In this document: positions 1 to 64,000 of the stretch, piece after piece
Numbering within the stretch: the first letter of the stretch is position 1
How the letters are laid out: each line of letters starts with the position of its first letter
NCBI GenBank assembly: GCA_045837725.1
Contig: JBEWZL010000202.1
Coordinates: 186,001 to 250,000 of the forward strand
DNA from: Vermamoeba vermiformis
Lineage: Eukaryota
DNA length: 64,000 bases
Direction: 5' to 3'
The notes under the pieces: generated by a model
The model's input: only the letters and a program-made list of their open reading frames with translations
Told to the model about the DNA's origin: nothing
Database searches by the model: none
Program-made: the position numbers and the translations under genes

Positions 1-422
1 TAATGCGTGGCCTACGGTGCGAATCAAAAATTGCAAATATTAACTTAACGCTGATCTATTTAGACTTACCCTGTGGAACCTCTTCAACATGAGCAAATCT
101 CGGGTCCCCTCGTAGAGACCTAATATCTAAATCATCTGGGACCTAAATGTAATAAGTTACCGCATTAGTTGAACGGTCTGACCTTAACGGAATTCTAGCA
201 TAAAACAAATAAAACAAATCGGATTAAACCTACCTCGATAGAAGCGCTACCGAACTCTGGAAATTCATGCACGATGGATCCAATGTTAGATGCAATATCT
301 TTGACTCGCTGTCCTTCAGCTGCAGAACTTCCAGACTGCTTGACGTAGATCCTCTTTGCCGAGGCCTGCAAGATGAAGCCAACGAGGACAATAGCAACAA
401 AAAGATTATGTTTTGTGGCCAT
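1..422 (-). CDS. Secreted subtilisin-like (S8) protease, 5' part (signal peptide and I9-like propeptide); continues beyond the window start
   Basis: MATKHNLFVAIVLVGFILQASA signal peptide, then KRIYVK...IVHEFPEFGSASIE spliced to VPDDLDIRSLRGDPRFAHVEEVPQ (exon ~70-142), which is a typical subtilase propeptide pattern. A subtilase C-terminal remnant lies next door. Confidence 0.6.
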
Positions 423-714
423 CGTGCGGTGTTCAAGCGGTTAAAAGAAAAGTCAACTTTTGATGCTTCCAAGAATAAATTGCCTCCCTCCTCTAGTGCT
501 TTCTTTGTCCCGTCACAATAGTAGCCAACGGTCAACTCCAGAGGCAAGAACTGGGTAGCTTTTTTGCGAAAGGGAAAGGTATCAACCGTTTGATTAATTT
601 ACGCATCTTTGCGAGCCTGACATTGACATGTTCAGAATTACCGTTAATAGATTTACGATTATGCGCACACAAATGATTTTTTAATCTTTATATTCGATAA
701 TAGAAAAGAAGTAC

Positions 715-1106
715 TCACAAGTCTTGACAAAGATTGTAATAATAGTTCCAAACCATGACGTTAACTGACTGGCATCCGACGTTGCAGATCTAGGCTTTGA
801 AGGTGACTCCAGGGGCAAAGTATGCAGTGCCAACTATACTAATATCAATATCATGCTTAAAATCAAGACAAACGTTACCGTTAAAAGCGACATGTAGAAC
901 CGTTCCAAGTTGAAAACGTCACCACGTGGTGCTACCAATATTCGCACTCGTAGCAGTCAATCTCAATTAAGTCGCAGAAACTGATGAACGAAGGCATATT
1001 GAAGACGGTCAATGGCGCGCATTAATTTTGCCGTAACCGTACTCGTTGTCCTTGCCAGGCTCGCCAAGATCAGAAATTTGAATGTAGGTAGGATCAGATT
1101 CCATTT
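715..1106 (-). pseudogene. Decayed 3' fragment of a subtilisin-like protease gene
   Basis: DLGEPGKDNEYGYGKINA is the classic subtilase C-terminal motif. It is followed by several in-frame stops and residual GT-AG splice sites, and no catalytic exons are visible upstream. Confidence 0.55.
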
Positions 1107-1465
1107 TGGCTTTGTGGCGCCAAAAGAACCTTATATTTGAATATCTAATCCGACCGTAATAATTGCACGCCCAAGTGATAAATGAAATAAATACGTATTT
1201 CAATAACAAGAGCCAGCAGATCTGAACCAGCTCTGAATTTCCTGAACACGAAGGATTAGATTTCAGTATTGGTCGAGCATTCCATTGTACATTGGATAAT
1301 TTATTCACAGAACCAACCACAAAAACATAATAGACAAAAGTCAAATCCATCCGAAATTTCTTAAAATTCTTTTCGAGTTTCGCAACCCCCAACAAAAATA
1401 TTTGGATAATTTCAGAACATTAGTCCAGTCTAAATTTGAACGCGTAACCACAAAAAACAGAGAAA

Positions 1466-2445
1466 ATGAACAAAAATATTCAGTTGTGCTTACTCATCCT
1501 GGGTGGATTTGCTTTACTAGCTTCTTGTACGTGGCTTCTGAAGCAAGATGTGGCCCCTCTAACATTATCCTATAGGCGAAGAATATATCTTAGAATGGAA
1601 CTCATACGTTAATTATAAAAACACAATCAACATTGGGTACGTGTTACCTCGATCCAGAATTCCTGTAGTCACTCGGTCTAATGTTCATCGCAGGGATACC
1701 ATTACTTGGATTACGTGGGATGGAGAAACTCATTCAGTCCAAACTATTGACGGAACTGGCGAGCTAGATTCAGGATTTTTTACTGGATCGCTAAATCGTA
1801 AGAAAATTATTGACCTATAAAGATAATATGATATTCTAACGTGGCTTAAATGTAACAGAAAATGCTTCGTTTAGCCATACCTTCAATAAGGCTGGCACTT
1901 TCAAGTACTATTGCTCGTTGCACGCATCTATGATGATGGGCGAAGTCACTGTTATTGACCCTAATGGTAATTTTCCTAGCGTTACTTTCATAATGTAATT
2001 ACGTACCATTCACAAGCCAAAAATAAGTGTCGAAACTTGACCGAAAACTAAAATTTTGGTATTCCAACCAGCCCCAGTAGATCCACCAGTCGCCGTGCCA
2101 GTCGCTGCTCCCGTCGCTGAAGTTCCCATCACGCCACCCCAGCCGGTGCCTGTTGCAGCACCCATATCAGTTGAGGTCCCTGTAGCTGCACCTATTGAGG
2201 CTCCAGTTGCTCAAACACCCACTGACACGATGCCACCTGTAACTTCCGCACCCACGCAAGTTGTAACTCCGGCCACGACATTGCCTCCTACTCGCAACAA
2301 TAGTAAGTCAGAAATATACATACCTTCGATGAATGTGAGACTAATTTAAATCCTTGTAGACAATCAACCAAACGTTTCTTCTGGTCGAATGTTGTACGGA
2401 TCTGCTTTGGTGACGGCATTCGCAGCATGCGCTATAATGTTTTAA
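1466..2445 (+). CDS. Secreted, probably GPI-anchored type-1 copper (plastocyanin/amicyanin-like) protein with a Pro/Val/Ala/Thr stalk
   Basis: Spliced: MNKNIQLCLLILGGFALLASC (signal) ... GDTITWITWDGETHSV ... FSHTFNKAGTFKYYCSLHASMMMGEVTV (His, Cys, His, Met ligands), then the PVAAPV stalk and the hydrophobic tail SSGRMLYGSALVTAFAACAIMF*. Confidence 0.85.
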
Positions 2446-2540
2446 TACTAAACAAATGTTAATATAATACCTCAATGTACATAAAAGTAAAACTTACGTT
2501 TATTTATTCACAAGTTGGTTTCCATATTCGCATCCAGATC

Positions 2541-4722
2541 TTATTCTTCGTCTTCTTCGTGGTGATTATTATTGACGTTATTGTTATTAATATTGTTTTT
2601 GCGAAGTTCAACCAGGGCTTGAATATACTCCGCAATAACTCGATCCACGTAGCAAGTACCACTGGGCCACAAACCTTCGACAAAAGACACGTGACCTCCC
2701 TTCTTAGTAACGGCCAATATAATATTCTTATTGTTTTGTGCTTGTTCTCGTGGAAGTGCTGTCGGATCTACAATCGGATCGTCGTAGGCATTGACGAGCA
2801 GGGCTGGAATGGCAATATTGTGGATGTACTGGGCTGAACTAGCATCCCGATAGTAATCATCGACACTAGGATAGCCAAACACTACGCGCGTGAATTTATC
2901 GTCGAAATCACGCAATCTCTGGGACTAAAAGGCAAAAAAAAATTGGTTAGCAAGTGTTCAGATCCGAGTACTTTTTGATGTTGGTTATACACTATATAAT
3001 CGATTATAGGATTAATAATATTATAGTATATAGCGGGCGAGTAGCTCTATCGATTTATGAATTTAAATAAAATCGTACGTTTTTAGGGGAGTGGGAGTTG
3101 TCGCCGGATCTTACCTTGAGAATGACATCAAAATCCAATTCAGGCACATTTCGATATGCTTCTTTTTGGCTGTAAGAATACAATATTAACATATTATATA
3201 GTATCAAATAGTATTATCGGTACGACATACCCTTTGAATGTCTTAACAGTACTAGAGGTCAATTGCCAGTTATAGAACGGCGATTTAGCCATAACTTCGC
3301 TGGACTTGACAAAATCGAACGGATTTGACACGGAGACTGCTCCGCTCAACGGGGTTTTATCGCCCTCTTCTCCGAGGTATTTAACCTAATAAGGAAACAT
3401 TAGGAACTGTGAAGTCAAGTTGCAAAAGTCTTCTAGCTACTTTTAACATGCAAACAAATCTACTTACCAATATATTACTGCCTAAAGAATATCCGACTGC
3501 AAAAATAGGTGCTTCAGGGTACTCGTTTCGGATGTGGTTGCAGACTTGTCTCAGATCTCCCGTGTAAGCACCGCAATATGACTTCGGAGTCTATAATGCA
3601 AGGATTACATATTAATGACGCATATATTTGCTTTCTAAGCAATATTAGTGAATTTTCTCTGGCAACTAAATAATTTAACAAAATTTTAGCCGGATCTGCT
3701 TCGGCAAATTGACTTGCAAATATACCAATTCGATATAATTGCGAATATCTATCGTACCAATAATTCAGTGCCATTAGTTCCACGATAATTCATCGCCACG
3801 CATTTGACACGCATTCGACGGCGCAACTCTTTCGCTGTATGTCGCAAATAAATTGAGCGAGAACCTCCATTAAGACCTACAACACTTTATTAGCATCATG
3901 TAATTATATATAAGCTAATTATAAAGCGAAGAATGTCGGTTAGAATCTAAATTGGATCTCGTACAAAAGTTGATCCGGCGATGGTTCATTTACGGGACAA
4001 GAATTAAATTGCTATTATTTAATATGAATTGTAATATACTTACCAGGAATAAACAAGACAATAGGAACTCTGTCATCATTAGCTGTAATTTTATCTTCGA
4101 ACCAATCCAGACCCAAAACGCCACTATCTTCCAATGATAGAATTTCTCTGTATATTTTATAATTGTTATTATAACGATGTATATTAAGAATATTGTTATT
4201 GCAATTTACCTGCGACGTTCGAAACTAACGTGTCCTCTGAATAAAACTCCCGCGATCGTGTTCAAATGATTGTTGTAGCACCAAATAGTTGGCCAATAAG
4301 CTTGATGTAATGAAGGGCACTATGTATGGATTTGTTAGTGATTTATTATGATATAGTTTTGATCTGGATCCCGCGCGAAAATCATAAATTCCACGGGAGC
4401 ATTGTAAATCGGAAATTAATATTCAAAATATTATGAATAAATTAATAGACTACTAATCTACTGGGATTTATTACTTTACCTTGTTTAGAATTTCTTGATT
4501 CGTTTCATTAACGTGGTGATACAATTTCGGCTTTTTAACGACGCGAATCCAATAATCCAATATAAATAATACAATACCAAGTACTACAGGTGCTGGTATC
4601 ATAACTTTTCGTTGTTTTAGTTTCGGTATTAACTGTTGTAAACGTATCCGCAATGCTTCTTTGACGGAGCTAAAACTAGTTAGCCCGAAATGCTCGAGCG
4701 CTCTTCGCAACAGATCTGACAT
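2541..4722 (-). CDS. Alpha/beta hydrolase, ABHD1/2/3 (YheT-like) family, with an N-terminal membrane anchor; about 8 exons
   Basis: Exons give PGLNGGSRSIY, NYRG, VGYSLGSNILVKYLGEEG (nucleophile elbow), RDFDDKFT..FGY.SVDDYY..ASS, NAYDDP and GGHVSF. Confidence 0.92.
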
Positions 4723-5276
4723 AATACTACACGAAATTTGATAGTATTCTGTATACCTGTTGTCTTCTTATCGGTTCAGACACGAAAAATCATGCGACAA
4801 AGCTTCAGCGCAAACTATTTTTCCGATTGCCTCGAACACGTGATGAAATTACCATAAAAGGAGCTACGAACACTGGTGCGCGTGTAATTCCTTGGTACTA
4901 CGACATTTCCTCGCGTGACTGTCCAACGGTTTTGGGAACAGATGCGACTCCAGTGCACTCACAAGCAAAATAACACTTTCAGACATTCATCTCCTAATAA
5001 ATTTTTCGCATAGAGCTGCTATTGTAATCTTACCCTCTGGAATTATTTGGATCGCGATCCCAAGCTTGGGTGACTGGTTGTGCTACATAATGCCAAGACT
5101 TGGAAAACAGGTAATTTAGCTCTACTATTGGACAATATATTTAACTGTTCAATATCCTCATTGGTGTCATGTACATTCACCAGCATGCAAAGAAAATTTT
5201 TGACAAGTACGGTAATTAGCCAATGCAATATTTAGAATAAAGCTGCTTTATTAGCTACAATTTGGCCATTCAATTA

Positions 5277-8200
5277 TTATTTTCTAGGTGCCCACATGGC
5301 AGAGTTGCCAAATTGAGGAGGCTGTGCTGCAGGTTGAGGTGCTCCACCAAAGCCGCCAAAACCGGTCGTTGGCTGTCCTCCACCAAAGCCAGGCGACGAT
5401 GAGGCAAGTTGACTGAAAGGACTTCCACCAGCTGTAATTACACAGGTTAATATTAAGTCATAGCCGTGTATGAAAGGCAACGTACTGCTTGGTGAACCAA
5501 AAGTGCTGCCAGATCCAAAGACACGAGGTGCGTTAGTAGTCGCTTGAATTTGTTGTTGTACTGCTTGAGGCTGAAGTAACGGTCAGGTAATGATAACAAC
5601 AGATTGACGTATGTCACGTTGAGGAAGCAGACCAATGACTTACGTTTCCAAGACCGAAGCCAGGAGTTGCAGGAGAGCCAAAAGTTGAAGTAGATCCAAA
5701 CGACGCTGTTGGGCCACCTAAAATAAAGGTGTTAATGGATGGAAACAAGGTATGGCTTTTGGGCACTTACCCAATGAAGAGCTTTGACCGAACACGGATC
5801 CAAGCGAACTTTGTTGACCGAATGAAGCAAAAGGCGAAGATCCAGAGCTTGGCGCTGGTGTGCCAAACGATGTTGTAGGCGCGCTAGGTTGCGCAGCAGG
5901 TGTCGATGGTGTAGAACCGAAGCTGGATCCGAAGGTCGGTTGCGTCAAGAAGGATCCGCTAGTAGTACCACCAAACAAGTTGCCAGTAGATGGTGTAGTG
6001 GTAGCTGCTGGCGTGGTTGTGGCGCCACCGAAAGGATTCGTAGCTGGTTTATTAGGCTGTGCTGCGGGTCCTCCTAATGACAAGCCAAAAGACAGGCCAC
6101 CCGTGCTCGTGCCACCAGGTGCAGTGGTAGCTGAGGGTTGTGTTGTGCCAAAAGTGCTTGGCGTTGATGGTGTTGATGGTTGTGCACCAAAGCCGAAGCT
6201 TGGCGTTGATGAGCCGAAGCCAAAGCCAAAACCTGACGAAGTATTAATAGCTAAAAAAAAAGTGTGACAAGCAAATGTCTTACCAGAAGCAGGGGTGGCA
6301 GGGGTTGTGGGCTCAGTAGGCTTAGCCGCGTCAGGCTTTGCAGGTGTAGTAGTAGCTGCAGGAGTGCCAAAAGTGCTTGTAGTACCTGTTGTCGTGGTTG
6401 CAGGAGCGGATCCCAATCCGAATGTGCTCGAAGAACCCGAACCAAAACCAAAAGTGCCAGATGTGCCGCTCGAACTACCAAATCCAAAGCCTGTGCCAGT
6501 AGTAGTGGATGTGGTTGATGGGGCTGTAGTGGCCGTGGTGCCTGTGGCAGTAGTTGTTGCCGTGCCCGTAGTACTCGTGGCAGGAGTTGATGTCGCGGGT
6601 GTTGTTGTGGCTGTGCCAGTAGTAGTAGGCTTGCTACCATCAGTGCCCGGTATCGTGCCAAAGCTGAACGTTGATGAGCCTGTGGCAGGTGTGGTAGTTG
6701 CAGCAGGCTTCGTGTCAGTCTTTGGTGAAGACGAAGTTGTGGAACCAAACGTGAAAGTGCTTGAGCCCGATGTGGGAGGCTTATCACCGCTAGTAGTAGT
6801 GCTTGGTCCGCCAAATGTGAATGAGCTACCTAACGTGGTGCCAGCAGGCTTATCAGTAGATGGTGCGGATGTCGCGGGTTTAGTTCCCGGTGAGGTCTTT
6901 GGATCGGATGTGCTCGTGCCAGTGGCGGGTTTAGTGGCGTCTGTAGCGCCCAAAGAACCAAACGAGAATGTGCTTGATGTGCCCGTTGCTGGCTTCGTGT
7001 CACCTGGCTTTTTGTCTCCGCCAGTGGGACCACCGAACGAGAACGTGTTTGCACCGAGAGATGACAACGAGCCAAAGCCTAATGAGGAAGTTCCACTCGT
7101 GCCTGAGCTAGTCGAAGGAGCTGTTGTGGCGGCGGGTTTGTTGGTATCTGACGTTGTCGTGCTTGGTGCACCAAATCCAAATGAACTCGTGCCAGGCTTG
7201 GTTGAATCGGCCGTGCCGAAGCTAAATGATCCCGAAGTGCCTAATGGCTTTGCTTGGTCTGCTGGCTTCGGAGATACTTTTGCAGCACCGCTCGGCGGCA
7301 CCGCGCCAGGACGAGGACCAGTGGTTTCAACATAACTGTCTTCTGAGTCCTCACCTTCTTCTTCTTCCTCGTCTTCCTCTTCTGGATCGTGGTAAGACAC
7401 AACTAAAAACAGCGTCAATAAAATTATTTTGTGAAACGATCAAGTGTGCACAATCCGGAATTTGAGCTCGGATAAACTGTCTAATGAGACAAGCCATCCG
7501 AAACTAATAGTTTAAACTTACGTGTTTGAGGTGCACCAGTCTTTCTCTTCTCTCCCGGCTTAGGTCCGGTCATAGCAGTGGGTGCAGGACCCTTTGTAGC
7601 TCCCGCATTGAAATTGAAAGCAGATGCGGGGTTGGAAGTAGATCCGCTCGTATTTAACGTGAACGGCGCTGCGGTCGTCGATTGGGCAGGCTTGTTGGTA
7701 TTGCTACTGCCAGTAGAAGGTTGACCGAATGAAAATGACGAGCCTGTCGTTCCAAAACCGAATGATCCAGAACCATTCAACGAGTTTCCAGAAGTTTTGG
7801 CAGCAGCGACAGGAACTTGGGGACGAGGCTTAACTGGTGATGGCTTGGCCTGCTCGGGCTCTTCGTATTCCTCCTCAGGAGTACCTTCTTCATCGTCGTA
7901 TTCCTCGTCGTACTCTTCGTCTTCTTCCCACTCTTCTTCCTCGTCTCCGTCTTGATCTTCAGCCACGCCAAATTTGATGCGGCCAGTAGTAAATTGTGTT
8001 CCGCTTGCGGATAAGGATTTAGCAGGGGATGGTGTCGGTTTGATTAACGCGGAATTGGTCAAATTAGGCACGCCAAACTTTTGCCCAGCCAAAAAGTCTT
8101 TGTTGTCGCTTGTAGCCTGATTACTGTTCGTGTTAGGCGCCGTTGGTTTTTGCTGCATTTTCTTCAACATCTCCGCGGTCGAGAGTTCTTCGTCAATAGA

Positions 8201-11200
8201 GCCCTCATCGTCGTCGATGACGCGAGCTGCGGGTTGTTTCGTTGGAGCGGTAGTAGGGAATCCAAATTGCATCGGGACAGCCGCTACTTTTGAAGGTGCT
8301 GCCGACCATTGTGGACCAGTCGAGGGCGCCGCTGAAGGGGCAGGAGCAGCAGCGAAAGGCGAGGACATCATAGCTGGCTTAGGCTGGTTCAAGAGGTTGG
8401 TTGACATGGGTGACACGCCCGCAGTAGGTGTCATCTTAGGTGTGACACTTGATATTTGTGAAGAAGGAGTGGATGTTAACGATGACGGTTGTCTGTAGCT
8501 TTGAACTGGCGTCGATGGAGTCAGCTTGAGCTCGAGCAAGTCCTCGGGAATATTGACGACGTTGGTGTTCGGCTTAGATCTGCCAGTGCTGACAAATCTT
8601 TGTTTCAAGATCTGCTTCAACTCGCGCATTCTTGAACCTGAAGGCTGCTTGTTATAGTAGTAATAAGGCATCTCCGGATCAAAGTCGATGTTCTCGGTTG
8701 GAGCGGCCATAACTGAGGTAGGATTGTACGAAAATTGCGGTTTGGATTGCAATGTGCGCGAAATTTTCTTCACCTTTTGAGCGGATCTACTTAGTAACAA
8801 ATGTTAGTATTTAGCGAACCACGCTATATTTAGGTGCGTCAAGAATGATTTACGTTAAATGACTCGATATGAAATCGTAATTTGGATTTCAAAATTGCGT
8901 TGCGGTTACTTACTGAACTTTCTTCAAGTCGTCCCAAGCAGCACTAGGAACAGGTCTGCCCTCCGCTGCCAATCGCAGCTGGATCCGGTTAAATGCATCC
9001 GAGAGCTGCTTGATTTTCTGTTTTTGATTCGCTACGATTTCGTAGTGGCTGCGCAGAGTTCCGTAAAGTGAAGCGAGAGTTGGCACCTTGAAGACTTTAT
9101 CACTGAATAAATTTTAAAATTAGTAGGATTCTTTCTATTAAAGGCAATTATCTATTTAAGGAAAAAGGAGGATCGCGTGACGTGCCAATAACATTTGTTT
9201 CATGAAACGATTTTTTTAAATTGCAATGCCGAATCGAAAATAGAATCTCAACTTACTCTCGTTTGCCACGTTTGATCATCATGGAATCTAAATATTGTTC
9301 GACTTGCTTAACGCTGCTATCTACTTCGTTGATTAGGCGTTTCAACTTTTTGCGGGTTTCTTGGGATTCGGGATCCAAGTTGCGCGAGTCCAACAAGTGT
9401 TGATAGGACTCATCTTGGCTTGCCATAATCAACGATTCAGCTTCTTGGGCAAAAGCAAACGCTAAAAATAGAAACGAGTTTAATAAAGGTCGTTGAAACT
9501 TCAAGATTCTCCGTTAAATTAAAATAATTATCGGCGACCAATTTTAACCGCACTCAAATTAGTTAAAAGGGCCCAAAATTTGATCCAAATTGCAATCTTA
9601 AACAAATGCAAAACGAATCTAAATGAATTAAATAATGCCAAAGATTCTTTCTTGGCGCCACGTACCATCCAAAAAGTTGATCTTTAAAGCGTCAACTTGG
9701 CGTTTCAATGCTTCAATTTCAACGTTATCTCCGTCTACTTTAGCCATAATATCGCTCGTTGATGCACAAAGCTGCGTCAGCTCTGCTTCAGTGAACGGGA
9801 GTTTCTTCTCAGGAGGCATTTTAGCACCTTGTTGAATAGCCTTAATCTTGTTGACTGTATCAGCGACCCATCCATGAGCACGTCTCATTGCTTCGTTGAA
9901 AATCGCGATCTGCTCCATAAATTGCTGTTCGATCCCGCGTTCAGGGTTGATCGGTCGGGAAATTAACTCTTGAGCTGTCACTCCTTGTTTGGGCTTAGCC
10001 GCTTGTTGTCCTTGAACAGGTTGAGGCTGAGGAGGTTGAGCCGCTTGAGGTGGCTTAGTCGAAGGAACATTCTGGCCGATCGAAGGTGTACCTTGGCTAC
10101 CAGGAGGTACTTGTGAGCTTGGTGTGCTCAAATTAATTTTAATAGGAGCTGGCTGTGCTTGAGTAGTAGGAGCCTATCGAATAAAAATGAATGAGAACAT
10201 GTCCCGTGTGACTTCGGCTAGATTTGCGAAGAGGTGTGTACCTGTTGTGGGGATTGCTTCGGCGCAGGTGCAAATGAAATTGCCTGCTGAGACGACGTCT
10301 TGGGAGGGGCAGCAGTAGTTGGTGCAGTCGCTGTCGACGGTGCCTTCGGCTTCGCATCAAAAGTGAAGCTTGTCGCGCCAGATCCAAATCCAAAGTCAGT
10401 AGCCGGGGCTTGCTTGGGAGGCGCTAAGAAAAAACGCTTAATAACTTGTGTATAAAAGTAATAAACAGATACTACGGAAATGCGGTGAATCGAAAAATCT
10501 TCGGCAGATCTCGATCCAAATTAATTGATGCACAGATCATTAAAGATCAAAATAATTCACGATCGTGTGCTAAAATTAAATCTGTGTTTTAAGGATCTGA
10601 ATTTAAACGGCAAGGAGGCAGGGAAGGTGGCCGAAATGAAAAATTTGTAGATCTGCTCGAAAATGATGCCACTTTCGCGATAATGCGATAAGAATGCATT
10701 CCAATTATTGTTGATTTAAGAATTTGCTAAAGCACTTCAGCTAAAGAGATGGATAATTTCAATGACGTGGATGCAGAAAATTATTGGGAGTCTCGCGGCA
10801 ATGACTCGCAGTACAGCGACCTCAAAAACTTCTATTCGAGCGCAGAAATTCAAAAAGACTTGAATAGAGACGCGAACGCGCTTCATAATGAGGTCGAAGT
10901 ACGAAACATTGGAAAAGAACTCCACGACAAGCAATTACAAAAGCAAGAACGCAGATCACCGTCAATAAATAGAGAAGAAAATAACAAAAAAAGATCTAAC
11001 AATCCTTTGTACGAAAATGTCACGTCAGACGAATAAAGAAAGCGGGAGTAGATCCGGAAAATTAAAGAGAAAAATTTCAATTCAACTAAACAGGAGCAAT
11101 TTGACTTACCAGCTTGAGCTCTTCGCTGAACAGATGGAGAACTAACAGAAGACGGCCTACATTCAAATCACATTAGAATAGGTGCAATTAATATTAAATT

Positions 11201-14030
11201 AATATCAAAGGATGTCGTACTCTGGATTGCTCAGACCGAACGAAAACGCGCTTCCAGATGAACCAAGCTTCGGTGCGTCGGCTGTAGGTGGCTTATTATC
11301 TATGCTCAAGTTAGTACCAGCTAAAGATCGGAAATTTTAAGTCAGTTTACCGGTTGGCTTTGGGGTCGTGTCGCCAAATCCAAAGCTAGTAGAACCAGAA
11401 CCAAATCCAAACGGGTTTGCATCTTTCTTATCATCTACATATACACGTTATTATGACTTGCGATTTCAATGCCTTTACCTTTCTTTCCAGCATCCGCAGT
11501 TGTGCTAGGTCCAAACGAGAATGTGTTCGACCCAGAGCTCGATAAACCAGTTTTAGGTGCAGCGGGCGTCGCCGTAGGCTTGTCGAATTGTGTGGGTGTT
11601 CCAAAGCCAAAATTGAACGAGCCTGGATTGCTCGGGGTTGCAGATGTGCCAGCGGTCGAGGATCCAGCAGGAGTTGAAATTCCAAAGGTGGAGCTTTGCT
11701 GATTCGTGGGTGCGCTTGGAGTTGTTGTTCCAAATCCGAAACTATTCGTCGATGTACCACTTGTGAAACTCAAAGAGGACACGGTGTCCCCAAATCCAAA
11801 ACTGCCTGTCGAACCAGACTTAGGTGCACCTGGTGTTGGCGTTTGAGTGGCGGCATTATTGTTTGCCGATGTCGTTGCGCTATTAGGAGACGCAATTGGT
11901 GCACCAGAATTCACATTGGACGTGACCGATCCTCGCTGTTTCGGGGCTGGTAGCGCAGGCACATTTGAAACCATGAACGGTGCAGCATTATTGTAGGCCT
12001 TGTTGACGAAATCAAAGGTGCATAGTCGACCCTATGAAGTAAATCGATGGTCAGAACAAAACTTCGTAGATCGAGTTTGCCGTTTCAGCAATTTCAGAAT
12101 TCAACCCGCAGAAGGCAAGATATCATATGTTATGCCTTGCTATTAATGTCATATTTCGGGGGCACATTCCCGAATGATAACCTGTCAGAATTCTATTTCG
12201 TTGTTTACCGTCTTTAATTAATTGACAGATCTGTCAAGTCGGCAAATTGCAAAAAAACGAATAAAGAATGAAATCATATCGAATTACCTCGTGAGTAACG
12301 AAAACAAGCAATGGAGATACGGGGTAAAACGTGTCCTCGCCCTTCTTGAGTTGTCTGATATAAAACCGCACAATTAGTTCTTACGTTCCGAAAGATTCAC
12401 ATCCGCTAAAAATATTGCAAACACGTGCTTAATCCATTAATATCAATAAATCAAGAAATCGCAATGTAAAATTGCTTTTCACAACGTCTCTTGCACAAAT
12501 CAAGTCTGATTTCCAACGGATGCGTACCGAAGGGAAATGGTAACTTACACAGTGTTGGTATAATCGAATCCCATACCAAGGATGAAGTTCTCCATGGGCA
12601 CGTTTGGCCGGGCGTCATCCATTAAGATGGCGGTAAACCACTTTCCATCGTCGTCTTGGCTCATGACCTCGATGTCTTGCGCGCCAGTGGTGACCCACAG
12701 CAACGCCTTCCTGATTTTGAAATGGGTTAGACGCCTATGAATTTTGTTTGGATCGCGCCAAAATGTGCACCAATTTTCATTGCGCAACGCACGTGCAGCG
12801 ATGAATAGACCAAGATTTTAAAAGATTTCATGAAATGATGATCTGGATGAACGTACCATTCTTTAATGTAAGCTGTTGAAAAGCTCGGGTTTTCCGTGTC
12901 CGTTTGAGCAATCATCTTTTGAGCCTCGTAATCATCTCCCTTTAACGTGATCATCAAAAATGCCACGTCAGTCTCCGATAATGAGTAGCCAACACCGATC
13001 ACGTTATCGTCAAACCAGCGGATGTAACTTGCTAAATCAAGAATTGCACGTCAGAAGTTGACAAGCACACGAAATTGTGTTAAAATTCGTACCATCGGCA
13101 GAGTCATTTCCGTCCGCTTCCAATGCTGGCAGTGAGCGACTAGCACTGTAACTGTCTCCGTTCTTTGTGTATATCTCAATCTTTCCGTCCTCGAGCAAGC
13201 AAGCAATCGTGTTTTGCGACGGGTGCCACGAAACTAGTACAAAAATAACCGTTATTACTTGCGTGCTGACAGTCGAACACGCCGAGTGTCGTTATAATAA
13301 GAAAGGGAAGCGATATATTCGCTGTAGTATACGTACTTGACATGACATCACGCAGTGTTGCTACGCTAGTTTGAGACCCTGTGGACACGTTGTATTCTAT
13401 TACTCGACCATCAGCCAGCTTCACAGCGAATGTGTTTGGGTCTGTCGCATGCCAACGAAGATCCTCAACTTCGGAGTTAAAGTCGGGGGAAGCAAAAGAA
13501 GCCACATCCTGTCAGTACGAAAAATTGGTAACTAATCACACGCGGCACCTTAAGTCTAAACTTACTCTTCCCGCGATCTTAGGGATATCGTACAATAATA
13601 CTTTTGTGCTATTAGTGATTACAACAGAGAGGGTGAGGTGATCTGCTGCAAGACCGATCGAGGTTGCATTGTCTTCCAAAGGAATCTGAACCGTGCTACC
13701 ATGGTCCGATGATTTTTTATGTAAATTTTGACTTCGAATAAAGCGAAGACCTTGATAAAATAATAATTAGCGTTATTGAGAATAATTAGAAAAAAACAAT
13801 AATAATTTTTTAAATTAATAGCGGCTCTATTTACGTTAATCTCGCATATAATATAATGTGAAATTACCTTTTTTAATAGCTGCAATAACGAAACCATACT
13901 TATTTGAGACTAGGATCAAGTTACCGATCGCAGACTCTACCGATCCAAAACCGGTTCCAATACTGACATTTTCTTTCTCTTTGAAGACGAAATCTTCAAC
14001 GTCATTAAAGTCAGTCTCCTCTGCGTCCAT
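5277..14030 (-). CDS. NUP214: FG-nucleoporin Nup214/Nup159 homolog (beta-propeller, low-complexity FG region, coiled coil, long C-terminal FG repeats)
   Basis: The N-terminal exons look like a propeller (NLILVSNKYG, LRWH.., LGMGFDYT). A central coiled coil (LDPESQETRKKL) is flanked by very many xFxFG/FG repeats. The gene is multi-exon and ends SAMWAPRK*. Confidence 0.85.
10749..11036 (+). CDS. Possible 95-aa hydrophilic ORF nested antisense in a long Nup214 intron
   Basis: ATG-initiated ORF (gagATGG) lying inside the ~686-nt intron at 10424-11109. No recognisable domain. Confidence 0.25.
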   Translation: MDNFNDVDAENYWESRGNDSQYSDLKNFYSSAEIQKDLNRDANALHNEVEVRNIGKELHDKQLQKQERRSPSINREENNKKRSNNPLYENVTSDE

Positions 14031-15120
14031 TGATGATAAAACTATGTATGAAGGAAAAAGAGCAGCCAACAAAATTAGTGCGCGCGAAAAAAACTCAACT
14101 TTTCCTCACAACATAAGAACCACAACAACAAACAAGGTCGAACCAAGCAATAAAAGGACCTTCCAAATTTAAAATAATACAGAAGAAGCCTAGACAAGTT
14201 ACGTGAGAATGCTCCACTTCGTGCTAAAAGATTTTCGGTTGTAACGCGATCGAGACGAAGCAAAGCAACTGCGTCAAAGATATTTTCTTTAACCTGGTTG
14301 TGCTTCCATATTTAGCAACAATTTTATTTCTTATCGGCATGTGGACTCAAACTAAAATACGGTAGAATCACCAACCCAACTTCGGCGCCGCTCAGCATAC
14401 GCGAATCGTATTGCCCTGTAATCTCACCACCTAGGCGAGGATATGACCCAGTATATATGTATCGAATACTAGTTCACCGGTTTTTGTGCTATTTTTGGTG
14501 ATTTTTCATTCGGCCGCTTGTGCACCTGATTCTAATTCAAACTCTGTATCGCGAGTCATTTTTGCCGAGTTTTACCTACTTAGATTCGCTAAAGCACAAA
14601 ACTCTCGCTTGCAAGTTTTCACGTAACCGGTTTGTATTTCTAAAGTTAGAAAATTCCGCTTCTACGTATCTTTTCCCGTCACTGCTCCCCAGCGCTGAAT
14701 CCATCAATGGAGCTCCAACGCCCCACAATTCAAAAAAGTGACGCATTGGCCATTCATGCTTTTAATGGTTTGCGGTTCACGCGATTCCTCGCGAGGTCAA
14801 ACGAGCTAAATCGAATTTATGAGTCGGAACGTCCGCAGAGGAAGATTCGGGATGAGAGACGATGATTTGGGATATGGAACTCGTAGATTAAGGAACATTG
14901 ATGTGCAAGACAGTTCCTTAAAGCGGTCGAAGTACCCAAAATAGCACATTTCTCCACGTGCGTGACACAAAAAATTGACAGGCGATGACAAGTTTTGTTG
15001 AATTTTCAATGTTTGTACACAATTATGACAGGTGAACATTTTGGTTTTGCGCGAATAAAAAGGTGTTGGTTCGAACAAGTGGTTGTTTTAATTTCGCCTT
15101 GGAATCCGAAACAACACGTC

Positions 15121-16065
15121 ATGGCAACTTCCAACCCCATTGAGCAAACTGAATTGCCAGTTGCTTTGTCAACCTCTGCGCCTCTTCAGGCAACCAAGAA
15201 AAGAAAGAGAAGAAAGATCTACGAACTTCTCATGGCGGAAGTTCCTTTGAATATCCCCAAAGGCGACGAAGCTGACGCCGATGGACGCTACAATACCCGC
15301 AGTCGTTTGAGAAAACCAACGCAATTGCCAGATGGAGCACTGCCTTTCAGCGGCGATAGCGAGGACGAGAGCGAAGAGGAAGACTACTACGAAGAAGGTT
15401 CATCGCGAAGAAAGAAGAGAAGAGTGAGTCTAGAAGGTTCCACACTCCTGCCGAACGCCCAAGTCCGCGTTAATGAAAATCCTTCTGGCTCCGTTTCATT
15501 GGGAAACAAGTTGACATCTGACGTTCACAAACAAAAAATGAAGCTAAATCAAGCAACATCTCCAAATAATTGGGTAGATCAACGATCTTTGGCTAACCAG
15601 CGATTCCTCCCTACCAACACTATCCCTCGGTCGAATCCGCTCAGCATAAACAATTCACGATCGCAGAACCAACAACCTCAATCGGTCTATTATGCCGTCC
15701 ACTTCCCAACTGAACCCAAACAAGTGCAATCAACGTCATACAATTCAATTTCATCTCGTAATTTGAATTCACTCGAATCCGTTTCGTCGACTCCGCCTCC
15801 ATATTTGGACGCAGATTATGAAGCGTTTGCTTCAGACGCCAGTTCATGGAGTTCATCGTCAAGCAACTATTACTACGGTCATTACAACAGTTCCAACCCA
15901 ATCTTCCTGCAACCTGTCATGTACGATAGAGATCTCATCCATTACTCAGACGCGGAGCAATTCAGATTGGAGCCTTTGGAGGCTGACTACGTCAATTCTG
16001 ACTCATCTGTTCAGTATTCGATTGATATCGTGTCACCACTTGGCGCGATCGGGGCTTCGGACTAA
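15121..16065 (+). CDS. Intronless, low-complexity, probably nuclear protein of unknown function
   Basis: Open frame from the ATG at 15121. It has basic NLS-like clusters (KKRKRRK, RRKKRR), an acidic patch and an S/N/Y-rich C-terminus. Confidence 0.7.
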   Translation: MATSNPIEQTELPVALSTSAPLQATKKRKRRKIYELLMAEVPLNIPKGDEADADGRYNTRSRLRKPTQLPDGALPFSGDSEDESEEEDYYEEGSSRRKKRRVSLEGSTLLPNAQVRVNENPSGSVSLGNKLTSDVHKQKMKLNQATSPNNWVDQRSLANQRFLPTNTIPRSNPLSINNSRSQNQQPQSVYYAVHFPTEPKQVQSTSYNSISSRNLNSLESVSSTPPPYLDADYEAFASDASSWSSSSSNYYYGHYNSSNPIFLQPVMYDRDLIHYSDAEQFRLEPLEADYVNSDSSVQYSIDIVSPLGAIGASD

Positions 16066-16404
16066 AAACCTTCCGCTTTCAAAAATAGCGGACAAACAAT
16101 TTTGAATGGAGCTTTGTTTCATCGTCGGTTTGGAACTCCTCGATAGGCTTAAGTGTCTCTCGCCCTATAACTGACTCTGTATATTACGATTTTGCAATAA
16201 ATTGCGGCTGTGTATTAAAAACTAAAAAGTGGACATAAACTTTTCTACGACGGGACCCAAATTTGTTACTATTTTTTGAAATTGATTTTATTTCGCTGTG
16301 ATTAATAAATAGGGTTTGAATTTACAATCGGCATGTTATTTACAAGACGTTACATATCTACAGTTGCTGGCGAATGGTGCGTCGACCAATGTCGGTTTTT
16401 GAAC

Positions 16405-18158
16405 TCAGAAGATTCGCCACCGACATTGGTCGTGTCTAATTCTCCGCACAGACAATTCGTCTCCTAGACGATTGTCAGTTTCATCGCTGTTCGTACTCGG
16501 TTTTGAACCGCTTTGTTGCACGTTGATCGTACTCTCCGTCTTCGTCTGGCCCTCGTTTGCGATCATAATCATCGCCAGATACATTGGGGCTTGGATCCTC
16601 TTCGGAGCTGAAAGATCCCTCGGCACCATTAGCACCTCTCTTTCTTGGTCGGCTAGTGAGGAAAAATCAGTTAGATACTGAAGAATTCGATAGCGATCGT
16701 CTAATGGAACAGGTGTGTATCTCACGGAAATTTAGAATTTTCTCCACGATGAGACGACAATTTAAACCGTAATTATCCTGCACCGTGCAATAAAATAATG
16801 ACAGTATATTTTAACTTACCCAGTCTTGCCCAAATAATAATGGTACAATCGCCAGCATTTAACGTCGTCGCAAGGCCACTCTTTGACTTTACAAATGATG
16901 GGTTGCTCGCGGTTTACAGAACTGTAGTGGGACTCAGAATAGCACCTATCCAAGGAATATTAGTACAGAACATCGGCGCACGAGATATTTTTGTTGTGAA
17001 ACTACACAAATCGTGTTCTGTGTACCTGAAAGGATGACCGACTTTGGGAGGCTTCTTAGTTGTCTTATCGACATTAATGAAGTATATTACGCCAGCTGGA
17101 GAATACGAAAATATTAGAGAGAACGTTCGATAGATGAGACGGAAATTTTTAACAACTCCCGAGCACGTGAACACAAGTAAAACACGTAGAAAACGCGGAA
17201 ATTTCATTTGAATTGACAAAATTTAGAGTTGAGGCTCCTTGCCGTCGAATTACGACATAATCAAATTTCTAAAATGCTCGAGAAATCTTTCTTGACCTTG
17301 TATACTATCGATTAGCTTACCTAGATCCGTAATGTTTTTCACCTGCGGATGTCCGTTTCGCAAGTAACGCTTTCTTACTTCTTCGTTTTCAACAAAGTTA
17401 TTGAATAGAGCTTCGTACGTGAGCGCGTGCAATTTTCTAATGTGCTTGTTGACTAGGAATCGATCGTCGAGGTAGGACTGATTGCGATCAATTTGTTCTT
17501 TCAAGTACCTGATCTTCGACTGAATTGCGCCTAACTCGCTCCTCTTTTCTTCTTCCAACTTCTCGTAATATTTCAGTAGTTCTTTTTGCTTCTGAATCGG
17601 TGTCATTGGGCCTCCTTTTCCACCGTCTTCTGGCGGCACCAAGATCGGAAAAGCCAACGGATCTGTGTTTGCTGCGGCGACTTTCTCGACACTCACTTCG
17701 GTGTTGTAGGGCTGAAAGTTCGCGCCTTCGCCATTATGCGTCGATACGAAGTTCTCGTACCAAGATTGGCGGCCAGGGACAACGCCATCTATTTGTTGCG
17801 GGGCTTGATCTTGCGTCATGTTGTCCAATACGGTCCATTGATTATTTGCTGCTTTGCTATAGCTATTGTGACTTATTGATGGCGAGCTGACTTGCGGGCG
17901 GACTTGGGGAGTGCGTGGATCGGCGTAATAAAACGGCGAGATATTATCTTCTCTGTGAAACGAAGTGTAGACGTTTTGAACCGATTGTTGAGTGATCGTA
18001 GCTGAGTTCGCGCTGTTTTGAAAGAAGTGGAGGGGCGCGGAGGGCGTCTGCATGGTAGTTGTATAGGGTTGATACGCTGAATAATTTGGATGCATCGACT
18101 CATTGATTATTTGCTGCTGCTGCGATATTGGTTTATCGAACTCGTCAAATTTTTTCAT
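16405..18158 (-). CDS. Multi-exon protein of unknown function (Q/S-rich N-terminus, coiled coil, globular C-terminal part); 3' exon structure uncertain
   Basis: The 302-aa first ORF has a GTAAG donor near 17320. Downstream exons read KFDYVVIRRQG.., GVIYFINVDK.. and DQEREVLMVPR..; I could not resolve the frame across one junction near 16780. Confidence 0.6.
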
Positions 18159-18544
18159 TGCGGGATCGATTTAATAAATAAGGTTGTAAATGTTGCGGAT
18201 CTATTAAACAATATTTAGTGCCTTTGGTTCATCGCAAAAAAATAAAATTTTTTTCTTCACCTTTGTGGTTGATGATTCAAATCTTTGAAAGAAACTAGGT
18301 TCGATGTCATTCTGTCTTTTTAAGCACCGTGAAATATACTGAATCACATGACTTTATAATTTTTTTGGAGTGAATTTCCACAAGAAAATTGGCCGAAAAA
18401 CGCTAAATTGCGAGTGATTCCTTTGATGCTATTCGTTCGTTCGCTGGTCATATGATTGTTGACCAATATAAACGCGTTTCTTATGAAAATACTAATGGTA
18501 ATAGCGGTAGTACCCTTTTCCGGTGGATCGGATCGAACTTTTAC

Positions 18545-19000
18545 TCACCAATCGGCTGGCGCTATCGGGCTCACTTCCCACCGTTCTAAGAATCGATCGT
18601 TGCATGTTCATTCGATTTCGTATACCAACCGTTTCCTAATCGCTTGCTCAGGATGAATGTCTGGGATCCGAATCAAATTACGAAATTATAGCATCTTACC
18701 GATTGAAAGGAACCACTCTTCTCGACATAGCGGTAACGGTACGAATTTTCAGAACAATTTTCTTGAATCTTCGCAAATTTGACGCTTCTGGGCAATGCAA
18801 TAAGTTTCCTAATCGGCTATTTCATCTTTGAATTTCAATTACTGGCCAATCGATTGCACTTTCCTATGGTGCAACTGATAGTTCCGAATAATTATAGAGT
18901 TTCTATGAAACGATCACTTTAAAGATTGGTCATGCTATTACGGTTATACTAAAATAATACGATTGAATCGGGATCCGCGTTGCACCCCATCCGATTAGCA
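18545..19000. promoter_or_regulatory. Homotypic cluster of C(C/T)AATCG motifs in a divergent intergenic region
   Basis: Copies or near-copies at ~18548, 18636, 18699 (rc), 18809, 18846, 18923 (rc), 18960 (rc) and 18991 (rc). GTTTCCTAATCG occurs twice. Confidence 0.4.
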
Positions 19001-19204
19001 AACTCTCACTACCACTCGTGCTACTATATGTATTAGTCACATTGACAATATAATCTCAGCTCGAACAAGCATTGAGACGAACATCACTTCGTGAACTTCA
19101 TTTTGCACGATAATTTAGTCGGTCCAAAAAAATCAAAAATTATTCACTTACACACCAATAGAGAGCCACTAAGGAGTAGAGTATTATAAAATTAATAGAA
19201 AAAT

Positions 19205-21042
19205 ATGGCAAGCCATGGTACACCAGAACTACCCGAGGAGATCGTGACGCAGATTTGTCGAGGCCTAGCAATACAAGATATTGTTCATTTATCAGAGGTA
19301 GTTTTATTAATATGTGAGGAATTATGATAAGTTCCGTATCGTATTAAATTGCAACATTCAATCAGATCCCGAAAATAATTATTTTTAATTTTGGCTGAAA
19401 TTTTGCAGAAATACGGTAATTTACGCACTAAGAATTCTAGATTTTATTGGCGATTCGCGTCAGATATCGTTGCAATTTATTTCTTTTGATTTTATAGATT
19501 ATTTGCTTATTTTTGTTAAATCTAGGTTTGTAAATACCTGGCGTACTTTCTCGTCCTTACCAAAAGGGATAGTAATAGCCAAGTCCTATGGAAGTTCTTG
19601 ATAAAGAGGGATTTTTCATCGATAACGAACAGCAGTTGTTACCAATCGTGCGGTCATTATCGAAATCTGTACATTCAACTTGGTAAGTCACGCGTTTATA
19701 GTCCCGTCTTTTCTCGGCGTGGAATTTATCAATCGATTGCATTCATCCGTTTCTCTACATAAGAATAATAGTCGTTTAGAAACGTTGAGTAATAATTTTT
19801 TTTCTCGATCATGAAAAGCCCGCGCAAAAATTAGTCCTCTTGGTATGGCCTCGCCGAATGGGATCATTAAAGTACACAAGATAAAAGAAGAGTTTAAGAG
19901 GACTAGACAAGAACGAGTAGCAGAGTCTTCGGGAATCAGACCGTTTTACGTACTGCTGTACCACCACACAAACGCAACACGTAAGCTAGCAGCCTATGCG
20001 GTCGATGATGCAGCAAGCTATTATGGCAAGGTAAGGGCACCAACTAGAATACCATTGGGCAGGCTTCTCGCCTTGGCGATAAATATATAGCTTTGCAAAG
20101 TTAGCGCCTTACGAATCTTTCTTAATAGGTTTTACACTTCAACGAAGTCAACAAGCTTCTCGCTGAAGGTACGATCAAGGTATGGATCCCAGGGCCATAT
20201 AAAGTTGTCTGGAGGATAAAGCTTGCCCAAGATTACGGTTTAGGTACCATGGTAGATGCGGTCGATATTATTGGCCTCAGGTCTAACTCTTACCTTCCTC
20301 GATAGGCGCCGTAGAATTTATGACTAAAGTACTTAATAAACCCGATGAAGAGGCATTTTACGATGGCGATGAAGAAGAAGAGGATAGGCAAGTTTCCATC
20401 TATTCACTATTATTACGCTTCTAGTCCACCGTATCTAATATACTTTTTCTATCAGAGAAAATGACGATAGTTTTCAACAGTTTATATGGCTCGTGCACGA
20501 GTACAAGCAAAAGCCTGCCGTGCGTATCTTTTCTGAACTTTCGTTTTCTTGCTCTTTAACTTTGGTTCCTATAGAACATTAGCGTCGAGAAGTGGCTTGA
20601 TGTCGATGTCGGCAACATTCTCGTTGAAAAGCCGCATACAACGGTCTGTTTCAAGGTTTCTCAAGGGTATGTGACTTGATCAACGTTGTTTTGTTACAAA
20701 TCATCATATTCCCCGCAATTCTTTATGTTTACTTCTATAATTCAACGGGGATTCTTTGATCATCGGGCCATCTCTATTATCTAAAGAGATTTCTTCATGT
20801 ATTTGAGCGCGGAAAGTTTCCAACGAAGAATTTCTCGATTAAAATTTCGGTTCAATAGATTATGCCACATTTGATATAATAGTTAATTTTATTCATGAAA
20901 GATCAACTGATCAATAGAATCTTTTAGATATCACGATTGGAAGTACGGCATGTTTGTGGATTACGTTGAACTTGTGCCCTTAACCATGGAAGAATATAAA
21001 TCTGCAAAGGAAGACAACGACGTGGTCATGAAGGATAATTAG
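19205..21042 (+). CDS. F-box protein with a C-terminal PP2/Nictaba-like lectin domain
   Basis: ELPEEIVTQICRGLAIQDIVHLSEVCK is the F-box. The C-terminal exons give PGPYKVVWRIKL, WLDVDVGNILV..VCFKV and WKYGMFVDYVELVP, matching the PP2-domain pattern. Confidence 0.7.
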
Positions 21043-21248
21043 GAAGATTAATCTGCCGAGCTAAAGTTAAAAAGTTTGAATTTAACTTTTTTTGGGCAGT
21101 GTGAGCGCTCGGCTGCATATACTTTCAGAAAATGAATCTCATTATTTAAAAAGGCCTTATAAAACCGTTATTAATAAATGTCCAACATCTTTATTTGGTT
21201 ATTATTTACGATTTCGCTAATTAGATCTTCCGGATCGGTTTTTGATTT

Positions 21249-22516
21249 TTATTCGAGGCCTAGCTCTCGTCGCTTGGCCTTCTGAGTGATTAATTGTTGT
21301 CTCCATTCTAATTTAGTATTTCTCTTAGTCTGAGAGTGAATAGGCACGAAGTAAGGCTCAACTCCCTAACAAACAATATCGTTAGATTCGTGTACTGGAT
21401 TAGATTTTGGAACCAAAGAAGAGCACAACGTTAAATTGGACACCAAATGTTATCAAGTGTCTCGTAACAATAATTTCTATCGGAGACAATGATTTTACGA
21501 GGCAGGTGCCGCTAGCAAATGCCAGATGTGCACGGAACCGTCCGGATGTTCGAAGCACTCCATAAACACCGCAATTTACTTTCAATTACTAAATTTTGTC
21601 ACACAAGCGTGCAAGTGCGTAATTTATATTTAAAAAAAAACTTACCCTCTTGTATTTCTCGACCCAGTTGCGGATCCACTTGCGTTGGCGGATTGGGATG
21701 CCAGCTGCCTTGAGTGCCCAGCGGTCAGCACCCATGAGCTTCTCCCAAGACTCGAACTTGTCAGTATATTCGGCGCATCCTCGGCCAATAGTCTTCAAAA
21801 ATTTCTCAACAGTCATGTCGCCTACATCCAAGATCACGATCAGTCAAAAAGGTACGAGAAAACTACTGTAATTTCATTTGCAATTATAAATTATTGATAA
21901 ATAACGATCCAAAATGAATATTTAGAGCGATAATAATTACCTCTAGGTGCGGGTAAGTCTTCCTTTGGTCGAACAGGTGCAGGTTTTCGTTGCGGGTAGC
22001 CCTGCTCAGGAGTATTTTTGAAATAGCTCCAATCAACCTTTTCCACTAAATTTACTAATCGCCAGTGCAATTTTTCTTTGGCTTGCATTGGTTTGTATGT
22101 TCGATCGGGGAGTTCGACTATGTTTGAAATTCATTAGTGTCTTGCAAGGTATTTCATCGTGTTTCATACAATTTAAATATAATTGTGTTAATATATATTA
22201 TTTAAATCTATTAGAGGCGTCGTTGAAGCCTTCTACGGTTATTCAATAATTATTTGAATAAATCCATAAAAATCATAATAATTATCTGCTAGCTTTGGTC
22301 GGCTTGATATGTACCCTGGTCTTCTGGAATATTATTTAATGATAGTGGTTCATTAGATTTTTGTTGCTGTTGTTGTTGAGGGCGTCTTTGTTGACGTCGC
22401 GATGCGTAACATCTTGTCTGATTTGCTGCGAACAAACTCGAGGCTGATACACATGTGCCTGTGACTCTATTGAAGCCACCAGTAGGCAACAGTCTCTTTG
22501 TAATATTGCTCAGCAT
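21249..22516 (-). CDS. FYV4: Mitochondrial small ribosomal subunit protein mS41 (Fyv4-like, IGR motif)
   Basis: Presequence-like N-terminus MLSNITKRLL.., then VEKFLKTIGRGCAEYTDKFESWEKL...LKAAGIPIRQRKWIRNWVEKYKRG. Confidence 0.85.
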
Positions 22517-22592
22517 GGTGGTCTGTAATATAAAATTTATAACGAATAGTTTTTCATTTTCACGTCGACCAGATCCAACAGAACACACGACA

Positions 22593-22883
22593 ATGTATCA
22601 ATATCAACGTGATGTTATTAAAAGAGCCAAGACTGGTGATTCTACGGAGTCAGAGACAGTCACTTGGGGCTACATCTTGTTGGCTGGCACGGTGATCGCG
22701 TATCTGGTCATAATCTACGCGACAATAATTTCCAAATTATTTATTCCTGACACTGGTAATGCATTCTTGGACTGGATAAAGCACGACAAATATTATTGTT
22801 GGTTACTACCGGCTATGATCCCCGTCACATTCTTCTTCGTTTACTTGAACTGGATGAGCTTGAAATTCTTCAGACATAATTAA
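22593..22883 (+). CDS. PIGY: GPI-GlcNAc transferase subunit PIG-Y-like protein
   Basis: 96 aa with two TM segments; the C-terminal motif is DKYYCWLLP..IP....YLNWMSLKFFRHN. Confidence 0.85.
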   Translation: MYQYQRDVIKRAKTGDSTESETVTWGYILLAGTVIAYLVIIYATIISKLFIPDTGNAFLDWIKHDKYYCWLLPAMIPVTFFFVYLNWMSLKFFRHN

Positions 22884-23562
22884 AAGACATAGCTAGTAAC
22901 GTAAGGTAATATTATTTTATTATTATGAATTTATTTTGAACCGGACACTGATGACGCCATCCAACAGAATTTACACTACTGCAGAATGCATTCAATGGCC
23001 TCAATAATCGAAGGACAGTCATGCATTTATTATTTCTTGGCACGGCAATCTTTACACCGGTGGCCAAAGGACCGTTTAAGTGCGCTCCATCTCCCTTTCT
23101 AGCTACCGTCGAACAAGCTGAATGCAACAAGACTCACTTTCGATTCCCCGTGCGTGTAACCAAATTAGTGACCGTGACAGTGCGTACCATTATTATTATT
23201 ACACCACTAGACACGCAAGGGCAACGTGCCAAAGGTGTTGCAGGTGCAAAAAGCGAAGAAACAGAAGGTGCCAGAAGAGATCGGGGACTGATCGTGTATA
23301 AATCAAATAATAAGCCAATCGCAATACGAGTGTTGCAAAGATTTTGGCAAAATAAACTGAGCTCTTCAAGTCCCGATCTTGTATTTTTTGGCAGTGCTAG
23401 ACTCAATTTAGCGCTCAATCAAAATGTAATAGTACTTCATTATTCGATATCAACCATTTTATTAGCCCTATTTTGCCTGGCAAGTGCGTTAAGCCAAAAA
23501 TAAATTTGGACAATATTTTTTGAACGCGTCCCAACAAGAAACACAGCTCTCGTATATTTACA

Positions 23563-26250
23563 ATGTCAAGCGTTGAAGATACTGATACTATGTCTGCCTC
23601 CTCATCAGGTGACGAGATGGAGATCGAGAGCACGTCCCCAACTGAGCAAAGAAAGAAGAACCTTCATGAACCTAAGCTGTCCACGACGGAGAGAGTTATG
23701 AAAGATGTACCTATGCCCACCGCTAAGGTATTACAAAAGGAGGATTTGTTAGATGATAAAGGAATTCCGAATCCAGATGTGCTTCGTAACCATCTGAAGC
23801 AAGAAGGAAAATTAGCAAAAGACCTGTTATTGGAGATCATTTCTCAAGCTACACAAATATTAGTACAAGAGCCAAACGTATTGGCAATCAAGGAGCCTGT
23901 CACTAGTAAGAATTTTAGTTTTTATTCGAATATTAAATCTGATAAATTTGCTATTATTCTCAAATTTCAAGATTACATGAAGACACGATATTATATACAT
24001 CAATATTATTATTATAATATGAAACCTATTTTTATATTTCCGATTATTCTCGTAACGATCTGGAAATTAAAATTGGCTTGACTTTTGATAATGCACGTTA
24101 AAATCATGCGATTATGATGAGATATATTATTCTAATTATTTAACAGTTTGCGGCGATATCCACGGCCAATACTTTGATCTACTAAAATTATTCGACGTTG
24201 GTGGCGATCCTAAAAGCACTCAATATTTATTTTTGGGCGATTATGTCGATAGGTAGGCTTATACTATTGGCGAATTGCGCTCGAAAAGGCCTTTCAAAAG
24301 AGTTGCTAATTTTAGGCGGTCTTATTTTTCAGCGGCGAATATGGCGCTAATATTAATGATTGTTTTTTATTTGCAGAGGATATTTTTCATTGGAATGCGT
24401 CTTATTGCTATACACCTACAAGATAAACAGACCAGACAACTTCTTTTTATTGCGCGGTAATCACGAGTGCCGTCACTTGACTGACTATTTCACGTTTAAA
24501 GAAGAATGTAAGTTATATTAATATTATTAGTATGATCAACGTTAATGGTGCAACTCTTCCGCTTATTACGCAAATATCACAAATTTTATTGGATCTGACC
24601 ACGCCATGTTTCGTGACCTCTCCTCACAATATCAATTTTGATACAATATCAATTATGTGAGATTAACATAATAAGTGTCGAGCTAAGTTATATGAAGCAT
24701 TTGATTAATGTGAGCGTGATATAGGTGAAAAGAAATATGATTCTGAAGTGTACGATGCGCTCATGGACTCGTTCGACACATTGCCCCTCGCAGCTCTCAT
24801 TTTGAACAGTCAAGAAAAAGCACAGTTTTTGTGCGTGCACGGTGGTCTGTCTCCTGACATTGAAACTGTACGTAACTTTGATTGTTAGTGATTTGTGGCA
24901 CGTGTGACTGACCCACTTGTCCGCAGTTGGAAGACATTGAAAATATTAACAGATTCCGCGAACCACCACCAAATGGACCTATGTGGTAAGTACTTTCGAT
25001 GCACATGCATATCCTAGAGTGCTCTTAATAAGTGTTTGTTTATCAGTGACCTTTTATGGGCGGATCCCGCTGAAAATTACGCAGATGATGACGCTGAATT
25101 TAAGTTTAACTCCGTGAGAGGATGTTCTTATTCATACGGGTAAGTACAATAATAGTTTAATAGTTTACTTTCTCGAGCTAATAATTCACTTTACAGTTAT
25201 CGTGCCGTGTCGAACTTTTTGGAACGAAACTCAATTTTGACATTGATCAGAGCTCACGAGGCTCAAGATGAGGGGTAAGTAATCGTCAATGCCACCATTA
25301 ATACGTAGTTCTTATTGTTTAATATTAGTTTCCGAATGTACAAAAAATCTTTGAAGACGCAGTTCCCCACGTGCATTACAATCTTCTCGGCGCCTAACTA
25401 CTTGGAGGCTTACAATAATAAGGCCGCTATTATGATTTACGCGAACAACGTGATCAATATTAAACAGTTCAACAACACTCAACACCCGTACTGGTTGCCT
25501 GGCTTTATGGATGTGTTCAGCTGGAGCATGCCTTTCTTGGCCGAAAAAGGTAAATATTTATCGTAGTAATTCATGATTACATGTCATCAATTTAATGTCT
25601 ATTCACGTCTATTTTCAATAAGATGCCCTTGTTAACGTTGTTGTATTAATAGTGAGTGAGATTTTGTTGGTGTTTTTGAACCTCGTGAACGACGAAGAAG
25701 CTGAACGCGAAGAACAACAAATGACCGAAGAAGAGAAGTTGAAGCGACGTCAGATCGTGACAAAGAAGATCCAGTCCGTCTCGCGATTGTTGCGTCTCTT
25801 CAACATTTTGCGAACGGAGCGTGAGATGATTATGAAGATTAAGGGTTTGAGTCCCAACTCGAAACTGCCTCCTGGTCTGCTCTTGAAGGGTCCTGCTGCT
25901 TTGAGTGAAGGTACGCGTTAAATTATTGGCAAAGTACCGTGCAACGTGGCTGATCTCGTGCTATTTTTGCAGCTCTCGGTAACTTCCAAAAGGCTCGTAT
26001 TGCTGACAGACCCAACGAAGCTCGTCCTCCTGGTGTCGATAAGTATTTGGAGAAGACTCCTTCAAGCCCACGCTTGAACAGATCTGGATCTCGACCGATC
26101 TTGGATGGCCTTCGCCGATCCGGCTCGTTCTCAGCCAACTTGGTCCAACCCGCTAAGATCGTTACACCTCCTCATAGTCCTATGCACCCTGACGTTGAAA
26201 TGTCCAACACTAATAATAACAGAATCACTATTACTGAAAGCCAAGAATAG
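23563..26250 (+). CDS. CNA: Calcineurin A (PP2B catalytic subunit)
   Basis: [51 protein letters not shown] (CNB-binding), the CaM-binding helix [17 protein letters not shown] and the autoinhibitory [16 protein letters not shown]. Confidence 0.97.
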
Positions 26251-26334
26251 TCGTTGATAAAATTATCGTTCAAAGCTGCAAACTTGCACGAGCTAAAGTA
26301 GCGTTACTAGTAAAATAAACAATATTTAATGACC

Positions 26335-27812
26335 TTACACTCGCATAGATTTAAAAATAAAAGCAACGCCGAAGTTTTCGGTGTTGTCAGACACAAAAGC
26401 TGTTAATGTCCATTTGTCTAGTCTGTACAGGTAAATTGTTTCTGCGCGTCGGGAAATTCCAAAAAAGAATCGTTTTAACTCTCGTGGATCAAATTTCATC
26501 GTCCCGTTGTTACAATTGTAGATCTTATCTTCACTCGTTAATTGTTCTAAGGACCGGTTAATACTGTCGTAATAGCTAGCCAAACTTTTGAAGTTTCCTT
26601 CTTGTGCTTGGGGATGGTATAACAAAAAATGGTATAAAGTTGGATAAGCCCGACATTGCAAGTTGCTTGCTTCTATGTTGCGGATCTTCCACGTTGTGCC
26701 CAAATAAGGATATTTCTTTGCAAATCTTTCTAAATATATCGAATTCCATTCTTTGCTAACCAATTTGACGAAATACGATTGAACGATTGGCAGTCGGTCG
26801 TAAATTTCTGTTTGAAGTTCAACTGGCAGGTCCATAATTAAAAACGGTTCTGTATCATTAACCGAGTTATTTTGAGTCTGAATAGCTTCATCACCGTTCA
26901 ATCCATCGTTCGTTATATTTGGCAAGTACTTTTGCGCAAAAATTTCTCGTGTCAAACTATCAAAATCATGGAAAATGGCTTTAATATCGGCGTTTTTAGC
27001 GATATCAACTGGCCTATTTTTCTTTGATATTAATATTAGTAAATACTATTTGTCGCATAAACGATTGGCTACATTAACTGCTGTTCTAGCTTTCGGATTT
27101 GCTCCGCAGTATAACAATGAAACAACGGATGTAGCACTACCATTAAAGGAAGAATGGTGCAATGGGGTCTGATAGAAAGGATTAGGTCTAAGCGTAAATC
27201 GGTAGTTTAGATCCGGATCCAAGGATCAACTTTTGTGAATCTAGCGTGTCTGTACTTACCCAATTAGTATGATCTTTCACGTCGATACAAAGTTTCATAG
27301 CGTTTATCAAATAGTTCAGTACTTCAATATTGCCACTGCTAGCAGGAGTACGAATGATGTCCATCTGTAGATGCGTTAAAAAACGAACGAAAAATTATGA
27401 TTACATTAGAGAGAAATGAGTATACATAAATGCATATTAGTCAAATGCAACAAAGATTAGTCGCTATTAAGAAGAAGACTATTGTGGTGTGATTGTGATT
27501 TTATCGTCTCATAAATAAGACAACACCGCATTAATTAGCGACCTATTTTTTATATTAAATATGCTTTAGGACATTATTTAAATTCTAGGATCAGCTTGCT
27601 GCAAGGCTCACAGATTTAGAAAAAAATTTCAGAAACAGCTTGGATAATCTTGTACCTCAGAATATATTCGTGCATCATACCTTATTTTTAATAGAATTTA
27701 CAAGTTCCTCTCCGAATATCTGATGGACGCGATACAATTTAGTTGGTTGAGCTGATCTCAGAACTGAAATAGCCAAGTGATACAATCTGCCTTCTCTGTT
27801 TGATTCAGCCAT
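26335..27812 (-). CDS. Ankyrin-repeat plus internal F-box protein
   Basis: Exons give MAESNREG.., ASSGNIEVLNYL..DVKDHTNW-TPLHHSSFNGSATSVVSLLYCGANPKART (ANK). The last exon has IMDLPVELQTEIYDRL..LVSKEW (F-box). Confidence 0.75.
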
Positions 27813-27921
27813 ATGTTTAACGTTATTCGATCGTAACGAGATCTAGTGCTAACGTGCTCCAATAAATAAATTTAAATTCTGTTTTCACAAAAGTCTCAAA
27901 AGTTCCTTGGTTGTTATAACA

Positions 27922-30536
27922 ATGCAGGCAGTGGGCGTAAAACGAAAAAGAGAGGAACTAGATCAAGACCAACCGTTAAAAAAATCTAAAATAATGGTAA
28001 ATAAATTTACACTTAATTTCTAATATTACTGATGCTAATAACATAAGGGCTTCAATAAAATTCGAATTAAATTTAATATTAATTTTTGAATATTTTCGTT
28101 CGATTTACTTTTGAATTAGGATACTTTATGTGGCCTCCCTGACGATTGTTGGCAAATAATATGCGAATATTTATCGCTCGAATCAGCTTCAGTGCTCTAT
28201 TTTGCGTCAAAATCATTTAAACGAGTCCACGCTCTCTTTCTGGCGAGCTATTTCAATCGAGTTCATGGTACGTATATATGCTACATATTAAAGTAGTTAA
28301 TTAATCATAAATATTAATCTTTAATTAGGTTTACCAACGGATGTGGTTCCTTTTTTGCCTTCCTCTGTCGCGAGAGCTACTTCTAACATCGGTACGTGTT
28401 CTGCGATTATTTAGAGCTCTGTATAATAATCTAATATTGATAGATGTGACTTTACTACTCGAAAAATCAGTGTATTTGGCGTTATAATATTAAAATGCAA
28501 ATAGGTGTGCTATTACTCTTCGAAAAAGCAGTGTGTTTGGCTGAGACTAAGAATTACGTTGAGCTCGCTGAAACGTTGAAAAAACTCTTGTATCGAGCCG
28601 AAATGGTAGCCGTAACAAATTATGTCCGAACTATTGCACCGCAAAACTGCAGGGATTTGATCGATGAGAAGCATCTCAAGTCTGTTTGCTATTCAGGTAC
28701 GATTCTACCGGATCTCGCACAAATAACGTTGCTTATCGTTGTTGCAGATTTTTGTCGTAAAATTGAGAGTGTATGGGAAGATTCGGATAGTAATACGTGC
28801 AATACAACGCGTAAGTATTAAATTTTCAGTGACCTTGATTATATTTTCAAGATCTGAAGAGTATTATAATTTTACAACAAAATCGAAATTTGATGTATAT
28901 TAAGAGATAGTATTATCTATTAATATTAATGACTATTTTAAATGCGCAGAGAAATCAGCGTTTATTTGGATTGGTAAAGACCGCCGTTACATCGCCGTTA
29001 AATGCGAGTACCACGATTTATATACACATGGTGATGGACAAGGATGGTTGAACTTTAAAGTTACTGTCGTGTTGAAACAATTAGGAGTAGACAATAATAA
29101 TGAGACAGTTGTCTTTGAATTTAAGAAAGATCCAAAGAACACTGATGGGACTCATGAGATAAAGGAGTGCATTTTTGGTAACGACAAATACGAACAAAAG
29201 GAATACTTTAATGAGAAGGATATTCATAAAATAATGGATTGGCTAAAAGTGGATCTGATCGGCGAAAATTCGTCAAAAAATTTTATGGAGGTATTACTTA
29301 ATTTGGCTGTCAGTCAAAGGTCTACTCTGAGAAACGAAGATGAAAATCCTAAATTTGACGAATACGATGAGGATTATCTTGACGAAGAGCAGATCGACGA
29401 ATTGGCCGAAAAATACAACAATGAAATTAACTTAAATGGTGATATGGCGATGGAAATATCGAAGTTAATGCAATTCTACTTGAGTGGTGTTACTCCACAG
29501 GGATCAATATTTTCTTGGGCCTTTAAAGCACGATTTGTACTGAAAAGATTACTTCGAAAATTAGCGTTTATCCAATGCATCAACAACGTACGTAATAATT
29601 TCCAAATAGCTATGAAATTAGATTAAGTAGAGCTTAGATAGACGGGTACTAATAACGATGAATATTTAGCTTGCCAGAATTAGCTCCGATGACGCGAAAA
29701 ACGAATTGCGCGATTTATTCGCACGAGCAAGAATGGGAGGTAGGGTTATATCTCCATATATAATAGTGTTATTTTACTAATAGTAACCGATCAAAAGGTT
29801 GTTCAGCCAAATTTGCGCGTTTTGAAGTGCCGAAGACTCGCTACTCAAAGTTGAAGCCATGTTTCAGCAACAAACAATCCTTAGAGTTAATTTTGCATCC
29901 TAAACGTACGTATATAAGACATTAGAATCGTATATCCATTTTTGTTAAGCAAATTCGAATTGGGTGGTACGTTCGAAATCCGCGTGAAGCGTACAATCTC
30001 GGCCGATCTCCCGCTTTATCTTAATATGAAACCTTTACGGACATAACATGAACGTGATGTCATTGAGGGTCTCATATGGTACACTCTATATAACGAGTCT
30101 CACATGATAGTGGTGCGGAGCTGTGAGGACCGAGATTCGCCCCCTTCGGAGCGGATCAGGCAACAAAAAACAACACTAGCACCTAACTTTAATACTGTTC
30201 TTATTCTTATATTTAGCTGAAATGTCGTTCTCCTTCGGCATTGAATTTAGTTACGAAGGAAGCCCCGGAGATTTCTCATCGGAGTTCAGTGTGGGTCTGA
30301 GCATTCTGCCAGCAGGAACATGTCGGTCCTTCAATTTCGAGTCAGCAGTCCAGTGCAAAAAACGATTTTATCGTGACCAATTTAATGAATTGATCCAAGA
30401 AATGAATTTGCAGCATGCGACTGAAAACGATTGGCTGGAATTAATTTTGGCTTATATGGAGCCTCCAGGACCTGCCGACATGAAATTCGAAGCTGATTAT
30501 CATAATGATGAGGATGATAACGAAGATGAAGAATAG
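27922..30536 (+). CDS. F-box protein, tandem copy 1
   Basis: MQAVGVKRKRE.. (NLS-like) is spliced to LCGLPDDCWQIICEYLSLESASVLYFASKSF (F-box). Multi-exon, with an uncharacterised C-terminal region. Confidence 0.75.
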
Positions 30537-30790
30537 GGATATCGAGCCTGTACCACGACACCGTTGGTGTTGGGATCCAACCAGTACTTATCGTAATCTC
30601 TCTAATAAATCGGTGACTATAAATTTATCATATCGCTCAATCTACTATCAGTGGTAAAAACAAGGCCCATGCCCGATCGTTGGTGTCGGTCCTGAAAAAC
30701 GGTTTTATTGAAAACGGACGTCTGCATTTTTTTCGTGTAACGCTTAATTCCACATCCACAGCTGGTTCAATATTGAATATTCGTGTTTGC

Positions 30791-33488
30791 ACAAGCAGTA
30801 GGTGCAAAACGAAAGAAGAGGACTAGGAGAGGAACTAGATCAAGACCAACCGCAACAAAATCAAAAGAATGGTAAAATATTATGCAAATTATTTATTATC
30901 GCGCATCAATATAGTACAGATATTACTGAAGCGCAATTTAAAGGAGATGTTCAAAAGGAATTTAAAAATTATTTAAAAAAAAAAAAACTGAAGGGGGAAT
31001 GGGGAAAGGAAGAGGGAGGGGGGGGAGATGGGATGACAACCGGGCAAACAGAGACAAGCCAATGAGAGGAGAGGGAGAGGGGGACTGCGCTGAGAGGCTG
31101 ATAAGAGCAGCCAAGGCCCCCAGGGCCGCCCAGGGGGGGGTCCAGGAGGGTGCCCGAAGAGAGGGGGAGAATTGGAGGAAACAAAAAACAAAGGGGGAAG
31201 AAACAAAAATGGCCTCTTTTTTTAATACAACTTTAAATTAATTACTTATTCTCAGTTTTGAATTAGGATACGTTATTTGATCTTCCCAATGATTGCTGGC
31301 AAAATATATGTGAATATTTATCGCTCGAATCAGCTTCTGTGCTTTATTTTGTGTCAAAATCATTTAGACGACTCCACGCTCTCTTTATGGCGAGCTATTT
31401 CAATCGAGTTCATGGTATATATATATGCTACATATTAAGGTAGTTAATTAATCATTGGTATTAATTCTTAATCAGGTTTATCAACGGATGTGGTTCCTTT
31501 TTTGCCTGCCTCTGTCGCGAGAGCCACTTCAAGCATTGGTACGTGTTTTGATGCATTAAAACGCGTTATAATATTAAAATGCAAATAGGTGTGCTATTAC
31601 TCTTCGAAAAAGCAGTGTGTTTGGCTGAGACTAAGAATTACGTTGAGCTCGCTGAAACGTTGAAAAAACTCTTGTATCGAGCCGAAATGGTCGCCGTAAC
31701 AAATTACGTACAAAAGAATATGCCATATAATTTAATCGATAAGAGGCACCTGAAGTCAGTTTGTTACACAGGTAGCTGATCTGTAGTTTTCAGTGCAATA
31801 GATCGCTAACTTCAATCTCCGTTGCAGATTTTTGTTACAAAAATGAATATGTGTTGGATTATACAGACAGTTCTACTTGCAGCACGACGCGTAAGATACT
31901 TTCAACAAGTGCACTTGCTTGATTTTTTGTCTCGCTAGCTTGTAATTAACCGAAGTTAGTCCACCGAAAATATATTATCATGCCATAATTACTAATAATT
32001 AATACGACTATTGCTAATGATTATTTGGCTTAGAGAGATCAGAGTTTATTTGGGTCGGCAAAGACCGCCATTACATCGCCGTTAAATGCGAGCACCACGA
32101 CTTATATACACATGGTGATGGACAAGGATGGTTGAACTTTAAAGTTACGGTGGCGTTGAAACAATTAGGCGTAGACAATTATAACGAGACAATTGTCTTT
32201 CAATTTGAGAAGGATCCAAAGAATGACGATGGAACTCACGTAATAGATGAATGTATATTCTATAGCGATAGTTCTGAGGCCAAGGAATTCTTAATGAACG
32301 ATGATATTCGTAAAATAGTGGATTGGCTGAAAGTGGATCTGATCGGCGAAAATTCGTCGAAAAATTTTATGAAAGTGTTGCTTGGCTTAGCGGTCAGACA
32401 ATGGAGATACAGGGGAGAAGATAGCAATAAGATCAAGCCAGATGACTATAATGAGGATAATACATTTGCGGTTGTGGAGCGCGACGAGCAAGTCGAGAGA
32501 ATGGCCAAAAAATATTACGACGAGATTAAAGACTTGAATGGCAATATGGCACAAGAGATTGCAAGGTTAATGCAATTTTATTTGAGCGGAAGCAATCCTT
32601 GGAATCTTCAAAGTACAATTTGTACTGAAAAGAATACTTCGAAAATTGGCTTTCATTCAATGCATCAATAAGGTACGTAATTAATCTCGATTGTAAATAA
32701 CGATATAAGGCATATTTATGACATAATAATTTTGTTTTTCTGTTGTCCTAACGCTACTTTTGGTAGTCAAACTTTAGCTCCGATGAAGCGAGAAAAGAAT
32801 TGTTGGACTTATTTGGTCGGGCTTATTTCCTTAGTAAGTCGAATGACGTTATTTTAAAGTCACTACTCTTACTAAGTAAATTTTTTGGTTGCCAACAGTA
32901 TGCGATTTCGAAAATGTGCAGTTCGAGGTCCCAAAAACGTCATACCATAAAAAGAGGCTTTATTTTAGCAAAAAACAGAATGTGGGTGTTGTTTTGAAAC
33001 AAAGAGGTATGTATTGGTTGAGGAAATCATGTACTTTGTTTTTGGATCCAGTTTTATTTCGTTTAACAGTACACGTTCTATTCGATTGTTAAAGTAGTAT
33101 AGTATGTTTTAACTTATATTTTTTCATTACAAGTTTTCATTTATTAATGTGCAATATTATTATAACATACTACTACTTAGATAAAGATCCGGTGACAATG
33201 TATTTTGACGTTACATACGAAGGAAATCCGGGAGATTTCAATTCAAGTTTTGTGGTTCAAATCAGTTCTGTTGCAAAAAAAACTCGATCATTTTGGTTTT
33301 GCATCGATACATTCAAAAGCACATTTGCAGCTGAAGAGTCAATTAGAGAGCATCTGAATGGCATGAATTTGCAGCACGTGACGGAGAACGATTGGGCTGC
33401 ATTGTTTTTGGCTTATATGGAGCCTCCTAGTGCCGAGGAGATGCAAATTTACGTTGATTATGACATCCATGAAAATGACGAAAATTGA
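30791..33488 (+). pseudogene. F-box protein, tandem copy 2; apparently disrupted
   Basis: Exon-by-exon paralog of copy 1 (LFDLPNDCWQNICEYL). The ATG aligned with copy 1 is absent, and there is a +1 frameshift near 32602 (..FKVQFVLKRILRKLAFIQCINK lies in the shifted frame). Assembly error is an alternative explanation. Confidence 0.6.
30960..31230 (+). repeat. Purine/G-run-rich low-complexity tract in intron 1 of F-box copy 2
   Basis: Many G4-G9 and A runs; it has no counterpart in the ~120-nt intron 1 of copy 1. Confidence 0.6.
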
Positions 33489-33626
33489 GGTTCAGAATTC
33501 TAGTTTGCAGGAAAAAGCGTATTTCATTACGATGTCATACGTGCATCGCTACCAATAGTACTCCATCATGTAAAATAGATTAATTTCGAATAGAACTAAA
33601 TACTAATCACTAAGACGGGGCATTAA

Positions 33627-33989
33627 CTAGGGTTTATTGCGGGGGTCTCGCGGATGCTGAGGCAATTGGGCCTAGATCGCGAGCATAACCCCCCAATTAC
33701 TTGTACAAAATAATTAATAAACACCTGGTATTCGGTAATTACGTGGACGTCCTGTCTCCTAATAATAAAAAAGGAAAAAAGAAAAAATATCGTATAATAT
33801 TGGCTTGCGTGTATCAGCGCACCAATATTTGAACATACAAGGGACAATATCCCTGGATTTATCGCTGGCAAGGGATCTCGCTGATCTGGGATCTGTCGAC
33901 CTGTCAGTGTGAATCGTACGTCTGTTAGTTCCTTCGCACAGTTCCGCGCTTAATTCACCCTCGGTTAATTACACCTCAATTGCTTGGGA
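33627..33989 (-). mobile_element. Possible non-autonomous Helitron-like insertion
   Basis: On the minus strand a GC-rich hairpin (33636-33697) is followed shortly by CTAG|T, and there is a candidate A|TC 5' end at 33989. It sits where an ankyrin gene breaks off. Confidence 0.2.
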
Positions 33990-34045
33990 TATGTATCGTT
34001 CAATTTGACGAATGAAATCATTTTTTAACCAAATCCAATACTTAC

Positions 34046-34357
34046 GTTTCCTTTGTCATCTTTTACATTAATATCGATGCCCATGGTGACCACATGATTG
34101 AGAGCATCGGGGTCTCCACTATCAGCGGCGATTATAATCATCTCTGTCATCGTCTGAAATAAAATAATTAGCCACATCTGTCTTATTGAATGTTGTTTAT
34201 CTGACTAAATTATTATACTTGCCTGCTTGTCTTTTTTGATGGCGTTCGTAAGATCATCCTTATATATTTGTTGTAGGCTGCTAAATTGGGGAGGTTGATC
34301 TGATCGCAAAATGTTCGTTGCTAGTGCCAACATTTGTCTCGCTTTAAAATCGTCCAT
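34046..34357 (-). pseudogene. Truncated paralog of the ANK-F-box gene at 26335-27812 (first two exons only)
   Basis: MDDFKARQMLALATNILRSDQPPQFSSLQQIYKDDLTNAIKK / IIIRADSGDPDALNHVVTMGIDINVKDDKGN aligns by eye to LAISVLRSAQP..QIFGEELVNSIK / SSGNIEVLNYL..DVKD. No TPLH exon follows. Confidence 0.55.
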
Positions 34358-34569
34358 AGTAGTGATTAATACGGCGCGTTGATAATCCGTCAGAACTGGT
34401 GTTATCTTTCTCGATCCAAAAAATAAAAACGTGAAAAATTAAAAAATTAAAATTGCTGTTCTTCTGAAACACAACAGCGAGCAATTGAGTAGTATTGCGG
34501 GGCTCTAATGCAAGTCTTGTTATAATTCTATCGTCCATCACATATATTCCTCATGCGATAGCGTTTACA

Positions 34570-36661
34570 ATGAAACAGGTAAATCCATCCGAAAAAATAA
34601 TTCAATAATTAATTTATTGATAGACTACTTCTTGGAATTCTATATTTAGCGCTTTGGAGAAAAATGAACCGTTCCGTATCGATATGCAAGAGATTTTTTT
34701 CTGCATTCCGATCGGGATCGCAAATGAACATCTTTCCGAAGCTATTAGCAGCAGTAAATGGTTAAAAATAATAACAATTCAAGAAGATGATTTTGATGAG
34801 CGTGATTGGCAAATTCTAACTGCCGGAATAATTAATTACAAGAAGCTAGATCCTGAAAAATACCATTTTCAGCTCTGTTGCTCACGAATATCAAAACAAA
34901 ATATTAAGTATATCAACGATATTATAGAACGAAGTCAAGTGCGGCAGATTCGATTTCAAGACATTACGTTTGAAGATCCTTCAATTTTTGAAAGTTTCTG
35001 CGGCGCATTGCAAAGAAATGGTCCTCGCTTGTTGAGAGTTGAAATATCAACTAATAGTCTAACGAACGATCAAATAGAGCAATTAACAACCGTCTTAAGG
35101 GACGCTAATATCCCAATAGTTAATTTACAAAAATTTCAAGTAAGTCATTACGAGCGGATCCAATTGATCACTAACAAAAAAATTATAGATATCAATAGCA
35201 TCATCCATCGATGATATTGCAAATTTAACCTTGAACCAAAGAATTTTTACGATTGAGAATATGACAGCATTGAAAATTAAAAACGGTCCTTGTTCGGGCA
35301 TTGGATTATTAAACAAAGCAATTAGTTTATCAACATCACTAAAAAAGATCATAATTAAGCCAGATAAGTGTTCATTTAGCGATTTAAAATACCTCGTCAA
35401 ACCAATAGCCATGAACGGATCCATTCGCACGCTGCAATTCCATTTCAACAGTTATATGAACCAAAATGAAATTAAAAAATTCCTGGAAATTATTCCGCAT
35501 ATTTACAACACGGATCGGACAAGGAACTCAATTCAATTCAATATTGACGGTCCGTATCCCCTCTCACTATTCGTTTTTACGACCTTGGGCGAGATGCTCA
35601 ACAACTGCCATTCACTGAACCACGTGGATTGTCACGTGCGTTCTGATATGCACGATATCGCTGATACACTGATTAAGGCAACTAATTTGACAAGTTTGAC
35701 AGTCGACGCATCACAACGATTTGACACTGCAAATATAGCTCGGTTGGTTCGAGGAAATACAAATTTATCGAAATTGTCGTTTACTGGCGAAGGAGAGATT
35801 AACACCAATTTTGAAATCGAAAAATTAATGGAATTGTTCAAGATTGAAACGTTGACAGAATTGAATTTAAATGCAAGAAATATGTCGCGTACAGCGTGCG
35901 AACAAATAGAAGCTGCTATATATAACAATGAGACTATTAAGTCATTTTCGATATATTTCAATTTCCACAGATTCTTGAGCTTCGACAATCAACAGAGCAA
36001 TAACGATTTTTTTCACGAGATCTTACTTCGGAACAATACAATTACAGCGTTGGACGCCACACAAATATTCTTTCGAAATTCTGAGCATTATCAAATGTTT
36101 TTTGAAGGCCTGGCTCAAAATAGAACGCTACGCAGTTTATCTTGGAACTTTTCTTCGAACAAATTCCAATTTCAACAAATTACGACAGGATTAGCGAGAA
36201 ATAGTACGCTAACGCAATTACACCTTTTCGTTGGCAGCTACAGCACGGAGATATTATTCAGCGATAGTATGGTCGAGTTGTTCCGAGCCAGTGACAGCGT
36301 CAAAAAAATCATTTTCACAATCGTTGATTCTACCAAAGAGATGTTACTAGAGACATTATGGACTCACTGTAGAATTGCTTTATGGGAGAATAAAGCTTTA
36401 ACGGAGGTTCTAGCTTTCTCGCTGGCTAAAGAACAGTTGCCGTCAGATCCAAAAGTCGAGCAACTTTTACAACGAAACAAAGAGCAACAACAAGATAATA
36501 CTATGAACACGACATTATTTATCAAGCATATTGCGTCTAAGCCTGATGTGTACTTGTCGTTGTTGCCTCTAGAAGTGTGGTCAAACATTTTCAAATACGT
36601 TAAGTATCCTGGCATTCAAATTGACTTTAGTGAACTTGTAATGAACTATTGCGGTCAATAA
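34570..36661 (+). CDS. RNI-like leucine-rich repeat protein with a C-terminal F-box-like motif; 3 exons
   Basis: Repeated xxNxTLxxLxL units (NTNLSKLSF, NETIKSFSI, NNTITALDA, NRTLRSLSW, NSTLTQLHL, NKALTEV); terminal LSLLPLEVWSNIFKYV. Confidence 0.8.
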
Positions 36662-36724
36662 ATCATTTTTTAATGCTTGATTAACTTAAAGAAATAAACT
36701 CCTCCTTCAACCTGGTTTGAACGG

Positions 36725-38743
36725 ATGAGGATCGAGGAGCCTTTATTATCGATGATAGGAGGAAAAGTGCTGATTTTGCTATTGAAGGAAATCTCGTCGT
36801 TATTTTCATGCGTAATTTGAAAATAAGAAAGCACGTGCTAAGCTAAATTAAGCTGACGTAACCATTGGGAAAACAGAACGAACCTATTTTTGATAATGGA
36901 GAACACGTAGCATCGAAATTCAATAGTTCAATGTTTTACTTCTTCCTATTTTGCCAGACGATTTCGTTCTGGTGCGGATTCGCCACCTTTTGGATCTACC
37001 TGCACTGGAAGTACGTTTAAAGACCATTTAAAATTTTGCAAATATTCTCATAATATTATAATCAAGTAACAACGTCATATCATGGTATTCAGAAGGCTAA
37101 TTAAATTCTTTAGCGAATTAAAAAATGCGCCTCAAATTTTACTGCGCCACAACGAACAAGTGAAGCCTTATTTACCGTTCCTATTGCTCAATATACATCA
37201 CGTAGTACCCAATCTACCGCTATTAGTGCCGAGAATGGATAAACTCGTTCCTGCATTTCCCGTGTTAATGAAAGATCCGAAATCTGCACGTGTACTAATG
37301 AAGAATTTGAACAAAATGGCGCCACATATGGACCTATTAGTCGATAATATGGACAAGTTATTGCCGCATTTTGACAAGCTTCAGCCTCACTTGCAAATAC
37401 TTTTAGACAACGCAGATGTGCTCGTCCAAAATTTCGATCTGCTGATGAATAATATCGATCAGTTAGCACCACGAATGGACAAACTAGGTCCATATTTACC
37501 CATATTAATGAAGAATATGCCAAAGATGGCCCCGCACATGAACTCTATGATGAAAAATTTGGATGCGTTAGTATCACATCTGGATCAACTTGCACCGTTC
37601 ATGAACGATTTGATCGACAATATTGATATGCTAGCACCTCACTTGGACATGCTCTCGAGCTACATTGACGAGATGGCACCTCACATGTCACAACTAATGC
37701 CGCACATGAAGCAACTTTTGCCCTTGTTGCCCAGCTTGAAACCGCACATGAAAGTGCTCGTAGCGCAGATCGATCTGTTGGCACCAAAAATAGATGTGTT
37801 ATTGCCCAATATGGACATACTCTTGCCATATATGGACCCATTAATGCGAAACTTTAGCACTTTGTACCCGCACATTGACGAGCTTTTGGCACGAGTCGAT
37901 CAACTTAAACCTCACTTGCCTTTTTTGGTAAAGCACATCGATCAGCTCGCACCGCACATGGACGCCTTGTTGCCTTATATGGATCAGTTAGTGCCGATGA
38001 TACCGTTGTTAGAGCCTCACACTGACAAACTTTTGGCGCACATGAACGAGCTCAAGCCACACTTGCCGCAATTGATCCCGTTAATGCCTGACTTATTGCC
38101 TTATATGGACATACTCTTCGACAACATGGACGCACTCTTGCCTAAAATAGACCTTATCCTTCCCAAAGCAAAGCAACTATTGCCTTATTTGGGCCGGTTA
38201 AAGCCGTACCTCCCAGCACTCATCGAAAACGCTGACAAATTACTGCCGCACACCGACAAGCTTTTACCGCACGTGGATGCGTTAATAGGACACTTGCCTA
38301 TTATTCTCAAGTATAAGAAAGAAATTCTCGAACATGTGGATCCGCTCGTTGAACACATCGACATTTTGGTCCCATATTTGGACTACTTAACACCGCATTT
38401 GCCTTCTTTGATACCTCAACTCGAAGAAGTATTGCCAAATATAGCAGCATTAATTAATCAGTTCGGAAAAGCATTGCCATACACGCACGGTCTTTTGCCC
38501 GCTGCTGCAGGTCTTCTACCAGGGCTCGGAAAATTAGCGGCAAAGATGCAGCAGCGCCAAGACAAGAAAAAAGAGAAAAAAGAAGAAGAGCAGCGCAAAG
38601 CCGAAGAGAAGAAAAAAGAAAAAGAGGCCAAGAAGAATACGCCAACTAACGAAAAGAAAACTAACAGCAGTCCTAAAAAGGAAAAAACCAGTGTTCTTCC
38701 GAGTACGTTCACTGAACCAATCGATGAGTACTCTAACATGTAA
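36725..38743 (+). CDS. Predicted membrane-anchored proline-heptad repeat protein of unknown function (5' exons inferred)
   Basis: 553-aa ORF at 37082-38743. An in-frame upstream exon encodes the TM-like MFYFFLFCQTISFWCGFATFWIYLHW, with a possible first exon from the ATG at 36725. The C-terminal tail is Lys/Glu-rich. Confidence 0.85.
37139..38533 (+). repeat. About 65 tandem 7-aa (21-nt) degenerate repeats, consensus L-h-P-[HYN]-[MLI]-D-x
   Basis: For example LLPYMDP LMRNFST LYPHIDE LLARVDQ LKPHLPF LVKHIDQ LAPHMDA LLPYMDQ. The register is broken only once, by a 3-aa insertion. Confidence 0.92.
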
Positions 38744-38856
38744 ATAACTCACTTTAGAAAATTAGTAAAAATTTGTACATATTTAGATCTCGAGCGGATC
38801 TTGCGCAGCCGTTAAACGTAACGAATATTAAAGGTTTAATTATAAAACAAATCTAA

Positions 38857-40516
38857 TTACAACATCCAAAACAAGACCATGCCGCCGAACAACCAAATCA
38901 CCATCAATGCCCAAGCACCGAAAAACACGATCTTCTTCCACCTGCGGAAAATAGATCCATTAGCTCAAGGGTTATAATACCATTAATATAATACTTACTT
39001 ATCACTATCTAATTGACCAGCAAATAATCCACAGCCAACAATAAAGCCAGTAATCAAACCGCCAAAACTACGAAAAATTTTTTTGTTAGTAATGATTCGT
39101 TATTAATATTATGATACGTACTGCGCTGCATTATCAACATAAGCAGAAAATCCAAACAAAAATGTGACGCTAATCCAAATCAAACTTTGAGTCAGCGCCA
39201 TTCTTCGTTGATTCGGATCCGTCTTTTGCCACGTCAAAATTGTTTCAGCCAAGTAACCGCCCATCATGCCCATCTATAATTATTAATATAGGTCCCTAGT
39301 ATATATAAAATATAACTTACCAAGGCCCCAGAAGCACCGACGGAGATGGATCCGGGGTTCAAAAGACACGACATCAACGAGCCTCCAACACCCGATGACA
39401 AGTACGTCAGCACGAACAACACCGTGCCCCATTTACGTTCAAGATACAAACCAAAACGAAGCTATATTAAATAAGTTAATGAGTCACTAGGTAAATGTGC
39501 TCGTTCGGATCAAGATCCGTGAAAAAATTATGCGTGCACAAAAACGATAAAAATAGCGTCAATTATTTAACAACTAATAGTATCGATTTGAATACATATG
39601 TTATATTATTATAGATGGATCTGGGTCGAAGAAAAATTTTTGCAAAGGTTTTGGAAGGGTTAGTACACGTACCTGAGCCAGCAAATTGACGAGCAAATGC
39701 AAAATTCCCGCGTGCAAAAATATCGGCGTGATAAATCGCCAAATTTGGCCTTGTTTGATGAGTGCTGCGGACTTGGCTCCGAGTTTAATGAATGTGTCCG
39801 TGCCTGGACCGATCGCTGGGTTCTCTGAAAGCGGAATAATTCCTCCCATAGCTAGAGCTACGATCAACATGACGATCTAAATATAGCACATATTAATTAT
39901 CATTTTTTTAAATCGAGATCCAGCGTCATGAACAGATCGAATCTTCAAAAATTATTTTGAACGATGAAATTAATAAATTACTCTATTAATATTTATAATT
40001 AACTTACTTGCACGAATGAAATAGGGACGCAAAATGATTTGAGGCTTTTGAAATATTCAGATCTACGCTCAGAGCCACAAGGATTGACGCAGCAAGGACA
40101 ACACATCAATAAGAATGTACGACCACCTCCTGTAGCTGGTGCGTGCTTGACTTCACCGTTCATATCGATGTAGCCGATCTGTCAATTTTATGAGAACTTT
40201 TCACGTCATACCAAAGCATTAATAACGATAGAAAAATAAAATAAAATATTTAACCATCAAATAAATCATTATTTTCGCGATGATATTGATTTTGAAGCGA
40301 ATGTAATTAAATTGGAATTTTCGAAAAATCTAAATCCGATTGGATTCGCATTGATCGGCTCAATATAATTACCTGTGGTTGTGTAGAATATGTATATCCA
40401 CTTTCTTCATCGCCAACAGGATAAGGAGGTTGTCTTGGACCTCTGACCCAATCATTGGGCAATGGTCTCGTGTTCTCGGTCCTTTCTAGGTCTTGAAGCG
40501 TTCTTATATTCGACAT
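38857..40516 (-). CDS. Rhomboid intramembrane serine protease
   Basis: GQIWRFITPIFLHAGILHLLVN, SVGASGALMG (catalytic Ser) and VDNAAHFGGLITG (catalytic His). Confidence 0.95.
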
Positions 40517-40844
40517 GCTTAATAATAAGTTTATGTACAAGAATTGTGCTCAGTTGATTATTTACAAAGTTGTCAATAGGGCACGCAATGCGGTTATTTA
40601 GCTCTACCAATTACAACACGCACACAACACCAATGATATTATTTTAATTAATTAGTTGACTGCGGAGGAAAAAAAATACCTGGCTTTGGAGGTCCAAAAG
40701 GATCAGCAGTAGGCAATTTTTTGAAATCAAATCTGCAGACAAGAAAGAAATTTAATTTATTTGTATTTTATGTTAGGCTACTACAATGCATACAATACGA
40801 GTACGTTAACTAGTGCATGGATTTAAGGTAAGATTTTAAATCAA

Positions 40845-42333
40845 TTAATAATACTCAATTTGCAAATTCTTGTTATTAGTTGCCCCTATAATTTTCTGCC
40901 CCACTAATTTGACGATTTCATCGCGCAAATACATTAAATTATCGGGCACAATATCTGCTTCGGTGGGATCTGAATCGTTGTTCCATCTCGCGGTCCAAAT
41001 AGTTGCTTGCTTCTGTAATTCTTCGAATTGCCGGATTTGGGTAGGATTATCGACCCTTTCTAATAGCACTCCACACCAATTGGCAGCTAAAATCAAGATC
41101 AGTTCCGGATGGACCATTTTTTTTAGATTCGCTTACCACCGATTGCCTCGACGACTGTATTAGCGTGAGCCACAATAGCTGGAAGAAATCGAGCAGGAGG
41201 GTAGTACATGAAAGAGACTACAAGGCTCGATTGAGGCGAAAGCTCTGCCGGAAGCGCATCTACGACTTCCATTTTTGGAACTAATCCATACTGCGATAGA
41301 TGGTCGCGTACTGCGTTAAACAGAACATCAATTGACTTGGTATTCATAGCACACGTCTTCTTATCAAAGTAGACAGTAAATTGTCGCGAGAGGTTCTGGT
41401 ATTGAATCTGCTTCTGCTTTTCTTGCCGAATTTTTTCTTCGCGAAGTCTTTCTTCTGCTTCTTGTCGCGCCCTATCTTCTTCTCGTTGTCGCTTTAATTC
41501 TCTTTCGCGTTCTTTTTCTCGTTCTCTTTGTTGCCGTTTTTCTTCTTCCTCGTAAGATCGCTGTTGGTACGCTTTTCTTTCCAGATCTCGGAGCTTTTCT
41601 TGCAAGGCCGCATTATCTGAAACAAGATTCTCCACCTTATTCAAAAGGTTATTGGCCAACTTGTGGAGCTCTTTAACTTCTCCTTCGAGTCGTGAAATGG
41701 TTGCCGCTGAATCCAGTCGTGTTGCAAAAATATTGCCAGTTGTAACTACGGGGATGCTAGTAGCGTGGAAGCCTATATAGTGGCCAAGTTAAATATATTA
41801 ATATAGATCTATTTATTGAAAAGTTCATGTAGCGTACTTTTTGGATTTGGAAGTCTGTCCAAATCTTTCAACGAATGCTGAACAAACGTCCGCAAGCGAG
41901 CTCCATAGGCATCAACGATAGCTTGCATTTCTACCAGTGAGTTTGCGTTTTCCAATTTCTATAATAAACGAAATTAATTCTTTATGAAACTTGGATGTAG
42001 ATGCATGACAACTTACTTCGATTATTTTAGCGTTTTCCAATTCCATAAATGATTGAAAATTATCAGCGGGTTGATAGACAGCCTTGTTTTTTGAAGCCTT
42101 CGAATACCACGGTTTCTTTTCGAATTGCTGCGTCAGTTCATTTTTGAACTCTGAGAAGATCTCTTCGCCTAAGTTTGTGGCGTTATGCTGATACATGCAT
42201 CTAAAATTAATATATTAATACATATTTTGAAAAGACTTAATGCTTACATTACTTGTGTGCGGAAATCCCAATTCAGTGCATCCGATGAGGAAGTCAAAGA
42301 TTTGCCCACTCCGTCATATCTTTTGGAACTCAT
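40845..42333 (-). CDS. Protein of unknown function with a central charged coiled coil and a C-terminal alpha/beta domain
   Basis: The exons join in frame from MSSKRYDG..; there is an E/R/K/Q-rich helix, and the protein ends NLQIEYY*. Confidence 0.7.
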
Positions 42334-42699
42334 AGCAATATCAGCTCGCAGGTGATTTGTTTGTGGTTTTAAGTTTCAACGTTTGTTCAGAATTAACCAA
42401 AAAAAAACTGCGTCTAAATTTATGGCTGTTGAGAATGCGCAATTCTTTTATGATAAACTTATTCTTTTATGCTTCTATGGCAATAATACTGCGAGCTAAC
42501 TAATTAAGAATACGATTCTACCTAGGCTTTAATACATGACACATTCAAACTCATGCTAGTCCGAATTCTTTTCCGGCCTCTTTCTGATTGGTCAGAATTC
42601 TGTGAGCACGTGGTCTGCAGCATAAAAGAAATTCAAGTTCAGCGTGTTCAATTCAACAACTTTCATAAGTTCTAAGCGCAGCAACAAACAAACCTCACT

Positions 42700-45409
42700 C
42701 ATCGGAAAATTGATTCAGGCGGCCCTTCGCAGATCGAAAAGGTCCTTTACCGTTTATTGGAAAAGATTAAAGTATTCCTATTCGTAAGTGTATATATACG
42801 TTGTTATTATTCATTGCATTAACTCTATCTTATCCAAGCTTGTTGACGGATCGGGTTCTGTTCCACCTACCGGATTCCAAACAATGATCAATACCGTGCG
42901 AAGTATTGCCAATCGCATTAATATAGATCATTGCTATATTGGTGTATTCCAATACTCGACTAAGGTTACTCCTTCGTGCACGCCGACCTCAAACTTAAAG
43001 CAGTTTCATCAAGCGCTGGACAGTAAGTTTATTAAAAAAAAAAAGTTGAAAGAATAGCTCATAATAATTCTTTTAGGCATGATTCAAGACCGACAAGGCA
43101 ATGAGGAGGCTTTGGCATTAGATGCTGCCGTCAAAGCTTTGAAAGAATGCCCGTTGACTGGAGAACGGCTTATCATTCATTTGACCGATGGAGGCTTGAT
43201 GGGCTCGTGGAAAGCAGCCGCTACCAATATCAAGTATACTGAGAAGGTAAAAATGCTTCTGAAAACAATCTTAAATTAAATTTAATTTGTGTCAATTTCA
43301 GATCCAAATTATGAGCATCGGTGTTGGTGAGCACATTGACGCTCATAATATCCGCGAATTCGCTAGCCCAGAGCTCGCTTTCTTCGTCAAGGACTACCAA
43401 GAATTGCAAAAAATGTTTCAATTCTTGGATTTGGCTCCGTTGCCAGCTCCAGTCTTGAAACCTGTGCACGAGAAGAAGGTCGACGCTCGTGAGATCCACT
43501 TGGAGTTGGAAGCGTATCCCTTAGCTGCGGATGTGAAGGGATATCACGTTGAAGTCGTTGAGTCCTCTGCATCGGAATGGAGATCCGCCGGATTCAGTCT
43601 TAGTAAGTTTGCACAAATTAAGTCTTTTCTATAAAATTGTAAATATATGCAATAGAAATATTTCTAACAAATTTCCCACTACAGAGCCAGCGATTAGTGT
43701 CAAGGACAATATTCGACCAAACACTACGTACACTGTGAGAACCTACGTAGAGCTCAAGAACGGTCGGGTTAGCACTCCAAGCAACGAAGTCACCGTCACT
43801 ACTTTGCCGCCGAACCCGCACACTTCGGTCGTTAAAAACCTTCCTGCTGCAGTCGCTGCTCGAATCAAAGACTGTCAAGAGTTTACATTCTGCTCTGCCT
43901 CTGTGACTATGGGCATGGACAATTACAATGCTTTGATTGCTGGTGTTCCTGGTGCTGGTACGTACCAACAACAACAATAATAATATCTAGTTAAAGTTGA
44001 GCTCAAACTAAATACTTTGCTTTCTTTCCTAAATAGGCAAATCATCCACCATGACAGCTGTCAACTCAATGTTGTGTGGCAAATATCAGCCGTGCGGTGC
44101 TAACGGTGAAGTCAACGAGACTTTGACACGTGTCGTGACTGAATTTGAAGCACTGAAAAAATTGTCTGTGATTGATACTCCGGGCATTAGAGATGAAAAT
44201 TTGAAGCTCTACGAGAAGCATCTCTACTACGGCGGTGTGCCTGCTGGTTACGACGAGAGAAATCCCGATTTCACCAAAATTAGAAATGTCGATCAGATCC
44301 CGATCCAAGAGCAAGTTCATTGCGTGGTGCTTGCCGTTAGCTGCGAAACACTTGTCGATGCTCATATCATGACGATGCTCAAACAGCAATACGAAATTAT
44401 TTTGAGTAAGGATAACAGGAAAAATCCCATAGTTACGAAAAACTAATATTTTAATTTTCTCAGAACAAGGTCGTAATTGCATCATTTTGCTCACTAAGGT
44501 CGATAAAGTTGACGCGCGCATCAAATTGAGCGAGCCTGCCACTTTGTCGTTGGTCTACGAGAGCGGTATTGTAATGAATTTCCGCAAGAGCTTGGCGACT
44601 CATTTGGGCTTGAACGTCGATTGTGTCTTGCCTATTGTCAGCTACAACGGTAATTATTAGCTTAATTTTCTAACTGCGCAAATAATTCGAAATTAACGTA
44701 AAATGTTTTTTAGCGCCTATGAACCCAATTCCTTGGGTTAGCATGTTGCACTTGGATTGGATCGAAAAAGCCCTCCAAATGTCTGATGGCTTCTGCTCGA
44801 CATTTTTGTCTGTCGAAAAGTCAAAGCGTTTGAAAGTACGTTTCGACTAATTAAGCTAAAAGATTCATGAAAACTAATCATGAAAACTATTCACAGAAAA
44901 CATACTTGTCAACAGACGAGCTAATGGCACAAATATTCAAGGATAAATTGGCTGTTACCGGAGCTACTTCCGTTGTTCCGGCGCCAACCAATTATTCCGC
45001 TTCACCTGAGGCGGCATCTACCTCTCCCGCACCAACGCCTGCCACTGAATCGCGTGGCTCAGGTACTACGACTACTGTAGCTTCTTCTGCACCTGGTACA
45101 GCAGCAGTAGATGATAGCGCCGAATACGAAATTTTGATTCGCCGTGAAGAAGATCCAGCGGATGATTGGTCGTCAATCTACTTGCGTAACAGCGACAGAA
45201 CAACTGTGGCACTAAAGGCCGCTATTTGCGAGAGATACCCTCCCCGAACTCCCGCCGCAATTGTTAAGGTTGTAGAAGAACGCAAGGTTGGCGCAAACAC
45301 GATCAACAAGAAGGTCGAGTCGAATCAAGACGTTGGTCATCTGATCAACTCTGCAATGAAGGGCAACATGGTCTTCGTGGTCGTTTCGTTCAGCGTTGTT
45401 AGCAAATAA
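42700..45409 (+). CDS. VWA + FN3 + IFI44-like P-loop GTPase + C-terminal beta-grasp-like domain protein (start codon uncertain)
   Basis: FLVDGSGSV / HLTDG / IGVG (VWA with MIDAS); GYHVEV..IRPNTTYTVRT..SNEVTVTT (FN3); GVPGAGKSS, IDTPG, QVHCVVLAV, LLTKVD, VYES and VLPIVSY (IFI44-type GTPase). Confidence 0.85.
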
Positions 45410-45667
45410 TTGTATTTTACGCTACGGAAATAAATTTGAACCGATCCTCCGTTCACAGTACTTCGCTTTGCTATGCATAAAACGTTGACGGAAAAGATTA
45501 CCGGACAATCAAATTCCCATGGATTGTCTGTTTTCGCAATTAAAAAAGGACTGGCCATAAGTCAGTTTGTTTTTTTAATCTGAAAAGTTTATTACGTTAA
45601 GAAATATAAATAATCTACAAGTGATAATACAACCGCTCCAAGCTTTAGTCGACTGAGTATAAATGAA

Positions 45668-48600
45668 TTAGATACCTCCTTTAAGCAATATTATTAGTCA
45701 CTACTTACGTAATTTTCGCTTGAGTTCAGCGTTTTCGTCTTCAAGATCTTTGACTTTACGTCGCAAGCGTTCAAGATCATCAGTCGTGGTGTTCTCACTC
45801 AGATGATATGATGAGTGCTGCATAGACGTAGTCATATTACGACCGTGTGCCTTCTTAGTATCAGATTTATCTATAATAGTAATATTAGAAATGAACTTTT
45901 GTGCGTTGATCTAGATCCGAATCTACTTACCGGCAAAAGAGTAATAAATCTTAGGCAAGAAAATGATAGCAATCGATGAATATAGACCCCATAGAATAGC
46001 AACAGTTCTATTAAATTACTTGGTTAGTGAAAAAAGTCAAGCGTGGATCCGCTCAAGTTGTCATTACCTAAAAAGGAAATCCAAGTATCTGTCGGGGATG
46101 CGAATGATGTACAACACGAGCAGTACGAGCGCTGCAAAGCACAAGTTATATAGACCGATGAGAATGTACTTGGACTCGTTGTACTCGGTCTTCACATTGC
46201 GACCAATCAAGCCCATGATCAACGTGAACAGAATGATCAGACCCTAATAATAGCATTACTATCATATAATATATGACCATATATATCGACTATAGTACTT
46301 ACGTTGTACGCAATGAGAGTGATTGCAAATGGCATTTCATTTGTTGCATCGCACACGTGGTAGTTGTGGATCGGTCTGAAACGATGAATTTGCATTAGTA
46401 CTTGCTATCATATAGTCTTATATATATATATATATGTACAAGTAACATACCTAGTAACATCAGGCACGACAGTGATGGCCCAAGGAGGATAAATCGCTGA
46501 CCACAAAACCATCACGATCTGTTGTTTGACGCGTTAGTCGACGAGATCCACAAAGACTATACTGCATAATATCGCTTATACTTACAACACTCGCGGAGAT
46601 GATGACAGCCATGATCTTCAAACCAAACTTCCAGTCCAAGACGTAGCTGGGAGGTCGCTTCTTGCCTTGGATCAACCACACTCGGTACATCTTGACAAAG
46701 TAGACACTAGGACACGATAATGTTAATACCGATATTTTTCATATAATAGTATGTTATAGCGCAGTACCTGAAGAGCGTTGTGAAGCCAATCACGAACAAC
46801 CAGTAACGCGTCAAACAGCCCCCGTTGTCGACTTCCAAAGTCCAGAAGAAGACTACATAGTACGTTATTAGTATGATATAATCAATAGTAAGGCAATGAG
46901 TAAATGTATTAAACTTACTAGAGCCGAAGACCAATGAAGTTCCGAACAAGCAAATGGCGCACAAGACGACTGAAGCGGTGGCAATTGGCGGTCGTTTTCT
47001 CCACACGCACATCATAATGATCTGTAGTATAATACATTAATTACAAGAACGAAGCTCGCACGTAGTTAACAACGAGAAAGAATTGGTCAGATCTGACACT
47101 TTGACACGTGTCACAAGATGTCATTGCCAAACTACATTGACTGATTGTAATAATATGGTACTTACTAAGGTCCAGCAGACAAGGAAACCAACGCCAGCGA
47201 CAACAATCAAACCAAGCTCAGCACCTTGAGCGTACCATTGGAAGTTTTCAACGCGCTCGTTCCAAGTGGGCATCGGATACACCACTAAAAACACGACATT
47301 AGCACTATAGTATATTAATATAAACTATATTTCGTACCATCGACTGCTTGTGAGGCCAATGGCGTTACAACTTGCACGGTGTTGTTGACGTCAAACTGCG
47401 TCGTGACACCCAAATACGAGGCCAATTGACCAGTTGCAAATTGCAACAGACCGTAGAAACTAACGTCATTGACCTGAGACCGACAGTTAGATTACGTATA
47501 TACCATATGAGTCCTATAATATTATATAGTAGTGTTAGACGTACTCGTGACAAGTGCTCGTTCACATCATCAAGATTTAACGTGCCCGCGCGTTCGAAAG
47601 CTAATTGCAAAGCCATTCCTCCTGCGTACTGCGCTGCTGCTTGATAACTAAACGAAAATAAACTTAATAAAATTATTCCATAATTAAATTATGTTTTTTT
47701 CTTCTGGGATCAGATCCACGATTGCTAATTAATAAATTAATTTAGTCTTATTACCTTGGTTCGACGCCAAATTCTTTTACGAATGCCTCGTAAAATAATT
47801 GAGGGCTCTGCTCGGAATCAGTGCTCGGGAAATGTTGAACTGAAAGCTCGCCAGTCTCAGAATAAAATCGACCAGTAAGTTGTCTGTTCCATTGGACAGG
47901 ACCCATAACGTATCTACATAAATGTTAGTATTAGGTATGAAAATTAATTAGGAAATTAGTTACCTTCCATCGTCGCCAAGGGCAGAAACGTATTGACTGG
48001 GCGTAGCTAAAAATAGATCGCGGTTAGAAAGCGTTTAATTGCGCCGGAATTATTGTAGATCTATATTTAAAAATTACTACGTACCGACACAAATTGAAAC
48101 AACGAAGGCTTTCGCTGAAAAGTTGAGCTCTTTGCACTGACGGATGAATTCTTGGCAACCGACGTCGTAGACTGCGGCAAGCACAAAATCTAAATATGAT
48201 ATTACTCCGTTAGTGCGTCGTTAAATTTACCTGCTGAATATAAATAGATTCATCAAAGTTATGAAATTGAATGGATTTGGGATCGAAGTAAAGTATAACC
48301 ACGTAATCAATATAAAATGGGACCGTATCAATATATGCCGATCTATTGTCATGATAACATACCAGGATTCTTATCTTTGAGGTCCAAGACTACGTTTCTA
48401 ATGTTTTGACGAACGGTATCGTCCAACAAGCCGATCCTCGGGATCGAAGTATTATAAACAATTGAAATAGCATTATCTGTAGCTGCGTTTAGCCCTCCGG
48501 AATGGAAGAACCTAATTTCATGATTATTAATACGCTTTTAAAGTGGATGCCAATATTACAATATTTTTTTGTACACGAATCACAATCAGTTCAATTTAAA

Positions 48601-49507
48601 TAACCCCAATATTATAAATCGATTATAATGATACTTACACTGTCGCTCCAGAGTCTTCAAAGAACGCTCCGACGGATCCAGCGCCCTTGATCTTCATCAA
48701 TTGGACAGCAGGAGGAAAGAACGCAGTGGATCCCGACAGCATGCCGTATAAATATCGAAATCTGCGTCCTTGAGTCGTTGTGCACGGGTACAACATGCTT
48801 TTGTCGCATGCGTAAAGGTTTTCGGTGCTTGCTCCGGCTATTTAACGAATCCAGTAAATTTCAGTTACAGATTCAAGCGTAAATTGGATTCTTTTGTGTA
48901 TAGATATACAAGGTCACGCGCATTATTTAATATGAATATTTTGGTTATTGATCAAGATTTGCAAAACGTATACTGCATGTCGGATTTAATAACATACCTG
49001 CAATTGAAATAATGCCAGCAGGCTCGCTAATATTCGCGGCGTATCCCGTTAGGTCGGAGCTATATGGCGAGAATATGGCATGAATAGTGCCGTAAGTTCC
49101 GTTGACAATCGCTCGGATGGCAGCTTTAGTGTTATTTTGCAACGCCGAATCTGTCGTGCCGCCACAATCCACTAAATATAAACGTCATTAATATACCATT
49201 ACGCTAATTAAATCGAAATTACGCTCGATCTGGTTTGGAATATCGTATAATTTAATAAACGGTTTTTATTGGATCGGAGCGACTTACTCTGAATGATTTC
49301 AACTGGATATTTGACGCCATTAATATTAAATCCACCACGCGCATTAACATTTTTTTGCCATAACAACGTTGCATTAAGCACTGAATTAGCAAGCGAGCTG
49401 TATTTTCCGGTCAATGGTTGCGGGACTGCAATCCGGATGTTGTCGCTGCAAACGAGGCCGCAGAGTAGCCCTAATACTACTACTATTAACACCTTTATGG
49501 CGCTCAT
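45668..49507 (-). CDS. Class C (GABA-B/Grl-like) GPCR with a periplasmic-binding-protein-type ectodomain
   Basis: Signal peptide; IAVPQPLTGKYS..VNARGG and SPYSS (LivJ-like); TM region with FVKMYRVWLI, YNESKYI and FLPKIY; coiled-coil tail. Confidence 0.9.
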
Positions 49508-49789
49508 ATTGCTATGCGTATTTAAACAAGATTCGAAAATAGCTTCAAAAAAGTGATGACGAGCTGTCAATGATGTAACCTTTTTTTAATCGCCCAGTCC
49601 CATTCGATCCTCGAACGGTCACATATGTCAAAAACAATAGGACTAGTTGCAAACGATCAGATCTGTCGTCAACAAGGTAAATCCGGTTGAAAAATTGCAT
49701 TCGAAAGCCCGCGTTCGGAAATTTAGTTCTAAATCACTCTTATCGCACAATTATAGTGAATACCACGTATAAGTTAATTTGTGCGCGTA

Positions 49790-50666
49790 ATGAGCGTTAT
49801 ACAAATGTTTTTATATGTTGTTTTGGTGCTATTAGTTGTCCTCGTCATAGATTTGGCGTTGATGCGCAACAGAATATTTAAAAATGGTAGTTATATCGTG
49901 CCAACAGCAGAGGATATTGAAGTAAGGATTAAACAGTTCACAAATAAAACGAGAACGAGAGAGGATGTAGCAAAAAGATTTCTGAAGGTAAAAACGCTTA
50001 GATTTGCAACCAAAAATTAAAAGAAGTGTTAATAATAATATATGTTGCTTATAGGTTCGAAAATATAATGTTTCAGAAGCAACAAAACTCTATGAAGCGA
50101 TTTCAAAATTAGAGCCAGGAGATCTGCTCTTAGAAAATCCGATTCAATGTTCAAACTTACAAGGCGGCACTCACTTTATAACTAGACTGCGTAGTCTGCA
50201 AGCCAGAGTATTCTCCGTTGTTACACAAAGCCCCATCCAACACGTCATCTCTTACGTCGGCAATGAGCAGGTCATTCATACTCGTAATGGTAGAGTCCGC
50301 GTAGATAATATTATAGACGACTTTCCTATATATTTTTTGGAGAGTTGTAGCGTTCTGAAAGCCAACAAAAATGAGATCGAATCTGCAACCCAAAAAAAAT
50401 GGAAAACTGAGCTCTGGCCAACAATCGAGTCCTCCTTACGCAAATATACGACCAATGGCACGACGGATACTATTGGAATAATGTTAACTCCGCTGAAAAG
50501 ATGGTTTTGGAACACGCCAGATTCGAGCAACGAAAAAGCCTTTACTTGTACCTCGTTAGTTATCGAAGCATGGCGCAGAGCAGGTATTGAATTGTTTTCT
50601 ACAATGGGTCCTAGCTGCACATATCCCTCCGACTTCATTTCCTTGCCGTACTTCACCCAAATCTAG
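49790..50666 (+). CDS. Permuted papain-like NlpC/P60 (YaeF/YiiX-like) enzyme with an N-terminal TM anchor; 2 exons
   Basis: LEPGDLLL ... SPIQHVISYVGNEQVIH ... Y ... FTCTSLVIEAWRRAGIEL ... YPSDF, with His before Cys. Confidence 0.85.
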
Positions 50667-50819
50667 CCGTTATGTACAAATCTACTTGTAAGTATGTAAA
50701 TTTCTTTGTTAACACTATTATTTCCTCAATCTACTTTACACCCTTTCATTGTACAATGTACTAGTGCGTCTTCATCTAAAAATAATCCTCCAATCAAATT
50801 TCAACAAGAATTTTTTCAG

Positions 50820-53800
50820 CGAATGCGGCAACTTACGTCGTGTTAGGTATGTCACCGCACCAAATGGAAGACAATAATATGTAGATATGTATAAACTCAA
50901 TATTCAAGTTTGCGGCAGCGAGCATTTTGAGTTTTCGAGCTCATCCGTAGTCAAAGTGCTGCTGACGAAGAAAGAGAAAGAAAATTGGAAAATCAAACCT
51001 ATATTGGATCGACGCACGAAAAAGCTACAATGGAAAGATGGCTTTCAAATGTAAGTAACCAAGACAAGATTACTTTTTTCAAATAATTCTTGATTTTATC
51101 TCGATTTAAAATAATACCGTCAATAATGACAAATTAAGCTTCTTACCATTAACGACTAATTTATTTATTCAGCAAATGCTCGCCAAGGGACGAGCTTTCT
51201 GTCAGCGTCACGGATGGCAAAAAATTCATGTAAGTCAGCAAATACAGCGTTTTTACAAGCCTTAATAATATTAACAATTATGTTATCTATCAGTGGCCAA
51301 GGTTATGTTAAAATTGGCTTGATTGCTAACGGCGAACAGGTTAAAATCCCTTTAATGCCAAAATCACTACGAGCACATCTTCGTAAGTTAGTTTTCTATC
51401 AATATTTTATATTAAAGTACTTATTATATAATACCATCCGTAGCGACGTTAATTTTGTTGATTACATTTGAACTTCCAACACGTGACCGAAGTGCTACTT
51501 TGCCGACATTACGGACCGAGACCAAAGCCGATGAACGCGCCGAACTTACGCGCTCTCGAACACCCGAGGCAAGCCCTATTAAATCCTCGAGTAACAAAAA
51601 GAGCATGATTATTGATGACGTGCAAAATGACGACGAACACGATGACTCGGAGAGTGACAGCGATTCTAACAGCGAGGAAGATAATAGAGAAAACTTGTTA
51701 AAACCCAAATTTGAAGATAATAGCGATACTAATAATATGACTGTCGAGGAGGATAATAGAGAGCCAAACGAAATTATTGACACGGGATCCGCTGCTTTTG
51801 AGACAGATCCAGAAACGGTTCAAAAAGAAAGAATAGACTTTAAGACCAATAATAATACTACCGATGCCGAGCACACTCTGAAACTATCGAGTGATTGGTT
51901 AATTTCAGAAGAGAAACTCACCGCCGTTCGTGAAGTTTTGATGTCATCGGATCATTCGCACGACAGTTTGAAAAGTTCATTGGAAGCAGCTGGACATCAC
52001 GTAACGGCACGTGACTTGATATACTATGATTTAAACTAATTATAGTAAATCTAACATGAGCTCTTGTAGAACCACACCGACCCTCTAAAAATAGCGCAGC
52101 TGATCCTCGAAAAACATAGCGAAGTTATTAAAGCATCGGGAGATGACGTTCATGTAAGCAGTATATTCAATACTACTTAATTACGGCATTTATTATTGCG
52201 GCCTAGTGATCAGGCCGACATTATGTTTGACTACTATTAATAATTTTTTGATGATAGGTTTATTACTCGCAATATTCAGGCCTCGTAGTGTACTTGGCCT
52301 TGGACATGACAAAATTGCCCGATGAATACGCGTCAGGATGTGGCATTACTAAATCAAAAAAACTCGTCGCTAAGATCAGTTTTCCTACTGGCGAATACAT
52401 GAGCGACGTAAGAATTCAATTCGCAAGCTAAAAGTATACCATATACTGCGTACTAAAAATAGCAATACAGGTTCCATCACGTGACGCTCACACGCTTGAA
52501 ATTCGATGCAGCGGTTCAACAAATTTTAAAACCGACAAACCGTCTGAATGGACCGTATTCGGACTGTGGTGGACATTAGAGCGAAGAATTACTAAAATTT
52601 TACGGGAAATTTATCCGAGCATTCAGCGGCATTATAAGAAACTTTATGCGAAGGTTAACGCGATGTTGGTGTCGACGACTGACAAGGTCAAAGAACTGAT
52701 TGACATGCTCGAATTGACTCCTCTGCATGTTGGGCTCGTAGAACTTGCTTTGCAGAAATCAAATAATGATGAAGTAAGGCCACATATTCAATAGTGTAGC
52801 AAATGCAAAATGGATCCGGATCTGATTTTTTATTTAGAAAGAAGCTATTAGATTGCTATTAGATGAAGCTTCACGGCATCAGCTCGAATCAGAAGTGCAT
52901 GTTGATGTACTACACGACAAACATTTGAAAAGTAAGTGTAGTAGAGCGGATGTGGCAGTTGAATAACCGAATTTTCTCTTTAGAAAGCAATTTGCTAAAG
53001 AAAATACAAAGGCTGATCCTCAAAGGAATATTTCACAGCGGCAGATATTGTCCTATTTGCGACGCACCTCGGACTTTAAATTACGCCGTAAGTTCAATTC
53101 AATTTTCAATTCTTTAATTAAATTAAGTATACTAACGTCGTTATACTATAGAAGCCTAATGTGTGTCGTAAAAATATGTGCCGTACAATGTTCAATCATT
53201 TAGGTCTCGGTGCAATTTTAGAAACAGAAATTTTACATTCGTCGCGAGTACTCGACTTTTTGATATCGATTACCTACGCAGCAGTGGAGAGCAAGATGCT
53301 AAGTATGCAATAATGATTATAGCCGACGGGTATGCTATACTGATACTAAATCGATCTTATTTTAATAGGGCCATTCCCTTCTGAAGTGCGCGCAATTGAT
53401 AGTGACGGAAAGAAAATTCGATTTCACAAAAGAAAGCCAGAAGAGATAGTACGTATCAAATTCAAATTATAATATGATTGAATACTAATATGTGATTATA
53501 GAAGCAAGTTTTGGATCAAGTTCCACCAATGACTGTGTTACAAAATTGGGTCAAAGAAGGTCGATTGAAAAAAGAATTGGATGCGATTCATCCGCTGACT
53601 TACTTATTGCTCCGGTGGATTATGAACTGCAGTCAAGCACATATTTATGAAAAACAATATGCTGAGGATGACCACATCAATAGCAAAATCGAAGTTAAGA
53701 TCGAACAAACCGAATCCAAACCGATGACTGACGAAGAAATCTACGCGGCGCAATACGCGAACAATGTACCCGTATATAATGCTACTAACAAAATTCAAAT

Positions 53801-54816
53801 ATTCGGCATTCACTGCACACCGCCAAGAAAGGTACACACATTTGACGAATGGTTGAAAAAATTAATTTTTAGTTCATGAATGGTGCTATTTTTGGACGCA
53901 ATCTAATCGGCTATTTTTGTGTAGGAACGATTGTTTCAGATGTACAAAAAGTCTAGCTCTGGGTAAGTGTCATTTAAAAGCTATGTAAAGTTAATGCAAG
54001 ATCTGACCTTCGCCGGATCTCAGAACTTTCTTCGCGTACCATGGAAGTCGATTAGGCAACTGGCATAGTATAATACGCAATGGATTGAAAAACATGAGTA
54101 CGTTATTATGAATCATTTAGAGGTTTTTTTATTGGATCTAATTTATCGGCCGATACTTTAGGTTACACATTAAATGCTGTCAACGGAGCTAGTTATGGGC
54201 CGGGCATATACCTCGCCACTGAGCCTAATACCTCACTAGGATATGCTACAAATCATACGGCTATCAAAACTGTAAGTACAAGCTACGTCCGCAATCGGCC
54301 GCAACAAATTGACCTTTGATCGATTAATGCTAGTGGCCTAATACTATGTACGGAACGAATACGGCTCTGTGGAAAATCGTAGCAGTATGCGAGATTGTTC
54401 AGCCAAAAGGAAATCTATCATTCGTAAGAAACAAACGGATGTGGATCCGAAATTTTCCTTAAAAGGGAATCTCTAAATCGCCTGATCTAATACGATTGCT
54501 CGTAGTGTTTAGGTCAGGTCCACAACCCTTTATGTTGGCACAGCCGCTCATCTCCGTTTTATCGTGTTGTAAATAACGATTTGATTGTTACGCGGTACTT
54601 GATCTTCAACTTTTCGCAAGACTTTAGCCATTTTAGACCAGTAGATTGGCAAGTAAGTAACACTACATATGTAAATAGTATAAGAATGCTATTAACAACA
54701 TGTTTAAGCGCGGAGTTGTAAAGCCGATCCAGCCGAGACGTTATCTTTCGGAATGGCTTAAAGACGAAGACAGCGACGAGGAAAAAAGGAGTAATGGTAC
54801 CAACAATAATCAATAG
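50820..54816 (+). CDS. PARP6/8/16-like mono-ADP-ribosyltransferase with an N-terminal C2-like domain and a UBA-like segment (5' end uncertain)
   Basis: FAYHGSRLGNWHSIIRNGL, NGASYGPGIYLA..TSLGY, VAVCEIV, YRVVNNDLIVTRYL; Cys motif YCPICD..KPNVCRKNMC; N-terminal LQWKDGF..LSVSVTDG..FIGQGYVKI (C2-like). Confidence 0.88.
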
Positions 54817-54965
54817 ATATTATAATGACTGTAAATAGCTCAATTCGAATTTTTATTGAGGAGATCTCCTCCATAAAATATTTTGTACTGAATTTATGTT
54901 TATTACTATACATTATTTACATCTTTATAGCCTCAAAATTGATAATATATAATTACTATAAATAT

Positions 54966-55647
54966 CTACTGGCCATTGTATTTGTATTCATATAGCTGGA
55001 AGTTAGATCCATCGAGTTTATAATGCTTCAATTTCAAATTTTTCGTTTCTGAGTCTAATTTGCCGTCAATTGTGATAAAAGGCTTGCCATCGATTTCTTC
55101 GAATGATAATATCAATATATCGTTCTTCTTTACTAGCCACTGGCCCGAATAACTTTTGCCTAAAAATAGAAAATTAGAATTTATTGGATCTTCAGGTAAA
55201 CGAAAGATTGTTTGGTCTTTAATGATTCACGTATACTATGTAATAATACGAAAATGAATGGAGAAAGATTTGATTAAGTATATTTTGATTTCTCCGCAGG
55301 TACAAAAGATTATCCGTCCGACAGGATGTGTGCCAACAAAAATTTAAATTTAAAAGATATTCTAGCAAGCGCTAGTGCTTTATAGTCAAAGAACTCAATT
55401 ATAATTGTAAAGACTGTCGGCATCAACTTTAAATTGAAATTGAATCCACGGTTCAAAAGTAAAGATACTAAAAATAATGAATAAAGAAGGCCTATTTACC
55501 ATTTACCGTAGCTGAAACTGAGCAATCTGCGTCAAATTTTAAACTGTAGTCATTCTCCTCGTTCTTGTACGTCCCGTTAAATTTAATGCCGAGCGGATTC
55601 GTTCCAAGCTCTCCTTTTCTCGGCGACGCTGACTCTTTATTGCCCAT
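54966..55647 (-). CDS. Small, probably N-myristoylated beta-rich protein; 2 exons
   Basis: MGNKES start; GTYKNEENDYSLKFDADCSVSATVNG is spliced to KSYSGQWLV...YKYNGQ*. Confidence 0.6.
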
Positions 55648-56125
55648 TAGTGGCTAGTACTATAACCGCATATTAATAACATGTTTAAAATATCTTTATA
55701 ATGTTGATCTATTTACAGATCGACGCGGAACAATGAAAGAAACACGCGTATTAGATCTGCTTTTACCTACCACCAAAAAATTTTCAGTGACGTGTGGTAC
55801 TCGGATCTGGGACGGTGGAAGAAATAAAAACTAAGCGTGCGTAGAGCTCACAACGTGAGATTAGGGACCATAAATAGAAATTGATTGACAAAAATAGCTT
55901 TGCGCTAAATTAATCACGGGGAACGCCGAGACTCACAAATGCATCGCACTCACTAACTTACCTGTGAAAATAACAAGATAATATTAAATCAATTGTTTGT
56001 TCTCTTCCCGAGCGAATCTGAACCGGATTTCAAATAGGATCGCAAAAAATAAGAATTTAGCCTTCATTTTTATAAATAAATGTTTAATAAATAAAGTGGT
56101 GCTTACTACAATATTAATTTCACTC

Positions 56126-59100
56126 TTAAGGCTGCGAGATAGTAGGCACAGTGTTCGGGATCGAGCAGTATCCAGCGGAGTTGGATGCGCAAGTCGCGTT
56201 AATGTTGTAAAATCCTCTCCAAGAATAGACGTTGTATAATCTAGACCCTTGAGACTCCCAGTACTCGGCTGAGCTTCCAGTTTGCCATGGATCGAGCATC
56301 TTGATGTACAGATGCGGTGCTTGGAAGAAATAATACGTGCCATTGCCAGCCATAACTTGCGCTAATGATGCGGCTTGGAGTAAATTCGTCTTTCTTGAAT
56401 AGTCTTTCCAGCTCAATGAAATGTTGAAAGTTGTGCCTGCGGGATAATTCGTCGCGAATAAGACCCATTGGCCAAACGGGACTTGATGCAGACCAACGCG
56501 CATGGTACGAGGTGCGCCCTGGTTGATCCACACGTGCCAACCGACCTTTGACGCGCCTGTCACTTGCGGGGTACGTGTCATTTTGCATGTCTTGTTGACT
56601 TGTGACACGCCAGCAGGAAGATAGAACAAGCTCGTAACACCAGCCTATAATATTAATATTTTAATATCTAGCTTTAAGATAAGAAAAAATTGGGTTTGGA
56701 AGGTGAAATTTGCGAGGAAAACTTACGTCAACATTCGCGACGGACTCGGATCCGTAGGGACCTCCGCCGTCATAGTCGATCCAGCCAGGCACGAGAGGAG
56801 CCAAACTGATGACTTCTCGGCTGCCTTTATCGCAATAATGAGCTTTCCAATCGGGCTGATACACGCACGTGTTGTCGTAGGCCCACCAAGTCGGGTACGA
56901 GCCGATGATTTGCGGCACGCTACGACCGACAGTAGTTCCGTCGTAGTCATAGATACTGAAGTAGCGTGATGAACCCGTATCACGGTAGTAGTTACGCACA
57001 CGCTGGCTGTATGGCACGTTAGTGTACGTGATGTTCTTGACGGCGGCGATGCCTTGAGGCTTGTACACATCGCTGTGAGTCAAAGCAGTGAAGATGATGT
57101 TGTCTTGAGTGGGGTCAAGAGGAGCGTTAGGCACGGGCAAGAAGTTTCTGTACTCGACGTTGGTAATGATTGCCTTGACGTCCGTGTCATAGAACTCGAA
57201 ACCGTTGGACTTGCGACTAGGCGAAGCCAAGTACTGCGTGTTGTTAGTCGTGGCTGCAATGAGGGCTTGATCGAGGTAACTGCTGAAGAGACGGCCAGCC
57301 TTGACACAATCGTGTGACTCGTACTTTGTGACTTGAAGTTTGATGCCCCAGAACATAATGCCAAGATGACAGGCAAAAGTCTTGGTGTTCGTGAAGTTGT
57401 TGAAGGCAACGGGATTACGAGACTGGCGTCCAGTATCATACTTGAGCAATCCAGTGGCTGTGTCAGTCCATAATCGGCCTCCCATGTAGATGCAAGGAAT
57501 GCCCTCGCCGACGTTGGTAAAGCCCGCAGAGTGTGCCGTATTGCCGTCAAACTCGAGTACAGGCCTGAGTTCTGGCACCACGGAGACGTTTGCGCTCAAG
57601 CCAATAGGCTTTGCCAAATTAGGAAAAGCGAAGCCGGCCCAACCACCCGAAGCAGCATTGCCGAAAATACGATTGTAAGCATTGGTGATGTAAAAACCTG
57701 ATGCGGCAACGTCGGCGGGCAAAGTCAAGTTTTCGTTTTGCGTGAAGACGTTGACGCCAGCTTGGCCAGTGATAGCATTAGCGTAGATCGTGTGAATATG
57801 CGAGGCCAAGTTATATGCAATAGTATTGTTCTCTTCAACACCTTCTTCCAAGTAATAGCAGAATCCACGTACATCATACGCGACGTTACGAATGACGCTG
57901 GCTTGGTGCGTGCCGTGAATAGAGACACAACGGAAGAACGAGCGTTGAACGGAACAATCGCGCATGAACGAAGTCGGGGCCTGACCAATCATGTGGAAGT
58001 GGAAAGGATACCGCGCCAAGACGTTAGTTTGACCCATGCGATAGGCACGCACTCCGCTGAACCGGCCTTCACCACGGACCATCACGTGACCACCGAAAGA
58101 TTGGGTTTCAGAGTCGGGTGAGCCTTGAATGGTAATTCTACGCGATAACAAGCCAACTTCAGCTTGGTACTCGGCACCGGCGTAGTGGATGTAGACAAAA
58201 GTTTCGTTGAATTGGATTCTACGGCCAGAGATAGCAGTGATAGTCATAACTTCGTTCTTCTTAGTCTCTTCGTCACGGAGGTCAGTTGAAGTAACAACGA
58301 CTTGTTGGCCCACGTGCCAGTTAACGTTGTCTTGGATCCAAATCTGGTTGTCGCCGGGCCAAGCAGTTGCGGCCAAACGAGTCCAAGTATAGTGATATTG
58401 CTTGCCGTGAATATCGATCTTGCCAGGGACACCAATACCCTTGCTGCCCATGAACGGACCAATGGTGTCGGATGTGCTCTTCGATCCGTACAAAGTAATC
58501 GTGATCTCGGAATAGAGACGGCAGTTCTGCGAGCCAATGCGCAAATGACCTTGCACGAGCATAGCCTTGATGTTCAAGTTGATAGGAGCGTCGTTGAAGA
58601 TCAACTCGCTGCCAGCAGGAACGATGATCTTCTCATAGACAGCCGTTGAAAGTGAGCAAGAAGTGATCAAGACCTTCGAATTGGCAGGAATCGTAATGAC
58701 GGAACTCGGTGAGGGAACAACACCACCCCACGTCGCGTTATCGTGCCACAACTTGAGACCAGCTTGCAAATGCGGGCACTCAGTTCTGTTGTTCAGATCC
58801 AACGTGGTCGAGGGCTTGCGAAGCGTGACAAACTCGGCGTTCTTAGAAATCAAAGTAGGCGTTGTAATGGGCGTTGGCAAGACGTCAATGCGGAGCTTGC
58901 GGAATTGCAGCAAAATTGCACGACCGAACGAAGCTGTTGTTCGGAAGTAGGCGGCAAGAGGCACGTTAGGAGCCAAGTTTCCCTTTGACGAGACGGTTCC
59001 TTCGAACTTGACCCAAGTCGTGGACCAATTGGTGAAGTTAGCTGCTGAAGGCTGATAGTCATATGTATAGGTCGAGTTGGTGCCGGCACTAGGAGGAATA

Positions 59101-59951
59101 GGCTGGTTGGCAAAAGTTGTTTTGAACAAGGCAAATTTCACTTCCGCAGGCGTGATGGCGGTGTCGTTAGTGCTGACTTCAAACGAGAACTTGTACTTGA
59201 AATCCGCTTGGTTGCGAACAAAAAGCAAGTCAGTCGTCGGCACGAGCCACCATTGTGTCGAGTACCAGTTGGGCAACACAGCGTTCAAAACCAATCCGGT
59301 ACTGTCCGTGGTGTATGACAGTGTCGGAGACCACCAGTCAGTAGTAATCCTCCAGCCAGTGGGGTATATTGAGACTTGCGGCCGAGTGCTCGAAAGTGCT
59401 GGTGAAGTGGGAACCGTATCAACGGCAACCGGATCTGCGGAACACGCAGCATTGACGCCACTGAGCATAGCGTTGGCGCCTTCAGAAAGGGTTAGCGTTA
59501 GTGTATGTTTATAGTACTCGACAAGGGCTACACGTACCAAAGATAGCGAGACCCACTGCTTTAGTCTTGGTGTTCAGTGAAAGGGCCAGACCGACGAGTC
59601 CGAGCAATGAGATACTCGCTGTAGCAACCGAATCACGGTGCAGCAATGCACTAGCGCGTTCCTATAGTAATAGGGCATGGTCAGAATCATTTGATTCAAT
59701 TTCAGTCGTTGCAACCGGACAAAAAAATCTTTGTTTCAGATCCGCAGATCAAAACTTGAATTCGTTGATATGCTGCCCGGTGCTTTTGAAGTGTTAGTAG
59801 TACGTACCAATTGCTTCAGAGACATGAGTTTAGCGTCGTTGGATGACGTAGTGCTTTGGTATTGGTTGACGCATTGCGTGGCACTGGATGTGGCTGCAAG
59901 ACCACATAGGAGAGCCACAGTGAGAGTGGCTAGTAATAAGTGACCACGCAT
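56126..59951 (-). CDS. Secreted G8-domain/beta-helix protein (TMEM2/CEMIP/PKHD1-like)
   Basis: Signal peptide; WHDNATWGGVVP..VITIP (G8), TWTRLAATA, AEVGLLSRRI, MGQTNVLARYPFHFH, RCVSIHGT and CYYLEEGVEENN. Confidence 0.92.
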
Positions 59952-60863
59952 TGTGTTGTCGACGCTGCGTAATTAAATTGTGAAATGATCAGTTGATTTC
60001 GTCGCGTTTTTAAAGCTGTCCATACCGCGATTCTGACAAGATGTCTGGTGTCAAACCGCGTGCTTGATCCACAAAATCATTTCGCTAAATCGTATCTATT
60101 ACGCAGTGTGTATTGTCGCTTACGTCTATTTGGTCTTGAATACTCCAACCTAGATGGATCCAACGTAACTGCAGTGTATTTCAAAAATTATCGATAAACC
60201 GCGTGTAGCAATTTGCTAATTAAGGAAATAAAAGATTCGCGGCAGGAAGTTTTGTAGCCGCAAATGAGATACGCTAAACTGCAATGCAATTAATTACCCC
60301 GTCAGGACGTTAATCACAACGGATGTACCAGTAGCAAAATTATATTGTAGCGGACCATTTTGAACAATGGGTACTAAAGGAATTGAAATACACCTTTATA
60401 AAGCATTTTGAGGCTATTTTCTCGAGCGTAAAGACGGATTTTAAGGACGTTTTTTTGATCAAAAAAAATCAAATCACTACGAATAATTACGCTCTATAAA
60501 ACTCGTGCATTATGGACCACATTAGAAATAATTATGGTAACGAATATAAATTTATTGCCTCTGCAACAAAGATCGGATTTCAAAAACACAAAAAATCTTC
60601 TATTACTTGTTCATGGTTAAAATTATCACATTACCTGTGCTAAATAATTCATTATATGGCACGTTGATCAGTTCGATAGCTTGCATTATATTGTCTCTGC
60701 AATTAAATAAGAAAAACAATAACGGGCTGTTTTTAGCGGCAGAAATTGTCAATCATTTAGACCCTTTAATTATTTGTTATTAATAACACGCATCTGCATT
60801 GTTAATTTATCCACCCAATTGCGTTGAAACGAAGTTTGACGGCAGTCGTGGTGGATTTGAGTG

Positions 60864-63800
60864 ATGCAGAGAACGTTGATCAAAGCCATTGTGATTGGCA
60901 TCACGTTTTTATTTTATATAGCCACTAACGATAATGTAATTGGTATTAAACAACATAATCAATTGCGATCTAAAGCATCCGGGGTGTCACAATACAGATT
61001 AGTCGCTGAAGAAGTGGATGCGGCCACAAATAATACAATTCCAGCTGGCGAGGATTTTCCATCGGTAAGAATACATTAATAATGCTATTTTACTTGTTGT
61101 AATTTTCTAAATATTCGGCAAAAATTAGTATTTCGGATTCTCTCTGTTAGAATCTTTCTCGAATAGCTCCCATAATAATTAATTATTTATTTATACAATT
61201 TTTGATTAATATTCCAATAAATCGATTGAAAGTATTTACCACAGAATTTTCGCCCTAACATTTGTCCGACAAATCCAGATCGCATTAAATAAATTATTAA
61301 CGATATTATTTGCAGCAAGCCTGTATCGATATTAATTTGCACGAAGATCGGTGCGAATATGTGAGGCAGATGTGCACCGAAACTGAAGGCTTTGTAAATT
61401 ACCTCGAGCTTCATTATTGCACGTTCCAAGACAAAGCTTGGCTCTCCTTATCAATATTGGTAAGCCCAAATATTCATATAATACAGAGAAATTGATAAAT
61501 CTACTATTGATTCACATGTAACTCGTACTGTCTAATGTCAAGTCAAATTTTATTTTTAAACCAAATCTTTATCGCTTTGAATACGGTTAATTACATCAAT
61601 TTTCTTTGAAATATAGATCATTATGTTGCGGTTAATAACTGATGCGTATTACAGCTTATTTTGATGTTGATCTACTTCTATATGCTTGGATCCACCGCCG
61701 AACGATTCTTTTGTCCTGCTTTAGCTAGGGTTTCCGAAGGCTTGAATCTATCGCCAAACGTAGCAGTAAGTACCTATACATCTATTATTAGCGTATAGTC
61801 GTGTACTGGCAATTTTTGGCTGAAATTTATTTTGCGAAAAAATTCTTCGGAAAATAATTATGCAATCGATAATGAGAATTAATACCGTATAACTCGCTAA
61901 TATGATCGTATTTGATCGTAGGGCGTTACTTTGTTGGCTCTTGGTAATGGTTCGCCAGATATTTTCGCTCAAGTTGCAGCGGCCAATAACGGCGTATTTT
62001 CTACTGCTATGGGCACGATGTTAGGTATAATACTTATATATATATGTCATGGCCGGGACCTATGATTAATATACGCTATTAATAGGCTCGAGCTTGTTCG
62101 TGTGTACTGTAGTCGTTGGTCTCATTACATTGGTCTCAAAAAGTGCGGTGACCGTTACACGACGACCCTTCATTAGGTACGACAATATTTATATCAATTA
62201 TTGGTATTATAGCACCTAATAATATGTATTATATTAGAGACGTATTGTTCTTCATGATCTCTGTAGTATTTTTGTTCCTCGTGTGCTGGGACAACAAGAT
62301 CTACGTCTGGGAATCCGCCTCCTTGATCGGCCTATACATAAGGTACTACATTATTATATTAAATATTAATACACAGCTAATAGATCTCGTACCAATTTTT
62401 CTATCGAAAACGCGATCCAACTTTTCGTACGAATTTCATTCTAATATTTCCTTTTTATAGCTACGTACTAGTAGTAGTAATTGCACGCATTATTTATCAA
62501 CGAAGCAAGAAACAAAGAAAGCTAGAGAAGCGTGAGAACACTGAGGCTTCGTTGATTGCTAACGATAGTCTGCGTGATCGTGAAGACGGGCTGATTATTG
62601 AAGACGATGAAAATAACAGCGCTGAAAAACGCGAAGTTGATCGAATGATTAACGGCGAGTCAATTGATGAGAATGAAGAAGTAGAGTCGTAAGTATTGAT
62701 AGTTTATTATGCAGGGTTTCTTTCTGCGTATTAATTTTATATCATATCATATTATCAATTTATACACGTTATTAATATAACTTATTTATAGGGTTGATAC
62801 TAGATCCGCTGAATTTGGTATATACTCGATAATCTCTTGTTTAAAATTGCTTAATTTGCTTTATCTTGAAATTTATGTATTATTAAGGCATTATGCTAAT
62901 ATAATGTTGTATTAGATGCAAGAAGAAGACGTCGTACATTGGCGGCAAGATTTTTCCGCAAATTAGAGTACGGCGTGTCGTACTTCGCCAAGACTGGTGT
63001 GTTCATGAAAAAGAAGAAAAAGCACGTGGCTGAAGACACACATCAATTCAACGTGAACGCGTCTGAGAGTCAGTATTATGATGACGTGCATTATAAGAAG
63101 CGAACTTGGCCCGAGAAATTCCACGAGTACGTCCGGAAATTTTATTTTCTCGTTGTGCAGTTTGATTAATAATATTTCCTTTTTTAGCTATTTCCATACT
63201 CTTGGAGAATATTTTGATTGGTTTGAACAAGTAAGATGAATTTTTTAAAACGGATCGAGCCAACTTTAATTTTGTACAGGGCCCTAAGAATAGAATTTTG
63301 ACGATCATTGATAGTCCTCGATTGCTGGCGCAGCATTTGACCATTCATTACAGCGAGAGCGACAAATACTTCAGAACTTTTTACGTCTTGCAACCGATCT
63401 GCATTCCGTTGTTCTTTTTCCTCGTATTTGATGGTACAAATCATTTTATTATTTACGAACGAATAGTCATATTAATTATTGATAGCTTGGAGCTTTACTT
63501 GGTTAGTCCCCGGTCCTTTCTGGATTTGGATCTTGGGCCTTGGTGCATTGTTATCACTTGCAGTCTTCTTAACAACAGTGGATTATAAGCCACCCCCCTA
63601 TGAATGGGTACGTTCTATCAATCAGTACAATGCATTGGAAGTATTCTAACGTAACCAACATTGTAGGCATTTATCGTGTTTGGCATGCTCATGGCAATCG
63701 TGTGGATTTATTTGATCGCGGCTGAACTCGTTGGAATTATTACGGTAAGATATACCCGACGGCTTCTATCAATAAATGTAAAGGTACTAATGTCCGATAA

Positions 63801-64000
63801 TTACTATAATAGGCAGCGGGTCTGATTTTGGGTATCTCGAATGCAATCATGGGCTTGACGATTATAGCGTGGGGTAATTCTGTCGGAGATTCAGTCTCGA
63901 ACATTATTGTCTCGCGCAAAGGTCACCCTCAAATGGCTATTGCTGCCTGCACTGCTGCACCATTGACCAGTAAGTCCAATTTCATTTTCTTAAGAAATTC
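60864..64000 (+). CDS. Cation/Ca2+ exchanger, NCLX/CCX (SLC8B1-like); runs off the window end
   Basis: Alpha-1 repeat AGVTLLALGNGSPDIF, alpha-2 repeat MGLTIIAWGNSVGDSVSN..KGHPQMAIAAC, and the luminal C..GFVNYLELHYC motif. Confidence 0.95.

Follow-up and report, generated by a model that had tools for sequence, protein, structure and literature searches.

A proline- and histidine-rich heptad-repeat protein of Vermamoeba vermiformis and its relatives among protists

To our knowledge, nearly all that has been learnt of the tethers and lipid-transfer scaffolds of membrane contact sites comes from yeast and animals. Protrudin (ZFYVE27) is built of an anchor, a spacer and a FYVE domain, and Ist2 of an anchor, a spacer and a polybasic C-terminal end that binds membrane. 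PX and FYVE domains are typical PI3P readers, and PX, PH, FYVE and C1 domains all read lipids of the cytosolic leaflet. The MCE transporters of bacteria form a tunnel with a coiled-coil needle; canonical coiled coils avoid proline. According to the report on Mdm1, this protein is anchored in the ER by N-terminal transmembrane helices and its C-terminal PX domain binds vacuolar PI3P in trans (PMC4539980). The spacer of Ist2 is described as intrinsically disordered (papers on protrudin and Ist2: PMC7371716, PMC12617493). Considered here is a gene within a stretch of 64,000 nucleotides of V. vermiformis DNA (the window), whose product, the window protein, is compared with these systems; all coordinates are positions within that stretch.

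Gene structure and expression

The locus is an expressed, spliced protein-coding gene of a eukaryote. Its main open reading frame (37082..38743, plus strand) comprises 553 aa. A first-pass annotation of the DNA had made its case conditional on transcription of the locus, and the locus was indeed found in spliced contigs of the public run X4. The same annotation had placed an intron at about 37011-37092. One X4 contig (depth 4.5, with 34 letters on the shorter side) joins 37010 to 37114, and the intron is therefore 37011..37113 (plus strand, 103 nt, GT..AG ends) and not 37011-37092; its proposed beginning was retained and its 3' end was moved to 37113. The joint was absent from the DNA run X1. 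Left unspliced, the frame through 37011..37113 meets a stop codon, and splicing keeps the frame. The last exon (37114..38743, plus strand) holds the repeat array, a cap, a tail and the TAA stop in one open frame, of which 37114-38642 is covered by X4 contigs that are at least 99% identical. For the neighbouring minus-strand gene, X4 also skips 38942-38998, which has GT..AG ends on that strand.

Upstream of the array, exon 2 (36877..37010, plus strand), whose 3' end is set by the joint seen in X4, encodes the aromatic hydrophobic segment MFYFFLFCQTISFWCGFATFWIYLHW of 26 aa, the candidate membrane anchor. Manual splicing had earlier led to the proposal of an aromatic transmembrane segment at this place; the product of exon 2 is indeed aromatic and hydrophobic, and the exon is spliced to the array in X4, with the end of the second intron corrected. 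Exon 1, as it was first proposed (36725..36811, plus strand; MRIEEPLLSMIGGKVLILLLKEISSLFSC), is putative: it consists of open translation followed by GTAATT and begins 64 bases past the stop codon of the upstream gene. The depth of X4 is zero over 36661-36921, a stretch that spans both the start at 36725 and the intron proposed at 36812-36876. The ATG at 36931, which is in frame, would serve as a start just as well as that at 36725, and the encoded protein comprises about 570-616 aa, the length being set by the choice of start codon. X1 also contains a second sequence variant, which differs at 10 codons of the CDS; nine of these changes are synonymous, and the sole replacement (A to T) falls at the variable position 1 of a heptad; the gene is under purifying selection.

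The heptad array and its predicted fold

The array occupies 37166..38530 (plus strand; ORF residues 29-483, 455 aa) and was delimited by printing the protein in rows of seven and counting residues by position. It consists of 65 heptads with the consensus x-L-h-P-[H/Y/N]-h-D. The first seven or so (residues 29-77) are shifted by three residues from the register that begins at 37313 (residue 78) and then runs unbroken through 58 heptads to residue 483, so that the earlier description of about 65 in-register units with a single 3-aa break was upheld by the counts. Leucine was found at position 2 in 50 of the 65 units, L/A/V/I/M at position 3 in 52, L/M/I at position 6 in 48, and at position 7 aspartate in 31 and proline in 10. 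Position 5 is H/N/Y in 46 units and takes Lys and Gln as well. Proline stands at position 4 in 40 units (62%), in agreement with the roughly 60% estimated at first reading. The periodicity is not due to chance: the period-7 power of proline was 13.8, whereas 300 shuffles gave 1.08 on average and never more than 6.7. A loose heptad score matrix was dropped, as shuffled sequence scored too, and so was a regular-expression count of register changes that also counted the variant with proline at position 7. The array contains 25 His, with K+R 35 and D+E 49.

Self-identity of the array was 0.18-0.35 at all offsets that are multiples of seven (0.25-0.35 for offsets of up to 34 heptads), compared with 0.065 on average, and 0.146 at most, at all others, and no higher-order period stood out in this comparison. 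At the DNA level, the 21-nt units share a mean identity of 41% and use all four proline codons and several leucine codons. TRF found no tandem repeats inside the array, reporting A/G-rich runs in the tail (38559-38645) only; the contention that the DNA is no recent microsatellite thus held. There is no paralogue elsewhere within the 64-kb window.

The protein encoded by exon 3 was predicted by AF2 to be all-helical with an overall pLDDT of 75.8, the means of 10-residue blocks lying at 88-98, and mostly above 90, from about residue 250 to 500. A 236-aa piece modelled on its own was likewise all-helical (pLDDT 94.5, pTM 0.81). The predicted helices are interrupted by regular single-residue breaks, and the term kinked-helix solenoid, applied to the protein before any model existed, is consequently a fair description, save that the breaks do not lie at the prolines; they lie at position 5 of the heptads without proline. 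Hydrophobic residues of the array gave spectral peaks at periods of 3.5 and 7.0, and by simple arithmetic the stripe formed by positions 2, 3 and 6 covers no more than about 100 degrees of a helical wheel, a geometry that is bundle-like and not apolipoprotein-like. When the AF2 models were searched against 48,161 chains, 203 reached Z 2 and none reached Z 8, a Z of 8-13 being the level treated as meaningful for helical repeats; the best match of the 236-aa model had a Z of 6.0 (rmsd 4.9 over 164 residues) and that of the full model a Z of 7.1 (rmsd 4.8 over 165 residues). Foldseek returned no match at E≤1e-3 from either PDB or BFVD, and a search of the ESM Atlas gave no usable match. The check by AlphaFold and Foldseek that had been suggested for this protein hence yielded a confident helical model and no solved structure that resembles it at a meaningful Z. 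It is unusual for a sequence with proline in 62% of its heptads, and without a solved match at that level, to be modelled with such confidence, and the array offers a test of how periodic proline is accommodated in helices.

A Pfam scan of the window protein revealed no family at its cutoff. The nearest models were DUF948 (PF06103; 22.1 of the 37.2 bits required, no single stretch passing alone) and Mce4_CUP1 (PF11887; 15.3 vs 32.6 bits). The only match of the HEAT class was HEAT_EF3_GNC1 (19.5 bits vs 27), and no LRR, ANK or apolipoprotein model of Pfam appeared at E≤1. Coiled coils that lack proline, from many unrelated families, give matches of the DUF948/Mce4_CUP1 type as well, and those matches therefore reflect periodicity and not kinship. 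Among sequences in the PDB, the best match was to a designed six-helix antiparallel barrel, sc-apCC-6-SLLA (8qae; E 4.5e-5). Judged as a canonical coiled coil, the array has the 7-residue hydrophobic periodicity but is not composed of proline-free heptads. The first-pass annotation had excluded LRR, ANK, HEAT and apolipoprotein repeats, had called the protein uncharacterised, and had named a confident full-length match to a described repeat family as the result that would speak against it. None of these four repeat types reached its Pfam cutoff, no described repeat family was matched, and the protein is without a Pfam family, a fold match at Z 8 in the PDB, or a relative by sequence there beyond the designed coiled coil.

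Relatives, fused domains and termini

A phmmer search of 1.84 billion representative sequences retrieved 333 proteins at E≤1e-3, of which 75 were at ≤1e-10 and two at ≤1e-30. The same motif was recognized in at least about 90 of 150 proteins among the matches listed, and the window protein is accordingly not unique; of 152 proteins compared, 94 carry at least two L-x-P-[HY]-h motifs. From 1684 motifs in 107 proteins, a set selected for having at least two L-x-P-[HY]-h motifs, a family consensus of [D/P]-x-L-[L/A]-P-[H/Y]-[L/I/M] was derived. Histidine follows proline in 39% of these 1684 motifs vs a background of 3.8%, a value to be read with the fact that the set was chosen partly by the motif. 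One relative, P0153, is collinear with the window protein over residues 55-497, to the start of the tail (BLASTP E 2e-57, 30% identity). Named members come from Pellita catalonica, Triparma columacea, Mucochytrium quahogii, Symbiodinium species and Breviolum minutum, and the named relatives thus belong to Amoebozoa, stramenopiles and dinoflagellates. On sequence comparison, the window protein is a member of an unnamed protist family that spans several supergroups. This Pro/His heptad family is absent from Pfam and is an undescribed repeat family; no published description of it was found in a full-text literature search.

Other searches added little. A word-indexed profile search returned eight proteins, all or nearly all already among the phmmer matches. 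Scanning metagenomes for loci with the window protein confirmed none, and with P0008 a single locus, L001, which lies at the end of a contig, holds just the 76 final codons of an orthologue and is therefore uninformative on the 5' exons; its downstream gene is unlike that of the window. No relatives were confirmed in viral contigs with the cap alignment as query or in prokaryotic genomes with the 236-aa piece, both being searches that find close relatives only. Several phmmer matches were rejected as relatives: P0132, P0031 and P0070 are minisatellite translations (perfect recent 21-nt repeats), P0024 and P0104 are giant proteins that we take to be AHNAK-like, and proline-free matches are generic coiled coils.

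The array ends in a conserved cap (38342..38554, plus strand) that reads …LVPYLDYLTPHLPSLIPQLEEVLP…FG..LPYTH..LP…LLPGLGK and has 13 invariant columns in an alignment of six sequences, the family pattern being …PHL..L……LP…..FG..LP..H…LLP.LGK. Nine proteins (P0006/P0153, P0007, P0016, P0009, P0025, P0053, P0061 and P0074) match the whole cap where their repeats end, and the fragment P0073 matches its first 52 residues. Beyond the cap lies the Lys/Glu-rich tail noted earlier (38531..38740, plus strand; 70 aa, K+R 21, D+E 14), which with a net charge of +7 is moderately basic and mixed with Glu. It is conserved in P0008 (69% identity) and in L001:3-233. The protein terminates in the motif FTEPIDEYSNM-COOH (38708..38740, plus strand), which is conserved as FTELIDDYSNL at the end of P0008 and as FTEPIDEYSKL in the L001 frame, the spacer ahead of it differing.

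At the other end, the N-terminal hydrophobic segment scores only about 1.2-1.5 on the Kyte-Doolittle scale because it is aromatic. Collinear relatives also have a hydrophobic N-terminus, and a Kyte-Doolittle window flags residues 3-35 of P0001 and 1-29 of P0034; the similarity of the N-terminus to that of P0001 (MFY…) is not significant (E 0.39).

Among 87 motif-bearing proteins scanned with Pfam, 19 carry a lipid-binding domain, namely PX in nine, PH in three, FYVE in two, C1 in one and a START-like Polyketide_cyc domain in four; a further scan added one PX, one START-like domain, and a PH and a C1 domain below cutoff. The remaining 68 are without a partner domain, many of them being fragments. 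PAP2 was discounted as a partner, as it sits in a spurious minisatellite protein, and so was an SbsC-like match, which has no passing stretch; apart from these two, the recognisable partner domains of the family are all lipid-binding. The PX, PH, FYVE and C1 domains, which bind phosphoinositides or diacylglycerol, always lie C-terminal of the repeats, where the window protein has its basic tail, and the START-like domains lie N-terminal of them. Proteins sharing the same cap carry C1 (P0016, P0061), FYVE (P0009, P0025) or basic tails (the window protein, P0008, P0074). Hydrophobic segments N-terminal of the repeats were identified by a hydropathy window in nine of the 12 proteins that bear PX or PH, the exceptions being P0051, P0115 and P0116. 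It is on the domains fused in relatives that the apparent link of the array family to lipids is founded.

Proposed function and comparison with known systems

The window protein may function as a cytosolic spacer or tether made of helical repeats, anchored at its N-terminus and bearing an exchangeable head that binds membrane, a proposal that is about as apt to be right as wrong. The N-terminal helix would anchor the protein in one membrane and leave most of it in the cytosol, the array of Pro/His heptads would fold into a rigid helical-repeat body serving as the spacer, and a distal head, represented by the basic tail in the window protein and by a lipid-binding domain in relatives, would engage acidic lipids of an opposing or the same membrane. 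Topology, rigidity, the spacer role, binding of membrane by the tail and tethering itself are what we infer here. Speaking against a tether, the window protein has no lipid-binding domain recognised by Pfam, its N-terminal segment has a low Kyte-Doolittle score, 68 of the 87 scanned relatives show no partner domain, and its moderately basic tail might just as well form one charged helix or bind a protein; trans and cis action are not distinguishable by sequence. A bolder and decidedly tentative version takes the array as an undescribed class of helical tandem repeat that forms, in diverse protists, a length-defining inter-membrane bridge with an interchangeable head (PX, PH, FYVE, C1 or basic tail), with proline opposite the hydrophobic stripe and the proline-free 'D-N' heptads as corners, in which the START-like fusions would hint that the array is directly involved in transferring lipids at contact sites. 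Should the protein prove to be a tether, the family would be a solution to the same design problem that is shared across protist lineages, and, as the length of the spacer could be altered in heptad steps, it would be easy to dissect.

The dominance of PX and FYVE among the fused heads would also suit a scaffold or coat acting in cis, with anchor and head on one endolysosomal or phagosomal membrane rich in PI3P or acidic lipids and the body lying along it to recruit or organise other proteins. The [DE]-Y-S-x-[LM] conserved at the C-terminus would then be a sorting or adaptor-binding motif, consistent with its retention in three orthologues in which the preceding spacer varies; it may fit the YxxPhi and LIR-like patterns. 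The named members are all protists, several of which we take to be phagotrophs or osmotrophs with large endolysosomal systems. The evidence does not separate this arrangement from action in trans, the START-like fusions are easier to place at contact sites, and on the whole a cis scaffold seems unlikely. The array might alternatively handle lipid itself, as an oligomeric helical barrel with a hydrophobic lumen, akin to the needles of MCE transporters, or as the amphipathic lipid-binding rod first proposed. Hydrophobic residues at three of seven positions (2, 3 and 6, an a/d/e-type pattern) would agree with this, as would the designed barrel sc-apCC-6-SLLA as best PDB sequence match (E 4.5e-5), the weak sub-cutoff matches to Mce4_CUP1 and DUF948, and the START-like lipid-transfer domains fused to the repeat in four relatives. 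Yet AF2 folds the 236-aa piece as a single chain with a pTM of 0.81, so that a single chain may itself satisfy the hydrophobic stripe, this stripe, at about 100 degrees, is narrow, and the Pfam matches are far under cutoff and shared with unrelated proline-free coiled coils; lipid handling by the array is judged quite improbable.

Two further readings are less likely still. A ladder of His with Met and Asp, as first suggested, might serve mainly for sensing, by taking up metal ions or by changing its conformation or charge in response to pH, since full protonation of His would shift the net charge of the array from about -14 to +11 and His follows Pro family-wide (39% of 1684 motifs vs 3.8%), an enrichment drawn, however, from proteins selected partly by the same motif. 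The His, Asp and Met of one heptad do not share a single helical face (i+1, i+2), and position 5 also takes Tyr, Asn, Lys and Gln, all side-chain hydrogen-bond donors; the residue there may satisfy the backbone carbonyl freed by proline, and such a structural role would fit at least as well. A cytosolic location, suggested by the fused domains, would see little change of pH, and sensing is accordingly held to be highly improbable. The hydrophobic segment at or near the N-terminus could instead be cleaved off as a signal peptide, the repeat then forming a structural protein that is lumenal, secreted or exposed at the cell surface; against this, relatives end in PX, PH, FYVE or C1 domains and the array, inspected by eye, has neither a Cys pattern nor an enrichment of sequons, and this origin of the segment is scarcely to be expected.

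Returning to the anchored spacer or tether as the preferred reading, the window protein resembles the ER-anchored inter-organelle tethers Mdm1 and SNX13, SNX14, SNX19 and SNX25 (the PXA-RGS-PX sorting nexins) in its putative N-terminal anchor and long, predicted helical region, with a C-terminal PX domain in relatives only. Unlike that group, it has no PXA, RGS, PX or PXC domain detectable by Pfam, and its relatives carry PX only; its middle is a 7-residue Pro/His repeat, a basic tail replaces PX, and there is no sequence kinship. Like protrudin, the cap-sharing relatives P0009 and P0025 carry FYVE, and like tethers of the Ist2/STIM type the window protein has a basic C-terminal tail; unlike the spacer of Ist2, its own is confidently predicted to be helical, and no homology to protrudin or Ist2 was detected. 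With heptad coiled coils and alpha-helical barrels (8qae, the MCE/PqiB needles) it shares a strict 7-residue periodicity and three hydrophobic positions, whereas 62% of its heptads, unlike those of canonical coiled coils, contain a proline opposite the hydrophobic stripe. The AHNAK-type and minisatellite heptads among the phmmer matches also have proline every seven residues, but they have another motif, without the cap and L-x-P-H-h-D, or are perfect recent 21-nt repeats, and were judged to be matches of periodicity and not relatives. The nearest solved shapes, with Z of 6.0-7.1 and thus under the level of 8-13, are the designed helical-repeat proteins 8v2d_J, 8eox/8eoz and 8g8i, which are not natural relatives.

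The heptad-repeat gene and its surroundings

The open reading frame at 37082-38743 (+) encodes 553 amino acids, of which residues 29-483, laid out seven per row, form 65 uninterrupted heptads. One register holds over residues 78-483 (58 heptads), and the initial seven or so heptads are shifted by three residues relative to the remainder. Within the unit, position 2 is Leu in 50 of the 65 heptads, position 3 is aliphatic in 52, position 4 is Pro in 40 (62%), position 5 is His, Asn or Tyr in 46, position 6 is Leu, Met or Ile in 48, and position 7 is Asp in 31 and Pro in 10. The period-7 power of Pro was 13.8 in the array, compared with a mean of 1.08 and a maximum of 6.7 in 300 shuffles. Self-identity of the array amounted to 0.18-0.35 at all offsets that are multiples of seven, staying at 0.25-0.35 out to 34 heptads, and averaged 0.065 at the others, with no larger super-repeat standing out across offsets. 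Tandem Repeats Finder detected no repeat within the array, its 21-nt units share 41% mutual identity, and its prolines are encoded by all four codons; the array is therefore an old repeat kept at the protein level, not a microsatellite. A 70-residue tail follows (K+R, 21; D+E, 14). These counts bear out the first-pass annotation, which had claimed about 65 in-register heptads with a single 3-residue register break, Pro in roughly 60% of units, DNA too degenerate for a microsatellite and a Lys/Glu-rich tail.

The aromatic hydrophobic segment MFYFFLFCQTISFWCGFATFWIYLHW lies upstream, in an exon at 36877-37010 (+). One contig of X4, a public run labeled only "RNA?", links 37010 to 37114, omitting 103 nt bounded by GT..AG; in the public DNA run X1, 31 contigs span the whole stretch with zero joints. 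X4 contigs also leap from 38941 to 38999 in the adjoining minus-strand gene, a multi-exon rhomboid protease downstream of the heptad gene (39267-39876; the skipped gap, 38942-38998, is bounded by GT..AG on that strand), and X4 was therefore taken as transcript-derived. The intron is thus 37011-37113: the splicing of an upstream aromatic segment to the array, and the start of the intron, were as first proposed, and its end moves from 37092 to 37113, the reading frame being preserved with either. X4 depth was nil over 36661-36921, spanning the putative exon 1 (36725-36811), intron (36812-36876) and start codon of the first-pass model. If translation began at an alternative in-frame ATG at 36931, the protein would open directly with the hydrophobic segment, like the relatives P0001, P0034 and P0153; a hydropathy window flagged such a segment in the first two, and P0153 was judged from its sequence.

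A second variant in X1 alters 10 codons of the coding sequence, nine of them synonymously; the sole replacement affects heptad position 1, which is variable. The resulting signal of purifying selection is modest in size yet clear. This variant accounts for approximately one third of the depth, with clustered substitutions and zero indels (36535-36634, 38153-38275, 38494-38509 and 38897-38959), and is either allelic or derived from a co-occurring strain.

Other genes in the window encode a PIG-Y subunit (22422-22880, +), a 476-residue leucine-rich protein, RNI-like by eye, that has no Pfam match at cutoff (35231-36661, +), a DDRGK-like protein (41126-41788, -), and pieces of a family-C GPCR with 7tm_3 and periplasmic-binding-protein-like domains (46710-47036 and 49211-49585, -). 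A single 970-residue ORF of GC ~0.49 at 56664-59573 (-) encodes a G8 and CEMIP beta-helix protein; among named proteins it is most similar to dictyostelid G8 proteins (41-50% identity), with 88-91% for unnamed metagenome proteins. This gene points to a source among Amoebozoa but outside Dictyostelia, and the organism of the window is probably an amoebozoan. The 573-residue frame at 5721-7439 (-), rich in FSFG/GFGFG and Thr/Ser/Pro (GC 0.52 vs ~0.39 for the window), had no match in Pfam and looks like an FG-repeat nucleoporin.

Known families and relatives

A Pfam search with the window protein returned no family at cutoff, the best matches below it being DUF948 (22.1 bits vs a cutoff of 37.2), HEAT_EF3_GNC1 (19.5 vs 27) and Mce4_CUP1 (15.3 vs 32.6). 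LRR, ANK and apolipoprotein models were absent from the matches listed, in agreement with the first reading of the protein as uncharacterized and as none of LRR, ANK, HEAT or apolipoprotein. Relatives carry solely the names "hypothetical" or "PH domain-containing," and full-text literature searches, judged from abstracts, yielded no description of such a heptad repeat.

Scanning 1.84 billion representatives with HMMER yielded 333 proteins at E<=1e-3, of which 75 reached <=1e-10 and two <=1e-30. Among 152 proteins collected, two or more L-x-P-[HY]-h motifs were present in 94; the remaining matches shared periodicity only and were rejected as relatives. Pro-free matches proved to be generic coiled coils that match dozens of coiled-coil Pfam models. 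Pro every seven residues also occurs in unrelated proteins, and these were likewise set aside: P0132, P0031 and P0070 are translations of perfect 7-residue minisatellites (LYPYIHT, ILPHISK or LVPSIPR), and P0024 and P0104, which we take to be AHNAK-like, are giant proteins that surfaced in HMMER through periodicity.

True kinship of the window protein with family members is demonstrated at the sequence level by its collinear alignment with P0153 (E 2e-57), which begins at residue 55 and extends as far as the tail, together with a conserved cap closing the array (38342-38554). The cap has 13 invariant columns in a six-sequence alignment, and was matched whole in nine proteins and partly in one cut fragment. 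Three close orthologues, the window protein, P0008 and the metagenome locus L001, have in common the tail and a terminal motif, FTE[PL]ID[DE]YS[NK][ML]-COOH (window 38708-38740; L001 201-233), preceded by a spacer that differs among them; the motif may be akin to tyrosine-based sorting signals or to Atg8-interaction motifs. Named members come from Pellita catalonica (Amoebozoa), the stramenopiles Triparma columacea and Mucochytrium quahogii, and the dinoflagellates Symbiodinium and Breviolum. The window protein thus appears to belong to no known family, yet it is no orphan.

Predicted structure of the array

AlphaFold2, given the exon-3 protein (37114-38743) with 58 aligned sequences, returned an all-helical model (mean pLDDT 75.8, pTM 0.54) in which 10-residue block means over residues ~250-500 were mostly >90 (88-98); a 236-residue piece (37847-38554) reached pLDDT 94.5 and pTM 0.81. 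The predicted helices, 13 to 93 residues long, are parted by single non-helical residues that map to position 5 of Pro-free heptads, such as LVKHIDQ, LLAHMNE, LFDNMDA and LIENADK, and none of the breaks in the model falls at a proline. The helices and their single-residue breaks are consistent with the kinked-helix solenoid proposed earlier, which is corrected as to where the breaks lie. The top PDB sequence match was a designed six-helix coiled coil, sc-apCC-6-SLLA (E 4.5e-5), Foldseek found no match to the model at E<=1e-3 in PDB or BFVD, and the top VIA-align matches were de novo designed helical repeats (Z 6.0-7.1), just 203 of 48,161 chains attaining Z 2 with the 236-residue piece. No solved structure appears to resemble the predicted model.

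Partner domains and proposed function

An extra domain was found in 19 of 87 motif-bearing proteins scanned, and all are lipid-binding: PX (9), START-like Polyketide_cyc (4), PH (3), FYVE (2) and C1 (1). A PAP2 match was discounted because its carrier is a spurious minisatellite protein, as was an SbsC-like match with no stretch passing. A further scan added one PX, one START-like domain, and one PH and one C1 below cutoff. PX, PH, FYVE and C1 invariably lie C-terminal to the repeats, and by hydropathy window nine of 12 PX/PH-bearing proteins have hydrophobic segments N-terminal to them (three have none). Since the cap-sharing proteins end in C1 (P0016, P0061), FYVE (P0009, P0025) or basic tails (the window protein, P0008, P0074), the distal end appears to be a swappable, putative membrane-binding head.

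The proposed architecture would run from an N-terminal anchor through a rigid helical body to a lipid-binding head, a part that the net-basic tail would play in the window protein, and we see about an even chance that the family serves as a spacer or tether. A cis-acting scaffold on PI3P-rich membranes is an unlikely alternative. Because PX, PH, FYVE and C1 heads read cytosolic-leaflet lipids, we infer that the repeat is cytosolic; a lumenal or secreted protein seems highly improbable. By arithmetic on the counts, hydrophobic positions 2, 6 and 3 cover ~100 degrees of a helical wheel with Pro nearly opposite, and it is rather improbable that the array handles lipid directly, as an oligomeric barrel or amphipathic rod. 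In 55 of the 65 units, position 5 is a residue whose side chain can donate a hydrogen bond (H, N, Y, K, Q or R), which suggests that it may compensate for the backbone bond lost to Pro. Family-wide, in a set that is partly motif-selected, the residue after Pro is His in 39% of 1684 motifs vs 3.8% background; very little credence is given to a His-based sensor of pH or metal.

Taken together, the first-pass observation is confirmed and its interpretation partly supported, with three details corrected: the site of the helix breaks, the end of the intron and the existence of relatives. The heptad protein is best filed as a helical tandem repeat in a putative scaffold that is anchored to a membrane and targeted to lipid; its repeat unit is unusual, its predicted fold would be without a solved analogue, and a Pfam model is absent. 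As a candidate spacer or tether, the family would share its layout of anchor, rigid body and lipid-binding head with inter-organelle tethers in general. Protrudin (anchor, coiled coil and FYVE) and Ist2 (anchor, linker and polybasic end) would be analogues. Mdm1/SNX13 is described in one report as anchored to the ER by N-terminal transmembrane helices, with a C-terminal PX domain that binds vacuolar PI3P in trans (PMC4539980).

Follow-up and report, generated by a model that had tools for sequence, protein, structure and literature searches.

One gene of nine exons was found on the + strand at 42.7–45.4 kb of the window, which denotes here the whole 64-kb stretch of DNA that was analysed (Table 1). 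Its eight GT..AG introns are each 54–82 nt long and exhibit a GC content of 0.19–0.30, compared with 0.47 in the exons, and all nine exon blocks are in frame. The spliced product of about 730 residues shares 58% identity with P0001 (719 aa) over 728 columns and 41.5% identity with P0002 (740 aa), with both alignments being free of gaps at the exon junctions. All eight predicted junctions are skipped exactly in assembled transcript contigs from three runs (X4, X5 and X8), which belong to three studies. One contig (X5) reaches from 42678 to 45454 and spans all exons. A second one (X8) covers 42839 to 45460 and then continues into an A-rich loose end, which suggests a poly(A) site behind 45460. 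The locus is a real, expressed and intron-containing nuclear gene of a protist. An Rfam scan of the whole window yielded 0 matches. The encoded protein comprises, in this order, a VWA domain, a 7-strand beta-sandwich, a GTPase module, a low-complexity linker of 75 residues and a C-terminal beta-grasp-like unit. A sequence-only reading of the locus had already placed the GTPase behind a VWA and a second domain and the beta-grasp-like unit behind a linker, and this arrangement is supported by Pfam, by predicted structure and by language-model neighbours. As one transcript carries both VWA and GTPase, they are not separate genes.

TABLE 1. Coordinates of the gene, its exons and its GTPase motifs in the window.
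Feature	Position	Strand	Remarks
mRNA extent from spliced contigs	42678..45460	+	X5 and X8 contigs; 5' end may extend further
Start-codon region	42701..42715	+	Transcripts of three studies
Exon 1, as readable in the frame of the window: N-terminal helix and first VWA strand	42709..42783	+	
Exon 2: VWA core, DGSGS at 42845-42859	42839..43022	+	PF00092, E 3.4e-7, 31.1 bits
Exon 3: VWA; QGNEE (Asn at the MIDAS Thr position) at 43094-43108, LTDGG at 43181-43195	43077..43246	+	
Exon 4: end of VWA, Pro-rich hinge at 43437-43463, first half of beta-sandwich	43302..43602	+	Weak Pfam match to VWA C-terminus; strands correspond to residues 196-251 of P0001 model
Exon 5: second half of beta-sandwich, helix preceding G domain, first part of P-loop	43685..43957	+	
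Exon 6: G domain from P-loop Lys-Ser onward	44037..44405	+	63% identity to P0001
Exon 7: G4 LLTKVD, LVYES, LPIVSY	44464..44649	+	Motif alignment
Exon 8: long helix closing the IFI44-type module, LHLDWIEKAL at 44746-44775	44714..44835	+	Helix corresponds to 240-294 of G-domain model; IFI44 profile alignment continues through it
Exon 9, first part: A/T/S/P-rich linker of 75 residues, predicted disordered	44897..45121	+	
Exon 9, second part: C-terminal beta-grasp-like domain of ~95 residues; TAA stop at 45407-45409	45122..45409	+	
GVPGAGKSS (G1)	43942-44047, split by intron	+	
TLTRVV (switch-I Thr)	44120-44137	+	
DTPG (G3)	44174-44185	+	
GGVPAGY	44231-44251	+	
VHCVVLAV	44315-44338	+	
LLTKVD (G4)	44487-44504	+	
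LVYES	44550-44564	+	
LPIVSY	44628-44645	+	

The VWA domain is readily recognized, with exon 2 alone exceeding the Pfam cut-off for PF00092 (23.8 bits) and P0001 reaching 60.8 bits. The VWA model superimposes on complement C2 (Z 23.2, 186 residues aligned, rmsd 2.3) and on vWF A3 (Z 22.4, 172 residues aligned, rmsd 2.1), and fold searches with the full-length model returned either VWA domains or VWA together with an adjoining domain. The MIDAS had been described as intact, which holds for four of its five positions, as DxSxS and TDG are kept; the Thr column, however, is occupied by Asn. In the alignment of 25 family members this column contains Thr in 17 and Asn in two, namely P0001 and P0002. 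This alignment does not include a row for the window, of which the Asn was read from the QGNEE motif, and completeness of the MIDAS was judged on alignment columns, not on coordinates. With Asn at this position, binding through a metal ion may be changed or even abolished. The adjoining domain had been called FN3. Seven predicted strands at residues 196–284 of the P0001 model do form a beta-sandwich, which is compatible with an Ig or FN3 fold, but no match to fn3 (PF00041) at E <= 1 was obtained for the window exons or P0001, and only three of 17 relatives yielded fn3 matches, at 23.0–25.3 bits against a cut-off of 25.

The module behind this two-domain head exhibits the G1, switch-I Thr, G3 and G4 motifs and the fold that define a TRAFAC P-loop GTPase, with its predicted model reaching a pLDDT of 93.4 and a pTM of 0.89. 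All motifs that had been named from the sequence are present in the order given there, and they align column for column with named IFI44-like proteins. A phmmer search with P0001 against 1.84 billion representatives yielded 165 matches at E <= 1e-3, and the window's own G domain found the same proteins when used as query. An N-terminal TLDc domain occurs in 13 of the 51 G-region matches listed (12 over the Pfam cut-off, P0057 under it), and five of the ten clusters that were looked up are named interferon-induced protein 44-like or IFI44L, their sources being sturgeon, lizard, wrasse, amphioxus and oyster. In a profile-profile comparison (hhalign), 20 VWA-linked proteins matched 13 TLDc-linked ones with a probability of 100% and an E-value of 1.6e-43 over 254 columns. 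As judged from these profiles, homology to the G module of animal IFI44/IFI44L extends over the entire module, which has the leading helix, G1 to G4 and the closing helix in common with these proteins, as well as the motifs GxhPxGY, DxhHCV, LTKVD, VYxS and hPhxNY.

The protein differs from IFI44 and IFI44L in several respects. There the head is a TLDc domain, whereas here it consists of VWA and beta-sandwich, and no Pfam match to the TLD domain at E <= 1 was found in P0001 or the window exons. The present gene furthermore adds the disordered linker and the C-terminal beta-grasp-like domain, its switch II reads DTPG while DTMG is common in the animal proteins, and its G domain falls outside the clade of TLDc-linked and animal proteins. 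An interferon system, a trait of vertebrates, is not known from the host.

The C-terminal domain follows a linker of which the pLDDT falls below 50 at residues 579–622 of P0001. Its model (residues 625–714 of P0001, pLDDT 74–90) has the topology strand-strand-helix-strand-strand-helix-strand. The unit of about 95 residues had been described as ubiquitin/PB1-like; Pfam gave no match for this domain in exon 9 or P0001. Its language-model neighbours, which serve as leads only, are GRHL1_C (0.92), KHA (0.82) and PB1 (0.82), i.e., beta-grasp self-association domains, and four relatives yielded KHA matches, none of them above the cut-off (best P0014, 29.2 bits versus 29.6). The predicted topology together with these neighbours (0.82–0.92) provides a lead towards a beta-grasp assignment. 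A prediction of a two-copy complex of residues 70–170 of exon 9 gave scores of 0.00 and 0.00; run as it was without controls, it bears neither way.

VWA, beta-sandwich and IFI44-type G module were found co-linear in 16 matches of the phmmer search, and of 17 co-linear matches scanned with Pfam 14 pass the threshold for VWA. The named sources with the same architecture are Nematostelium gracile, Luapelamoeba hula, an MMETSP transcript, Physarum polycephalum and Pharyngomonas kirbyi. That the named relatives are amoebozoans and a heterolobosean agrees with the gene having been ascribed to a protist. The protein is a member of a VWA-headed branch of this GTPase superfamily, which is present in Amoebozoa, Heterolobosea and environmental eukaryotes. 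TLDc-headed forms were found in animals and in the jakobid Andalucia, and the head domains observed on related G modules include TLDc, VWA, Ig, EF-hand and zf-BED. In an unrooted tree of the G domains, calculated by a quick method and with no outgroup, a branch with 95% SH-aLRT support sets 43 rows (13 TLDc-linked and 30 others) apart from 28 rows, which include all 21 VWA-linked domains. This places the G domain outside the TLDc/animal clade, and the protein is in this sense not a canonical IFI44. The window sequence forms a trio with P0001 and P0002, whose long branch (1.83) emerges between the TLDc group and the main group of VWA-linked domains. With an unrooted tree and such a long branch, the VWA fusion may have arisen once or more than once. 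In an AU test the constrained topology exceeded the quick free search by 27 log-likelihood units (p-AU 0.89), a result that bears only on the position of P0111 and not on the placement of the trio. A word-index search with the family profile gave eight matches at E <= 1e-10, which besides P0001 are all VWA or FN3 proteins; its candidates are dominated by VWA words, and it carries no information on distribution. Metagenome contigs (queried with P0026 and P0001) and viral contigs (P0001) yielded pattern matches, among which tblastn found no relative. A published description of the VWA-headed IFI44-type architecture was not found among literature listings and the openings of abstracts.

The motifs and the neighbouring families point to a mechanism in which GTP binding, self-association and partner binding would be combined. 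The VWA domain would bind a protein partner with the face that surrounds its MIDAS, which is altered in one position (D, S, S, N, D). The G module, with intact G1, switch-I Thr, G3 and G4 motifs, is predicted to bind GTP, and the aspartate of TKVD predicts specificity for guanine. As switch II reads DTPGI and lacks a catalytic Gln of the Ras type, a nucleotide-dependent self-association switch is expected, similar to that of the structural neighbours GIMAP, Toc34, septin and IRG. In GIMAP/AIG1, Toc and septin proteins switch II likewise consists of DTPG and a hydrophobic residue and lacks the catalytic Gln, and for this reason the present protein would be activated by dimerisation. The C-terminal beta-grasp unit may add a further self-association or recruitment module. 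By analogy with IFI44, GIMAP and IRG proteins, of which the last act in cell-autonomous immunity in animals, a role in stress or defence appears conceivable, and the function as a sensor-GTPase of cell-autonomous defence that had been proposed from the sequence is likewise an analogy. We lean, if only slightly, towards the architecture, the IFI44 homology, this mechanism and an assembly error at the start codon (see below) all being correct together.

It is unlikely, though it deserves serious weight, that the protein is instead a housekeeping scaffold GTPase of membranes or the cytoskeleton, comparable to septins or Toc-type proteins, and that its kinship to IFI44 is uninformative on immunity. 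Spliced transcripts are present in all three studies, and the word depth of the gene (92, 68 and 11) is above that of the adjoining gene (46, 32 and 6.8), although word depth is a poor measure of expression. This presence in three studies fits constitutive at least as well as induced expression. Also in line with a housekeeping function, the 64-kb window contains no second copy of the gene and hence no local expansion such as immune gene families often show, the architecture is kept across Amoebozoa and a heterolobosean, and some members score above the cut-off for Pfam Septin (P0108 with 33.2 bits, P0107 with 41.8 bits). On the other hand, the nearest named relatives are immune-associated in animals, and IFI44 homologues are reported to be upregulated in a cnidarian antiviral programme (bioRxiv 10.1101/2025.01.24.634691). 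Conflict-type proteins, moreover, typically combine one NTPase module with swappable head domains. All of these points speak against a housekeeping function of the protist protein only indirectly.

A more far-reaching idea is that the IFI44-type module is older than both animals and interferon and would serve as an engine of cell-autonomous immunity throughout the eukaryotes. TLDc on the one side and VWA with beta-sandwich on the other would then be alternative sensor heads, and in the present protein the VWA domain would capture a ligand derived from a pathogen or from damage, followed by GTP-dependent assembly via the G module and the beta-grasp domain. We regard this as doubtful. If it were true, an amoeba would be a tractable system for working out what human IFI44 and IFI44L do biochemically.

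The N-terminus requires separate consideration. It had been noted that the first clear exon contains no ATG, and this is correct for the DNA of the window, in which no in-frame ATG occurs between an in-frame TAA at 42673-75, upstream of exon 1, and exon 2; in the uncorrected frame an ATT codon at 42709-11 aligns with Met1 of P0001 and P0002. It does not hold for the transcripts. Those of X4, X5 and X8 contain four letters that the window lacks (TG behind 42701, C behind 42706 and G behind 42715), and in all three the transcript depth with the extra letters equals the full depth. Restoring the four letters creates an in-frame ATG starting at base 42701, and the N-terminal sequence becomes MSDKLIAGGPS. 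Upstream exons with an ATG at 42423 or 42553 were considered as well and rejected, as no usable donor site follows either of them and the transcript contigs, with a depth of 0 at 42496–42619, extend to neither. RNA editing as source of the four letters would be unparsimonious for a nuclear spliced gene and was also discarded.

A slim chance exists that the deficit is real and the window holds a broken allele or pseudogene, of which translation could start only inside exon 2, after DxSxS. The missing in-frame ATG would fit with this. The possible-source runs contain 0.98, not 1.00, of the sampled words, a value interpretable neither way. Over the rest of the 2.2-kb transcript, however, the contigs of X4 and X5 show 0 mismatches to the window and that of X8 a single one (A>G at 44587), so that they derive from the same or a near-identical strain, and yet all of them contain the four letters. 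Three small deletions within 15 bases, next to perfect identity, moreover look like an error of the consensus, and apart from the start the frame stays open over 730 codons. The loss of the start codon is most likely a local four-letter assembly error. As these letters are missing, the gene is prone to be mis-annotated or lost from the assembly.

Very improbable is the idea that the likeness to IFI44 is superficial and that the GTPase is a member of a different TRAFAC family (IRG/IIGP, GIMAP/AIG1, septin or Era/EngA). It draws on Pfam giving only the generic MMR_HSR1 (25.0 bits for P0001) and on the best fold matches being solved Era, EngB, Toc33 and GIMAP7 structures. In Foldseek the G-domain model matched GIMAP7 best (2.4e-7), and VIA-align returned a flat list (Z 15.5–12.5) with 7pub_IA, a chain of a mitoribosome small-subunit assembly intermediate, aIF5B, EngB and Toc33, the last with 207 residues aligned (Z 15.1, rmsd 3.8). 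GIMAP/AIG1, Toc34/Toc33 and septin proteins provide the best or longest structural matches. As no IFI44 structure is among the solved matches listed, the fold searches could not have returned IFI44. With the same model, a BFVD search retrieved giant-virus GTPases of a generic kind only (E >= 1.9e-6), and a search with residues 300–560 of P0001 found only P0001 and P0002.

On the level of sequence, P0001 matched none of the solved GTPases by phmmer at E <= 1. The family profile did reach mt-EngA (1.8e-9), IIGP1 (1.4e-8), septin-9 (6.7e-8), Toc34 (7.5e-7) and GIMAP4 (7.9e-6), and the values of about 1e-8 for IIGP1 and septin-9 might be taken to favour another family. Each of these matches, however, covers only about 44–135 residues, and they are some 34 orders of magnitude weaker than the match to the TLDc-linked domains. 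For GIMAP/AIG1, Toc and septin proteins the kinship is partial (E 1e-5 to 1e-8, below 140 residues) and the IFI44-specific motifs are absent. The similarity to IRG/IIGP1 extends from P-loop to switch II, spans only about 90 residues and does not include the helical domain architecture of IRG proteins, which was not seen here. The motifs outside the G boxes, i.e., GxhPxGY, DxhHCV, VYxS, hPhxNY and the closing L.L..L...A helix, are common only to the IFI44-like set. The named relatives, these motifs and the full-length profile match all support the original assignment as IFI44-like rather than as a housekeeping TRAFAC GTPase.

That the protein is secreted or a surface adhesion protein, as the combination of VWA and FN3 would imply in animals, is hardly credible: VWA and FN3/Ig-like domains are typical of animal extracellular proteins and the best two-domain structural match is the ectodomain of ANTXR2, but the N-terminus derived from the transcripts leads directly into the first VWA helix without a hydrophobic leader, a hydropathy scan detected no membrane span, and a GTPase switch requires cytosolic GTP. 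The VWA and Ig pair of ANTXR2/CMG2 aligns as a unit with residues 16–285 of the model (Z 20.8, 236 residues, rmsd 5.3; Foldseek E 7.4e-13 to the two-domain head). In contrast to the present protein, ANTXR2 is a membrane-spanning extracellular receptor of which the MIDAS is complete, and as the identity is only 16–18% this likeness is one of arrangement and does not imply kinship. The claim that there is no obvious signal peptide agrees with the crude hydropathy scan, which detected no N-terminal hydrophobic stretch and of which the highest 19-residue Kyte-Doolittle mean (1.59) lies in a strand of the G domain. The protein is probably soluble and cytosolic.

In human medicine, few interferon-signature genes are used as widely as IFI44 and IFI44L. 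To our knowledge their biochemical mechanism is still unclear, and a literature search returned nothing of use on it. From the homology described above, the IFI44-type G module did not first arise in animals, and in protists it is found behind a different head and together with extra assembly modules. This type of immune-associated GTPase is thus older and more modular than its animal name implies. For the family, the finding provides an evolutionary frame of one modular NTPase with swappable heads, and it opens up genetic tests of GTP binding, self-association and ligand capture in systems other than animals. It also adds a candidate to those components of animal innate immunity that may have deep eukaryotic roots.

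Within 42.7–45.4 kb of the + strand, successive open blocks can be followed in the stop-to-stop frames, and their translations resemble a VWA domain, a P-loop GTPase and further domains. The eight introns separating these blocks (see table) are 54–82 nt long and have a G+C content of 19–30%, compared with 47% in the exons. The spliced frame comprises 730 open codons and ends with a TAA stop at 45407–45409. Its product shares 58% identity over 728 columns with P0001 (719 aa) and 41.5% identity with P0002 (740 aa), the two closest database homologues, and the exon junctions are gap-free in both comparisons. A tblastn search of the 64 kb with the product yielded no second copy of the gene.

Introns of the VWA-GTPase gene
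Feature	Position in window	Strand	Borders
Intron 1	42784-42838	+	GT..AG
Intron 2	43023-43076	+	GT..AG
Intron 3	43247-43301	+	GT..AG
Intron 4	43603-43684	+	GT..AG
Intron 5	43958-44036	+	GT..AG
Intron 6	44406-44463	+	GT..AG
Intron 7	44650-44713	+	GT..AG
Intron 8	44836-44896	+	GT..AG

Parts of this stretch were found by word search in 20 sequencing runs, several of which contained about 0.6 of the words, the expectation for an intron-less copy. In contigs assembled from the runs X4, X5 and X8, which stem from three studies, all eight introns are skipped exactly where predicted. A contig of 2273 letters spans 42678–45454, and one of 2287 letters spans 42839–45460 and then continues into A's, which suggests polyadenylation ~50 nt past the stop. 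Beyond the 5′ end, a single difference to the window was observed (A>G at 44587, in X8). The RNA label of these runs is a guess, and the case for RNA is the intron-less form itself. As the intron-free contigs cover the gene from end to end, the VWA, the GTPase and the last domain lie on one mRNA; the possibility of separate VWA and GTPase genes, considered in the sequence-only reading, was examined and is not what the spliced contigs contain. Near-identical spliced transcripts occur in runs X4–X16, which are filed under four organism labels, none of them that of the likely source.

In the window, a TAA at 42673–75 terminates the coding frame on its upstream side, and between it and exon 2 this frame has no ATG, in line with the earlier remark on the first clear exon; an ATT codon (42709–11) aligns to Met1 of P0001 and P0002. 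The transcripts of all three studies, however, do have a start: X4, X5 and X8 contain four letters that are absent from the window (TG behind 42701, C behind 42706 and G behind 42715), and with them an in-frame ATG begins at base 42701. The resulting N-terminus, MSDKLIAGGPS, agrees with those of P0001 and P0002. Because the rest of the 2.2 kb otherwise matches the transcripts, this deficit is most probably a local error in the assembly consensus rather than a start-less allele. DNA runs of the possible source contain 0.98 of the sampled words. The start codon was probably damaged through assembly error, and automatic annotation of the assembly would miss it.

A divergent neighbour gene is located at 42017–42384 (−), where contigs cover 42017–42200 and 42248–42384; the 47 nt left out between them are an intron (CT..AC when read on the + strand). 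The gene encodes a coiled-coil protein in which E, R and K abound, and its match to DDRGK (25.0 bits) stays below the cut-off of 27.8. The spacing of ~290 nt between the two divergent transcripts suggests a bidirectional promoter. Elsewhere in the window, the tandem ORFs 28904–29626 and 32021–32671 (+) encode clearly similar proteins with long common stretches (e.g., ...GKDR.YIAVKCE.HDLYTHGDGQGWLNFKVTV...); as neither has a Pfam match, they are regarded as two locally duplicated members of an orphan family. At 56661–59573 (−), within a stretch of higher G+C content (0.49–0.50), lies an intron-less 970-codon ORF whose product has a CEMIP-type beta-helix (172 bits) in addition to a G8 domain (108 bits). 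The 557-codon ORF at 37070–38743 (+) is made up almost entirely of copies of one short helical repeat (type L.PH.D.L...) and matches no Pfam family above cut-off. Two long ORFs within 5718–8803 (−), the most G+C-rich stretch of the window (0.52), are rich in T, S, G and P and nucleoporin-like in their many FG-type dipeptides; neither has a Pfam match.

A phmmer search with P0001 against 1.84 billion representative proteins yielded 165 matches at E ≤ 1e-3, the best 150 of which were grouped according to where their best-matching stretch lies. Among the matches listed, 51 cover the G region only, 16 run co-linearly from the VWA into the G region, and all others are VWA-region matches or short fragments. 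TLDc precedes the G domain, as in the IFI44 architecture, in 13 of these 51 listed rows (12 scoring above the Pfam cut-off, one below); other heads among them are Ig, zf-BED and EF-hand, and tandem G domains also occur. Of ten clusters looked up, five carry the name interferon-induced protein 44-like or IFI44L (sturgeon, lizard, wrasse, amphioxus, oyster); a mussel TLDc protein and a protein of the jakobid Andalucia godoyi account for one each, and the remaining three are unnamed or of other kinds. A search with the G domain of the window protein recovers the same set. The motifs on which the sequence-only reading had based an IFI44-like GTPase do fall into shared columns of an alignment of 18 G domains (G.xGxGKS, switch-I Thr, DxxG, G-x-h-P-x-x-Y, D-x-h-H-C-V, LTKxD, VYxS and h-P-h-x-N-Y), and these domains also have the closing helix in common. 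A profile of 20 VWA-linked proteins aligned with one of 13 TLDc-linked proteins over 254 columns (probability 100%, E 1.6e-43), from the pre-P-loop helix to the helix behind the last strand. In contrast, the family profile matched other GTPase families far more weakly and only partially, over 44–135 residues each (mt-EngA 1.8e-9, IIGP1 1.4e-8, septin-9 6.7e-8, Toc34 7.5e-7, GIMAP4 7.9e-6), and P0001 itself had no match at E ≤ 1 among solved GTPases. With the G-domain model (pLDDT 93.4), Foldseek ranked GIMAP7 first (2.4e-7), and VIA-align gave a flat series of Z scores (15.5–12.5) for aIF5B, EngB, Toc33 and, from an assembly intermediate of the mitoribosome small subunit, chain 7pub_IA. With no solved family ahead of the others and IFI44 structures absent from the matches listed, the kinship with IFI44-like proteins rests on sequence, which argues for it strongly.

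Seventy-one G domains were placed in a quick maximum-likelihood tree that is unrooted and has no outgroup. One group contains 24 rows, 18 of them VWA-linked (86% SH-aLRT), and a second group (43 rows, 95% support) all 13 TLDc-linked rows and 30 others. The window protein, P0001 and P0002 form a trio (100%) on a long branch of 1.83, which joins between these groups together with P0111, another database protein; an AU test moved P0111 only and does not bear on the placement of the trio. Lacking TLDc and lying outside the TLDc clade, the window protein does not count as an IFI44 family member in the strict sense but belongs to a sister assemblage with VWA heads in this unrooted tree. Named sources of this assemblage are the amoebozoans Nematostelium gracile, Luapelamoeba hula and Physarum polycephalum, the heterolobosean Pharyngomonas kirbyi and one MMETSP transcript, and 15 of 20 looked-up VWA-headed clusters are environmental or Logan records. 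P0128 of A. godoyi exhibits the full IFI44 architecture, TLDc (66 bits) followed by the G domain, and the TLDc-headed form is therefore also not confined to animals.

Exon 2 by itself matches Pfam VWA above cut-off (31.1 bits; P0001: 60.8 bits). In the full-length model of P0001 (mean pLDDT 82.4, pTM 0.59), the N-terminal domain resembles complement C2 (Z 23.2, 186 residues aligned, rmsd 2.3) and vWF A3 (Z 22.4, 172 aligned, rmsd 2.1). The MIDAS, previously described as intact, is so with respect to DGSGS and TDG, but the Thr position, occupied by Thr in 17 of 25 family members, holds Asn in the whole trio. Where an FN3 domain had been proposed, a sandwich of seven strands is predicted (residues 196–284 of P0001); Pfam fn3 finds no match in the window exons or P0001, and three relatives out of 17 have matches that score near the cut-off. 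VWA and modelled sandwich align as a unit to the VWA and Ig pair of ANTXR2 (Z 20.8, 236 aligned, rmsd 5.3).

The linker (75 residues, 45 of them A, T, S or P) is predicted to be disordered. For the tail, where a ubiquitin/PB1-like unit had been suggested, the P0001 model predicts a beta-grasp-like order (strand-strand-helix-strand-strand-helix-strand, pLDDT 74–90), and the window's domain has no Pfam match. Four relatives have KHA matches at or below cut-off, and in others zinc ribbons take the place of the tail domain. Language-model neighbours of the window's own tail domain, whose scores serve as leads only, are GRHL1_C (0.92), GT-1 ubiquitin-like, ANKRD40_UBL, TDP-43_N, KHA, PB1 and the Par3 N-terminus, all beta-grasp domains known for self-association. 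In agreement with the earlier view, a hydropathy scan showed neither a leader nor a membrane span (maximum 1.59, within the G domain).

The nucleotide-binding motifs are intact. Judging from TKVD, the G module would be specific for GTP, and DTPGI, without catalytic Gln, together with the dimerisation-dependent activation known from GIMAP, Toc and septin GTPases, might point to a dimerisation-activated switch. The MIDAS face may bind a partner, and the tail could provide self-association or recruitment. One NTPase with swappable heads is typical of conflict systems, and a defence role is conceivable by analogy. IFI44 homologues are reported to be upregulated in a cnidarian antiviral programme without interferon (bioRxiv 10.1101/2025.01.24.634691). 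The transcript's presence in three unrelated studies and the lack of a visible local gene expansion count against such a role. Judged from search results alone, the literature holds no description of a VWA-headed IFI44-like GTPase, and a TLDc review mentions IFI44 as the most distant TLDc protein. Whereas IFI44 proteins carry a TLDc head, the window gene, fully supported by transcripts, encodes a GTPase of the same type that differs in its head and carries an additional tail.
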